The notes below the pieces were generated by a model that saw nothing but the letters and a program-made list of their open reading frames with translations, was not told where the DNA came from and did no database searches. From a virus (Duplodnaviria; Caudoviricetes), in the IMG/VR virus record IMGVR_UViG_3300042549_000862, positions 1 through 46,059 of that record: a stretch of 46,059 nt of DNA; one strand, written 5' to 3'. Position numbers and translations under genes: made by a program. The stretch's first letter is position 1, and each line of letters begins with the position of its first letter. Below, piece after piece: positions 1 to 46,059 of this stretch.

Positions 1-94
1 CATGCTCCACGCCCTTATCCAGCACGGCGTCAGCAACCTTCTGGAGTCCGGCACCAGCTAACTGAGACAGGATGGGAGCTAGTAACGGGATCAT
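1..94 (-). CDS. Probable holin (3TM, GTA-holin-like), N-terminus only; runs off the window
   Basis: Hand-translated MIPLLAPILSQLAGAGLQKVADAVLDKGVEH; ATG overlaps the TAA of the upstream gene (TAATG); resembles holin N-termini at the end of phage late operons. Confidence 0.5.
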   Translation of the reverse strand, partial: MIPLLAPILSQLAGAGLQKVADAVLDKGVEH

Positions 95-510
95 TATTTA
101 GTCTCCGCAATAACCTTGTCGTCACCGCGCTTGACAGTAACTTTTCCATCCTCAACGTCAACCTGCATGGATGGCTCTTTACGATCCAGCCTGTCTAGCT
201 TGTCAATTAGCTGCTTCATGACCTCAAACTCAGGCTTGTCTTGCTTGGGCGTGGCTCCGGCGATTCCATTCAGCATGGAGATCAGAGCTGTTAGCGCAGC
301 GCCCAGAAGACCCATCACAGCAGCAATCTTGTTCTCTTCAAGAAACACAGATGCCACAACGCCGATGACGACAATAGATGTGATGTAGGCCAAGCCATGT
401 TTGCCGATAGCCTTGCCTGCCACTTCCTTGGCTGTGCTATTAGCCTCCAGCCGGTTCAGTTCTGCTGCCGCCTGCGCCTTGAAAACAGCCAAGTCTTTGT
501 CGTCCATCAC
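94..510 (-). CDS. Two-TM membrane protein (lysis-region hypothetical)
   Basis: 138 aa, two hydrophobic stretches (YITSIVVIGVVASVFL; IAAVMGLLGAALTALISML), GAGGTG RBS. Confidence 0.7.
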   Translation of the reverse strand: MMDDKDLAVFKAQAAAELNRLEANSTAKEVAGKAIGKHGLAYITSIVVIGVVASVFLEENKIAAVMGLLGAALTALISMLNGIAGATPKQDKPEFEVMKQLIDKLDRLDRKEPSMQVDVEDGKVTVKRGDDKVIAETK

Positions 511-515
511 TCACC

Positions 516-884
516 TCAAGCGGCTTGTTGTGCTACCCAGCTAGTCGTAGCCTCATCCCACGAGTACATCTGGCCGTCAGTAGGCATATCCACAGGAGCC
601 TTCCACTGGCAGGTATCCTCGTTCAGCACCCAGCTTGCAAAAGGCTTAGGCGGGATGAACGCATCACGCTGCTCATCAAACGTGTAGCCGATGCCAGCAT
701 AGTTCTTGCGCTTGTTGCCGTTGTAGCTGGTCTGTACCCAGCGACCACCCAGCAGACGCTCGCAGAACGCAGCACCGATATATTCTTTCTCAATACCGTT
801 GGCGTCAGCAGTATCTTTGTTGTCCACGACAATCACTTGTTCGACCACGTTACCGGGGCCAAGTTTAGCGAAGTGCGCCATCAT
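516..884 (-). CDS. Conserved phage tail-region hypothetical protein (MAHFA... family)
   Basis: MAHFAKL...WVQTSYN...RKNYAGIGYTFDEQRDAFIPPKPFASW, a pattern typical of genes following Gly-rich tail genes. Confidence 0.75.
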   Translation of the reverse strand: MMAHFAKLGPGNVVEQVIVVDNKDTADANGIEKEYIGAAFCERLLGGRWVQTSYNGNKRKNYAGIGYTFDEQRDAFIPPKPFASWVLNEDTCQWKAPVDMPTDGQMYSWDEATTSWVAQQAA

Positions 885-1489
885 TCTTCTCCTAGTTGCA
901 GTCCAGTTAAGCTCTCATCGACACCGATGTGCCCCTTGAGAAAGGTGTTAAACGCAATGCTGACACGAGTCTCGTTGCCTACCTTCGTCTCAACCATGTG
1001 CTCAAGATGCGACGGGAACAGAATCAAGTCTCCCGCCCCTACCTCAAACCACCAGCTCTCAGAGTTCCAGTGGTTCCATGTAGCAGGCTGAACCTTGATC
1101 CGCTCGTAGCCGCTCTTGTAAAAGTAAATCTTGTCTACCGACCTGTCAGCCTGCGGGTAGAACACACCGCTGATAAAGCTGTTAGGGTGGGCGTGTTTGT
1201 GGTGGTACTGCCCAGGCTCTGTGTAGTTCGCCCATGACTGTGTGACGTACAGAGCTACATCGCCCTTGGGGTCATGCACCGTCTTGAAGTACTCCAGCAT
1301 CGCGTCCTCAATAAAGTCGCGAATGTCTGTCAGTTCCTTGTGGCGTAGCACTTTGCGGTCAGAGCTGGTGGTGTTGCCCTGATTGGGATACCGCTCCATG
1401 CCCATAATGAACTCAAGCTCAGTCTTGGTCAGGTCACGACCAAGCCGAAAGAAGCCGATAGGCAACGGGAAAAGGTTGTGGATGTTCAT
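881..1489 (-). CDS. 2OG-Fe(II) oxygenase superfamily protein, TIGR02466-like
   Basis: LFPLPI N-terminus, SWAN...HHKHAHPNSFISGVFY, LILFPSHLEHMV, RVSIAFN (HxH...H...R). Confidence 0.85.
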   Translation of the reverse strand: MNIHNLFPLPIGFFRLGRDLTKTELEFIMGMERYPNQGNTTSSDRKVLRHKELTDIRDFIEDAMLEYFKTVHDPKGDVALYVTQSWANYTEPGQYHHKHAHPNSFISGVFYPQADRSVDKIYFYKSGYERIKVQPATWNHWNSESWWFEVGAGDLILFPSHLEHMVETKVGNETRVSIAFNTFLKGHIGVDESLTGLQLGEE

Positions 1490-1746
1490 GCCACCGCCTT
1501 TTCAAACTCACGCTGACGACCAAGCAGTTCATCCAGTTGCTGCTGTGTCCAGATGGTGTTGATGCTGTCCTCGAAGGCTTTGATCTTTTCCATAGTCTCA
1601 TGCACTTCTTCCATCGTCGGGCAGGGGCGTGGGTCATCCCACAGGCTGAAGAAGTTGTTGGTGATCTCCCAACGGGCACCCGGACGTAGCAGGTGCATCG
1701 CTGTATCAATGCCAAACATCATGTAAATCTTACCTTCCATCGTCAC
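1486..1746 (-). CDS. Hypothetical phage protein (possibly XkdW-like tail accessory)
   Basis: 86 aa, LRPGARWEI...WDDPRPCPTMEEV; overlaps the next gene by GTGA/ATGA-type coupling. Confidence 0.6.
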   Translation of the reverse strand: MTMEGKIYMMFGIDTAMHLLRPGARWEITNNFFSLWDDPRPCPTMEEVHETMEKIKAFEDSINTIWTQQQLDELLGRQREFEKAVA

Positions 1747-1753
1747 TCTCCCT

Positions 1754-3418
1754 TTATGAGTTTAGTTTTAGGATGACTATGCCTGAACCGCCTGCGCCGG
1801 ATGTAGTAAAAGTCCCGCCACCGCCACCTCCGGTATTTGCGTTTCCAGAAGAACCTGTGGCTCCACCACCATTTCCGCCTCCACCAACACCACCAACACC
1901 ACCACTTGTACTTCCGCCACCAGCACCACCACCGGCATAAGTTACAGAAGTTCCAGATAAAGATGAAGCACTTCCAGTGCCACCGTTTCCGCCATTTGCT
2001 GATGTTCCATTAAACCCATTAGAACCTGCTCCACCACCTCCACCCCCAGAAGTTGAGCTTGCGGTTCCAGCTCCTACACCACCATTATTTCCTTGAGATG
2101 GTGAAGTAGATGGCGTATTCCCAAGCCCGGCAACGTTTGCGCCATAAGCACCGCCACCAGAGCCTCCGTTTGCACCGTTTCCGTTACTTCCACCACCTCC
2201 CCCACCGTTAGAAGTAATGGTGCTGAATACAGAATTTGATCCTGAATTACCTATAGCCCCTACCGTTGTAGTGCCAGCTCCACCCGCTCCAACGGTAATT
2301 GCATAAGACTGACCACCAACAACAGGCAAAGCTGTCCCAGTACGGAACCCTCCAGCACCGCCACCGCCACTTGATCCTTGTGTTGGTGGCCCACCACCAG
2401 CCCCGCCACCAGCAACAACAAGATAATCCACGCTGGTAACGCCCGGAGGAACAGTCCACGAGCCTGATGATTGGAATGTAACTACTCCTGTCTGTGGGGC
2501 TAGATACTTGATGATGACAATACCGCTGCCGCCTGTGCCACCTACAGCAGCAGGATTATTTGCGCCACCTCCGCCACCACCACCGGTATTTATTGTTGCA
2601 TTTGATCCGGCAACTCCATTATTTGGCCCACCATTTCCTCCGCCTCCGGTTCCACCAGCACCTCCAGAATTGGCAAGACGGAAAGAATCTGCCCCGCCGC
2701 CACCTCCGCCAGCATAAATTACAGACGAACCAGTAATAGATGATGCTGTTCCATTCCCACCTTTCCCAGAACCAGTGATTGCCGCATTAACACCTAACTC
2801 TGTGGCCCCGCCACCGCCACCAGAAGCAACTGGGTCGCCAGATCCAGCAGGCCCACTTCCAGCACGACCTGCGCCACCATTGTTTCCTTGGCTTGGCGTG
2901 GTTGCCGGAGTGTTTCCTACTCCTCCGGGAGCAGGGGTGCCAGATCCACCGCCACCAGATGCCCCCGCTCTTCCTGCCACATTTGGATTTGCGCCACCGC
3001 CACCACCATTAGATGTGATGGTGCTGAATATAGAATTTGTTCCATTGGAACCGGCAGCGCTTGGGCTTATTGTTCCGCCTGCGCCACCGCTACCAACAGT
3101 AATTGTGTACGTTGTTCCCGGTATTACGGAAAAAGCCGTGCCAGTACGAAATCCACCAGCACCACCACCTCCACCAGATTCAGCGCCACCACCAGCCCCA
3201 CCGCCAACTACAAGGTAATCCACCTGCGACACACCATCCGGGCATGTCCACGAGCCAGAAGAAGTAAATGACAGTACGACAGTGTTAGTAGGAATACCGG
3301 GCCACACGCCAGCCTTGATGGCTTGCAGTGCTTGTTGCAATGTCCAGATGCCCGATGCCTGAGTCGTGCTCGGCAGCCGAGGCGCTTTCGTCATTATTCT
3401 GCCGGGATAATCACTCAT
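1754..3418 (-). CDS. Glycine-rich virion/tail protein with two tandem Gly-rich domains
   Basis: Two repeats of FxSSGSWTxPxGVxxVDYLVVxGG...GAGGFRTGTA...YAGGGxGG...NTGGGGGG...GGSGIVI. Confidence 0.85.
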   Translation of the reverse strand: MSDYPGRIMTKAPRLPSTTQASGIWTLQQALQAIKAGVWPGIPTNTVVLSFTSSGSWTCPDGVSQVDYLVVGGGAGGGAESGGGGGAGGFRTGTAFSVIPGTTYTITVGSGGAGGTISPSAAGSNGTNSIFSTITSNGGGGGANPNVAGRAGASGGGGSGTPAPGGVGNTPATTPSQGNNGGAGRAGSGPAGSGDPVASGGGGGATELGVNAAITGSGKGGNGTASSITGSSVIYAGGGGGGADSFRLANSGGAGGTGGGGNGGPNNGVAGSNATINTGGGGGGGANNPAAVGGTGGSGIVIIKYLAPQTGVVTFQSSGSWTVPPGVTSVDYLVVAGGGAGGGPPTQGSSGGGGAGGFRTGTALPVVGGQSYAITVGAGGAGTTTVGAIGNSGSNSVFSTITSNGGGGGGSNGNGANGGSGGGAYGANVAGLGNTPSTSPSQGNNGGVGAGTASSTSGGGGGGAGSNGFNGTSANGGNGGTGSASSLSGTSVTYAGGGAGGGSTSGGVGGVGGGGNGGGATGSSGNANTGGGGGGTFTTSGAGGSGIVILKLNS

Positions 3419-3426
3419 GTCTTACC

Positions 3427-5049
3427 TTATTGATTTACTCTGATGATGACAATACCTGAGCCGCCTGTGCCGCCGGGGTTTCTTGGAGAAACATCTTGCC
3501 CACCGCCGCCTCCGCCACCAGTGTTTGCGGTTCCATTGGAAGCACTTACAATAGAATCAGCACCTGCACCGCCGCCACCAGTGCCGCCGCTACCTCTTGT
3601 CCCACTCCCAGTAGATCCGCCCCCGCCGCCAGCGTAAGTTACAGAAGAACCGGAAAGGCTTGATGCCGTTCCATTGCCACCATTGCCGTTAGCCGATGAA
3701 CCTGCCGCGCTCGCACCACCGCCTCCGCCTCCGTAATAAGGCGCACTGCCTGTGCCATTGCCGCCATTGCCGCCTTCGGACGGCGTGTACCCTCCCAAAT
3801 TCCCTGCGCCGCCAGATGTCCCGCCACTGGCAGACCCTCTTCCGCCACCACCAGATCCACCGGTTCCACCTGTTTCGTTATTTCCAGTTCCTCTTCCGCC
3901 GCCTGTAGATGTAATAGTTGAAAACACAGAATTTGTGCCTGCTGTGTATGCTGCCCCACCAGCTCCGACAGTAACTGTGTATTCACTTCCAGCCGTCACG
4001 GCTAAAGCAGTGCCAGCTCTAAAACCACCAGCCCCTCCTCCTCCACCAACAGAAAGGGCAATTACCCCACTTCCACCACCACCACCGCCAGCAACAACAA
4101 GGTAGTCCACACTCGTCACGCCGACAGGAGCTACCCATTTCTGGGTAGAGTTAAAGACATAGATGGATTGTGATGGAGCTATATAACGTAGGATGACAAT
4201 ACCTGAGCCGCCTGAGCCTGCTGGCTGCTGATTTGTATACCCGCCACCACCACCGCCGCCAGTGTTAATAACGCCATTAGAGCCAGCAGTTGCTGGCGTT
4301 TGTCTTGCACCATTTGCACCACCGCCAATTCCTCCAACCCCAACAACAGTAGTCCCTCCTCCACCACCGCCACCACTGTATGTTACAGACGAGCCAGTAA
4401 TACTTGACGCAGTTCCAGCGCCGCCATTTCCACCTGTGCTTGCAGAACCATTTCGCCCAACAGCGCCAGCGCCACCACCGCCACCACCGCCAGTACCGCC
4501 CGTAGAAACGGCAGTGCCGCCATTGTTTCCTTGAGATGGAGTTGTTGAAGGAGTATTGCCTGTACCAGCAGTTCCCGGAGAATATGGAGATGTTGCTGAC
4601 GTTCCAGCGCCGCCGCCAGAACCGCCATCTAATCCATTTTGGTTTGTGTTGCTAAACGCTCCACCACCACCACCGCCATTTGAAGTAATAGTGCTAAATA
4701 TTGAATTAACACCATTAGATCCTTTGTTGCCAGTTGCCCCAGCCGAGCCTCCAGAACCAACGGTAATTGCATACGTTGCACCCGGAGTCACAGGTAAAGC
4801 AGAGCCAGCTCTAAATCCACCAGCGCCGCCTCCACCAAAATCTCCCCCTCCAGCACCCCCAGCAACCACCAAATAATCAACAGCAGTCACACCAGCAGGT
4901 ACAGTGAAATAACCAGAAGCTAGGAATGTCTGGACAACAGTTACCCCTCTAGGCCAACTGCCAAGATTCCAGATACCCGATGCAAAGCCGGGCGTATACA
5001 GCGGAGAACTCGCGCTGATAATGTTGCCGGGATACCCGTGAATTGCCAT
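3427..5049 (-). CDS. Glycine-rich virion/tail protein with two tandem Gly-rich domains (paralog of 1754-3418)
   Basis: Same domain signature twice (VDYLVVAGG...GGFRAG...FSTITS...GGSGIVI); related N-terminal leader (YPG.I...ASGIW). Confidence 0.85.
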
Positions 5050-5058
5050 GTTCTACCC

Positions 5059-5460
5059 TTACGAGCTAATCTGTTCGTAGCTGACGGAGAATGAAATCGC
5101 GCTGTTCGTGCCGCTAGACACCACAATAGCCTTGTCTTCCAGCAGATAAGTAGCAGTCGTCTTATCCATCACGATCAAAGACGCATATGCCGGGACAGAA
5201 ATGTTGGATGCGATTGGGAAGGTATTGCTGCTACCAACAACCACAGCATTACCTGCCACAACATTGCCGCTCGTGAAGATGGAAACAGTCACGTTCGCCG
5301 CCGTGTTCGTCTGATTAGCAGCCACAATCTGGTCAAGCTTGAATACGTTGCCTGAACCAGAGGTGTTTGTCACCAGTACAAAAGTAGACGTGTTCGCAGG
5401 GGTCAGATAGGTAGTCTGACCGTAGATCTGCGTGACGTTAACAATATTTGGGTTTGCCAT
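5059..5460 (-). CDS. Putative tail/virion structural protein
   Basis: 133 aa beta-rich MANPNIVNV...YLLED...SYEQIS; GGAG RBS; tail module. Confidence 0.7.
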   Translation of the reverse strand: MANPNIVNVTQIYGQTTYLTPANTSTFVLVTNTSGSGNVFKLDQIVAANQTNTAANVTVSIFTSGNVVAGNAVVVGSSNTFPIASNISVPAYASLIVMDKTTATYLLEDKAIVVSSGTNSAISFSVSYEQISS

Positions 5461-5472
5461 TTTAGTAACTCC

Positions 5473-6153
5473 TTAGAAGCCGAAGATCATGGCCATCGCT
5501 ATGGCCTTGCCTGTTGATACGCCAGCCGATTGAGCTTGGCTAACCCAAGTCGTGCCGTTACTGGTCAAAACATTGCCGCTTGCGCCGGGTGCCACAAAAT
5601 TTACCGCAGATGTGTTGTTGCCAATCATCACGCTGTTGACCGTCAGGTTTGCCCTGCCAGTGCCGCCTTCAGCAACGTCCAGCGGGTTGGTAAGCGCAAT
5701 GTTTGATACTGTTACGTTACCAACCGTCAAGTCTGCAACATAGTTAATTGCTTCTGCTACGTTGGTGCCGTCGTTGAACAGCATCACAGACTTACCGGCG
5801 GGGATCGTGACCGTTATACCCGTTGGCGTAGCATTGCTGCCGTTCGAAATGACCACCGAGTTCGACAGCCCGTTCGTGACGATGTACTGCTTTTCTATCG
5901 CCGGAATAAACAACGTCTGCTGATTCGTGATTGTGCCAACCAAGTTTAGCCGCAGGTTACGTGCGGTCTGGCTGGCATTTGTGTCTGTCAGCGCTATGGC
6001 TGTGTTCGAGCTGGCGAACGTGACGTTGGCAGAACCAGTGATGGCTTCTTCAAGGGCTGTGCCAAGGTTGGTGTTTGTAGTGGCACCCCACGTACCCGCT
6101 TGATCGCCGGTGCCGATCAGCTCGATCTTTAGCGCGGAATATGTACTTGCCAT
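5473..6153 (-). CDS. Putative short tail fibre/tail protein
   Basis: MASTYSALKIELIGTGDQAGTWGATTNTNLG N-terminus, LDVAEGGTG and GNVLTSNGTTWVS fibre motifs, C-terminal GKAIAMAMIFG. Confidence 0.75.
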   Translation of the reverse strand: MASTYSALKIELIGTGDQAGTWGATTNTNLGTALEEAITGSANVTFASSNTAIALTDTNASQTARNLRLNLVGTITNQQTLFIPAIEKQYIVTNGLSNSVVISNGSNATPTGITVTIPAGKSVMLFNDGTNVAEAINYVADLTVGNVTVSNIALTNPLDVAEGGTGRANLTVNSVMIGNNTSAVNFVAPGASGNVLTSNGTTWVSQAQSAGVSTGKAIAMAMIFGF

Positions 6154-6162
6154 GGTTCTTCC

Positions 6163-7125
6163 TTACTCATTAGTGTTAATCAGCGACCAATCCTCGGTTA
6201 CGCCTGTATCAATCAACTCCCACTGCAGCCGTCGCGATGTAGTATCTGATGCCCTTACTGTTTCTGCGATGCTGATTCGTATCGTGCCTGTTACGCTAAT
6301 TGTTTCACTTGCTGTTGCGTCTTCAGTTACAGCGGTTTGGAACTGCGCCAACGCTGCTGCTGTTTCTGCCGCGGCAACTGCTTCTTCAATCAACGTCTGC
6401 AACACCACTAGCCCGGACACTGCAACACTTGCGTTAGCGTTCTCCGTTACAAACGCCGGTACACCAAACGCGCTTGTAAGTTCTTCAGACGCCGTGACAG
6501 TCTCTGCCACATTTGCCACATAAGCAGGTGCGCCTGCTATCGTGTCACTGCCTGTTGCCGTTTCACTGACATTGCCCGGATACTGCGGTGTTGCCCTTGC
6601 TTGGTCGCTACCTGTTGCCGTCTCACTTACTGCGGTGCCCAAAACCACCTGCGTGGTTAGCCGGTCTGTTGCTGTTAGCGTTTCCGTTACCCGGCCATTG
6701 ACAATAAACAAGCTTGATACTGTCTCAACCCCGTTTGCCGTCTCACGCACTGTACCAACCAGTGCTACTGCACCTGCTACCGTTTCACTGCCAGTTGCCG
6801 TTTCAAGTACAGATACGGGCAGGGCAAGACCACTAGATACAACGTCAGTAGCAGTAACAGTTTCACTTACCGTTCCCAGTTGTGGCAGTGCTGTTGTTAG
6901 CGTATCTGCCGCAGTTACCGTCTCGATGATGGTAGCAAGTATGGGCGCAGCGGTGTTGTATTCTTCGGACGCGACAACCAAACCACCGTTGCCTATACCC
7001 CATCCGTACGTACCCCAACCGCCGTTACCCCAGCCAGCATTAGTGACAAGCGGGTAGTAAACCGAACAGCCCCACCCTGCTTCGCCCCATGTGCCGCTGC
7101 TGTAGCCGCCATCGACAATAGCCAC
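6163..7125 (-). CDS. Virion structural protein with ~22-aa Thr/Ala/Val-rich repeats
   Basis: GTG start; N-terminal GWG motifs; repeated VxETATGS(E/D)T units; Trp-containing C-terminal tail. Confidence 0.7.
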   Translation of the reverse strand: MAIVDGGYSSGTWGEAGWGCSVYYPLVTNAGWGNGGWGTYGWGIGNGGLVVASEEYNTAAPILATIIETVTAADTLTTALPQLGTVSETVTATDVVSSGLALPVSVLETATGSETVAGAVALVGTVRETANGVETVSSLFIVNGRVTETLTATDRLTTQVVLGTAVSETATGSDQARATPQYPGNVSETATGSDTIAGAPAYVANVAETVTASEELTSAFGVPAFVTENANASVAVSGLVVLQTLIEEAVAAAETAAALAQFQTAVTEDATASETISVTGTIRISIAETVRASDTTSRRLQWELIDTGVTEDWSLINTNE

Positions 7126-7128
7126 TCA

Positions 7129-7305
7129 TTACTCCGCAGAGACAAGCTCGTGCTCAGCAAACCAGCGTTCTTGCGTAACAGTACCATCTGACCATTCAAT
7201 CAGATACCAAACAACCCCATCCTCATCCATGCGCATTTTCTGCACAGGACCTTGCGGAACAGTAGCGTTTACGCGAACAGCCTGACCTTTTTGAAATGCC
7301 GCCAT
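7129..7305 (-). CDS. Small hypothetical protein (58 aa, SH3/YodC-like pattern), absent from the ORF track
   Basis: Hand-translated MAAFQKGQAVRVNATVPQGPVQKMRMDEDGVVWYLIEWSDGTVTQERWFAEHELVSAE; AGGAG RBS; fills the operon gap. Confidence 0.75.
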   Translation of the reverse strand: MAAFQKGQAVRVNATVPQGPVQKMRMDEDGVVWYLIEWSDGTVTQERWFAEHELVSAE

Positions 7306-7317
7306 GATTAGCTCCTG

Positions 7318-7893
7318 TTACGATGCGTCAAGGTTGAACGAGTACGTGATGTTCAACACGTCACCACTGACCACTGTACGGTCGCCCGGCGATTGGAAGT
7401 CAGACACCGAAAACAGCGTATCGGATGTACCCGTAGCTACATTAGCCAAAAACGCGCCTGCAATAGTAGCGTTGGCGTTCATAGTGAACGACGCAGCCGA
7501 AGAAGCGTTGTTGATGTTGGACGGATCATCCAGCGTAGCTGCGCCAAACGTAACGGCCTTGCGGTTGCCCGTATAGCTTGTGTTCTCATCCCAGCCAACG
7601 TGCGATGCCAGAGTATCGCCGCCAGAATACGTGGTCGAAGATGAAGTGCCGTTGACCAGACCCAGATACCATGCAGCGGTGTAAGCCGAACCTGCAAAGA
7701 ACTTGGTGTTCATGTCTTGCAGACCAGTGTTGACCACGAGGTTGGGCGCAATCTCAACCCACTTCTCGTTGCCGTTGCTGTCGTAGCAAGTAACGGTAAA
7801 TACACCACCGCCAGACGCGCCTTCAGCAAAGCCCGTTTTGCGCTCAACAGCAGCGCCCACGGTTTCACTTGTTTTAGAAGTTTCAATGCTCAT
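7318..7893 (-). CDS. Putative tail/virion structural protein
   Basis: 191 aa, PNLVVNTGL...WYLGL...GDRTVVSGDVLNITYSF; AAGGAG RBS. Confidence 0.75.
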   Translation of the reverse strand: MSIETSKTSETVGAAVERKTGFAEGASGGGVFTVTCYDSNGNEKWVEIAPNLVVNTGLQDMNTKFFAGSAYTAAWYLGLVNGTSSSTTYSGGDTLASHVGWDENTSYTGNRKAVTFGAATLDDPSNINNASSAASFTMNANATIAGAFLANVATGTSDTLFSVSDFQSPGDRTVVSGDVLNITYSFNLDAS

Positions 7894-7902
7894 GATTACT
7901 CC

Positions 7903-8328
7903 TTAGTTAATACGTATCAGCGCACTGGACGCTGTGTCAGGGGGTAAAGTCACAGTAAACGTGTTGTTGCCTGCCTGTGTCTTGTCAGACCCAAAATCCA
8001 GCACAGCAATTGACGCGTTACTCCTTGTCGTGTTGTATATCAAGGCACCACGTGCCGTAAACTGCGCAGGGTCCCACACCGGGTTTGAGAAGCTCACATA
8101 CACTATCCCGTTGCTGGTTGAGTTGACTGTCACATTTGACAGTGCCTGCCCACCAGCGGTGTACCCTGTACCACTAATCTCGTTGTCCGAAGAATACACT
8201 GTTGTATTCTCGTTAATGTCTGCAAACGCTGTGTACAGCGCCATCTTCAGTGCATCAGAGGCGACATTCTGCCGTCCGTTCACCATGTCAAGCTTGAAGC
8301 TTGTTGTCAATCCTTGGCGAATAGTCAT
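7903..8328 (-). CDS. Putative tail/virion structural protein
   Basis: TSFKLDM...LKMALYT...GYTAGG...ARGALIYN...VLDFGSDKT, a common phage structural family pattern. Confidence 0.75.
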   Translation of the reverse strand: MTIRQGLTTSFKLDMVNGRQNVASDALKMALYTAFADINENTTVYSSDNEISGTGYTAGGQALSNVTVNSTSNGIVYVSFSNPVWDPAQFTARGALIYNTTRSNASIAVLDFGSDKTQAGNNTFTVTLPPDTASSALIRIN

Positions 8329-9011
8329 TACGTCACCGGCACCCTAACTTGTCCACTGCGGTACGCATCCTGACGCTCCAGACCATCACCCAGACGCTTC
8401 AATTCCGCCATGGCTTCATTGTACTTAGCCTCGACGTTCTGAATCAAATCCGTCTCACCTTTCATGAACAAATACGCTTCCCGCAGCGCACCATAAAGCA
8501 ATGCCGGGTCATAGTTGTCGCCCAGCCATGTCCTGCCGTCCGGTGCTACCGTAATTGACTGCGGGTAGTAGTAATAATGCAACTCCAGCGTATACGCGGA
8601 ATCAGGGGTAGGGCCAAAGATAAACGCCAGTTCGTCCGTAATGACGTTGCTGCTGGTAGCAGGACCAAACAACGCGTAGTACTGGGGCAACCCCGTATCA
8701 GCCGGGGTGGGGTACGCCTCACGGATGTAGTTCACATCCTTGTTCAAGAGATAATGATATGTCTCGTTTGACGTGCCGTAAGCTTCAATGACTGCCAACG
8801 AATACGACGAGAGAAAATCACCGGGGCAGGGCAGATACTTGTTGTTGGCTTTCATGGGGCCTGTGACGTTCTTGCGAAGTGCAGGTATCTGCACCGCGTT
8901 GTAAATGCGCGTCTCGGCCTGCTGCACGAAGACAGGAATATTCGCTACGAAGGTCGCTTCGTAGTTCTCTGTGTACTCCTGTATCGCATCAACAAGTTCG
9001 GTGTACGTCAT
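8328..9011 (-). CDS. Head-tail connector/tail tubular-like protein
   Basis: MTYTEL..I..Y...FVQQAETRI...GPTPDSAY.LELHYYYYP.SI...LLYGALREAY; position in neck module. Confidence 0.65.
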   Translation of the reverse strand: MTYTELVDAIQEYTENYEATFVANIPVFVQQAETRIYNAVQIPALRKNVTGPMKANNKYLPCPGDFLSSYSLAVIEAYGTSNETYHYLLNKDVNYIREAYPTPADTGLPQYYALFGPATSSNVITDELAFIFGPTPDSAYTLELHYYYYPQSITVAPDGRTWLGDNYDPALLYGALREAYLFMKGETDLIQNVEAKYNEAMAELKRLGDGLERQDAYRSGQVRVPVT

Positions 9012-9013
9012 TT

Positions 9014-9211
9014 TCAGCCCATCGGTCCACGCGCCATGACGCCTTTGGTTGCAGCGCCAGTGCCACGAATCTTGATGCCGGAAGTCTTGACTTCAGGGTA
9101 GTTGCCTTTGCTGATGCCGTCCACGGACGGATTGATCTGCGTTAGCCGCTTAGCGCCTGACTCACTTTTTGTGGCGTTTGCCATCACTTGCTTGATTCCG
9201 TTCTTAGCCAT
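9014..9211 (-). CDS. Small basic hypothetical protein
   Basis: 65 aa ending KIRGTGAATKGVMARGPMG; AAGGAG RBS. Confidence 0.7.
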   Translation of the reverse strand: MAKNGIKQVMANATKSESGAKRLTQINPSVDGISKGNYPEVKTSGIKIRGTGAATKGVMARGPMG

Positions 9212-9220
9212 GACTGCTCC

Positions 9221-9376
9221 TTAACCGGTTTTCTGGTTGGCGACACGGGCAAGGTTACGCCCCATCTTCTTCATCTGGTCAGTAGTCACGCCGCCTTTTG
9301 CCATGCCTTTGCCTTTGTGCATGCGCTTCTCATGGGCTTTGACTTCCTGCCGCGCCACTTTTCTCATGTTGTCCAT
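9221..9376 (-). CDS. Small basic protein (51 aa), absent from the ORF track
   Basis: Hand-translated MDNMRKVARQEVKAHEKRMHKGKGMAKGGVTTDQMKKMGRNLARVANQKTG; AGGAG RBS. Confidence 0.7.
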   Translation of the reverse strand: MDNMRKVARQEVKAHEKRMHKGKGMAKGGVTTDQMKKMGRNLARVANQKTG

Positions 9377-9385
9377 ACCGTACTC

Positions 9386-9808
9386 CTAGTTAATTGTTAC
9401 GTTTGCCACAGTTGTTTCTGCCACCAAATAGTTAGGCGTCAGTCCTGCATCATTTGCCCTTGCCCCACCCACCGGTGCCCAGCCCCACTGGATGATACGA
9501 CTACCGCCTGACGGCGTACCATCTGACAACAGCACTGGCGAAGCATTTGCCAAAACTTGCAGCCCGCCATAACCGGACTGAATGTAGCTGTTGTCCCTGC
9601 GTGGTTCCCGCACTGCTTGCGGATCGTCCACCGGATACATACCTAACTGCAACTGCGGCTGATCGGGTTCCCAGCATGTCTGGCACACCTTGATCGTGAC
9701 CTGCTTGGTCTTGATCACAAGCTTTTTCAATTCCTTCAGCTTGTATTGTTGCCCACATCGGTCACACTCAGCAATGCTGAACCGACCTGACGAAAACCTG
9801 TTACCCAT
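9386..9808 (-). CDS. Zinc-ribbon-containing phage protein
   Basis: CDRCG...CQTCWE..QPQL. Confidence 0.75.
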   Translation of the reverse strand: MGNRFSSGRFSIAECDRCGQQYKLKELKKLVIKTKQVTIKVCQTCWEPDQPQLQLGMYPVDDPQAVREPRRDNSYIQSGYGGLQVLANASPVLLSDGTPSGGSRIIQWGWAPVGGARANDAGLTPNYLVAETTVANVTIN

Positions 9809-10548
9809 TACGTTATAAACATCTGTCGCGGCACCAGACGTTCCGCGGCTTTTTCGCGGTCTTCACCTGCTGCCAAATCCCATGCCTCGTCGTACTGCGC
9901 CTTCAAAAGCACCGTGCGCTGCTCTGCACCGGGCACCTTCAACGACAGCATGTACGCCAACCCCGCAACCAGCGCATTGGTAAAACGAAACGGAATGTCC
10001 ACTGCGTTCACACCGTTTCCTGCGTCAAATATGCGCCTAAGACGCCAGTAATAAAACACGTAGTACGGGTTAGCTTCCGTACCTTGATCTGGCGCAGGCC
10101 AGACATTGATCTGAGGATGCGAAACATCGCCTGTGCTTGACCCCACCCGCTGCCCACTTTGGCGGTTTATCCACACCTGAATGGGCCTGCCTTGCGCCAG
10201 TTTGTTAGGGATGGTGGAGTACGTGGAGACGGAAATGCGCGTGATGTTCAGATCAGTTTGGTTGGGCACGTCACCAGATTGTGTACGAATAACATGCTCA
10301 AGTAAGTCAACAGTATCATCAGGGAGATCATAGGTCGTCTGTCCTTGCACCATGTTGATTGAGCCTTGCTCAATCGTCCACAAGTTAACACCGCGGTTAG
10401 CCCACTCGTTCAACAACAAGTTCAAGCTGCGCCGGGCCGTCCTGAAATGGTAGCCAGTGCGCATCTCAATACCACAACGCTCAAACGCCTCCTCGAAGTA
10501 CTCGTTGAGCGTTGGGTTGAAAGTTGTTGTGTCGGTGGTGTAGGCCAT
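9808..10548 (-). CDS. Head-tail adaptor/tail tubular protein A-like
   Basis: EEAFERCG...ARRSLNLLLNEWANRGVNLWT...WPAPD...PFRF..ALVAGLAY; neck position. Confidence 0.65.
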   Translation of the reverse strand: MAYTTDTTTFNPTLNEYFEEAFERCGIEMRTGYHFRTARRSLNLLLNEWANRGVNLWTIEQGSINMVQGQTTYDLPDDTVDLLEHVIRTQSGDVPNQTDLNITRISVSTYSTIPNKLAQGRPIQVWINRQSGQRVGSSTGDVSHPQINVWPAPDQGTEANPYYVFYYWRLRRIFDAGNGVNAVDIPFRFTNALVAGLAYMLSLKVPGAEQRTVLLKAQYDEAWDLAAGEDREKAAERLVPRQMFIT

Positions 10549-10781
10549 TATCTGAACCTTGCTGTCTTCTGAGCTATACCTTTTGGCTGCTTAACAAACT
10601 GCTTGCCTTTTGCCTTCCCTACCCGCTTTGCCTTCGTAGTGGCGGCATACTCGGCTGGGCTTAGCGCCTTGATTGCGTTTTCCGGGAGATACCTCTCGCC
10701 CGTCTTGCTTGAAGGCTTGCCTGACTTTGTACGCCATTTCTGTTCCGTCCAATTCTTCAGGCTTTGTTGCGGTGCCTTCAT
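10548..10781 (-). CDS. DUF5872-like protein, C-terminal half
   Basis: MKAPQQSLKNWTEQKWRTKSG...ERYLP..AIKALS...GKQFVKQP; ATG overlaps the upstream TGA (ATGA). Confidence 0.65.
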   Translation of the reverse strand: MKAPQQSLKNWTEQKWRTKSGKPSSKTGERYLPENAIKALSPAEYAATTKAKRVGKAKGKQFVKQPKGIAQKTARFR

Positions 10782-11113
10782 CCTTTGTAGCCCCCGCCAG
10801 AAGCTTTGTACTTCTTTGCCAACAACTGCGCTTTTCTTGCCGACCACTGCCCTGCAGCAGTGCCTTGCACCGCTGAGTTCTTGATCTTATTGAATAGCGC
10901 TTTTCTCATACCCGGTTTGGTGTAGTTGCCAGCTTGATTAACTTTTGATCGCTTTGCTGCACCACGCACGGCATCCTCCACAGAAGGCTTACCTAACCTT
11001 ACAGAGCCACCTTTGGCGTACTGCGTAAAGTCGGTGTCATCCCGGCGCGCTTTTGTCTTAGCGCCGGGCATCTTGGAGGGGTTGATTATACCCATGCCGC
11101 GCGATGGCCTCAT
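10778..11113 (-). CDS. Basic protein carrying the DUF5872-like N-terminal half
   Basis: NYTKPGMRKALFNKIK...GQWSARKAQLLAKKYKASGGGY. Confidence 0.7.
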   Translation of the reverse strand: MRPSRGMGIINPSKMPGAKTKARRDDTDFTQYAKGGSVRLGKPSVEDAVRGAAKRSKVNQAGNYTKPGMRKALFNKIKNSAVQGTAAGQWSARKAQLLAKKYKASGGGYKG

Positions 11114-11889
11114 ATATAACGGCCCTTCGTTTTACCACGCTGAACAATACCATCGCCACGGCTTGAAGCAGATGACTTTACAGAACCACCTTTGCGTACG
11201 TTTATGGGAGGTTTAGGTGGAACGTAAGCAGACTTAGCCGTAGCAGCGGGTTTAGCCGTAGCAGCGGGTTTAGTTGTAGCAACGGATTTAGCTATGTTAG
11301 CGGGATTGACAGGCAAAGCAGCAGATTTAGCCGTAGCAGCGGGTCTAGCTGGGATAGTCGCAGGCGCATTAGCCGGAGGGGCTTTAGCCGTAGCAGCGGC
11401 GTATTTTCTGTTTGCTTCTTTTTCCCTTGCTTCCGCTTTTTGTATGTTCGCCTGCCTTTGTGCAGAACCTTCTTGCATACGTTGCTTAAAAGCTGCCCTT
11501 TCTTCACGGTTAGGCCTTTTTGCAGCTAGTTCTTTTACGCGTTTAGCCTGATCTTCCTGTCGAAATTTTTGGATAAGTGCGTCATCTGCTATCCGCCCTT
11601 GTGTACCACGACCCCTCAGCGATTGTTGTATTGAAGTAAGAGAAGCTGCAAGGCCCTCTCCACCTAATTTTTCGTACTTAGCTTTCCGTTTATCGTAGCT
11701 TGCTCTAAGCGCTTTTTCATGCGCTTCGCGTTTTGCCCGGCCTTTTTCGTACGCTTCCTTCATCCGTTGTCTTTGTTCATCGGAAATAACAGGTGCTTCA
11801 TCGTCAGCAGCCCCACCAGAAGCCATTTTTTTAGCCACAGGTTTACCTCTAGCCATACTACCAAAAGTCATTTTTCTCGTAGCCATCAT
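11110..11889 (-). CDS. Lys/Ala/Arg-rich basic protein (putative internal virion protein)
   Basis: 259 aa, PAATAK repeats, C-terminal SASSRGDGIVQRGKTKG; AGGAGG RBS. Confidence 0.7.
   Translation of the reverse strand: MMATRKMTFGSMARGKPVAKKMASGGAADDEAPVISDEQRQRMKEAYEKGRAKREAHEKALRASYDKRKAKYEKLGGEGLAASLTSIQQSLRGRGTQGRIADDALIQKFRQEDQAKRVKELAAKRPNREERAAFKQRMQEGSAQRQANIQKAEAREKEANRKYAAATAKAPPANAPATIPARPAATAKSAALPVNPANIAKSVATTKPAATAKPAATAKSAYVPPKPPINVRKGGSVKSSASSRGDGIVQRGKTKGRYI
11234..11399. repeat. 18-bp coding repeat TTAGCCGTAGCAGCGGGT (PAATAK): tandem x3 plus 2 dispersed copies
   Basis: Copies at 11234, 11252, 11270 (degenerate), 11327 and 11384 (partial). Confidence 0.85.
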
Positions 11890-11898
11890 ATCCTCCTA

Positions 11899-12297
11899 TT
11901 AGCACTTACCGCCGTACTTCATGCCTTTGCCACCGGACATGACAATTTGCTTGCCCTTGGTTTTGCCTTTAACGGCAACACCATCACGGCTAGGAGCTGC
12001 AGTTTTAACCGCACCCATCTTCGATGAAGTCATGCCGCCGTTGGCGTACTTAGCCATGCCGCCTTTCTTCATGCCAGCTTCTTTCATCTCATGTTTAATC
12101 ATGGACTTAGGAGCACCTTTTTTCTTCATGAAGCCGACTTCTTTCTTCATCATTGCCTTTGACTCTTTCATTTCGCCTCCTCCGGCTTTGGTAAATTCGC
12201 GTCCCACGGATTGCGGCACGCCTGCTTTCTTTGCAAATTTTGGGTTATGCGCTACTGCTTGCATAAACCGTTCTTGCTTTTTGCTAACCGTGGGCAT
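11899..12297 (-). CDS. Small Lys/Met/Gly-rich basic protein
   Basis: MPTVSKKQERFMQAVAHNP...MKKGG...DGVAVKGKTKG. Confidence 0.75.
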   Translation of the reverse strand: MPTVSKKQERFMQAVAHNPKFAKKAGVPQSVGREFTKAGGGEMKESKAMMKKEVGFMKKKGAPKSMIKHEMKEAGMKKGGMAKYANGGMTSSKMGAVKTAAPSRDGVAVKGKTKGKQIVMSGGKGMKYGGKC

Positions 12298-12536
12298 CAG
12301 TTACTCCACTTGCCCGACAAAAACCCAACAAGCGCAGACATGCCACTAGCGGCACCGCCAGCCCACATCAACACTTTCCAGCCACCTTTTGCTTCAGAAA
12401 GCGTTTTGTTTATTTCCTCGATTGACTTGCGAATGGCGGCAACGTCCTCCTTCATGGAGTCCATGTCGTCTTGCAAATGTTTGATGTCGTTCGCGTGAGT
12501 AGCAAGCTCACGCGCCGTCTCTATTTCGGGAGTCAT
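12297..12536 (-). CDS. Coiled-coil protein with C-terminal hydrophobic helix
   Basis: ELATHANDIKHLQDDM...AKGGWKVLMWAGGAA; alternative start at 12551. Confidence 0.7.
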   Translation of the reverse strand: MTPEIETARELATHANDIKHLQDDMDSMKEDVAAIRKSIEEINKTLSEAKGGWKVLMWAGGAASGMSALVGFLSGKWSN

Positions 12537-12538
12537 AC

Positions 12539-12793
12539 TTAACACTTCCATGCCCTTAACGATTTATTGATGCGGCTGTTCGGGTCGTTGGCTGTTTTGG
12601 ATGAAGTAAGTTTCTTTTTCATCCCTTCCATGCGCGCGCAGAAGGAACGCTTTCTGGCTCCGCCCTCCGGCTGTGGAGCCTTCAGCCCCGGCTTGCCGGG
12701 GTTCGCCGCGTTGTAAGAGGCTCGCCCTTTGGCGTTGAGTCCGCCCTTGGGGTTCTTGCCTTCTTTCCTCTGCCATGCTGGGGTCTTAGCCAT
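12539..12793 (-). CDS. DUF6321-like small basic phage protein
   Basis: AWQRKEGKNPKGGLNAKGR...SFCARM...DPNSRINKSLRAWKC. Confidence 0.75.
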   Translation of the reverse strand: MAKTPAWQRKEGKNPKGGLNAKGRASYNAANPGKPGLKAPQPEGGARKRSFCARMEGMKKKLTSSKTANDPNSRINKSLRAWKC

Positions 12794-13055
12794 AGAACAC
12801 CGTTAAAGATGCGTTGACCAAAATAGCTGATACGTTCGTTTGGAACAGCACGCCTTGATCGGGGATTAGCACGGCAAAGGTTTCGCCGTTGGCTGTGGTA
12901 GGAACAGTAAACACATTTGCCCCACCATCAACCAACGTGACATTTCCCGCACTGGAAGTTGGGCCAATGAGCACGCTCTTGACCCTTGTGCGGCCTTCAT
13001 ACACCAATCCCGTAGAGCTAATGCTCTTGGCTTTAACGTCTGTTTGCATAGCCAT
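12786..13055 (-). CDS. Small virion structural protein
   Basis: MAMQTDVKA...IPDQGVLF...TVFYG; AGGAGG RBS. Confidence 0.7.
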   Translation of the reverse strand: MAMQTDVKAKSISSTGLVYEGRTRVKSVLIGPTSSAGNVTLVDGGANVFTVPTTANGETFAVLIPDQGVLFQTNVSAILVNASLTVFYG

Positions 13056-13067
13056 GATGGCCTCCTA

Positions 13068-13538
13068 TCAGACGTTTTGCTGACCGAGCAGATAATCAGC
13101 TACGTAATATTGAATAATCCCGCCAACATTGCCCGAAGCCGAACCACCGTCCGAAACCGTGACAACGAAGTTCGAGGTAGCCGAAGGCGTAATACCCATG
13201 CCACCGCCAGCATTTGTTGAGCCGGGGGTCACTGTCTTGGCACTGGTTGCCGTCAGACCAGATACAAAATACGAAGCGTTTGATGCACCGCCCACAATCG
13301 TATAGCCGACGTTAATAGCGCCTGCAGTAGAAGGATCGGTTATCAGAATGGCTGTTACAACTGCGTTTGCAGGCAGTTCAACTTCAGCCGTTTGTCCTAG
13401 CGCCACAACTGCATTGGAGCTGGCAGTAGCGTTAGCGGAATAGAAAGTAGCGGCCATGAGCATGGAGCCGCAGTAAGCCTGACGCGTTGAGTCGTTACCG
13501 CCCGAACGCCATATTGCTTGGGTAGTTGCAATTCCCAT
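13068..13538 (-). CDS. Putative capsid decoration/cement protein
   Basis: First gene after the MCP; beta-rich with LPANAVV motif. Confidence 0.6.
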   Translation of the reverse strand: MGIATTQAIWRSGGNDSTRQAYCGSMLMAATFYSANATASSNAVVALGQTAEVELPANAVVTAILITDPSTAGAINVGYTIVGGASNASYFVSGLTATSAKTVTPGSTNAGGGMGITPSATSNFVVTVSDGGSASGNVGGIIQYYVADYLLGQQNV

Positions 13539-13549
13539 AATAAATTGTC

Positions 13550-13625
13550 CTCACATGCGAGTTCGGTATGGCAATTTGCATGTCATCAGCCGGGAGCTGT
13601 TTGCCACACCGGGGATTCCCGGAGA
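13550..13625 (-). ncRNA. Double-pseudoknot structured RNA, probable Mu-gpT-DE motif
   Basis: Three interleaved helices on the minus strand (CCGGGA/UCCCGG; GGUGUGGCAA/UUGCCAUACC; ACAUGC/GCAUGU), directly downstream of a Mu-gpT-like capsid gene. Confidence 0.6.
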
Positions 13626-13643
13626 TACCGCTTTATAACCTAC

Positions 13644-13670
13644 AAAAGAGGGGGCGTAAAGCCCCCTCTT
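13644..13670 (-). terminator. Rho-independent terminator after the major capsid gene
   Basis: Minus strand AAGAGGGGGC-TTTAC-GCCCCCTCTTTT right after the MCP stop. Confidence 0.8.
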
Positions 13671-13671
13671 C

Positions 13672-14580
13672 TTACGCGCCTTGCGAGCCGTACATGCCCA
13701 ACGGGTCCGACCAGCCGAACGAATAACGCTCACGTGCCTTGTAGCGCACGTTGCCGGTGTCGAAATCGCCGTCCATGCCGGTAGACATTGGAACGCGAAC
13801 AAAGTGCTTCATGCCGTTAGGAACATCAGTGGTCAGGAACCATGCGTTCGTATCGGTCAGGAAGTGGTTGATCGCGTAGCCTTCCGGGATGGAACCGTTG
13901 TTCTTCAGCGCGTTGATGTCGTTGTCGGTGGTACCAACACGCAGGCTGGTTTCCAACAGACGAGTTGCAACGAACTGCAGAGCCGACGGGATGATCAGCT
14001 TGCGGGGCTTAGCAGCAATCAGCAGGCCACGTTCGTCAGTCCACGCAGCGATCTGAATAACGGCGGCTTCAAGCGAAGTCTCGTTCAGGTCGGCAGGGGT
14101 CGTCGGAATGTTGCTGTTGGTGCCACCAGATACCAGCGGGTGCTGTGAGCTGACCAGGGAGACGCCATCGCCGCCAGTGTAGCTGGAGGAGAAGCCGTTG
14201 TTCAGAACAGCCGCTGCCTTGACCTGCTTGGTATAAGCCATCGAACGTGCGAGAGCTTTGGTGTAACGAGACGACAGGGAGTCGTACAGGTTATCTTCAA
14301 TAGCCTCTTCGGTCAGGGAGAAGCCCTGAGCGATGGTTTCGTGGTTATAGCGAGCAGTCCATGCTTCCTGCGCATTGTCGTAACGAATTGCACTACCTTC
14401 GTTCTTGACCGGTGCGGCAGTAAAGCCAGACAGCTTGGTTTCTTCTTCAAACGAACGCTCGGAAGTCTCGGTTTCGTAGATTTCCTTGTGTTCTTCGCCG
14501 TAGCGTGCGTACTCCAGACCGAACAGGGCGTTCAGGCCGGGCAGCAGCTCTTTAAGCAGTTGAGCGCGTGAAATAGCCAT
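13672..14580 (-). CDS. Major capsid protein (Mu gpT-like family)
   Basis: MAISRAQLLKELLPGLNALFGLEY...FTAAPVKNEG...KARERYSFGWSDP; 302 aa; follows scaffold; followed by a terminator. Confidence 0.9.
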   Translation of the reverse strand: MAISRAQLLKELLPGLNALFGLEYARYGEEHKEIYETETSERSFEEETKLSGFTAAPVKNEGSAIRYDNAQEAWTARYNHETIAQGFSLTEEAIEDNLYDSLSSRYTKALARSMAYTKQVKAAAVLNNGFSSSYTGGDGVSLVSSQHPLVSGGTNSNIPTTPADLNETSLEAAVIQIAAWTDERGLLIAAKPRKLIIPSALQFVATRLLETSLRVGTTDNDINALKNNGSIPEGYAINHFLTDTNAWFLTTDVPNGMKHFVRVPMSTGMDGDFDTGNVRYKARERYSFGWSDPLGMYGSQGA

Positions 14581-14590
14581 GGTTTACTCC

Positions 14591-15244
14591 TTATACGCCT
14601 GTCGGGTTGAGGTACTGATGACCGCCGGTCACTGTAGCGGTGTTAGCGCCAGACAGATTGACCGAAATCGTCACGTACGGTGCGTTGAACTTGCAAATGT
14701 ACTCGCAATAGCCGTTGGAGCTATTACCAGTATCAGGTACCAGATCAACAATACGGATTGGGAACGACGCAGTGGTAGCAGTGTTGCCACCAAAGATGCC
14801 CACAGCCGAATCACCAGTAGTGTTCGAGCCTGCGTTTTGCACCAGAACAGCGTTTTCGCCAACCAGCTCAGGACCGTAGAACGCCACAGTGGTGCCGGTC
14901 GAAACCGTTGCCACTTTGAAAAGAACGTCTGGGTCGTCAACCACGTAAGCGTAAGCATCGCTTGCAACGGTACCGGCAGGCCAGTACTGAGCAAACTGCT
15001 TCTGCGAAGTTGTGGGGTTGGTGTAGGTAACACCAACAAAAATGCCCACCGGGGTAGCGGTGCTGGTACCAGTGTCTTTCTCGACGGTACCGTTGGACAC
15101 ACGCTTTACCACATCGCCGTAGTAGATGCTGGTGTTGTAACCACTAGCAATCTTCATCAGGCGAGTGGAACCGGCATAGGGCTGACCACCGATCAGATTG
15201 ACCGGCTGCAAGCCGTAAGGCTTGTCAACTGTGGGATATGCCAT
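14591..15244 (-). CDS. Minor capsid/head decoration protein
   Basis: PYGLQPV...IYYGDVV...GIFVG..YT...AYVVDDPDVLF; immediately upstream of MCP. Confidence 0.7.
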   Translation of the reverse strand: MAYPTVDKPYGLQPVNLIGGQPYAGSTRLMKIASGYNTSIYYGDVVKRVSNGTVEKDTGTSTATPVGIFVGVTYTNPTTSQKQFAQYWPAGTVASDAYAYVVDDPDVLFKVATVSTGTTVAFYGPELVGENAVLVQNAGSNTTGDSAVGIFGGNTATTASFPIRIVDLVPDTGNSSNGYCEYICKFNAPYVTISVNLSGANTATVTGGHQYLNPTGV

Positions 15245-15266
15245 AGCTTCACTCCAAGGTTAGTAT

Positions 15267-15707
15267 TTACTTCGTACCTTTGCCAAAGCTAGTCGTGGAT
15301 TTCCGTTCGTTGAAGATTGGCATCCGCGGGTCGCTTTGACGCATCAGGTTGTTATCAACTGATTGCATCCAGCCCTCGGCCTGACGCTGGAAATAGTCGT
15401 TACGCGCCTGAATCTTTTCCTTGGGCATGCGGCACAACATCAAGCCGCCCATTTCGACGTTGCCGTTTGCGTTAGCAGGCAACATCAGTTCAGGATGATC
15501 TTCAGCTTTAACTGGTTCCCAGCCTTCACGAATCTGTTTTGACACGTGAGACGGAGCAGCTTGGCTGATGATATGCGTAGCAATCCAGCGGTACCCATAA
15601 TCGGGGTCAGGGGTTGGGTCTGGCAAAACGCTCGGCGGTTTGTAGTCAATCCGAGTTTCTTTTTCGCGTGTCTCTAGTTCACGGGGAATACGTGGGGTAT
15701 TAGCCAT
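15267..15707 (-). CDS. Conserved head-module hypothetical protein
   Basis: PPSVLP.P...YRWI...REGWEPV...GGLMLCRMP; between scaffold and capsid genes. Confidence 0.75.
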   Translation of the reverse strand: MANTPRIPRELETREKETRIDYKPPSVLPDPTPDPDYGYRWIATHIISQAAPSHVSKQIREGWEPVKAEDHPELMLPANANGNVEMGGLMLCRMPKEKIQARNDYFQRQAEGWMQSVDNNLMRQSDPRMPIFNERKSTTSFGKGTK

Positions 15708-16701
15708 TGCGAGCCTCCAGCTTCATAAGTTCAATTGCGTACTGTTTAGGGGTTAAGCCAAGCTTTGCCGCTATCACTTCTTGCGATTTTGTTAACTTAA
15801 CCTTTTTGGTTGCAGCAGAACGCGCAGCGGGTGCGACAACGGTCGCGGCTGGTTTTTTAGAAGTGGTGCCGGTCGGCTTTTGAGGTTCCCCAAATACTTC
15901 CGGGAACTTTTCTCTGAGGCGAGCGTCAATACGCTCGAAATATTCGTCAGTCCGGGCATATTCCAGCCCACGCTCGGCGGTTAGGCGCTGATGGGTAGCG
16001 AGTGCCATAGCGGTGACTTCCTCGTAACCGGGTGCTCCGAACCACTGGTTTCTTGCCTGCCAGCGCAGGGTTTTTTCGTCCGGGCGCACCTCTGGCGGAG
16101 GTGATGGCTGACTATATACCTGTTCCGGTTCTTCTTGTAAAGAGGTCGGCTTGAAATTTATTGCCTTGTCAAGCCGCAACTTGGCGTCGGCCAACTCCTC
16201 CTGTGCCGACAACATGCCGTCAGTGTCATACGCCTCCGCTGCCTCTTTGTACTTGCGGCGAGCCATCTCAAGATCGGCCTCGGCCTTGGACTTCAACACC
16301 TCGGCAAAGGTCTGCTCCCCTGTATTGACATAGCCGCGCAGCTTCTTGTTCTCCTCCACAAGCTGCTGGGCAACCCGGATAGCCTCTTCCCTTTCCCGCA
16401 GGGCGGCTTCCTTGGCGCGGCGCTCGTCGTGACGGGCATGAGCCAGCTCCTTGATGCGTTTCTGCACCTTGTCGCTGTACTGCTCAATCTCATCGTCAGA
16501 CGGGTCATTGACTTCCCTATCCAGTGGCTTTCGGCCTCTGTCGTCGGGCGGGGTATCGTCTTCTATCTCGATCTCGACATCGGACTCGGCGCTGACATCA
16601 ATCTCTATGTCATCCTCGTCAGGTTTGCGAATATCCGGCAAATCGTCGTCGTTGTCACGACCCGGAATTTTCAGCTCCGTCATGTACTCTTCATTAGCCA
16701 T
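15700..16701 (-). CDS. Capsid scaffolding protein
   Basis: Acidic N-terminus, long coiled coil, W..RN.WFG, C-terminal VKLTKSQEVIAAKLGLTPKQYA; start set at the ATG after AAGGAG (16701). Confidence 0.75.
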   Translation of the reverse strand: MANEEYMTELKIPGRDNDDDLPDIRKPDEDDIEIDVSAESDVEIEIEDDTPPDDRGRKPLDREVNDPSDDEIEQYSDKVQKRIKELAHARHDERRAKEAALREREEAIRVAQQLVEENKKLRGYVNTGEQTFAEVLKSKAEADLEMARRKYKEAAEAYDTDGMLSAQEELADAKLRLDKAINFKPTSLQEEPEQVYSQPSPPPEVRPDEKTLRWQARNQWFGAPGYEEVTAMALATHQRLTAERGLEYARTDEYFERIDARLREKFPEVFGEPQKPTGTTSKKPAATVVAPAARSAATKKVKLTKSQEVIAAKLGLTPKQYAIELMKLEARNG

Positions 16702-16711
16702 ACATCTCTCC

Positions 16712-17149
16712 TTACGCTGCGCGTGCGTAGCCGCGCGGGTCTTCCACCGTGCCGTCCACCTGATCATCGTTAATCATGCGGAATTCACGCCCATGGATTG
16801 TGAACCGTGTGCCGCTGTATGCGCGCACCAGAACAAAATCTCCTTCTTTGCACCACGCCCCGGACGGAAACTTTGCCGGGTCTTTATAAGCATCAGGGCC
16901 TACAGCCACAACAAACAACACCGTTGTGGTTTGTTCTTCAATTCGTTGTGATATAGCTGCTTTTACGAGCATTGAATCTTCAAACGTATCATCAGCAGGT
17001 GGCACAACACACAGAATCTTAAATCCCGCAGGTCGTGGCAACTGACGTGCTTTTGCGGCATCGCCGGGTGCGTCCACTTGTTCTTCGTCAATTTTCTTTT
17101 CAGCGGTTATCAAGTCTTTCAAGTATTGCGGAAGGAGTATGTCACTCAT
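16712..17149 (-). CDS. groES: GroES-like co-chaperonin
   Basis: LPRPAGFKIL...VVAVGPDAY...WCKEGDFVL...YSG...EFRMINDDQV.G.V. Confidence 0.8.
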   Translation of the reverse strand: MSDILLPQYLKDLITAEKKIDEEQVDAPGDAAKARQLPRPAGFKILCVVPPADDTFEDSMLVKAAISQRIEEQTTTVLFVVAVGPDAYKDPAKFPSGAWCKEGDFVLVRAYSGTRFTIHGREFRMINDDQVDGTVEDPRGYARAA

Positions 17150-17357
17150 CTTCGTCGTCCTTTATGGCTTTCTTAGCAAGGTCAAGTAAGTGGCGCTCTG
17201 CAATAGCTAGACCTTGAATCACACCGCAGAGCTTTGTATAAGCCGGATAGTCAGCACAGGCACCGCCTGCGAGATCGTCACAGTAGTTGTTCATGTCGTC
17301 CCGAATTTTCTTGCGCAGGACATCAACGAACGATGTGTACTCTTCTATTGTGGACAT
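17142..17357 (-). CDS. Small conserved head-module protein
   Basis: 71 aa, LAGG..ADYPAY.KLCG.IQGL; between portal and GroES. Confidence 0.7.
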   Translation of the reverse strand: MSTIEEYTSFVDVLRKKIRDDMNNYCDDLAGGACADYPAYTKLCGVIQGLAIAERHLLDLAKKAIKDDEDE

Positions 17358-19840
17358 TAGTCTCCTTTAGCTTTGGGTTGAGGTTTGTCTACCTGACGAC
17401 GTTTAATCGACAGGTCTGCGCGATTTCTCGCGATCTCTGCACCAATACGAACTCCCTCGCGCTCGTTATCGGCGTTCATTCTTGCTTCGTCCATTTTGAT
17501 CTTGGAGCCAACCTTCAAGCCTTCTAGCTCCATCTGTGCTGCAAGCTTGTCTTTCTCCAGCTCGATCTTGTCTGCGGCAGCAGCGGCGTCTGCTTGCATC
17601 TTGGCGCGTTTGATCTCGACCTCTTGCTGCCGTAACTGCAGCTCGGCTTGTTGGAGCATGAGCATCGGGTCTTGCGCCATGGCTTGTTGTTGCGCCTCGG
17701 CTTGTTGTTGCGCCACGATGTTCTGGCTCTCCTGCAACACCATGGGTGCCGCTTGCGCCACCAGACGGGAGAGCTGCACCTCCACTGCCGGATTCATTTC
17801 CTCGTCCGGCATCGGCAAGTCCGCACCCAGTGCTTTCTCGATCTTTGACCGGTACGCAAACGCAATGTGCTCCATCAAGTGCGCCATCATCGCCTGTTGA
17901 ATCATTGGCGCTTGTGGGTTCTGTCCAACCATTTGCTGAATTAGCGGGTCTTGCATTGCACTCATGTGCACCTTGATGTGTGCCTCATGGTCCTGATACA
18001 TAAACGCCTTAACCGGTTTTAACCGCATCACATTCATGTTTTCCGAGATGGGGTCGGTTGGCTTCATGTCGTCGTCCGTGGGGACTAACTTCTGGAAGTC
18101 CTTGAAGCCCAGAGTCTCCAGCATCTGCCGGTGAAGCAGTGGCATGTCATACAACTGCGGCGCAGTCTGCGCCAACTGCAGTGCTGCTTGATGCTGCACC
18201 ACGCGTTGACTCATTGTTGCTGCGTTGGGGTCTGAGACAGGGATGATGTCTACATCATCGTAGTCCTCGCGCTTGGCGCGGGGTGAGCCGTATTCCGGCT
18301 GATAGCTGTACTCATCCGGGGTGTAGTCCCGTATGATGTCTTTGATTAGTCTGAGTTCTTGTTTGAGCGCGTAATGTACCCGCGCTTGGACGGCTGACAT
18401 GACCTTGAGGGTTCGCTCAAGTACGGCCAGAGTTGTTCCCACCGGCGTATTAGCCGACATATCGGACACTTGGATGTCGGCAGTCGCTGCGAAACGTCTG
18501 CCCTCCTCAACGATAGTACCAAGGAGGCTGTATAGAGTGGCCGATGGTTCTTTGTAAGGTAGCGGCAGTATATTGTCACGGATGGCTCCTGAACCTGTAT
18601 CCACATCACGCCATTCACCGGGAGCGATAGGCGTGTCGTCTCCTTTAATACGCAGTCCTCTGGACTTTAGTCCGCCCGGCAGGTTGGACAGCGTGCCTGC
18701 ATCAACCAGTTGCCTCATCAGCGATGTAGCTGATTTAGCGTAGCCGCCAATCAAATGGAACAGACCAAACCCATACGGACCCAGACCGGGGACGTATACA
18801 TAATGCACGAAATGCTGACGCTTTTGTTTTAGCTCGTCGTCCTCGCGCCAGTTGCGGCGGATAGCCAGCACTTCATCAGAACCTTTTAGAACAGTAACTA
18901 CGTACGGCAGCGCAATCCCTGTAAGCTCGCCATCCTTGTCTTTGTCTTCAAAGCCCGGCAGATCAATATCAGCGTGAATCTCATATATCTCGTAGCGGTC
19001 ATCAAACGACGCCGATATGCCCGTCTCCTTGTCTTTTTTCTGTTGTATTTCGTTAGTGACTTTCGGCGGGTCGCCAAGCTCAACCTCACGATAGAACCCA
19101 GCCTTCTGGAGCTTGAGAATCTCATTCTCGGTCTTCCTCATCCTGTGCGTTAGCCGTGGGCACGAAGCCAGCTCAGTGGTGCCGTAAGGAATGATGATGT
19201 CTTCAGCAGGCACAAACAGCGACACAGGTCGCTCGGTGTTTACATCAAAGTAGACCTTCTTAAACGCAGAGCCTGCGGCTGGCAGCGAGAAGAGCATCCT
19301 CTCATGCTCCGGGCGGAACTCTGCCATCTTGTCTGTCAAGTAGTAGTTCATGTCTTCTTCAACACGAACTGCCGACTCTTTCTTCTTTGGCGTCTCGTCG
19401 CCAATGATCTTGGTCTTGGCAGGCCCCTTGGCCGGGAACGTCTCTGTAATCGTTTCCGATTGGAACCGGATGACCGCTTCGGTAATCATGGGGTGGTACA
19501 CACCACAAGCGCCAGCCCAAGGCTCTGTTCGCTCCTCGTACTTCAAACCCAGTAAGGTCAAGCCTTCCTTGTATATGTCGTCCCAATCCTTGCGCGCAGA
19601 CAAGTCGTTCTTCACATCATCAAGCAGCTCACCCACCAGCGAAGACAACTCCCCTGCCTCCATCTGTTCAGCAAGGTTAGCGTTGAAGTCATCCTCTTCG
19701 CCCGGACGTATCTCTATCTCCAGCCCATCAGCACGGATGTTGACCTCTTCCGGGTCCTCGATCTCGATCTCAATATCCGGCTCGTCAGCCAACGCGTCCA
19801 TGCCCAGTGGTGCTTGATACAGTGCCTTGTCTATAGCCAT
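17357..19840 (-). CDS. Portal protein (P22-like, long Gln-rich helical C-terminus)
   Basis: 827 aa directly after TerL; GSAFKKVYFD, LVDAGTLSNLPGG, C-terminal coiled coil. Confidence 0.88.
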   Translation of the reverse strand: MAIDKALYQAPLGMDALADEPDIEIEIEDPEEVNIRADGLEIEIRPGEEDDFNANLAEQMEAGELSSLVGELLDDVKNDLSARKDWDDIYKEGLTLLGLKYEERTEPWAGACGVYHPMITEAVIRFQSETITETFPAKGPAKTKIIGDETPKKKESAVRVEEDMNYYLTDKMAEFRPEHERMLFSLPAAGSAFKKVYFDVNTERPVSLFVPAEDIIIPYGTTELASCPRLTHRMRKTENEILKLQKAGFYREVELGDPPKVTNEIQQKKDKETGISASFDDRYEIYEIHADIDLPGFEDKDKDGELTGIALPYVVTVLKGSDEVLAIRRNWREDDELKQKRQHFVHYVYVPGLGPYGFGLFHLIGGYAKSATSLMRQLVDAGTLSNLPGGLKSRGLRIKGDDTPIAPGEWRDVDTGSGAIRDNILPLPYKEPSATLYSLLGTIVEEGRRFAATADIQVSDMSANTPVGTTLAVLERTLKVMSAVQARVHYALKQELRLIKDIIRDYTPDEYSYQPEYGSPRAKREDYDDVDIIPVSDPNAATMSQRVVQHQAALQLAQTAPQLYDMPLLHRQMLETLGFKDFQKLVPTDDDMKPTDPISENMNVMRLKPVKAFMYQDHEAHIKVHMSAMQDPLIQQMVGQNPQAPMIQQAMMAHLMEHIAFAYRSKIEKALGADLPMPDEEMNPAVEVQLSRLVAQAAPMVLQESQNIVAQQQAEAQQQAMAQDPMLMLQQAELQLRQQEVEIKRAKMQADAAAAADKIELEKDKLAAQMELEGLKVGSKIKMDEARMNADNEREGVRIGAEIARNRADLSIKRRQVDKPQPKAKGD

Positions 19841-19849
19841 GATGGCTCC

Positions 19850-21388
19850 TTAATAGTATGCGTGCGCCTTGCGCTTAAAAAATGTCGGCTCGTCCTCGTA
19901 GTCGCTTGGCAGGCTGATAAACCCACCTTGGCGGTAGCGCAGAAGCGCTTGTGAGATCGTGTCAACGTAATCGTCATGCTCGCCCACGGGAAAGGCGGCA
20001 AGTTCCTCAATTACTTCTCTTGCCCATCGTGTGTCCGGTGCCCAGACCTTGCCACTGTAAAAGAAGTCAGCGATGGCATTAAGTCGTGCGGTCTTGTCAG
20101 TGGTGCCTCGTTGCTTGCCTCGGCTGGGCGTGAACTCGTCCACTGGAATACCCATTGCCCGAAACTCTTGAATAAGCGGGGCACCTGCTGCCTTTTTCTC
20201 CACAATGAACGCATCTGGCTCCCATTCTTTCCAGTGTTTGTACGCTACCTGCTTTAGCTCAGGAAACGCCATCCTGTCCTTGAACGCGTCCAGCAGTATT
20301 AAGTTAGGCGCACCGCCATCCTCGTCGTTATAGAACACACCCCACGTGGTGCAGGCGCTGTAGTCAGCAGACGTCTTCTGCTCGTGCGCGGTATCCCAGC
20401 TCTGAATAATGTAGTCACACTGCGGCGGCTCGTCCTCTTCCCATATCTTCCACATGCCGCGGTTGATGATGGCTGACGCTTCTGCCGTTGGATTCTGCAT
20501 GTACTGCGCGTTCCAATACCGCGGGTCCATGGCGCTCTTCTTTGCCTTCAAGACCTCCAGCGGCCACTGCTCCGGCCAGAGACTTTTCTCGTTCTCTTCG
20601 CCCTCATGCAGTATGGCAGGCAGCTCCACGATCTCCCATGGGTCACTGTCAGGGTTTTTTATCTGGTAGTCAATCAAGCGACCAGTTAGGTCAACTAACG
20701 ACCAGCGCGTCATAATTACAATGATTGCCCCGTTGGGCATCAAACGCTGCAGGGGACCTTGCTGGAACCATTGCCATGCCGAGTCAAACGCCAAGCGGCT
20801 GTTCGCTTTCATGTCTTGTTCCGAGTGCGGGTCGTCGATAACAAAAAGGTCTGCACCACGACCGGCCAGTGCTCCACCAACACCTGCTGCGTAATACTGG
20901 CCTCCGGCCATTGTGGACCACTTTCCTGCGGCTTTCTGGTCTTCCGCGATCTTGGTGTTTGGGAAAATCTCTTGGTACTCTTCACTGTCAATTAAGTTCT
21001 TTACGCGGCGACCGAAGTCTTCGGAGAGGCTCGCTGTGTGCGTGCCCATGATGATCTTTTTCTCAGGGTAGTGCCCCATGAAATAAGCGGGGAACAGGTA
21101 GGAGGAGAACTCCGACTTACCCATACGTGGTGCAATATTGATAATTACGCGCTTTTTCTTGCCCTCAATCACGTCCGTGAATATCTTTGAGAGCTTCCTG
21201 TGGTGCGGTCCTATCTTGAAACCGGGGTAGACCTGTGTGGCAAAGCCCAAAAGGGACGTTTTTGCCGCAGTCTTTGACGCACGCGCTGCCCTTTCTTCCA
21301 AATCAGACAGCAACTCCGCCTTCTCCTCCGGGGAAAGGGTAGGCAGAACGCGTTTTAACGCGTCAATCTCCTGTTTCGTCAGGTTCAT
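19850..21388 (-). CDS. terL: Terminase large subunit
   Basis: Walker A APRMGKS, Walker B FVIDDPH, MTRW coupling motif, nuclease SWDTA...HDDYVD. Confidence 0.95.
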   Translation of the reverse strand: MNLTKQEIDALKRVLPTLSPEEKAELLSDLEERAARASKTAAKTSLLGFATQVYPGFKIGPHHRKLSKIFTDVIEGKKKRVIINIAPRMGKSEFSSYLFPAYFMGHYPEKKIIMGTHTASLSEDFGRRVKNLIDSEEYQEIFPNTKIAEDQKAAGKWSTMAGGQYYAAGVGGALAGRGADLFVIDDPHSEQDMKANSRLAFDSAWQWFQQGPLQRLMPNGAIIVIMTRWSLVDLTGRLIDYQIKNPDSDPWEIVELPAILHEGEENEKSLWPEQWPLEVLKAKKSAMDPRYWNAQYMQNPTAEASAIINRGMWKIWEEDEPPQCDYIIQSWDTAHEQKTSADYSACTTWGVFYNDEDGGAPNLILLDAFKDRMAFPELKQVAYKHWKEWEPDAFIVEKKAAGAPLIQEFRAMGIPVDEFTPSRGKQRGTTDKTARLNAIADFFYSGKVWAPDTRWAREVIEELAAFPVGEHDDYVDTISQALLRYRQGGFISLPSDYEDEPTFFKRKAHAYY

Positions 21389-21965
21389 TGGTGATTTCCG
21401 TCACATCGGTGACGTCTGTGACGTCAACTATCTGCGCCATGCGCGCTAATTTCTCTTTTATGCGCTCTTCCAGCTCTGAATCCGACAAATCTGTCTTCTT
21501 GACCTCCACGCGGTCAGTGAAAAGCGCTACTTCCGTCACTTTCCCCAACAGTTCTAGGGCGCGAAGCCTGATTTTTGCGTCGGGGTGGGCGGTTTCCTCC
21601 ACCAACTTAGCCACCGCGTAGCCTCTGATCTCCTTGGCCTGCTCAACAAAGTGCCAATCGTAGGCGGTTAGCATGCCGACCAGATGTTTTACTGCTTCTG
21701 GCGTCTCGATCTTGGACAAAGCAGCGCGCTGTTGTTTGGCGTCAGCGGTTTGCGTCATCACCGCAAAGGCTTCGCGTGCGGTTTGCTCTTGTATTTGATC
21801 AAAAACGTCCTCGTCTGGCGTGGCTCCCAGCTCTTCCAGCCACTTCGCCGTTTCGACTTGCGCGTCAATGATCTCGGTGGGGGAAGCTTTTGAGACGAGT
21901 TTAGCCTCTGGCGTGGGGAGCACGTCAGGAGTGTAGATGGTTTCGTCCAACAGGTGCTCTAACAT
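21363..21965 (-). CDS. terS: Terminase small subunit (putative)
   Basis: Immediately upstream of and overlapping TerL; RLRALELLGK...LF.DRVEV motif. Confidence 0.7.
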   Translation of the reverse strand: MLEHLLDETIYTPDVLPTPEAKLVSKASPTEIIDAQVETAKWLEELGATPDEDVFDQIQEQTAREAFAVMTQTADAKQQRAALSKIETPEAVKHLVGMLTAYDWHFVEQAKEIRGYAVAKLVEETAHPDAKIRLRALELLGKVTEVALFTDRVEVKKTDLSDSELEERIKEKLARMAQIVDVTDVTDVTEITNEPDETGD

Positions 21966-21977
21966 AAGCGTAGACCG

Positions 21978-22006
21978 TTGCAGTCACGTTGGGCGGAGTA
22001 TATACT
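21978..22006 (+). promoter_or_regulatory. Sigma70-like promoter for the candidate sRNA
   Basis: TTGCAG(21978)-17 nt-TATACT(22001); the -10 lies in the palindrome AGTATATACT, which could also serve a leftward promoter (TTTACA-18-TATACT) toward terS. Confidence 0.5.
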
Positions 22007-22011
22007 TCATT

Positions 22012-22112
22012 TTGTCGCTGTGTAAATTTTTACACGGTGGCTGTCTCCGTGGTTGGAGATTCTCGCTTGAAGCCATCCGGCTTTGACCCTCGCTCCGGCG
22101 GGGGTCTTTTTT
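22012..22112 (+). ncRNA. Candidate ~100-nt small RNA with four hairpins
   Basis: Between promoter and terminator, no ORF; hairpins CTGTGTAAA/TTTACACGG, TCTCC-GTGGTT-GGAGA, AAGCC-ATCC-GGCTT, then the terminator. Confidence 0.55.
22085..22112 (+). terminator. Rho-independent terminator
   Basis: GACCCTCGC-TCCG-GCGGGGGTC followed by TTTTTT; no plus-strand CDS upstream. Confidence 0.8.
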
Positions 22113-22121
22113 ATCTGTGCA

Positions 22122-22137
22122 TGTCTAATATTAGACA
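22122..22137. promoter_or_regulatory. 16-bp palindromic operator-like site (family B, copy 1)
   Basis: TGTCTAATATTAGACA, perfect palindrome; relatives at 29056 and 43237. Confidence 0.5.
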
Positions 22138-22342
22138 AATTTGATTTTAAATTTTTTAAAAATTTTTGGGGCGTTGTCATGATTTTAAGAAAAATGTGGA
22201 GCGTGGTTGGGGAATAGTGTTCTGTGGCGAAGCCGCCGCGCTGCCATATTTGTGGGGGATGGGGTAGGGTAGGGTCGAGAATGTTGCCATTTTGGTTGTT
22301 GAGCAGAGGTTTGACGCGTTATATGAGAGGGTATGTTTCTCT

Positions 22343-22369
22343 CACTCATGGACATTTCGTACATGAGTT
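22343..22369. repeat. 27-bp 11-5-11 palindrome, family A copy 1
   Basis: CACTCATGGAC-ATTTC-GTACATGAGTT. Confidence 0.85.
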
Positions 22370-22392
22370 CATTCAACCAATGAGGTGACATC

Positions 22393-22791
22393 ATGCAAAC
22401 ATTCATCAACAAGGCTGTCTTTGCTATCTTCGACGACGCAGATAAGTCTGCGCTCTCATTCGCTGAACGCTTGCTCGCTGAAGGCATTGGCGATAGAGCG
22501 ACGGCCAGACCATACACAGTGGCATGGGCTGCGGCTAAGCATGGCATTGAAACGAAGGAAGGCCAGCGCGGTTTGACGTTCGTTGACAAAGACAAGCGCA
22601 AGTATGAGGCCGCGCAGCAAGCGGCTAAGCGTGTACTTGAGATTTGCTTTCCTGCGGCTGACGTCGCACATCTGCCTGACGCGTCAAAACCGAAGGCCAA
22701 AGTCGATCCGGTCAAGCGTGAGGCACAGCGCATCCTCAAGAACTTCACGCCAGCGCAGCGTCGCAAGCTGATCGAGCTTCTCTCCGCTTAA
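22393..22791 (+). CDS. Early hypothetical protein
   Basis: 132 aa, GAGGTG RBS, first gene of the rightward arm. Confidence 0.8.
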   Translation: MQTFINKAVFAIFDDADKSALSFAERLLAEGIGDRATARPYTVAWAAAKHGIETKEGQRGLTFVDKDKRKYEAAQQAAKRVLEICFPAADVAHLPDASKPKAKVDPVKREAQRILKNFTPAQRRKLIELLSA

Positions 22792-22816
22792 CTCATGTAC
22801 GTTTTGTACACGAGTT
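22790..22816. repeat. 27-bp 11-5-11 palindrome, family A copy 2
   Basis: AACTCATGTAC-GTTTT-GTACACGAGTT, overlapping a stop codon. Confidence 0.9.
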
Positions 22817-22882
22817 CTCCCGAACCGCGCAGGAAATCACCCTTCTGCGCGGATTCTCAATCATGTCAACCGAGGTAACCCC

Positions 22883-23068
22883 ATGACCAAATTTGAAACC
22901 AAGCAAGTCGAAACCATTCGCGCTCACATCATGTTGGGCAACGTCGTATCAGCCGCACGCGGCCTCTCATCCCTGATTCGCTGCGCTCGCACTGGCAAAA
23001 GCGTAACCGAACTCACCGCGCTGGCCGTTGAGCTTGGCCTGCGTAATCACCCTGACTTCATCATCTGA
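22883..23068 (+). CDS. Early hypothetical protein
   Basis: 61 aa, GAGGT RBS; AARGLSSLIRCA. Confidence 0.75.
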   Translation: MTKFETKQVETIRAHIMLGNVVSAARGLSSLIRCARTGKSVTELTALAVELGLRNHPDFII

Positions 23069-23079
23069 GGAGAATGACC

Positions 23080-23253
23080 ATGCGTAACAATCAACTCGAA
23101 CAAGCACTGCTACGCGCAGGTTTCGTGAAAGCCAAAGAAACCAAGCCAACTCGTGTACGTGATGTACATGAGTTCAGCGGCAAACCAGAGTGGCAATCAC
23201 TCACTCATGCGGAACGCGAGCACTATCAACAACAGTTTAACGCGTCAAGCTAG
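23080..23253 (+). CDS. Early hypothetical protein (57 aa), absent from the ORF track
   Basis: Hand-translated MRNNQLEQALLRAGFVKAKETKPTRVRDVHEFSGKPEWQSLTHAEREHYQQQFNASS; GAGGAG RBS. Confidence 0.65.
   Translation: MRNNQLEQALLRAGFVKAKETKPTRVRDVHEFSGKPEWQSLTHAEREHYQQQFNASS
23148..23174. repeat. 27-bp 11-5-11 palindrome, family A copy 3 (intragenic)
   Basis: AACTCGTGTAC-GTGAT-GTACATGAGTT. Confidence 0.9.
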
Positions 23254-23280
23254 AAATAGGACTGCCAAATAAAAATGTTT

Positions 23281-23614
23281 AATACTCGGCACTCGTACTG
23301 GCGCGTGCACACGCAAACGTATCTAGCTAAGTATTTGTATTTATTTATATTTATATGTATATGTATATTAGATGTAGCACTTGTCCATGGTTTTCAACAT
23401 AGTATATGGGTCTGGAAAAAATACTTGATAGAAGTCAGCAAAAGAACCAAAATGTTCGGCAAATTCTTCAATCATCTTGGCTGGACACATATATACCTTC
23501 CAAAACCATTGACATGTGCTCAACCAAATTTTTCAGGAGAAAAAAAATGTTATAGATCAACGCCATACCTCACACCCTCTGCGTGTACACCAGCCGGTAC
23601 AACTGCCGAGTATT
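23281..23614. repeat. Nested long-range inverted repeats around an AT-rich core (candidate replication origin)
   Basis: Outer arms 23281-23315/23580-23614 (29/35 match), inner arms 23376-23394/23502-23520 (17/19), common symmetry axis near 23448. Confidence 0.75.
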
Positions 23615-23658
23615 GTACACGCCCCAAGAAACAGACTTAACGTGTCAAGGAGGAAGCT

Positions 23659-24429
23659 ATGCCTCATGCGAAAAAAAGGCTGCGCGACTGTACGCGCAAG
23701 CAAATCATCACGCGACTAAACCGCAGATTTGAACACAGCGCAGTCGTTACGCCTGCCGTGGTGAAGGCCATCGCTGATCGTATCTGTGAACAGCGCAAGC
23801 TACAGAAGTACCACGCACACCGCACTGCGCGGTTAAACAATGCGTGGAAGGTAGTCATTCAGCCGTTAGCAAAAGAGATTGGCTCGCTTCAAACGCGGCT
23901 GGCTCAGTGGAAAAAGCGCGGCAATGTCGAGATGACTACGTTCTTTGGCGCGTACCTCAACGCGCTATTAAAAGTGCGCGACATCCTGCGCGCGTACCAA
24001 CGGCAGGAACTCACGCCAGAACAAAAGGCAAAGGCCGTCAACCTCTCCGACGAGGGCATACTACCTAACTCGTTATCTCGCTTGCCGCTTGGTCAGCACT
24101 GGTCTGATTGGGTTCCGCACAAGATCAAGCGTGAGTTCATGCGAGCACATTCAAACCTTGCGACCAGAACACGCAGGCTCACGCTCATCTTCCAGCGTGA
24201 GCCAAACAAAACCATCCTCGACCAGCACTGGCGCGTGCGTCAGATGTGGGTAGAAGAACTGAACCAACTGCAAAACACCATTGACCGCGACGGCACAGAC
24301 CGGCGCGAGTACGAGGTCAGGCAGGCCGAGCGCATACGGCAGGCAATAGCCAAGCTCGAAGCTGCACCAAAGGACAAACGCATCACACCACACTGGCGCA
24401 AGCTGGTCACATCAAAGGAGGCAGCATGA
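23659..24429 (+). CDS. Basic helical hypothetical protein
   Basis: 256 aa, AAGGAGG RBS; HWSDWVP motif. Confidence 0.8.
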   Translation: MPHAKKRLRDCTRKQIITRLNRRFEHSAVVTPAVVKAIADRICEQRKLQKYHAHRTARLNNAWKVVIQPLAKEIGSLQTRLAQWKKRGNVEMTTFFGAYLNALLKVRDILRAYQRQELTPEQKAKAVNLSDEGILPNSLSRLPLGQHWSDWVPHKIKREFMRAHSNLATRTRRLTLIFQREPNKTILDQHWRVRQMWVEELNQLQNTIDRDGTDRREYEVRQAERIRQAIAKLEAAPKDKRITPHWRKLVTSKEAA

Positions 24430-24632
24430 CAAAGGAACAACTCGATGCGCTCATGGCGCAGGCTGGGTTAAAGCAGCTATTGATCGACAAGGCAAACAAC
24501 GATCTTGACAGGTTAATCCAGAAGCGATTAAAGTACGAAGCTGAACTGGCTAACCTGTTAAGTTTGATTGAGGCGGCGCAGACCGCACGCAAGCAGCGAG
24601 AAGCAGTAGAAGTAGTGGCAGCAAAACTGTAA
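24426..24632 (+). CDS. Small coiled-coil hypothetical protein
   Basis: 68 aa, ATGA coupling, AAGGAGG RBS. Confidence 0.75.
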   Translation: MTKEQLDALMAQAGLKQLLIDKANNDLDRLIQKRLKYEAELANLLSLIEAAQTARKQREAVEVVAAKL

Positions 24633-24657
24633 CTCATGGACATCCTGTACATGAGAT
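24631..24657. repeat. 27-bp 11-5-11 palindrome, family A copy 4
   Basis: AACTCATGGAC-ATCCT-GTACATGAGAT, overlapping a stop codon. Confidence 0.85.
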
Positions 24658-24681
24658 CAACCAACCACAATGGAGGCAACC

Positions 24682-26487
24682 ATGCCATACATCAGAAACA
24701 CAGGCGGCAACTCACGCTTCTTCGATGACCTAAGCGTCACCGACAACACGACCGAGCTTGAAACCGTTGAGCTATCCAATGGCATCAACTATTTCTTCAG
24801 CGACGTCAACAGCAACAATCACAGTAGCAACCACATCTTCAGCTTAGTCCCATACTGGGATCGCTTGGCGCGTCACTTCCGCATACTGGTGCAGCAACGC
24901 ACATTCAAGGCACTCATTGACGCCGGTGCGTTTACCAACACGCGCTATGCGCCAAACCCTGCGGACATACGGCCTAGCTACAGCGACGACACCATCCGGC
25001 AAGCGCAAGAGGCACTGACTAACTGCGCCAATGCGATGAGTCAGGTTGTACGCAGGCGCTTCGATGACGCCGATATGTCTGACACGGTGTACTGCAACAA
25101 GGCAAACAAGCTGTTCTCGCAGTTGTATTCCAGTGTTGTGCACGATGTGCTAACTGATTCGCGCAACCTGCGTGAGGCGTACTCATCATCGTTTGACCAC
25201 ACGGCAGGTACAACGGCGCGTCGTGTTGCGCTTGAGATCCTGGGTGAGATGATGCGCCAGACCAGCGTGTATGCAAACATTGGCATACTGTATGCGGTGT
25301 ATCACCTGAAGTTCGGCAACCTGATCGACGGCTCCATCACTAGCTCATTCAACGGCGGTATCAGAGGCTTGCGCCAGACCATGCGTGACATCTTGGAGTT
25401 CGAGGATGGAGAACAAGTCACTGACTACATCATCAACAACTACAACTTCGAGCAGTGCGAGGACTGCGGTGAGTGGGAGTCACACAACTATTCACACCGC
25501 ACCTATCACGACGAGTCAGTGTGTCGTGTCTGCGTCGAAGAGAACTACAGATGGTCTAACTATCATGACCAGTATGTGCACTGCAACTATGCGATGTCTG
25601 TTATTGGTAGTGACGGTGATCGTGACTACATCCACGAAGATGCGCGAGACGATGGCGACTTCGAGTGGGATGAGAACGAGGACTGCTATGTCAATGTCAA
25701 CTACGATAGGCCAAGCAAGTCACTGCGTCGCTATCACAACGCCAAGAACAATGAGTCGTACCGGCTCATACATTCGGATTGGTCAGCGCGCAATCAACGC
25801 TTCTTCGGTATCGAGCTTGAGGTCGAGTGTCGCAAGGGTTATCCCGGCGAGCACGCAGATAAACTCAACGACGCGCTAAACGATGGCAAGCTAGGTGAGC
25901 GTTGCTTCTTCGAGGAGGATGGCAGTCTCTCGCATGGCTTCGAGATCATCACGCAGCCTATGGGTCTTGACTCGCACTATCAGTTCTGGGAGTGGCTCAC
26001 CGACAAGAACCTGACACGCGACTTGCGTAGTCATGACACATCAACCTGTGGCTTACACATCCACGTCAACCGCGACAACATCAAGGACTTGCAGATCAAC
26101 AAGATGTGCGTGTTCATTCATTCGCCTGACAATCGCAACCTGATCAAAGCGATTGCGCGGCGTTACGGTGTTGGCTATGCGTCAATGCACGACAAGAAGT
26201 TAGGCACTGCACATCATGCGTCACGCAGCGACCAGCGTTACGAGGCAGTCAACCTGACTAACCGTCGCACCATCGAGATGCGTATATTCAAAGGCACACT
26301 AAAGCATGAGTCCATGCTTGCTGCCATCGAGTTCACTAACGCACTCATCAAGTTCACCGCACCAGCATCACCGGCTGGCTTCATGCTGAACTCATACCGC
26401 TTCATGGACTACATCAACAGCAACGAGATGAAAGCGGACACGCGCAACCTGCGCAAGTATCTGACCGATGTCGGTTACACATCGTAA
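24682..26487 (+). CDS. Putative amidoligase (COOH-NH2 ligase, glutamine-synthetase-like fold) with long N-terminal extension and CxxC pairs
   Basis: FGIELEVE, EDGSL..GFEIIT.P, TCGLHIHV, RYEAVN, TIEMRIFKGTL; CEDC...CRVC; start after GGAGG. Confidence 0.85.
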   Translation: MPYIRNTGGNSRFFDDLSVTDNTTELETVELSNGINYFFSDVNSNNHSSNHIFSLVPYWDRLARHFRILVQQRTFKALIDAGAFTNTRYAPNPADIRPSYSDDTIRQAQEALTNCANAMSQVVRRRFDDADMSDTVYCNKANKLFSQLYSSVVHDVLTDSRNLREAYSSSFDHTAGTTARRVALEILGEMMRQTSVYANIGILYAVYHLKFGNLIDGSITSSFNGGIRGLRQTMRDILEFEDGEQVTDYIINNYNFEQCEDCGEWESHNYSHRTYHDESVCRVCVEENYRWSNYHDQYVHCNYAMSVIGSDGDRDYIHEDARDDGDFEWDENEDCYVNVNYDRPSKSLRRYHNAKNNESYRLIHSDWSARNQRFFGIELEVECRKGYPGEHADKLNDALNDGKLGERCFFEEDGSLSHGFEIITQPMGLDSHYQFWEWLTDKNLTRDLRSHDTSTCGLHIHVNRDNIKDLQINKMCVFIHSPDNRNLIKAIARRYGVGYASMHDKKLGTAHHASRSDQRYEAVNLTNRRTIEMRIFKGTLKHESMLAAIEFTNALIKFTAPASPAGFMLNSYRFMDYINSNEMKADTRNLRKYLTDVGYTS

Positions 26488-26494
26488 CCGAGTT
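26468..26494. repeat. Variant family A palindrome (copy 5)
   Basis: ATGTCGGTTAC-ACATC-GTAACCGAGTT; same spacing, symmetric changes in both arms, overlaps a stop codon. Confidence 0.6.
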
Positions 26495-26525
26495 TTATTT
26501 CCAACCACACTAAGGAGAACTAACC

Positions 26526-27515
26526 ATGTGCATACTCATTCATCATCCAGCTAACGTCGCGTTCAATGACGCTCTGTTGAACGACTTCTATTCATACAAC
26601 TCTGACGGCTTCGGTGCTATGTATGTCGAGAACGGCAGCATCGTCGTGGTCAAGACACTTGGCAAACCTGCCGAGATCAACACGCTCTACCGTGACACAC
26701 TGAAAGGTCGTGAGTGCATCATTCACTACCGCATGAAAACTCACGGCGACATTGATCTTGACAACTGCCATCCGTACAAGGTCACTGACGATCTGTGGAT
26801 GGCGCACAACGGCGTGCTGTCTATGGGTAACCCCATCGATCCCAAACGCTCTGACACATGGCACTTCATCGAGTACATCTTGAAGCCTGCCATGCTGCAC
26901 AACCCGAACATCATCCTTGACCCTGACTATCAGGCGTACATCGAGAAGATGATCGGCGCATCTAACAAGTTCGCTTTCCTGCACAGTAGCGGTGAGGTTG
27001 TCGTGCTCAACTACGATGCAGGCGTCGAGCATCAAGGCGCATGGCTGTCCAACACATACGCATGGTCAGCACACAAGCATGGTCATGGCCGTCGCTCTGC
27101 ATACACTGGCTACTACGGCGACAGCTATGGCACTGGCTACACGATGTATCCAACCAAGCACTCAAGCAAATCACTGACTGCATCATCACAGTACGACACA
27201 CGCGGCGCAGCGTACGGTGACTATGACTACGACGAGTACGACTACGAAGTGTACGACGTCAACGTCAAGCCCAAGAAGTTCAACATCGACAAGGTAGTCA
27301 AGGCTGCACACAACTGCTATCGCCGCGGTATGCACCAGCTTGTTGATTGGGTTGTCGCTGCACCGGACAAAGCAGAGTACCTGTTGATCGAGTGCTATGG
27401 CGAGAAGGAGCAAGGCGAGACACGCGAGCTAGTTGACTCTGACCCGGAGGAAGCAGCACGCTGGCTGTTCGAGGTGTTTGACAGCGGCAACCTTGACAAG
27501 TCTGTCGCTAACTAA
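26526..27515 (+). CDS. Class II (Ntn) glutamine amidotransferase
   Basis: N-terminal MC, NSDGFG, HYRMKTHG, NCHPY, HNGVL, SDT. Confidence 0.9.
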   Translation: MCILIHHPANVAFNDALLNDFYSYNSDGFGAMYVENGSIVVVKTLGKPAEINTLYRDTLKGRECIIHYRMKTHGDIDLDNCHPYKVTDDLWMAHNGVLSMGNPIDPKRSDTWHFIEYILKPAMLHNPNIILDPDYQAYIEKMIGASNKFAFLHSSGEVVVLNYDAGVEHQGAWLSNTYAWSAHKHGHGRRSAYTGYYGDSYGTGYTMYPTKHSSKSLTASSQYDTRGAAYGDYDYDEYDYEVYDVNVKPKKFNIDKVVKAAHNCYRRGMHQLVDWVVAAPDKAEYLLIECYGEKEQGETRELVDSDPEEAARWLFEVFDSGNLDKSVAN

Positions 27516-27524
27516 TTGTGCGGC

Positions 27525-27551
27525 AACTCGTGTACATGGTGTACACGAGTT
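27525..27551. repeat. 27-bp 11-5-11 palindrome, family A copy 6 (perfect arms)
   Basis: AACTCGTGTAC-ATGGT-GTACACGAGTT. Confidence 0.9.
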
Positions 27552-27569
27552 TTACTTTGGAGGTGTGAA

Positions 27570-27836
27570 ATGGATGACAGAGAAAAAACTTTGCAAATGA
27601 TGCACCGTCTGATGAAGGCAATCAAAACTAACGACGATGAGATCGAACCGTACATCGTTATACCTGCGCTGAACTACACGTTGGGCTATGTGTTGGGGCA
27701 AGCGTTGGAGGATGGCGTTGGCATGGACAAGCTGGCTGAGGTGTACGGTCAAGTCATCAGTGAGATTGACTACGCACGCAATACCGCTACCGCTGTTGTT
27801 GCTACCTATGACGCCATTGAGAAGGCGAGGCACTAG
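27570..27836 (+). CDS. Hypothetical protein
   Basis: MDDREKTLQ...; GGAGGT RBS; start reassigned from 27516. Confidence 0.7.
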   Translation: MDDREKTLQMMHRLMKAIKTNDDEIEPYIVIPALNYTLGYVLGQALEDGVGMDKLAEVYGQVISEIDYARNTATAVVATYDAIEKARH

Positions 27837-27876
27837 CCTCTCTTTTGACGGGTGTCATTCTCTTTTTGGGGGTTTT

Positions 27877-28011
27877 ATGCACGATGAAAATTTGTTGCGT
27901 GACGTTTGCGTAGTCGTGGTCGCGGTCATGGTTTTGATGATGACTGGTGCTGCGCTTGCGTACCTTGCGCTTGCTTTTGTACCGCCGTTCTGGCGGCTTT
28001 TATTCTTTTAG
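27877..28011 (+). CDS. Small single-TM membrane protein (44 aa)
   Basis: MHDENLLRDVCVVVVAVMVLMMTGAALAYLALAFVPPFWRLLFF. Confidence 0.5.
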   Translation: MHDENLLRDVCVVVVAVMVLMMTGAALAYLALAFVPPFWRLLFF

Positions 28012-28019
28012 GAGGCAGT

Positions 28020-28238
28020 ATGAACAGGAAAGTTAAACACGAATACACCGTACGCATCAAGGGCAAAGCTGACTTTGACAAAACCTTGAACGTGTTTGCC
28101 GATACCGTCGAGGACGCCATACATGCAGGACTTGATGCCATATCGCAACGTGACCTTGATAACTTTACCGTGGACACCATCCGGTTCCGCGTAGACCCAA
28201 CGGAGAACGCTGATGAGCGAGCTACAAGACCTGAGTAA
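28020..28238 (+). CDS. Hypothetical protein
   Basis: MNRKVKHEYTVRIKG...V.ADTVEDAI; AGGAGG RBS. Confidence 0.7.
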   Translation: MNRKVKHEYTVRIKGKADFDKTLNVFADTVEDAIHAGLDAISQRDLDNFTVDTIRFRVDPTENADERATRPE

Positions 28239-28446
28239 GGAAGACCTGATGACGATGGTGCAACAGCTAGAAGCGCAGCTAAACAGCATCGTCAAGGCAC
28301 TGGTAACGCATGGAGAACTCACGCGAGCCATCCTGCACGCCAACCACATAGTAGAAAACCTGCATGGCGAACCCACGATGGAGCAAGTGCGTGAGCTATG
28401 CCTAACCATTCAACACGCAGCGTCACGCGTAAGGAGCAGAGAATGA
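28213..28446 (+). CDS. Hypothetical protein
   Basis: 77 aa helical; GGAG RBS. Confidence 0.7.
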   Translation: MSELQDLSKEDLMTMVQQLEAQLNSIVKALVTHGELTRAILHANHIVENLHGEPTMEQVRELCLTIQHAASRVRSRE

Positions 28447-29069
28447 TTCTTGTAGAAACCAAAGTCAGCTACGACCGCAAAGCGCCCAACGCGAAGGTTG
28501 CCAACGCCAAGAGCGCGCTGTTCCGTGGCTACGTTTATCGGCACACGATGATGTGGGGCAGCGACGGCCTGCGCGTGCTGCCTGTGTCGTTGTGGTCTGA
28601 GTTTGCAGAAGGCGTGGACAGGTTCCAAGATAACCTGTCAGAATTCTGTAGCGTGGCGGTGCATTACCTGCCGTATCCAGACCGCAAGCCCTATGCCGAT
28701 CAGCCAGACTTGTTCGAGGCAACGAAGGACGAGCTACGGCGCAGGCGCAACATCATGTACACCGATGTGTGCCACAGGCTAGGGCTGGTGCTGGACGACT
28801 TGAACGAGGCGTTAAAAGCTGACTACGCAGGCGAGAGCAGCAAGCGTGGCCGCTTGTACCAGACCACGCTGACCGGCCTAACCCACGAGGTAAAGCTGTT
28901 TCGTGCGTTCAACGACGCAGCCTTCCAGAGTGACGCGTTAAGCCAGATACTCACTAACCTTGAGAAATTTAGTGACATGGATGTTGACGCGTTACGCAAG
29001 AAGTCTGATGTACGCCGTGAGGCGTGGCAAAGATCAATAGATATGTTGAATCTTTTGTCGAAAGCTTGA
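28443..29069 (+). CDS. Hypothetical protein, possibly a shortened DUF3150-like protein
   Basis: YVYRHTMMWGSDGLRVLP...DALRKKSDVRRE; AAGGAG RBS, ATGA coupling. Confidence 0.6.
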   Translation: MILVETKVSYDRKAPNAKVANAKSALFRGYVYRHTMMWGSDGLRVLPVSLWSEFAEGVDRFQDNLSEFCSVAVHYLPYPDRKPYADQPDLFEATKDELRRRRNIMYTDVCHRLGLVLDDLNEALKADYAGESSKRGRLYQTTLTGLTHEVKLFRAFNDAAFQSDALSQILTNLEKFSDMDVDALRKKSDVRREAWQRSIDMLNLLSKA

Positions 29070-29093
29070 CATGCAGTACCATATCTGTATTAT
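29056..29093 (+). promoter_or_regulatory. Sigma70-like promoter whose -35 lies in a family B palindrome (copy 2)
   Basis: TGTCGAAAGCTTGACA (29056-29071); TTGACA-16 nt-TATTAT. Confidence 0.55.
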
Positions 29094-29119
29094 CCACTCA
29101 CCAACCACAGGAGAACGTC

Positions 29120-29626
29120 ATGGCTAAAAAGCCCAAGACCCTTACCGTTGCAGATTTACCTCTGACCGTCCAATCCATGCTGGAGCGTGCTATACATACG
29201 CTAAAGCTCATCCACGCCAAGTCCGGCGTGGACTTTGTTATTCACTCCGAGAAGTACGGCATCTCGGAAGGCACGATTGACTTACGCAAAGCAGGCAAGC
29301 ACAAGCGTACCCGCCAGAGCAAGCTGCCTTATGGCACGCTGATCAATTACTACATGCCTTTCATTAAAGACCTGCAGCCTGACGATCTGGTGCAGATTCC
29401 AGTGGGTGACTTTGACGCAGGCGGTCTGCAAGGCGCTATCTCGGCAACCACATCAAAGATGTGGGGCAAGGGCGCAGCAAGCTGCGTGATGAGCGCAGAC
29501 AAGACCATGCTTGAGGTCTGGCGTTTGCCTGCCGGGGTAGAGAAGAGCAGCTTGCTCTCGCCCAGTAACAGCGGTAATCACAACCGCCAGACCGAGGGCG
29601 CGTTCCTGATGCCGCCTGATGATTAA
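29120..29626 (+). CDS. Hypothetical protein
   Basis: MAKKPKTL...; CCAACCACAGGAGA leader; start reassigned from 29024. Confidence 0.75.
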   Translation: MAKKPKTLTVADLPLTVQSMLERAIHTLKLIHAKSGVDFVIHSEKYGISEGTIDLRKAGKHKRTRQSKLPYGTLINYYMPFIKDLQPDDLVQIPVGDFDAGGLQGAISATTSKMWGKGAASCVMSADKTMLEVWRLPAGVEKSSLLSPSNSGNHNRQTEGAFLMPPDD

Positions 29627-29636
29627 GGATAGCTAG

Positions 29637-29945
29637 ATGAAGTGTAAATGCGGTGGTGCGTCCTATGTGACGCAGACAATGAAGCATGCAAGCGGCGGCG
29701 TTCTACGCCGTCGCAAGTGTTTTACTTGTGGTGGGAGGTTCTCGACGCTGGAGTCAATGCTTGAAGCGAAGAAGCCTGTTGTTCCTGTCAAGCCTGTTTA
29801 CACACCCATCGAAGCAGCGAAAGTTAAAGCAGAAAAGGTTGCGGCGCGTCGTAAGGCCGAGGACATTCAAGCCAAGCGACGCGACCGTGTGTCTATGTAC
29901 TACATCGAAGATGAAGACTTCGATAGAGGCAAATGGGGGCTGTAA
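29637..29945 (+). CDS. NrdR-like zinc-ribbon protein (no ATP-cone)
   Basis: MKCKCG...T...RRRKCFTCGGRFSTLE. Confidence 0.75.
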   Translation: MKCKCGGASYVTQTMKHASGGVLRRRKCFTCGGRFSTLESMLEAKKPVVPVKPVYTPIEAAKVKAEKVAARRKAEDIQAKRRDRVSMYYIEDEDFDRGKWGL

Positions 29946-30127
29946 TGCTCAAAGACGGAAAATTTATCAAGGAAGAACCGCCCAAGATCGGGAGGTTCTA
30001 TGTACCGAAGTTTAAAGAGGAAGACCACACGCCAGAGGAGCGCTTTGCACAGAGCTTGTTGCTTGAGCATCGTCAAGCAAATCAATCGTTCTTGTCGAAG
30101 TTCTTTGGCTTGATGCTTCGCATATAA
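29945..30127 (+). CDS. Small hypothetical protein
   Basis: MLKDGKFIKEEPPKIG...TPEERFAQSLLL; TAATG coupling. Confidence 0.65.
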   Translation: MLKDGKFIKEEPPKIGRFYVPKFKEEDHTPEERFAQSLLLEHRQANQSFLSKFFGLMLRI

Positions 30128-30130
30128 CTA

Positions 30131-31153
30131 ATGATTCAATTCCACAAATACTCTTCACCTGACGGCGATGCTGCTCGTATGGCAGCTATCGCTGCTCGTC
30201 AATTCTTCTGGGGTCAGCTCTCATGGGCTGACCTTCAGCCTCGCCTACCTCAAACTCTCCCGCCCAACTTCTTCTACGCGCAAGAGATCGTTGCATGTCT
30301 TGGCATGGAGCGCGCTTGCGCGTTCTACAACCTCTCCGACGAGCAATACTTCTTTCACCTCGGCTTCAACGACAACAACGACTTGCTGCCGTCGTTCATA
30401 CCCACTGGCACGATGGTCTATCAGCCACGCGACTCTGGCTTTTTCTCCGTGATTGAGAACATCATCGTTGCGTCGTACGTTGCGCGCCTGTCGAACAAGG
30501 CACTGGTGATTGACAACACATACAACTGGTGGGGCTACGAGGAAGCGTTCGGTGACATCTTCCGCAACACGTTTGGCTTTAACCTGCTCGACAAGCTACC
30601 CAACAACGCACAGGCTGTGCACTTCGAGTCCATGCGTGACTTTATCTTCAAGGGCAGCGAGGTGTACCTGCGCCAGTTCTATCAGTTCAAGGAAGCCAAG
30701 TACAAAGAGATCGAGAAAGACATCAGGCGCTACTACAAGGGCGACTTGTTTAACGTGTCGCGCTCTGGTCTGGTGTTCGTGCGGGGTGGCGACAAAGCGT
30801 ATGCGGAAGCGCCTGTGCAACCGTACGCCCACTACCTGCACGACATTGAGGCACTGGCTCGGCGTTGCTCACGCACAGTTGTGTTATCTGACCAGTGGGA
30901 ACTGGCACGCGACGTCAGCATGGGCACAACAGCTACCAACATCACGCCCATCGACCACATGGGCTATCACCACAAGTACGGAGAGAAAGTCTCGTGCTTG
31001 CCAATCCTGAAGAACTATCTCGCTATCGTGGACTGCCTTGAGAGCGTGTCATGTCCTTCAGCCAATCTCGTCAACGCTGCACATTGGACACGCAGCAACG
31101 ACACCTTTAACTACAACACCTACAACCCTGTCTATAGGTACGCATTGATATGA
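30131..31153 (+). CDS. Glycosyltransferase, GT23 (NodZ/FUT8 alpha-1,6-fucosyltransferase)-like
   Basis: SGFFS N-terminal motif; GLVFVRGGDKAYAEA (compare FUT8 GVHVRRTDKVGTEA); VVLSD; SANL. Confidence 0.6.
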   Translation: MIQFHKYSSPDGDAARMAAIAARQFFWGQLSWADLQPRLPQTLPPNFFYAQEIVACLGMERACAFYNLSDEQYFFHLGFNDNNDLLPSFIPTGTMVYQPRDSGFFSVIENIIVASYVARLSNKALVIDNTYNWWGYEEAFGDIFRNTFGFNLLDKLPNNAQAVHFESMRDFIFKGSEVYLRQFYQFKEAKYKEIEKDIRRYYKGDLFNVSRSGLVFVRGGDKAYAEAPVQPYAHYLHDIEALARRCSRTVVLSDQWELARDVSMGTTATNITPIDHMGYHHKYGEKVSCLPILKNYLAIVDCLESVSCPSANLVNAAHWTRSNDTFNYNTYNPVYRYALI

Positions 31154-32088
31154 ACGTCGTCGTACAAAACCATTACAGCTTCATCACGACCAACGGTTAC
31201 TTGTTCACGAGCAAGGAAAGCGACATTGGTTACAACCTGTTGAAGCCGTGGAACGATCTGTTCTTGGCGGCTGATGAGCGTGGCATCAAGATGTACACGC
31301 CTGATCAGTTCAATGAGAACGAAGCTGATCTGCTAATCCTGATGGATTACCCTAGCCAACCTGTGCCTGAATCCAAGCGCACGTTCTTTCTCATCTACGA
31401 ACCGGACATGTTGATTCCGAAGAACTGGAACAAGACTTTCCACGACCACTGCGACAAGGTGTTTACGTGGGATGACCGGCTGGTGGACAACCACAAGTAT
31501 TTCAAGCACAACTTTACGACCGACCTGCAAGACGCACGCCCACTGGAGCTAACGCGTGAACAGTTCATGCTGAGAAAGCCTATCGTGCTGATGCAAACGA
31601 GAAAGCAGAACGACCATCCGAACAGCCTGTACGGCAAGCGTGACAACATCATCAGGTTCTTTGAAGGCAAAGCGTCAGGCATGTTTGATTTGTGGGGCAG
31701 GAACTGGGGCGGCTTCCCATCATGGCGTGGCGCAGCGACGAACAAGCTGGAGGTGTTGAAGAACTACCGCTTCTGCATAGCGTTTGAGAACTGTAACCAT
31801 GCGCGTGGCTACATCACAGAGAAGATGCTGGACTGCCTGCTGGCAGGCGTTGTGCCTGTGTACTGGGGCGCGCCTAACGTGACTGACCACGTACCGGCTG
31901 AGTGCTTCATCGACATGCGCCGCTTTAAATTTTACGAAGACCTGCTGGAGTTCTTGAACGACATCACATACGACGACTACATGAAGTACATGGTAGCGAT
32001 GCACGACTACATTGCTTCACCGCAAGCGGAGCAGTTCTACAACACGCACTTCGTTGACATGATGATCAAACACATGGAGGCAGTGTGA
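31150..32088 (+). CDS. Glycosyltransferase family 10 (alpha-1,3-fucosyltransferase-like)
   Basis: KLEVLKNYRFCIAFEN...GYITEKMLDCLLAGVVPVYWGAPNV signature. Confidence 0.9.
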   Translation: MNVVVQNHYSFITTNGYLFTSKESDIGYNLLKPWNDLFLAADERGIKMYTPDQFNENEADLLILMDYPSQPVPESKRTFFLIYEPDMLIPKNWNKTFHDHCDKVFTWDDRLVDNHKYFKHNFTTDLQDARPLELTREQFMLRKPIVLMQTRKQNDHPNSLYGKRDNIIRFFEGKASGMFDLWGRNWGGFPSWRGAATNKLEVLKNYRFCIAFENCNHARGYITEKMLDCLLAGVVPVYWGAPNVTDHVPAECFIDMRRFKFYEDLLEFLNDITYDDYMKYMVAMHDYIASPQAEQFYNTHFVDMMIKHMEAV

Positions 32089-32849
32089 TAGACGGCAAGC
32101 CAACAATCATGATCGGCACACCGATGTACGGTGGTGCATCCTTCATGGAATACACAGACAGCCTGCTGCGCAACGTCAGCTTCTTGGAAAGCAAAGGCAT
32201 CAAAACGCGCTGGCAGTTCATGAACAAAGAGGCGCTGATTACCCGTGCGAGAAACGAGATCGTGCGGTACTTCTTGGACGAGACACGCGACGATTACCTG
32301 ATGTTCATCGACGCAGACATTTGGTTCCCCACGGATGCTATCTACCGCTTGCTGGAGCACAACAAATCTATCTGCTGCGGTGTGTATCCTAAAAAATTTC
32401 TATTTTGGGATCGTATCCGCGAAGCCGCGCTGCGCGGCGAGAAAGATATTGACAAGTTCGGTTGCAGCTACGTGCTAAACGCCGTGGCTGACGATGGCGA
32501 CAAAGTTCCTGTTGGTGACGACGGTCTGGTCGAGGTGCTGCATGGCGGCACAGGGTTCATGTTGATACACAGAGATGTGTTCAAGGCGCTGCGTTTCAAA
32601 GTGCCGACATACCGCACGTCTTTGATTACCAACCCAGCTAACGGTCAGTTCTTGGCGCCCTTAACACGAGAGTTCTTTGGCACGTCCATTACAGAGCTTG
32701 GCCTGTTGCTCTCCGAGGACTATCACTTCTGTGAACTGTGGAAGAAAGAAGGTGGACAGATACACGCCGACCCAACGATAGAACTGCGGCACGTGGGGCA
32801 GCATGTTTATGCAGGTGACCTGATGAGAGCAGGAAGGAACAACACATGA
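32085..32849 (+). CDS. GT-A fold glycosyltransferase (TPMYGG family), paralog 1
   Basis: GTPMYGG, LITRARN, FIDADI (DxD), GTGFMLI, LSEDYHFC, LRHVG. Confidence 0.85.
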   Translation: MIDGKPTIMIGTPMYGGASFMEYTDSLLRNVSFLESKGIKTRWQFMNKEALITRARNEIVRYFLDETRDDYLMFIDADIWFPTDAIYRLLEHNKSICCGVYPKKFLFWDRIREAALRGEKDIDKFGCSYVLNAVADDGDKVPVGDDGLVEVLHGGTGFMLIHRDVFKALRFKVPTYRTSLITNPANGQFLAPLTREFFGTSITELGLLLSEDYHFCELWKKEGGQIHADPTIELRHVGQHVYAGDLMRAGRNNT

Positions 32850-33565
32850 CGCTATCCGTAGCGGTAGTTACAAGCACACGCGGTCGTCCGCTGATTACGC
32901 AGGCGATTGAGAGCGTGAAGGCGCAAACACGAGAGGCACGGCATTATGTCTTCGCACACGGTAAAGATTGTTGGGACGCTGTATCGGCTTCTACAAAGGG
33001 CTGTGACGTTGATGTTGTTTATCTGCCTGCTGCCAACGGAGGTGGTGGTTATGGTATGGCTCCTGTCTTTGCTGCTTCTCCTTTCCTTGTAGATGAGGAC
33101 GTGATTTTCTATCTCGATGACGATAACTGGTACGAGCCAACGCACATCGAAGAACTGGTTGGTATGATCGAAGAGCACGGTCTTGGCTGGGCGTACAGCC
33201 TGCGCCGCATCGTTGACGCTGATGGCAACTGGATATGCGACGACAACTGCGAATCACTGGGGCTGCATCCCAACTCGCATGACCACTATCTTGTGGACAA
33301 CTCTTGCTACGCAGTGCGTAACGACGTGGCGAAAAAGTACAGCCATGAGTGGTATGTACCAGTGGTATCTGACAGGGCGTTCATGCGCGCACTGTGTCAG
33401 GCAAAGGTTCCGTGCGGCACTACAGGCAAGCACTCAGTCAACTACAGGTTATCGCGTGATGGCACAGGAGGCATGACAGCAGACAAGTTTCTAGGCAACA
33501 ACGCATACATGCGCAACAAGATGCCCGACTTTCCGTGGCTACAAAAATCCATCTTTAAATACTAG
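32846..33565 (+). CDS. Glycosyltransferase family 2
   Basis: VAVVTST.GR..I.QAIESV.AQT, FYLDDDNW.EP.H, VSDR. Confidence 0.85.
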   Translation: MTLSVAVVTSTRGRPLITQAIESVKAQTREARHYVFAHGKDCWDAVSASTKGCDVDVVYLPAANGGGGYGMAPVFAASPFLVDEDVIFYLDDDNWYEPTHIEELVGMIEEHGLGWAYSLRRIVDADGNWICDDNCESLGLHPNSHDHYLVDNSCYAVRNDVAKKYSHEWYVPVVSDRAFMRALCQAKVPCGTTGKHSVNYRLSRDGTGGMTADKFLGNNAYMRNKMPDFPWLQKSIFKY

Positions 33566-33573
33566 GAGCAAGC

Positions 33574-34368
33574 ATGACCAAGCTATTCATAGCCACGCCG
33601 ATGTATGGAGGCCAAAACTATGGCTACTTCAATCAGTCCATGTTACAACTGCAAGCGTTGATGGGACAGAACGGCATCAACACCGCTGTGTCGTACCTGT
33701 TTAACGAGTCGCTCATTCAGCGTGCGCGCAACGCACTGGCGCACGGCTTCATGCGTACTGACTTTACGCACATGATGTTCATTGACTCAGACATCCGGTT
33801 CAACCCGCAGGATGTGCTGCGCATGATTCACGCAGACAAGCCGATTATCTGTGGCATCTATCCCAAGAAGGAGATCAACTGGGAGCAGGTGAGAAAGGCT
33901 GCAATAGCTGGCGTACCCGCAGAGAAGCTAAAGCTTTACTCTGGCTCGTTCGTGGTCAACTTGGTTGGCTACGCTGGTCAGGTGCAGGTCAACCTGAATG
34001 AGCCTGTTGAGATATGGAACGGTGGCACTGGCTTCATGCTGATCAAGCGTGAGGTTTTCGAGCAACTGAAAGATAAGCTGCCTAGCTACATCAACGACAC
34101 GAACGATCTGAACGGCAGCATCGGCAACGAGCGCATCGTCGAGTACTTCGCAACCAGCATCGAGCCTATTGGCGAGCGCCTGCTCTCCGAGGACTACCAC
34201 TTCTGCAAGATGTGGCGTGAGAAGTGCGGTGGTCAGGTCTGGGCTGCACCGTGGGCGCAGCTTGGTCACATCGGCACACACATCTTCGACGGCGTGTTGA
34301 TGCCTCCGCCTGAAGATTACGTCAAGCAAGAACAACCTGCAGCACTGCCAGAACGGACGCCTGTATGA
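33574..34368 (+). CDS. GT-A fold glycosyltransferase (TPMYGG family), paralog 2
   Basis: ATPMYGG, ESLIQRARN, FIDSDI, GTGFMLI, LSEDYHFC, LGHIG. Confidence 0.85.
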   Translation: MTKLFIATPMYGGQNYGYFNQSMLQLQALMGQNGINTAVSYLFNESLIQRARNALAHGFMRTDFTHMMFIDSDIRFNPQDVLRMIHADKPIICGIYPKKEINWEQVRKAAIAGVPAEKLKLYSGSFVVNLVGYAGQVQVNLNEPVEIWNGGTGFMLIKREVFEQLKDKLPSYINDTNDLNGSIGNERIVEYFATSIEPIGERLLSEDYHFCKMWREKCGGQVWAAPWAQLGHIGTHIFDGVLMPPPEDYVKQEQPAALPERTPV

Positions 34369-35600
34369 TAAGTACATTCATCCCTGCCTCCGGGCAGGTT
34401 ATTGGTGAGCGCGAGAAAGAGCTGATGCACAACGCTGTTGACGTTGGCTGGCTCACTGCTGGCGCTTACAACGCGCAGTTCGAGAGCAGGCTGGGTGAGT
34501 ATCTAGGTCACGGCTTTGGCGTGCCGCCCATGGTGCGCACCACGAACTCAGGTAGCTCTGCCAACCTGTTGGCGTTTACTGCGTTAACTTCTCCCACTCT
34601 GGGGTCGCGTGCTATCAAGCCCGGTGATGAGGTCATCACTGTGGCCTGCGGCTTTCCCACGACCATCAATCCCATCATCCAGAACGGCTGCGTGCCTGTG
34701 TTTGTGGATGTCAACAGCACGTTGAACATCGACACCAGAGCACTGGAAGCTGCCATCTCGCCCAAGACCCGCGCCATCATGATTGCGCACACACTGGGCA
34801 ACCCATTCAACCTTGAGGAAGTTGTGGCGTTTGCCGAGCGACACAACCTGTGGCTGATCGAAGACTGCTGTGATGCGCTAGGCGCTACGTGGAAAGGCCA
34901 GAAGGTCGGCACGTTCGGTCATCTGGCAACGCTGTCTTTCTTCCCTGCACACCACATCACGATGGGCGAGGGCGGCGCGGTCATCATCAACGACACGACG
35001 CTTGTTCGTGCGGTGGAGTCGTTCAGGGATTGGGGGCGTGACTGCTGGTGCTCACCGGGTAAGGACAACACCTGTGGCAAGCGCTTTGATTGGCAGATGG
35101 GCGAGCTTCCCTGCGGGTACGACCACAAATACATCTTCAGTCATCTTGGCTACAACCTGAAGATCACCGAGATGCAGGCAGCGTGCGGTGTGGCGCAGCT
35201 TGAGCAGGTGGATAACTTTGTCGCAGCGCGCAGGCGCAACTTCGAGTACCTAAACCATGAGCTAAGCGAGCACGCGCTGAACCTTGTCTCGCCCACGGTC
35301 TACCCTGACGCCAACCCTTCATGGTTTGGCTATCCCATCTGGTTGACTGACGTTGACTTTGATCGGGATACGTTCGTGCGCTACCTGAACGACAACAACA
35401 TCGGCACACGTTTGTTGTTTGCTGGCAACGTAACCAAGCAGCCGTACATGCAGGGCAGGAACTATCGCGTAGTGGGTGACCTGCGCATCTCGGACGACAT
35501 TATGAAGAACCTGCTGTGGATTGGCGTGCAGCCTGCGCTGACTGCGGAGATGCTGTCGTACATGGTGGAGAAGATTGACGAATTTATGGGGCACTTCTGA
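34365..35600 (+). CDS. rfbH: CDP-4-keto-6-deoxyglucose 3-dehydrase (RfbH/DdhC/E1)-like
   Basis: NSGSSANL, HTLGNPF, EDCCDALG, SFFPAHHITMGEGG (His at the Schiff-base Lys position), Fe-S motif WGRDCWC..GKDNTC, GYDHKY. Confidence 0.9.
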   Translation: MISTFIPASGQVIGEREKELMHNAVDVGWLTAGAYNAQFESRLGEYLGHGFGVPPMVRTTNSGSSANLLAFTALTSPTLGSRAIKPGDEVITVACGFPTTINPIIQNGCVPVFVDVNSTLNIDTRALEAAISPKTRAIMIAHTLGNPFNLEEVVAFAERHNLWLIEDCCDALGATWKGQKVGTFGHLATLSFFPAHHITMGEGGAVIINDTTLVRAVESFRDWGRDCWCSPGKDNTCGKRFDWQMGELPCGYDHKYIFSHLGYNLKITEMQAACGVAQLEQVDNFVAARRRNFEYLNHELSEHALNLVSPTVYPDANPSWFGYPIWLTDVDFDRDTFVRYLNDNNIGTRLLFAGNVTKQPYMQGRNYRVVGDLRISDDIMKNLLWIGVQPALTAEMLSYMVEKIDEFMGHF

Positions 35601-36607
35601 TGAGAGTAGCTGATTGGATTGCAGAGTACCTGCACAGCATAGGCGTGCGCCGGGTGCATGGGTTGATGGGCGGGGGTGCAGCGGGGCTGAATGATGGTTT
35701 CATCAAGCACCCCGGCATCGAATACATTTGTTATCACCACGAGCAAGGAGCTGGACATGCAGCACTCGGAGAAGCAAAGTACACAGGTAAACTGGCCGTT
35801 GTTAATCCTACAACTGGCTGTGCTGGGACTAACTGTAGTACCAGTGTCCTTAATGGTTATCAGGACGGTGTTCCTGTTCTTTTTCTATCGGGCAACGTAA
35901 GGCTGGATAACACTGCGCAATACCTTAACAAAGAACGGAACATACGTATCAGGCACTACGGCGCACAAGAGCACAACATCGTCAGCACCATGCAGTCCAT
36001 AACTAAAATTGCGTACTTTGTGGACAGCCCTGATCGTGTTGAGGACGCGTTGAAAAGCGCTGTGTTTTTTGCCACGACCGGACGCCCCGGTCCTGTATGG
36101 GTAGACATACCTGCGAATGTGCAGACCGCACAGATGCCGGAACTTCGGAACATCAACTACACAGAGTTTGCCGCTGCTCCTGTTGACGCGCCTGCCGTGT
36201 GGAAAAAAATTTACGAAAGTAGCAGACCGCTAATCGTTGCTGGCGTGGGTATACGGCAAGCAAACCGTGTGGTTGCGTTCAGGGATTTTGTGGAGAAGTA
36301 TCAGATACCGTTCGTCACTACCTATGGCGCACAGGACTACGCGCCGTACGATCACCCACTAAACATTGGCACGCCCGGCGTGCGTGGCAACCGCGCAGGT
36401 AACTTCGCTATGCAGAACGCTGACCTGCTGCTGTTCTTGGGCACGTCACTGGGCGCGCCTGTGGTGGGCTACGACCCCAAGCAGTTCAACCCCACGGCGT
36501 ACAAGATATACGTGGACATCGAGAACGATGAACTAAACAAAGACATCATCCCGATGGATTGGAAAATACATACAAGCGTTCAGAACTTCTTTGGAGCCAT
36601 GCTATGA
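35600..36607 (+). CDS. ThDP-dependent acetolactate-synthase-like (YerE-like) enzyme, N-terminal and middle domains
   Basis: MRVADWIAEYL, HHEQGAGHAA (catalytic Glu), GRPGPVWVDIP, RAGNFAMQNADLLL.LG. Confidence 0.85.
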   Translation: MRVADWIAEYLHSIGVRRVHGLMGGGAAGLNDGFIKHPGIEYICYHHEQGAGHAALGEAKYTGKLAVVNPTTGCAGTNCSTSVLNGYQDGVPVLFLSGNVRLDNTAQYLNKERNIRIRHYGAQEHNIVSTMQSITKIAYFVDSPDRVEDALKSAVFFATTGRPGPVWVDIPANVQTAQMPELRNINYTEFAAAPVDAPAVWKKIYESSRPLIVAGVGIRQANRVVAFRDFVEKYQIPFVTTYGAQDYAPYDHPLNIGTPGVRGNRAGNFAMQNADLLLFLGTSLGAPVVGYDPKQFNPTAYKIYVDIENDELNKDIIPMDWKIHTSVQNFFGAML

Positions 36608-37335
36608 CGCGGCAAGAGTGGGTACAGAAGTGTCAGCACTGGAAGGCCAAGTGGCCTGTGATGCAGCCTGAGTATATGAACTACACGCATGGCCTAAACA
36701 TTTACGCCGTGCTGGACGCCATTCATCAGCACAGCCCGGACGATGCAGTGCTTATGTGCGACGCCGGGAGCGCCTATTACATGGTGCCGCAGGCGTATCG
36801 GTTCAAAGGCACACAGCGGCTGGTGATGAGTCAGTCACAGGGCGACATGGGTTGGGCGCTACCTGCTGCGATTGGCGTGGCGAAAGCGGGAGCCAAGAAT
36901 GTGATCTGCATTGTGGGCGACGGCAGCTTCATGTCCAACATGCAGGAACTGGCAGTGATACGCGAGCATCATCTACCCATCAAGATTGTTATCCTAAACA
37001 ACCGCGGGTATCTCAGTATCAAGAACACGCAGTCCAAGTTTTACGGCAACGTGCATGGCGTGGATGGTGACACAGGGCTGTGGTTTCCTGATTTTTCCAA
37101 ACTGGCAGAGAGCTTCAGAATAAACTTTAAAACCGCGTGGAGCACACCCACGTTGGATAAGTATCTTAGCGCAGCGTTTTCTATAACTAGCCCAAGCATC
37201 ACGGAAGTTCTGTGCGTAAAAGAACAGCTAATCCTCCCATCGCAGGGATTTAAGGACGGCAAGCAAGCGCCTCTGCATGACATGGTGCCTTTCCTGTCTG
37301 ACGAAGAACTAGCCGCCGAGATGGTGAACAAATGA
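36604..37335 (+). CDS. ThDP-dependent enzyme, C-terminal ThDP-binding domain (second subunit)
   Basis: DAGS, MGWALPAAIG, GDGSFMSN...LNNRGYLSI; own GGAG RBS and ATGA overlap. Confidence 0.85.
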   Translation: MTRQEWVQKCQHWKAKWPVMQPEYMNYTHGLNIYAVLDAIHQHSPDDAVLMCDAGSAYYMVPQAYRFKGTQRLVMSQSQGDMGWALPAAIGVAKAGAKNVICIVGDGSFMSNMQELAVIREHHLPIKIVILNNRGYLSIKNTQSKFYGNVHGVDGDTGLWFPDFSKLAESFRINFKTAWSTPTLDKYLSAAFSITSPSITEVLCVKEQLILPSQGFKDGKQAPLHDMVPFLSDEELAAEMVNK

Positions 37336-38279
37336 AGATAGCTATTCTTGGAGCTACCAGCCAGATTGCAAAAGACTTCATCGTCCAGTGCAACGATGAG
37401 CACACGCTCTTGCTGTTCTCGCGCAACCCTGACAGCGTGCAGCAGTTCATGTTCGACATAGGCTACCGAAGCTTCACGTCCATACACTACAACGTCTTGC
37501 GTGGCAGGCAGTTCTACGTTGACGCGGTGATTAACTTCGTGGGCATAGGCGACCCGGCGAAGCTGGCGACTATGCAGGACGCCATGTTTGACCTGACCCG
37601 AACGTACGATGAGTTAGCGTTGCAGTTCATGCGCCGCCCTGACACCAAGTACATCTTTATCTCCAGCGGGGCAGCGTACGGCGGCACGTTCGACAAGCCA
37701 GCAAGACAAGACACGCCTGTCACGTATCCGCAGCATATTGAGAAGCAGCACTATTATGGGCTGGCGAAGTGGCTGGCTGAGATCAAGCATCGCACGCTGT
37801 TTGAGAAACACATAGTGGACTTGCGTGTGTTCAACTACTTCAGCCATACGCAATCGTTGAGCTTGAAGTACATGATCATGGAGATGATGAACGCTATCCT
37901 GCGCCAGCGTGGAACAGATCAAACGCCGTACGCTGTTGATGACACTCCGTTAACACGTGACTTCATCGGACCCAAAGATTTGCACCGCTTGATCTTTTCT
38001 ATCTTGAACGCGCCGGGGTTCAACGGTACAGTGGATGCCTTTACCAAAGAGCCTGTTAGCAAGCACACACTGCTTAACGCGCTGAAAGAAATTTATGGGC
38101 TGGAGTACGTGTTTACTGAACGCATCGTTATTGCGCCCACGGGCGTGAAACCAAACTACTATTCACAAAACTACAAAGCGTTAGAGCTTGGCTACCAACC
38201 ACAGATGACCTCCCTCGAAACCATTTTCAAGGAAGCAGATCAACTGCTGGAGCGCCATGACCCCGGAAGCCAAAGTTAA
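37332..38279 (+). CDS. NAD(P)-dependent nucleotide-sugar epimerase/reductase (extended SDR)
   Basis: ILGATSQIA Rossmann motif, ISSGAAYG, YGLAK (YxxxK), LRVFN, RDFI. Confidence 0.85.
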   Translation: MKIAILGATSQIAKDFIVQCNDEHTLLLFSRNPDSVQQFMFDIGYRSFTSIHYNVLRGRQFYVDAVINFVGIGDPAKLATMQDAMFDLTRTYDELALQFMRRPDTKYIFISSGAAYGGTFDKPARQDTPVTYPQHIEKQHYYGLAKWLAEIKHRTLFEKHIVDLRVFNYFSHTQSLSLKYMIMEMMNAILRQRGTDQTPYAVDDTPLTRDFIGPKDLHRLIFSILNAPGFNGTVDAFTKEPVSKHTLLNALKEIYGLEYVFTERIVIAPTGVKPNYYSQNYKALELGYQPQMTSLETIFKEADQLLERHDPGSQS

Positions 38280-38529
38280 AGCAAAGATTTACAAGATACT
38301 CAAAGAGAAAAAGATTTATTACTTTACGCCGCAGACAGGAGGCTACGGCAGATCAGGAGTACCGGACATAATCTGTTGTTACAGAGGCACGTTCGTCGGC
38401 ATCGAGTGCAAAGCAGGCAAGAATAAACCCACGCCGTTGCAAGAAGCTGAGATGCAGAAGATTCGTGAGTCCGGCGGTATGACCTATGTAATCAACGAAG
38501 ACAACTTATATGAATTGGACGCTTTATGA
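38257..38529 (+). CDS. VRR-NUC domain nuclease
   Basis: TPEAKVK...GVPDII...IECKAGKNKPTPLQ. Confidence 0.9.
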   Translation: MTPEAKVKAKIYKILKEKKIYYFTPQTGGYGRSGVPDIICCYRGTFVGIECKAGKNKPTPLQEAEMQKIRESGGMTYVINEDNLYELDAL

Positions 38530-38792
38530 ACGAAGAACTACAAAAAGTTATTGCAGACAGCACAGGCCAAGAGAAAGAGCGCTTCATTGAAGAAGCCGTG
38601 ACGGCTTTTCGTAAGGCGCTGATGGAGACTACGCAAAGCAAGCACGCAGTCTTTCTTGTGCTGGATGATGAGGATGGCAAGATGCAGACGTACACCTTCA
38701 ACGCCAACATGACGATACTGTCCATGATGTTAACGAGCGCGTACGAGATGATCGTTGAGTCCGAAGGTGGGCCAAGGCGGGTGCTGAATTGA
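38526..38792 (+). CDS. Hypothetical protein
   Basis: 88 aa, coupled to neighbours on both sides. Confidence 0.7.
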   Translation: MNEELQKVIADSTGQEKERFIEEAVTAFRKALMETTQSKHAVFLVLDDEDGKMQTYTFNANMTILSMMLTSAYEMIVESEGGPRRVLN

Positions 38793-40756
38793 AAAAGCCG
38801 TACGACAACATCATTTGCATTGACTTCGAGACGCGCTGGTCTAAGACCGAGTACACGTTGTCGAAGATGACCACGGAAGAGTACATCCGTGACGAGCGCT
38901 TCAAAGCGTTCGGGCTTTGTTATTACTGGTTAGGAAGTGATTATGAAACAACTACGTGGGTGGGGCATGAAGACATCCCCGCTTTTTTGGGAACTATTGA
39001 TTGGAGCAGGACTGCCATTCTTGCTCATAACGCTCAGTTCGATGTGGCGATACTTTCATGGCACTACGGTGTACGTCCTGCTTTCATATTTGATAGCCTC
39101 TCTATGGCTCGCGCTTTACGTGGGGTTGAATCTGGTAATAGTCTTGCTGTACTGGCTGAGAGCTATGGCTTACCGCCGAAGGGACGAGCCGTACACTCCA
39201 CAGATGGACTTTCCCACCTTACCGAAGAAATAGAAACAGAGCTTGCTGAGTACTGCAAGCACGATGTATTCCTCTGTGTGGAGGTGTTCAGGCGGTTGGT
39301 CAAAGGCTACCCGCGCAAGGAGCTACAGCTTATTGATCTGACACTCAGGATGTTTACTGAGCCGAAGTTATTGTTAGACCCTGCAATGTTAGAGGAGGCA
39401 GTCAATGAAGAGCGTGATCAACGTGAAGCGCTTCTTGCACGCCTTGGAGTGGAAGATAAAACGCTTGCGAGTAACCCTCAATTCGCAAGTTTATTGGAGT
39501 CTCTGGGATGCAACGTACCATACAAAGTTAGCAAAACAACGAATAAAAAGACGCTTGCACTATCTAAAAAAGACGCGCACTTCCAAGCCTTACTTACCAG
39601 TGAACGAGAAGACATTCGACTCTTGTGTGAGGCACGACTGCGAGTCAAGTCAACATTGGAGCGTACGCGAGCGCAGCGATTTTTGGACATTGCCCGAAGA
39701 GGAACGCTCCCCGTCCCCCTGAACTATTACGGCGCACACACAGGGCGCTGGTCAGCCAGCCGGGGCAGTGGCATCAACATGCAGAACATGAAGCGCGAGT
39801 CGTTCCTGCGCAAGTCCATCCTTGCGCCTGATGGGTACAAGCTGATTGTCAGTGACCTCTCGCAGATCGAGCCGCGGGTGCTTGCGTATCTGGCTGACTA
39901 CCAAGACATGATGCTGATCTTTAAATCAGGCGACGACCCGTACTCGCTCTTCGGTGCGCGCATGTTCAACATCCCCGGCATGACCAAGGACTCGCACCCG
40001 GTTGAGCGTCAGTCAGCCAAGTCCGCGCTTCTTGGTGCAGGCTATGGGCTAGGCTGGGCGTCGTTCGCAGCGCAGCTTCTGACAGGGTTCCTCGGCGCTA
40101 AGCCCTTGCGCTACACCAAGCAGGACGCACGCACGCTGGGCATTACGGCGGAGAAAGTACACCGCTTCGTTGAGTGGGATGTGAATATGCAGAAGATGGC
40201 AGAGATACCCCACACCTGTACGGACGAGGAACTGCTGGTGCACTGCGTAGTTGCCAAAGAGATTATTGATCGTTACCGAGACGCAGCGCAACCGGTTAAG
40301 ATGTTCTGGGACATGTGCCAGAACTTGATTGAGCATAGTTTATATCTTGGCAAAGAGTACAAGCACAAGTGCTTGACCTTCAAGAAAGGCGAGGTGGTCT
40401 TGCCAAGCGGCCTGTCTCTGCGCTATCCTGATCTACAGTTTGAGCTTGACGCGCAAGGCCGCAAGCAGTGGGTCTATGGCGAGGACAAGATCAAGCTGTA
40501 CGGTGGGAAGCTGACTGAAAACATCGTTCAGGCAGTGGCTCGCTGCGTAATGACGGACGGCATGCTGCGCATACAACAGCGCCTGCAGTGCTTGCTAACA
40601 GTGCACGATGAGGTTGTAGTCCTGTGTCCTGAAACTTCGGTTTCAGACGATATGCCATGGGTGTACGACCAGATGGTTGCAGACCCGGAGTACATGCCGG
40701 GCATCCCGTTGAAGGCAGATATTGATGCTGCTGTACGCTATGGAGACGCTAAGTGA
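38789..40756 (+). CDS. polA: DNA polymerase family A with 3'-5' exonuclease
   Basis: IDFET, AHNAQFD, YCKHD; HTGRWS; DLSQIEPR (motif A), RQSAKSALLGAGYG (B), VHDE (C). Confidence 0.95.
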   Translation: MKKPYDNIICIDFETRWSKTEYTLSKMTTEEYIRDERFKAFGLCYYWLGSDYETTTWVGHEDIPAFLGTIDWSRTAILAHNAQFDVAILSWHYGVRPAFIFDSLSMARALRGVESGNSLAVLAESYGLPPKGRAVHSTDGLSHLTEEIETELAEYCKHDVFLCVEVFRRLVKGYPRKELQLIDLTLRMFTEPKLLLDPAMLEEAVNEERDQREALLARLGVEDKTLASNPQFASLLESLGCNVPYKVSKTTNKKTLALSKKDAHFQALLTSEREDIRLLCEARLRVKSTLERTRAQRFLDIARRGTLPVPLNYYGAHTGRWSASRGSGINMQNMKRESFLRKSILAPDGYKLIVSDLSQIEPRVLAYLADYQDMMLIFKSGDDPYSLFGARMFNIPGMTKDSHPVERQSAKSALLGAGYGLGWASFAAQLLTGFLGAKPLRYTKQDARTLGITAEKVHRFVEWDVNMQKMAEIPHTCTDEELLVHCVVAKEIIDRYRDAAQPVKMFWDMCQNLIEHSLYLGKEYKHKCLTFKKGEVVLPSGLSLRYPDLQFELDAQGRKQWVYGEDKIKLYGGKLTENIVQAVARCVMTDGMLRIQQRLQCLLTVHDEVVVLCPETSVSDDMPWVYDQMVADPEYMPGIPLKADIDAAVRYGDAK

Positions 40757-41424
40757 AAATGGAAAAAATTAAATGGTCGCACAGTGCGCTTAAAGATTTT
40801 GAAGGTTGTGCAAGACGCTATTACGAAGTCAAAGTATTAAAGAACTATCCGTTCCCTGACACAGAACAAATCCGATATGGCAAGCAGTTACACGAAGCTG
40901 CGGAGCTGTACATCAAAGACGGTACACCAATACCGCCGCAGTTCGAGTACATGAAGCCGTTGCTTGACTCGTTGATTGCCAAGCCGGGAAGAAAGTTTGT
41001 TGAGTACGAAATGGGGCTGACAGAGGACTTAAATCCTTGCGCCTTCAAGAGTGAGAACGTGTGGGTGCGTGGCATTGCTGACTTGGTTATCGTCAATGAC
41101 GACAACTTCACAGCGTACGTTGTGGACTACAAGACAGGCAATGACAAGTATCCAGATCGTGATCAGCTTGTGCTGATGTCACTGATGATCTTTAAGCATT
41201 TCCCACACATCAAACGTGTGAAGTCAGCGCTGTTGTTTGTGGTCAAGAACACGATGGTCAAGCATGAGATGACCATTGAGGAAGAAGAAGCTACGTGGTG
41301 GAGGTACCGGGAGCGCGTAGCCAGATTGTCGGCGTGCCACAGCAACGGTGTGTGGAACCCGAACCCAACGCCGCTATGCGGCTGGTGCCCGGTGAATACA
41401 TGTGAACACAACCCGAAGCATTAG
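40753..41424 (+). CDS. PD-(D/E)xK exonuclease, Cas4/RecB-like
   Basis: WSHS...C.RRY, G..LH, RGIADL, VDYKTG, QL, C-terminal CGWCPVNTC. Confidence 0.85.
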   Translation: MKMEKIKWSHSALKDFEGCARRYYEVKVLKNYPFPDTEQIRYGKQLHEAAELYIKDGTPIPPQFEYMKPLLDSLIAKPGRKFVEYEMGLTEDLNPCAFKSENVWVRGIADLVIVNDDNFTAYVVDYKTGNDKYPDRDQLVLMSLMIFKHFPHIKRVKSALLFVVKNTMVKHEMTIEEEEATWWRYRERVARLSACHSNGVWNPNPTPLCGWCPVNTCEHNPKH

Positions 41425-41433
41425 GAGGCCCGC

Positions 41434-41667
41434 ATGGCAACCAGAGACTACAAGAAGGAGTACAAGCGTGACTTACAGACCGGCAAGTCCGGTCCCGGTA
41501 GTGCCCAGCATGAGCGCCAGAGAGCGCGTCGCATGTACGACAAGATGGGTATTGACCGTAGCGGGAAAGACATCGACCACATCAAACCACTGCGCAAGGG
41601 CGGCAAGTCAAGCAAAGGCAACCTGCGGCTGCGCGCAAAGAGCACTAATCAGGGAGACAATAAATAA
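41434..41667 (+). CDS. Small HNH-endonuclease-like protein
   Basis: RDYKKEY...DIDHIKPLRKGG...NLRL....N. Confidence 0.75.
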   Translation: MATRDYKKEYKRDLQTGKSGPGSAQHERQRARRMYDKMGIDRSGKDIDHIKPLRKGGKSSKGNLRLRAKSTNQGDNK

Positions 41668-43241
41668 TGCAGATCATTGACAACAAGTTATTTCTCTTAC
41701 GCACACGTAATCCTGACAAATTTTCAATCATTCCTAAACATAAAATCGTTGGCGAAAAAGATGGTATCTATGAAATCGTTGTTCACTTCGGCTTGGACGA
41801 GGCGCGGGTCTTACGCAATCTGGGCGTCAAGAAGGTTGTCTCGCCCATTGATGGCAAATATGATTGGCCGGGACGCTTCCAGCCTTTTGCGCACCAACGT
41901 GAAACTGCGTCGTTCTTGACGCTAAACCGCCGTGCCTTCGTGTTCTCTGAACCCGGCACCGGCAAAACCATGTCAGCGCTTTGGGCGGCTGACTACCTGA
42001 TGAAGATAGGCGAGGTGCGGCGCGTACTCATACTGTGTCCGCTGTCCATCATGACCTCGGCGTGGATGCAGGACTTGAACAACAGCATCATCCACAGAAG
42101 CGCCATCGTGGCACACCACGCGCAGGCCGCACGCAGGCTGGAGATGGTCAGAGGTGACTACGAGTTCGTCATCACGAACTATGATGGGTTGAACCTGATC
42201 GCTGATGAAGTTGTTGAGGACGGCACGTTTGATCTGGTGATTGTCGATGAAGCCAACGCTTACAAGAACGTCAGCACCAAGCGCTTCAAGTCACTGCAAA
42301 AGATTCTCAAACCTTCGTCGTATCTCTGGATGATGACCGGGACGCCTGCTGCGCAGTCACCGCTGGATGCGTATGGGCTGGCAAAGCTCGTCAACCCCAC
42401 GTCAGTGCCGAAGTTCTATACCGGCTGGCGCGACAAGGTGATGTATCAGGCAACCCGCTTCAAGTGGCTACCCAAGCCCACGGCAGGCGACGATGTACAC
42501 GACGCGCTGCAGCCTGCCATCCGGTTCACAAAAGAGCAGTGCCTTGACCTGCCCCCGGTCGTTACCGTCACACGCGAGGTGCCGCTGACTCCACAGCAGA
42601 ACAAGTACTACGCGCTGTTAAAAGACCGCATGGTGATGCAGGCAGCAGGCGAAACCATCACGGCAGTCAACGCCGCGGCAGGGGTCAACAAGCTGCTCCA
42701 GATCAGCGCAGGCGCGGCCTACACGGACAACGCCGAGGTGGTGGAGTTCGACTGCTCCCCACGCTTGAACGTGCTCTTGGAGGTGCTGGAAGAGACTACA
42801 CGCAAGGTGCTGGTCTTTGCGCCGTACCGGCACAGCATTGACACCATCACGGACTTTCTACAAAAGCATCAGATCGACTGCGCGCAGATACACGGTGACG
42901 TGACACCTGCTAAACGAACGCTGATCTTCAAACAATTTCAGACTACTCAGTCACCTCGTGTACTGGTCATTCAGCCACAGGCTGCGTCGCACGGCGTGAC
43001 CTTGACCGCTGCGGATACCGTGGTGTTCTGGGGGCCTGTGATGAGCGTGGAGACTTACTTGCAGTGCTGCGCACGCACTGACCGCGTGGGGCAGAACTCA
43101 GACAAGGTGACCATCGTACACATCGAAGGTAGCGAACTTGAAAAGAGAATGTTTAAAAGATTGGCAAGCCGCGTGGATGACCATGCGTTGCTAGTCAAGC
43201 TATATGAAGAAGAGCTTGCAGGTTCTAAAAGCCAGTTGTAA
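41667..43241 (+). CDS. SNF2-family helicase
   Basis: PFAHQ, EPGTGKT, VDEA, MTGTP, HGVTLTAA, ARTDRVGQ. Confidence 0.92.
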   Translation: MQIIDNKLFLLRTRNPDKFSIIPKHKIVGEKDGIYEIVVHFGLDEARVLRNLGVKKVVSPIDGKYDWPGRFQPFAHQRETASFLTLNRRAFVFSEPGTGKTMSALWAADYLMKIGEVRRVLILCPLSIMTSAWMQDLNNSIIHRSAIVAHHAQAARRLEMVRGDYEFVITNYDGLNLIADEVVEDGTFDLVIVDEANAYKNVSTKRFKSLQKILKPSSYLWMMTGTPAAQSPLDAYGLAKLVNPTSVPKFYTGWRDKVMYQATRFKWLPKPTAGDDVHDALQPAIRFTKEQCLDLPPVVTVTREVPLTPQQNKYYALLKDRMVMQAAGETITAVNAAAGVNKLLQISAGAAYTDNAEVVEFDCSPRLNVLLEVLEETTRKVLVFAPYRHSIDTITDFLQKHQIDCAQIHGDVTPAKRTLIFKQFQTTQSPRVLVIQPQAASHGVTLTAADTVVFWGPVMSVETYLQCCARTDRVGQNSDKVTIVHIEGSELEKRMFKRLASRVDDHALLVKLYEEELAGSKSQL

Positions 43242-43252
43242 AATCTTTGACA
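43237..43252. promoter_or_regulatory. 16-bp palindromic operator-like site (family B, copy 3)
   Basis: TGTAAAATCTTTGACA followed by GCAGTACC and a CCAACCACAGGAG leader, as at 29056-29113. Confidence 0.5.
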
Positions 43253-43277
43253 GCAGTACCCAACCACAGGAGTAAAC

Positions 43278-43682
43278 ATGAATACAGAGATTATCCCTAT
43301 GGATAAGCTCGCCAAGGCGTACTTGAAGATACGCACAGCAAAAAGCGAGCTGACCCAAAAATACGAAGACGAGATGGCCGCGCTGGACGAGCAGGAGAAC
43401 CAGCTTGAGTCGGCTATGAAAGATCAGATGCTGGCGCTGGGCACGAAGTCCATGCGCACTGACGCTGGCACCGTGATGCTTGGCACCAAAACCCGCTACA
43501 CCACACAAGATTGGGGGTCGTTCAAAGAGTTTGTCATTCAGAACGATGCCGTCGATCTTCTGGAACGCCGTATTGCCCAGCGCAACATGGCTCAGTTCCT
43601 TGAAGAAAATCCCGGCAAAGTACCGCCGGGGCTTAACGCTGATACGCAGTATCAGATTAGTGTTCGTAAACCTTCTAAGTGA
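43278..43682 (+). CDS. Conserved replication-module hypothetical protein
   Basis: KLAKAYLKIR...SMRTDAGT...DWGSF..F...LLERRI...PPGL. Confidence 0.8.
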   Translation: MNTEIIPMDKLAKAYLKIRTAKSELTQKYEDEMAALDEQENQLESAMKDQMLALGTKSMRTDAGTVMLGTKTRYTTQDWGSFKEFVIQNDAVDLLERRIAQRNMAQFLEENPGKVPPGLNADTQYQISVRKPSK

Positions 43683-43690
43683 GTAAACCT

Positions 43691-44605
43691 ATGTCAAATA
43701 TTGTTGAATTCAATCCTCAGTCCCTTCCGTCGTTCGTCAAGCGCGGCGCTGTTTCCGCTGTTACCAAAGCACTAGCCGGTGAAGGCGGTGGCAAGCGCAT
43801 CTCTATCAAGGGTGGTGTATTCCGTTTGTACTCTGCTGGTGAAGAGATCGCGTCCATTGACGAGCGTTTCCTTGATGTGGTGATTGTTCACGCTGCTCCG
43901 AAGGTTTCGCGCACGTTCTACATGGGCAAGTATGAAGAGGGCAAGACAACCGCCCCTGACTGCTGGTCGCCCGATGGTGAGCGCCCTTCCCCGCAAGCTG
44001 AGAAGCCACAATCATCCACGTGTGCAAGCTGCCCTCAGAACATCGCAGGTTCAGGCGATGGCACCAGCAGGGCATGCCGCTACAGTCAGCGTCTGGCTGT
44101 GGTGCTGGAGAACGATATGAACGGCGACGTCATGCAGTTGTCGCTCCCCGCGCAGTCTATCTTCGGCAAGGAGGAAGGCAAGAACCGTCCTCTGCAGGCA
44201 TACGCTCGCTATATGGCAGCGATGGGCGCTGGCCCCGACGCTGTGGTTACCCGCCTGAAGTTCGACACCAAGGCTCCTGTGCCCAAGCTGTTCTTTGAGG
44301 CTAAGCGTTGGTTGACTGATGATGAGTACGCCATCGCGGTGGAGAAAGGTCAGACTCGTGAGGCGATTAACGCTGTCACGATGACGGTTGCTCAGACCGA
44401 TACCAAGGCCATCCCGCAGACGGAAGTGGCAGGTACCGCACCCAAGGCAGCTAAGCCTGCCAAGGCTGCCAAGCCCAAGGTCGAGGAAGAAGAGGAAACC
44501 AGTGAACCGGCAGTGCGCAAGGAGACGAGCGCTTCTGCCAACGTACCCAAAGCAGGCGCTGATCTGGCAAAGATCGTGGATGCGTGGGACGACACTGACG
44601 ACTAA
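43691..44605 (+). CDS. Putative ssDNA-binding/annealing protein
   Basis: RISIKGGVFR, PDCWS.DG..P, CASCPQNIAGSG...RACR; acidic tail WDDTDD; between helicase and primase. Confidence 0.6.
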   Translation: MSNIVEFNPQSLPSFVKRGAVSAVTKALAGEGGGKRISIKGGVFRLYSAGEEIASIDERFLDVVIVHAAPKVSRTFYMGKYEEGKTTAPDCWSPDGERPSPQAEKPQSSTCASCPQNIAGSGDGTSRACRYSQRLAVVLENDMNGDVMQLSLPAQSIFGKEEGKNRPLQAYARYMAAMGAGPDAVVTRLKFDTKAPVPKLFFEAKRWLTDDEYAIAVEKGQTREAINAVTMTVAQTDTKAIPQTEVAGTAPKAAKPAKAAKPKVEEEEETSEPAVRKETSASANVPKAGADLAKIVDAWDDTDD

Positions 44606-44610
44606 CGCTG

Positions 44611-44698
44611 AGTAGCCCAGCCGGAGGTGGCGCTAATAACACCGGCAGCGGGGGCTGACTACCCCTTTCAAGGCTGTCACCTCGGTCAGTGACCCCGC
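44611..44698 (+). ncRNA. Candidate structured intergenic RNA (two hairpins with loop-loop complementarity)
   Basis: GCCGG/CCGGC; GCGGGG-GCTGAC/GTCAGT-GA-CCCCGC; GAGGTGGC can pair with GTCACCTC. Confidence 0.45.
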
Positions 44699-44721
44699 AC
44701 CCTTAACTACACATTACCTAT

Positions 44722-45000
44722 ATGCCTTACTCACCGACTGTTACTGACAGGATTTATAAAGCGCCCAAGACACTGGGCAACCAGCTTGGACGGTACTGCG
44801 TTCATCTGGACGTGCCTGTCATGCTCATTGCCAGCGCCACTGGTGCTACGCGCCAGACGGTCTATAACTGGTTTTCCGGTGGCGAGATACTGCAGCCGTA
44901 CCGTAGCGCTGTCTCGTCTCTTTTACAAATAATGCAGACCTCCCCCACGCTGGAGGAGGCACGGAGAAGAATATGTTCAGCGTTCAACCTTCCCACCTGA
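44722..45000 (+). CDS. Cro/CI-type helix-turn-helix protein
   Basis: VPVMLIASATGATRQTVYNWFSG. Confidence 0.8.
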   Translation: MPYSPTVTDRIYKAPKTLGNQLGRYCVHLDVPVMLIASATGATRQTVYNWFSGGEILQPYRSAVSSLLQIMQTSPTLEEARRRICSAFNLPT

Positions 45001-45131
45001 CAGACAAAGAACTTGTCAGGTACGCCGATATGTTGCTAGACCAAGGACAACTAAACAAGGAGTGGCAGGAAGAACTAATTAAGCGTTTCGAGCAGCTTTT
45101 ACATTCCGAACCCCGCAGCGACTGGCGCTAA
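44973..45131 (+). CDS. Small hypothetical protein (52 aa), absent from the ORF track
   Basis: Hand-translated MFSVQPSHLTDKELVRYADMLLDQGQLNKEWQEELIKRFEQLLHSEPRSDWR; GGAG RBS. Confidence 0.65.
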   Translation: MFSVQPSHLTDKELVRYADMLLDQGQLNKEWQEELIKRFEQLLHSEPRSDWR

Positions 45132-45146
45132 CTTATGGGGGCTATC

Positions 45147-46059
45147 ATGGAACCGCTAGAGTTTCTAGCGGCGGTGCTGCCGTTCGCAGAAAATTATTAC
45201 TGCGTCGCAGAGTTTGACTCCCGCCAGAAAGAACACATCTTCGGCAGCTCGTTGGAAGAGCTTGCAGCTAATGCTGCACAGTTCGACCGCGATCAGAAGG
45301 ATGCGTACTTCGCACTGGCTGCGTACAAACATTCAGGCGACCGCACCGCAGAGAACGCTAAAGTCATGCGTTCGTTTTTTCTCGACATTGATTGCGCGGA
45401 AGACGGACCGAAGACGTACGCAAACAAGGAGATCGGCCTTGCTGCGCTAAATGCCTTTCTTGGAAAGACCAAGCTGGACTCGCTTGGCGCGCCTCTCGTT
45501 GTTGATTCAGGCGGGGGCTACCATGTGTACTGGCCGCTTACTGCCAACATCGACATCGCCACGTGGAAGCCGGTAGCTGAAAACTTCAAGCGCCTGTGCA
45601 AACAGGAGGGGCTGCGCATTGACTTCTCCGTGCCTGCTGATGCAGCGCGGGTCTTGCGTGTGCCCGGCACTACTAACTGGAAGCGTGTCAGGAAGTACGG
45701 CATCACGCTGCCGGTGGTTGTCTGGCAGGAACCCAAGCCTGAAGCCTTTGACTTTGATGAGTTCGCTGCGCTGATCAAGGGCCAGCTTGCAGACCCCGTG
45801 CCGGTCTTTGACACACTGCCCGGAAAGAAACCGTCGCTGCCCAAGACAGCGACAACCATGAAGCTGTTTGAAAACTCAGCTACGTTTTTCAAATCAATCT
45901 TACAAAAAACCGCGAAAGGGGAAGGCTGCGGCCAACTCAAATACTATCTAGACAACGCGCAGGAAGATGGCATGGAGCCTCTCTGGCGCGGCCTCTTGTC
46001 CATCGCCATCAAGTGCGAGGACGGAGTAAAGGCAGCAAACTTTCTTACAGACCGACACC
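45147..46059 (+). CDS. Archaeo-eukaryotic primase (RepB-like primase-polymerase), truncated by the window end
   Basis: Open frame to the window end: MEPLEFLAAVLP...SFFLDIDC (DxD)...VDSGGGYHVYW...ADAARVLRVPGT.N. Confidence 0.85.
   Translation, partial: MEPLEFLAAVLPFAENYYCVAEFDSRQKEHIFGSSLEELAANAAQFDRDQKDAYFALAAYKHSGDRTAENAKVMRSFFLDIDCAEDGPKTYANKEIGLAALNAFLGKTKLDSLGAPLVVDSGGGYHVYWPLTANIDIATWKPVAENFKRLCKQEGLRIDFSVPADAARVLRVPGTTNWKRVRKYGITLPVVVWQEPKPEAFDFDEFAALIKGQLADPVPVFDTLPGKKPSLPKTATTMKLFENSATFFKSILQKTAKGEGCGQLKYYLDNAQEDGMEPLWRGLLSIAIKCEDGVKAANFLTDRH

Follow-up and report, generated by a model that had tools for sequence, protein, structure and literature searches.

Gene organization at the locus

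The window analysed is the whole of IMG/VR record IMGVR_UViG_3300042549_000862, a 46-kb tailed-phage sequence (46,059 nucleotides) that is ~73% complete, near-complete relatives measuring 61-67 kb. Structural genes are read leftward from position 21965; rightward from 22393 lie small early genes and the genes for an amidoligase, an amidotransferase, DNA polymerase A and an SNF2 helicase, with gene starts as given by a simple in-house ORF caller. The gene directly upstream of terL (21363..21965, minus strand), used as an anchor in this work, is named terS by position only and has no Pfam match over the cut-off and no PHROG match. The gene at 43691, called SSB in the initial annotation, likewise lacks a Pfam match, and its PHROG families are of unknown function. 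Judging from translations examined by eye, the interval 30131-38279 contains apparent glycosyltransferase and nucleotide-sugar enzyme genes, possibly involved in DNA or surface modification. Two long glycine-rich paralogues with internal repeats (1754-5049) probably encode virion fibre or surface proteins.

The terS anchor gene was found in no cultured phage, and a scan of genome contigs returned no prophage or host relative. The nearest terL relatives are HTVC023P-type phages, DSL-LC04 and MinM2 (45-51% identity); a pattern search for the cassette described below found none in a 19-23 kb stretch of each of three such genomes. Searches for a tyrosine integrase (PF00589), a serine recombinase (PF07508) and an S24 repressor (PF00717) gave no match in the window and four near-complete relatives.

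A promoter-hairpin-terminator cassette between the divergent gene blocks

A predicted sigma-70-type promoter, TTGCAG-17-TATACT (21978..22006, plus strand; hexamers 21978-21983 and 22001-22006), faces the early genes. Both hexamers and the 17-nt spacer are present as initially annotated, but a consensus promoter scan did not list this promoter and listed instead an overlapping leftward one, TTTACA-18-TATACT (21997..22026, minus strand), assigned to the late operon. The two have a -10 palindrome, AGTATATACT, in common. From the rightward promoter a small RNA of ~100 nt is predicted to be made (22012..22112, plus strand), its 5' end being inferred from the -10 spacing. In the computed fold, hairpin 1 (22014..22041) is followed by hairpin 2 (22043..22060), which carries the presumptive seed, composed of the anti-Shine-Dalgarno (anti-SD) segment UGUCUCC and GUGGUUGG, with the anti-SD in the stem. 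Then come hairpin 3 (22069..22084), which is variable and missing in some relatives, and a one-directional intrinsic terminator (22085..22112), which a terminator scan listed as a stem at 22085-22106 plus a U-tract, in agreement with the earlier reading.

The four hairpins proposed from inspection were borne out, since the plus strand has a minimum free energy of -50.9 kcal/mol (z -7.24, with 0/200 shuffles as low); the minus strand of the same region folds at -32 (z -3.87). Hairpin 2 exists as described, except that the minimum free energy structure adds one G-U pair and leaves a 4-nt UGGU loop in place of the exposed GUGGUU. The description of the region as devoid of ORFs also needs correction, two mechanical ORFs (51 and 57 aa) overlapping it, but in the clade defined below ATG ORFs of at least 50 aa span the seed in only 6 (plus strand) and 3 (minus strand) of 28 units. 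The possession of its own promoter and terminator suggests that the RNA would be a primary transcript. Assembled contigs from four of seven runs are uninformative on strand and ends: those of X1 and X7 span the cassette and both flanks, those of X5 and X6 essentially do not, and X1 and X6 are probably DNA.

Just beyond the terminator lies a 16-bp palindrome (22122..22137; TGTCWA-n4-TDGACA), present in 78 of 100 units from relatives and likely a candidate DNA site. The palindrome is followed, up to 22300, by A/T tracts and G runs, and the segment 22122-22300 could hold a packaging or origin signal.

Conservation of the cassette

Loci of relatives were collected by terS protein scans (best 80 of 172 and best 80 of 100), pattern scans and an amidotransferase scan. 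Counting duplicates, terS is present in 208 sequences, of which 15 do not extend far enough to be tested. In 189 of the other 193, as judged by a strict terminator rule, the cassette and the gene upstream of terL are arranged head-to-head; the four that fail this rule have a similar stem by eye. One hundred distinct units were represented among the relatives' cassettes. A -10 hexamer of the form TAnnnT was located by script in all of them (TATACT in 57), and the -35 of the RNA promoter matches only 3/6 positions in 69. On the minus strand, 81 units have an overlapping TAnnnT, and in 53 it is accompanied by a -35 that matches at least 4/6 positions. The plus strand is the more stable fold in 87 units. 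Neither a minus-strand terminator nor an A-run before the stem was found in any of the 100, and G-U pairs number 362 on the plus strand versus 49 on the minus, a difference partly due to composition. An anti-SD-like motif is present in 96 units.

The sequence GTGGTTGG is kept in 28/28 units with a terS identity of at least 69% and in 0/72 others. Some of these 28 units (hereafter the clade) were first found by motif search, most of them also by terS. An alignment was made of 21 clade units, leaving out seven with an inserted extra hairpin. Among these 21 sequences both partners vary in 14/29 pairs (0/500 shuffles as high), and the paired share of cells is 91% in the real alignment but no more than 49% in slid controls. 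These controls are generous because the structure is the window's own fold and the sequences are related. Two-sided changes affect 5/11 pairs in hairpin 1 and 2/5 in hairpin 2, where TCTCC/GGAGA is replaced by the compensatory CTTCC/GGAAG. Thus helices change in pairs, and CCGTGGTTGG is invariant throughout the alignment. A model built from the clade matches the unit at the same position in other lineages (E 4e-5 to 0.6) and gives weak matches in other phage families. A second match in the window (38165-38238, E 0.015) is the antisense of a coding copy of CCAACCAC (see below) and was taken as chance.

Several variants of the arrangement were observed. In L202, L157, L039, L040, L203, L050 and L041 the seed hairpin is followed by an additional one containing a second CTCC/GGAG stem, and two anti-SD segments per RNA are found in L258, L272, L259, L254 and G006. 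Similar promoter/anti-SD/terminator units occur without this terS (L137:10001-10092, L139:10001-10078, L132:10001-10091 and L136:134-225), and in L137 the match between the unit and the phage's own leaders extends over 10-11 nt. A 47-58 kb group of amidoligase-carrying phages also has short units made up of an anti-SD and a terminator (L167:12044-12127, L168:11664-11746 and L164:11828-11890).

These comparisons bear on whether the minus strand could be the functional one. The motif would then be a further sense copy of the leader, serving as the ribosome-binding site of an extended terS, as a mini-ORF of a start and a stop, or as a binding site of some phage protein, and the fold of the plus strand would be secondary. 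An SD followed by a start and an immediate stop is indeed found in 21/28 clade units, and an SD plus start codon in 65/100 units under a loose rule. However, the frame is open into terS in only 12/100 units, and 34 of the 72 units outside the clade are without such a start, which is therefore not family-wide. Moreover, the motif is upstream of the -35 of the leftward promoter, so that this promoter would not transcribe it; the terminator and the G-U pairs belong to the plus strand; and the start-stop arrangement would follow in any case were hairpin 1 to pair with the -35 arm as well as with target AUGs. We consider a functional minus strand improbable. A conserved peptide, or a longer terS, as a family feature was rejected from the ORF and frame counts across units.

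Four units have no anti-SD at all. L214, L083, L247 and L071, all from one lineage, keep promoter and terminator without it and may represent a natural loss of the seed. Retention of promoter and terminator in four such units, together with a promoter directed at the early genes and overlapping the late promoter, would also suit a cis-acting element, either an early leader (an attenuator or a put-like antitermination RNA) or a terminated promoter acting on the late promoter by interference. This would leave unexplained why the seed tracks distant leaders such as those of ORF 43278 and SNF2 (see below). There is, in addition, no prominent alternative antiterminator fold, as the minimum free energy and centroid structures agree. 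An element of this sort appears highly improbable.

A leader octamer complementary to the seed

The octamer CCAACCAC is found in eight copies in the window versus 1.91 expected (0/100 shuffles reach 8). Four of the six plus-strand copies sit 0-7 nt before GGAG plus ATG, positions that make up 0.87% of the region (post-hoc P about 8e-8). As initially annotated, the octamer is 5' of the SD at the amidoligase, amidotransferase, 29120 and 43278 genes, and the 12-bp pairing with one G-U noted at 26497 was verified. Another copy, at 22203, is present as reported; its offset is the same in only 5/28 clade units, and it was rejected as a second seed.

An accessibility-corrected (RNAup-like) pairing scan was run over 67 leaders, and the four leaders just named ranked 1, 2, 4 and 6. 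The predicted targets, all on the plus strand, are the leaders of the class II amidotransferase gene (PF13230; 26497..26528, start 26526), of ORF 29120 (29101..29122), of the SNF2 helicase gene (41645..41669, start 41667), each with a net energy of -10.3 kcal/mol, of the amidoligase gene (PF12224; 24661..24684, start 24682; -8.8) and of ORF 43278 (43260..43280; -7.4), which together take ranks 1-4 and 6; the leader at rank 5 engages a different segment of the RNA. The SNF2 leader, CTAATCA-GGGAGACA, had not been on the initial list and would make a fifth target. ORF 29120 is the first gene after a TTGACA-16-TATTAT promoter, and ORF 43278 the first after TTGCAG-17-TAAAAT (43216-43244, read by eye). 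Net pairing energies are moderate (-7 to -10 kcal/mol). The predicted duplexes cover GGAG in 5/5 targets, and the 3' arm of hairpin 1 is predicted to pair with the spacer and start codon of some of them.

Other elements accompany the early genes. A hairpin with a T-tract (26471-26500) separates the amidoligase stop from the amidotransferase leader and could be an attenuator or a processing site. A 24-bp imperfect palindrome is repeated five times upstream of early genes (22344, 22791, 23149, 24632 and 27526), one copy being directly 5' of the amidoligase leader; the array resembles operators or the ESAS repeats considered below.

Covariation of seed and leaders

Covariation between RNA and leaders in relatives had been set beforehand as the test by which the antisense interpretation might be refuted. 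The test came out for pairing. CCAACCAC is found in 13/78 early leaders of phages with the GUGGUUGG loop versus 1/310 of the others. For a comparison across lineages, the 25 units (of 100) with at least 5.4 kb of early region were used, near-duplicates and L214, which has no anti-SD, being left out, and were grouped by eye into 15 seed types. Own leaders fit the seed better than foreign ones (permutation p=1e-5 on three measures), and the 105 reciprocal contrasts are positive in 96-99 cases. An exact run of at least 8 nt is found in 110/388 comparisons with own early leaders (28%), 1166/8714 with foreign early leaders (13%) and 8/145 with own late leaders (6%). For example, the RNA complement GGAGAAAGCA goes with leaders AGGAGAAAGCA in G006, G007 and L244, and comparable seed/leader matches are CCACCAAGGAGAAA in L254 and AACCTCAAGGAGAA in L065. 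Phages whose seed differs from that of the window thus have leaders that fit their own version of it, which supports the antisense interpretation.

Eight branch-disjoint pairs drawn on the terS tree were all positive by run length (8/8, p=0.004) but only 6/8 were so by duplex energy (p=0.14), and late leaders, as a control on the same pairs, gave no signal (p=0.37 and 0.95). Single orthologous leaders also track the seed over seven lineages, of which two are represented by loci lacking this terS and four belong to a single subclade (ORF 43278, p=0.001; SNF2, p=0.004 and 0.0004). Some measures are less clear-cut. The early/late contrast weakens with longer stretches (42/190 vs 11/97), and G-U-compatible changes at the flanks of the matches are not enriched (own 24/99 and 32/88 vs foreign 428/1608 and 511/1612). 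In G006 5/24 matches are on the opposite strand, in G004 there are only 2/33 early matches, and, scored by run length, L069's own leaders come 12th and 15th among 15.

Inside the clade the covariation signal is modest (p=0.017, 0.050 and 0.27, for genomes that are not independent). Orthologues of the amidoligase, amidotransferase, 29120 and 43278 genes retain the octamer in their leaders across the clade, down to ~40% protein identity, except in L205, which lost it at the 29120 orthologue. The RNA of this CTTCC variant reads CUUCC, and its amidotransferase and 29120 SDs read GGAA, a fitting change with the caveat that GGAA is also common in unrelated orthologues; a viral scan for this variant gave only short true relatives. 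In L195 (G018), a contig without an RNA locus, the leader of the ORF 43278 orthologue is CCAACCACGGAGA, an unbulged complement of the 13-nt seed.

Matches in leaders centre on positions -13 to -5 of the start codon. Were the RNA to pair with leaders and activate or stabilise the messages, for instance by shielding 5' ends, the invariant pairing upstream of the SD in the clade would be accounted for, as would pairing at 29101, which is a predicted transcript 5' end. Nevertheless, the duplexes cover GGAG in every one of the five targets and, family-wide, 87/110 matches contain GGA and peak over the SD, making activation very unlikely.

Comparison with known RNAs

No Rfam family covers the cassette in the window or in 14 relatives. 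The initial annotation had likened its logic to that of C4 of P1 and of the P4 CI RNA. That logic is shared, but the C4 model and architecture are not found: RF01695 has no match at gathering score in the window and is not among the six matches with E up to 10. The loops of P1/P7 c4 pair over the RBS and upstream of it, the upstream part giving phage-specific specificity, and the RNA, which RNase P releases from a longer precursor, functions in immunity and lysogeny (PMC5320573). The present RNA is, by computation only, a similar short multi-hairpin phage RNA pairing with its phage's own mRNA over the RBS and upstream. It differs in having its own promoter and terminator and about five dispersed predicted targets, and in using one contiguous predicted seed in hairpin 2 instead of two loops (a' and b') on one target. 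It also differs in its genomic setting, where no integrase was detected; P1 is itself a non-integrating phage.

The highest-scoring resemblances in Rfam lie elsewhere. RF02278 scores 25.8 bits in the window versus a gathering score of 50, only UGUCUCC and the terminator aligning. Among the 14 relatives it reaches 29.9 bits at best, and RF02278, ncS54 or anti-hemB matches are found in 5/14. Betaproteobacterial toxic or double-hairpin sRNAs (ncS03, ncS05, ncS27 and ncS62) are described as having a UGUCUCC anti-RBS and a terminator and as predicted to cover RBSs (PMC5688073; for RF02278 also PMC4603805). UGUCUCC and an intrinsic terminator are shared by the cassette RNA, whereas the RF02278 sRNAs are host-encoded, 57-92 nt long and have predicted targets in host metabolism (PMC5688073). 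The resemblance to such Burkholderia CU-rich sRNAs is thus weak and below Rfam thresholds. The CU-rich anti-RBS stretch is present in the family, with a predicted unpaired probability of 0.93 in 68 units outside the clade vs 0.22 in the clade, where it is paired.

Might the RNA then be a general anti-SD RNA acting on host mRNAs (shut-off or metabolic rewiring), like the Burkholderia CU-rich double-hairpin RNAs, and its match to phage leaders be incidental? The sub-threshold Rfam matches are all CU-rich betaproteobacterial sRNAs, and outside the clade the anti-SD is predicted open in 68 units. On the other hand, the flanks of the seed fit own early leaders better than foreign ones, and do not so fit own late leaders; in the clade, moreover, the anti-SD is locked behind a CCAACCAC-specific loop. 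A host-directed RNA therefore seems unlikely.

A parallel to the leader motif is offered by cluster K mycobacteriophages, whose start-associated sequences (SAS/ESAS) form an extended RBS motif of non-structural genes, with one inverted copy away from gene starts and inverted repeats at some leaders; whether the binder is RNA or protein is left open there (PMC3203893). In like manner, the window has four copies at leaders, each on the strand of the early genes, a single conserved copy in inverted orientation within the cassette and, comparable to the ESAS repeats, five palindromes upstream of early genes; the poorly conserved copy at 22203 is also inverted. The host group is different, however, and by eye the motif differs from the 13-bp cluster K consensus. 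Unlike SAS/ESAS as described, the inverted copy is enclosed by a predicted promoter and a terminator, and it changes in concert with the leaders. VpdS of VP882 and PreS of lambda are further phage sRNAs that act by base-pairing; both are from temperate phages, Hfq-dependent and largely host-directed (PMC12197685). The cassette RNA resembles them in being phage-encoded and predicted to base-pair; the accessible part of that source describes no sRNA mirroring a shared leader of a phage's own early genes, and the portion available of PMC5737381 has nothing on this motif. A literature search, conducted mostly at the level of listings, showed no description of the cassette, and three supplements of PMC10690425 may hold it as an unnamed candidate.

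Discussion

Strong comparative evidence of co-evolution with predicted targets indicates a real, conserved and uncatalogued phage RNA cassette. Since its sequence mirrors the phage's own early and middle leaders lineage by lineage, it likely specifies a small RNA that would turn those genes down together. On the strength of the sequence comparisons, we think it probable that the cassette makes a trans-acting antisense RNA of ~100 nt that would block translation of these genes. In the clade, the GUGGUU loop would make the first contact by pairing with CCAACCAC, 5' of the SD; the stem of hairpin 2, being short, would then open, allowing UGUCUCC to cover GGAG. In some targets pairing may reach the start codon, and the 30S subunit would be kept off. 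Opening of the 13-nt seed has a computed cost of about 8.6 kcal/mol, which would limit action to leaders bearing the octamer and spare late and host SDs. Loop-initiated stem opening, as first proposed, fits the clade's fold; in the other lineages (68 units) the anti-SD is predicted to be open between hairpins, and the mechanism is therefore a clade variant and not the family rule. As ORFs 29120 and 43278 each come first after a predicted promoter, entire operons could be affected through polarity.

If the RNA does act by antisense pairing, its likeliest role is an early-to-late translational brake in the lytic cycle, because the RNA promoter and the late promoter use one -10 palindrome and the searches revealed no integrase; we give this role a little less than an even chance, and timing is the weakest step of the model. 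Dosage control and exclusion of superinfecting kin are alternative roles. Shut-down of early genes in lytic phages that use host RNA polymerase is usually credited to proteins.

The sequence record points to an RNA-coded regulon whose co-evolution is visible at single orthologous genes across lineages. It also supplies natural matched and mismatched RNA-leader pairs, directly testable in E. coli reporters, and a concrete hypothesis for the binder of the mycobacteriophage start-associated sequences (PMC3203893). Tentatively, a large family of uncultured, non-integrating phages may accomplish its early-to-late switch by one antisense RNA made from the back of the late promoter. The seed and the early and middle leaders would form a lineage-specific, co-evolving address code, which might serve in addition to shut off related phages entering the cell, and start-associated sequences elsewhere among phages could have a similar explanation.
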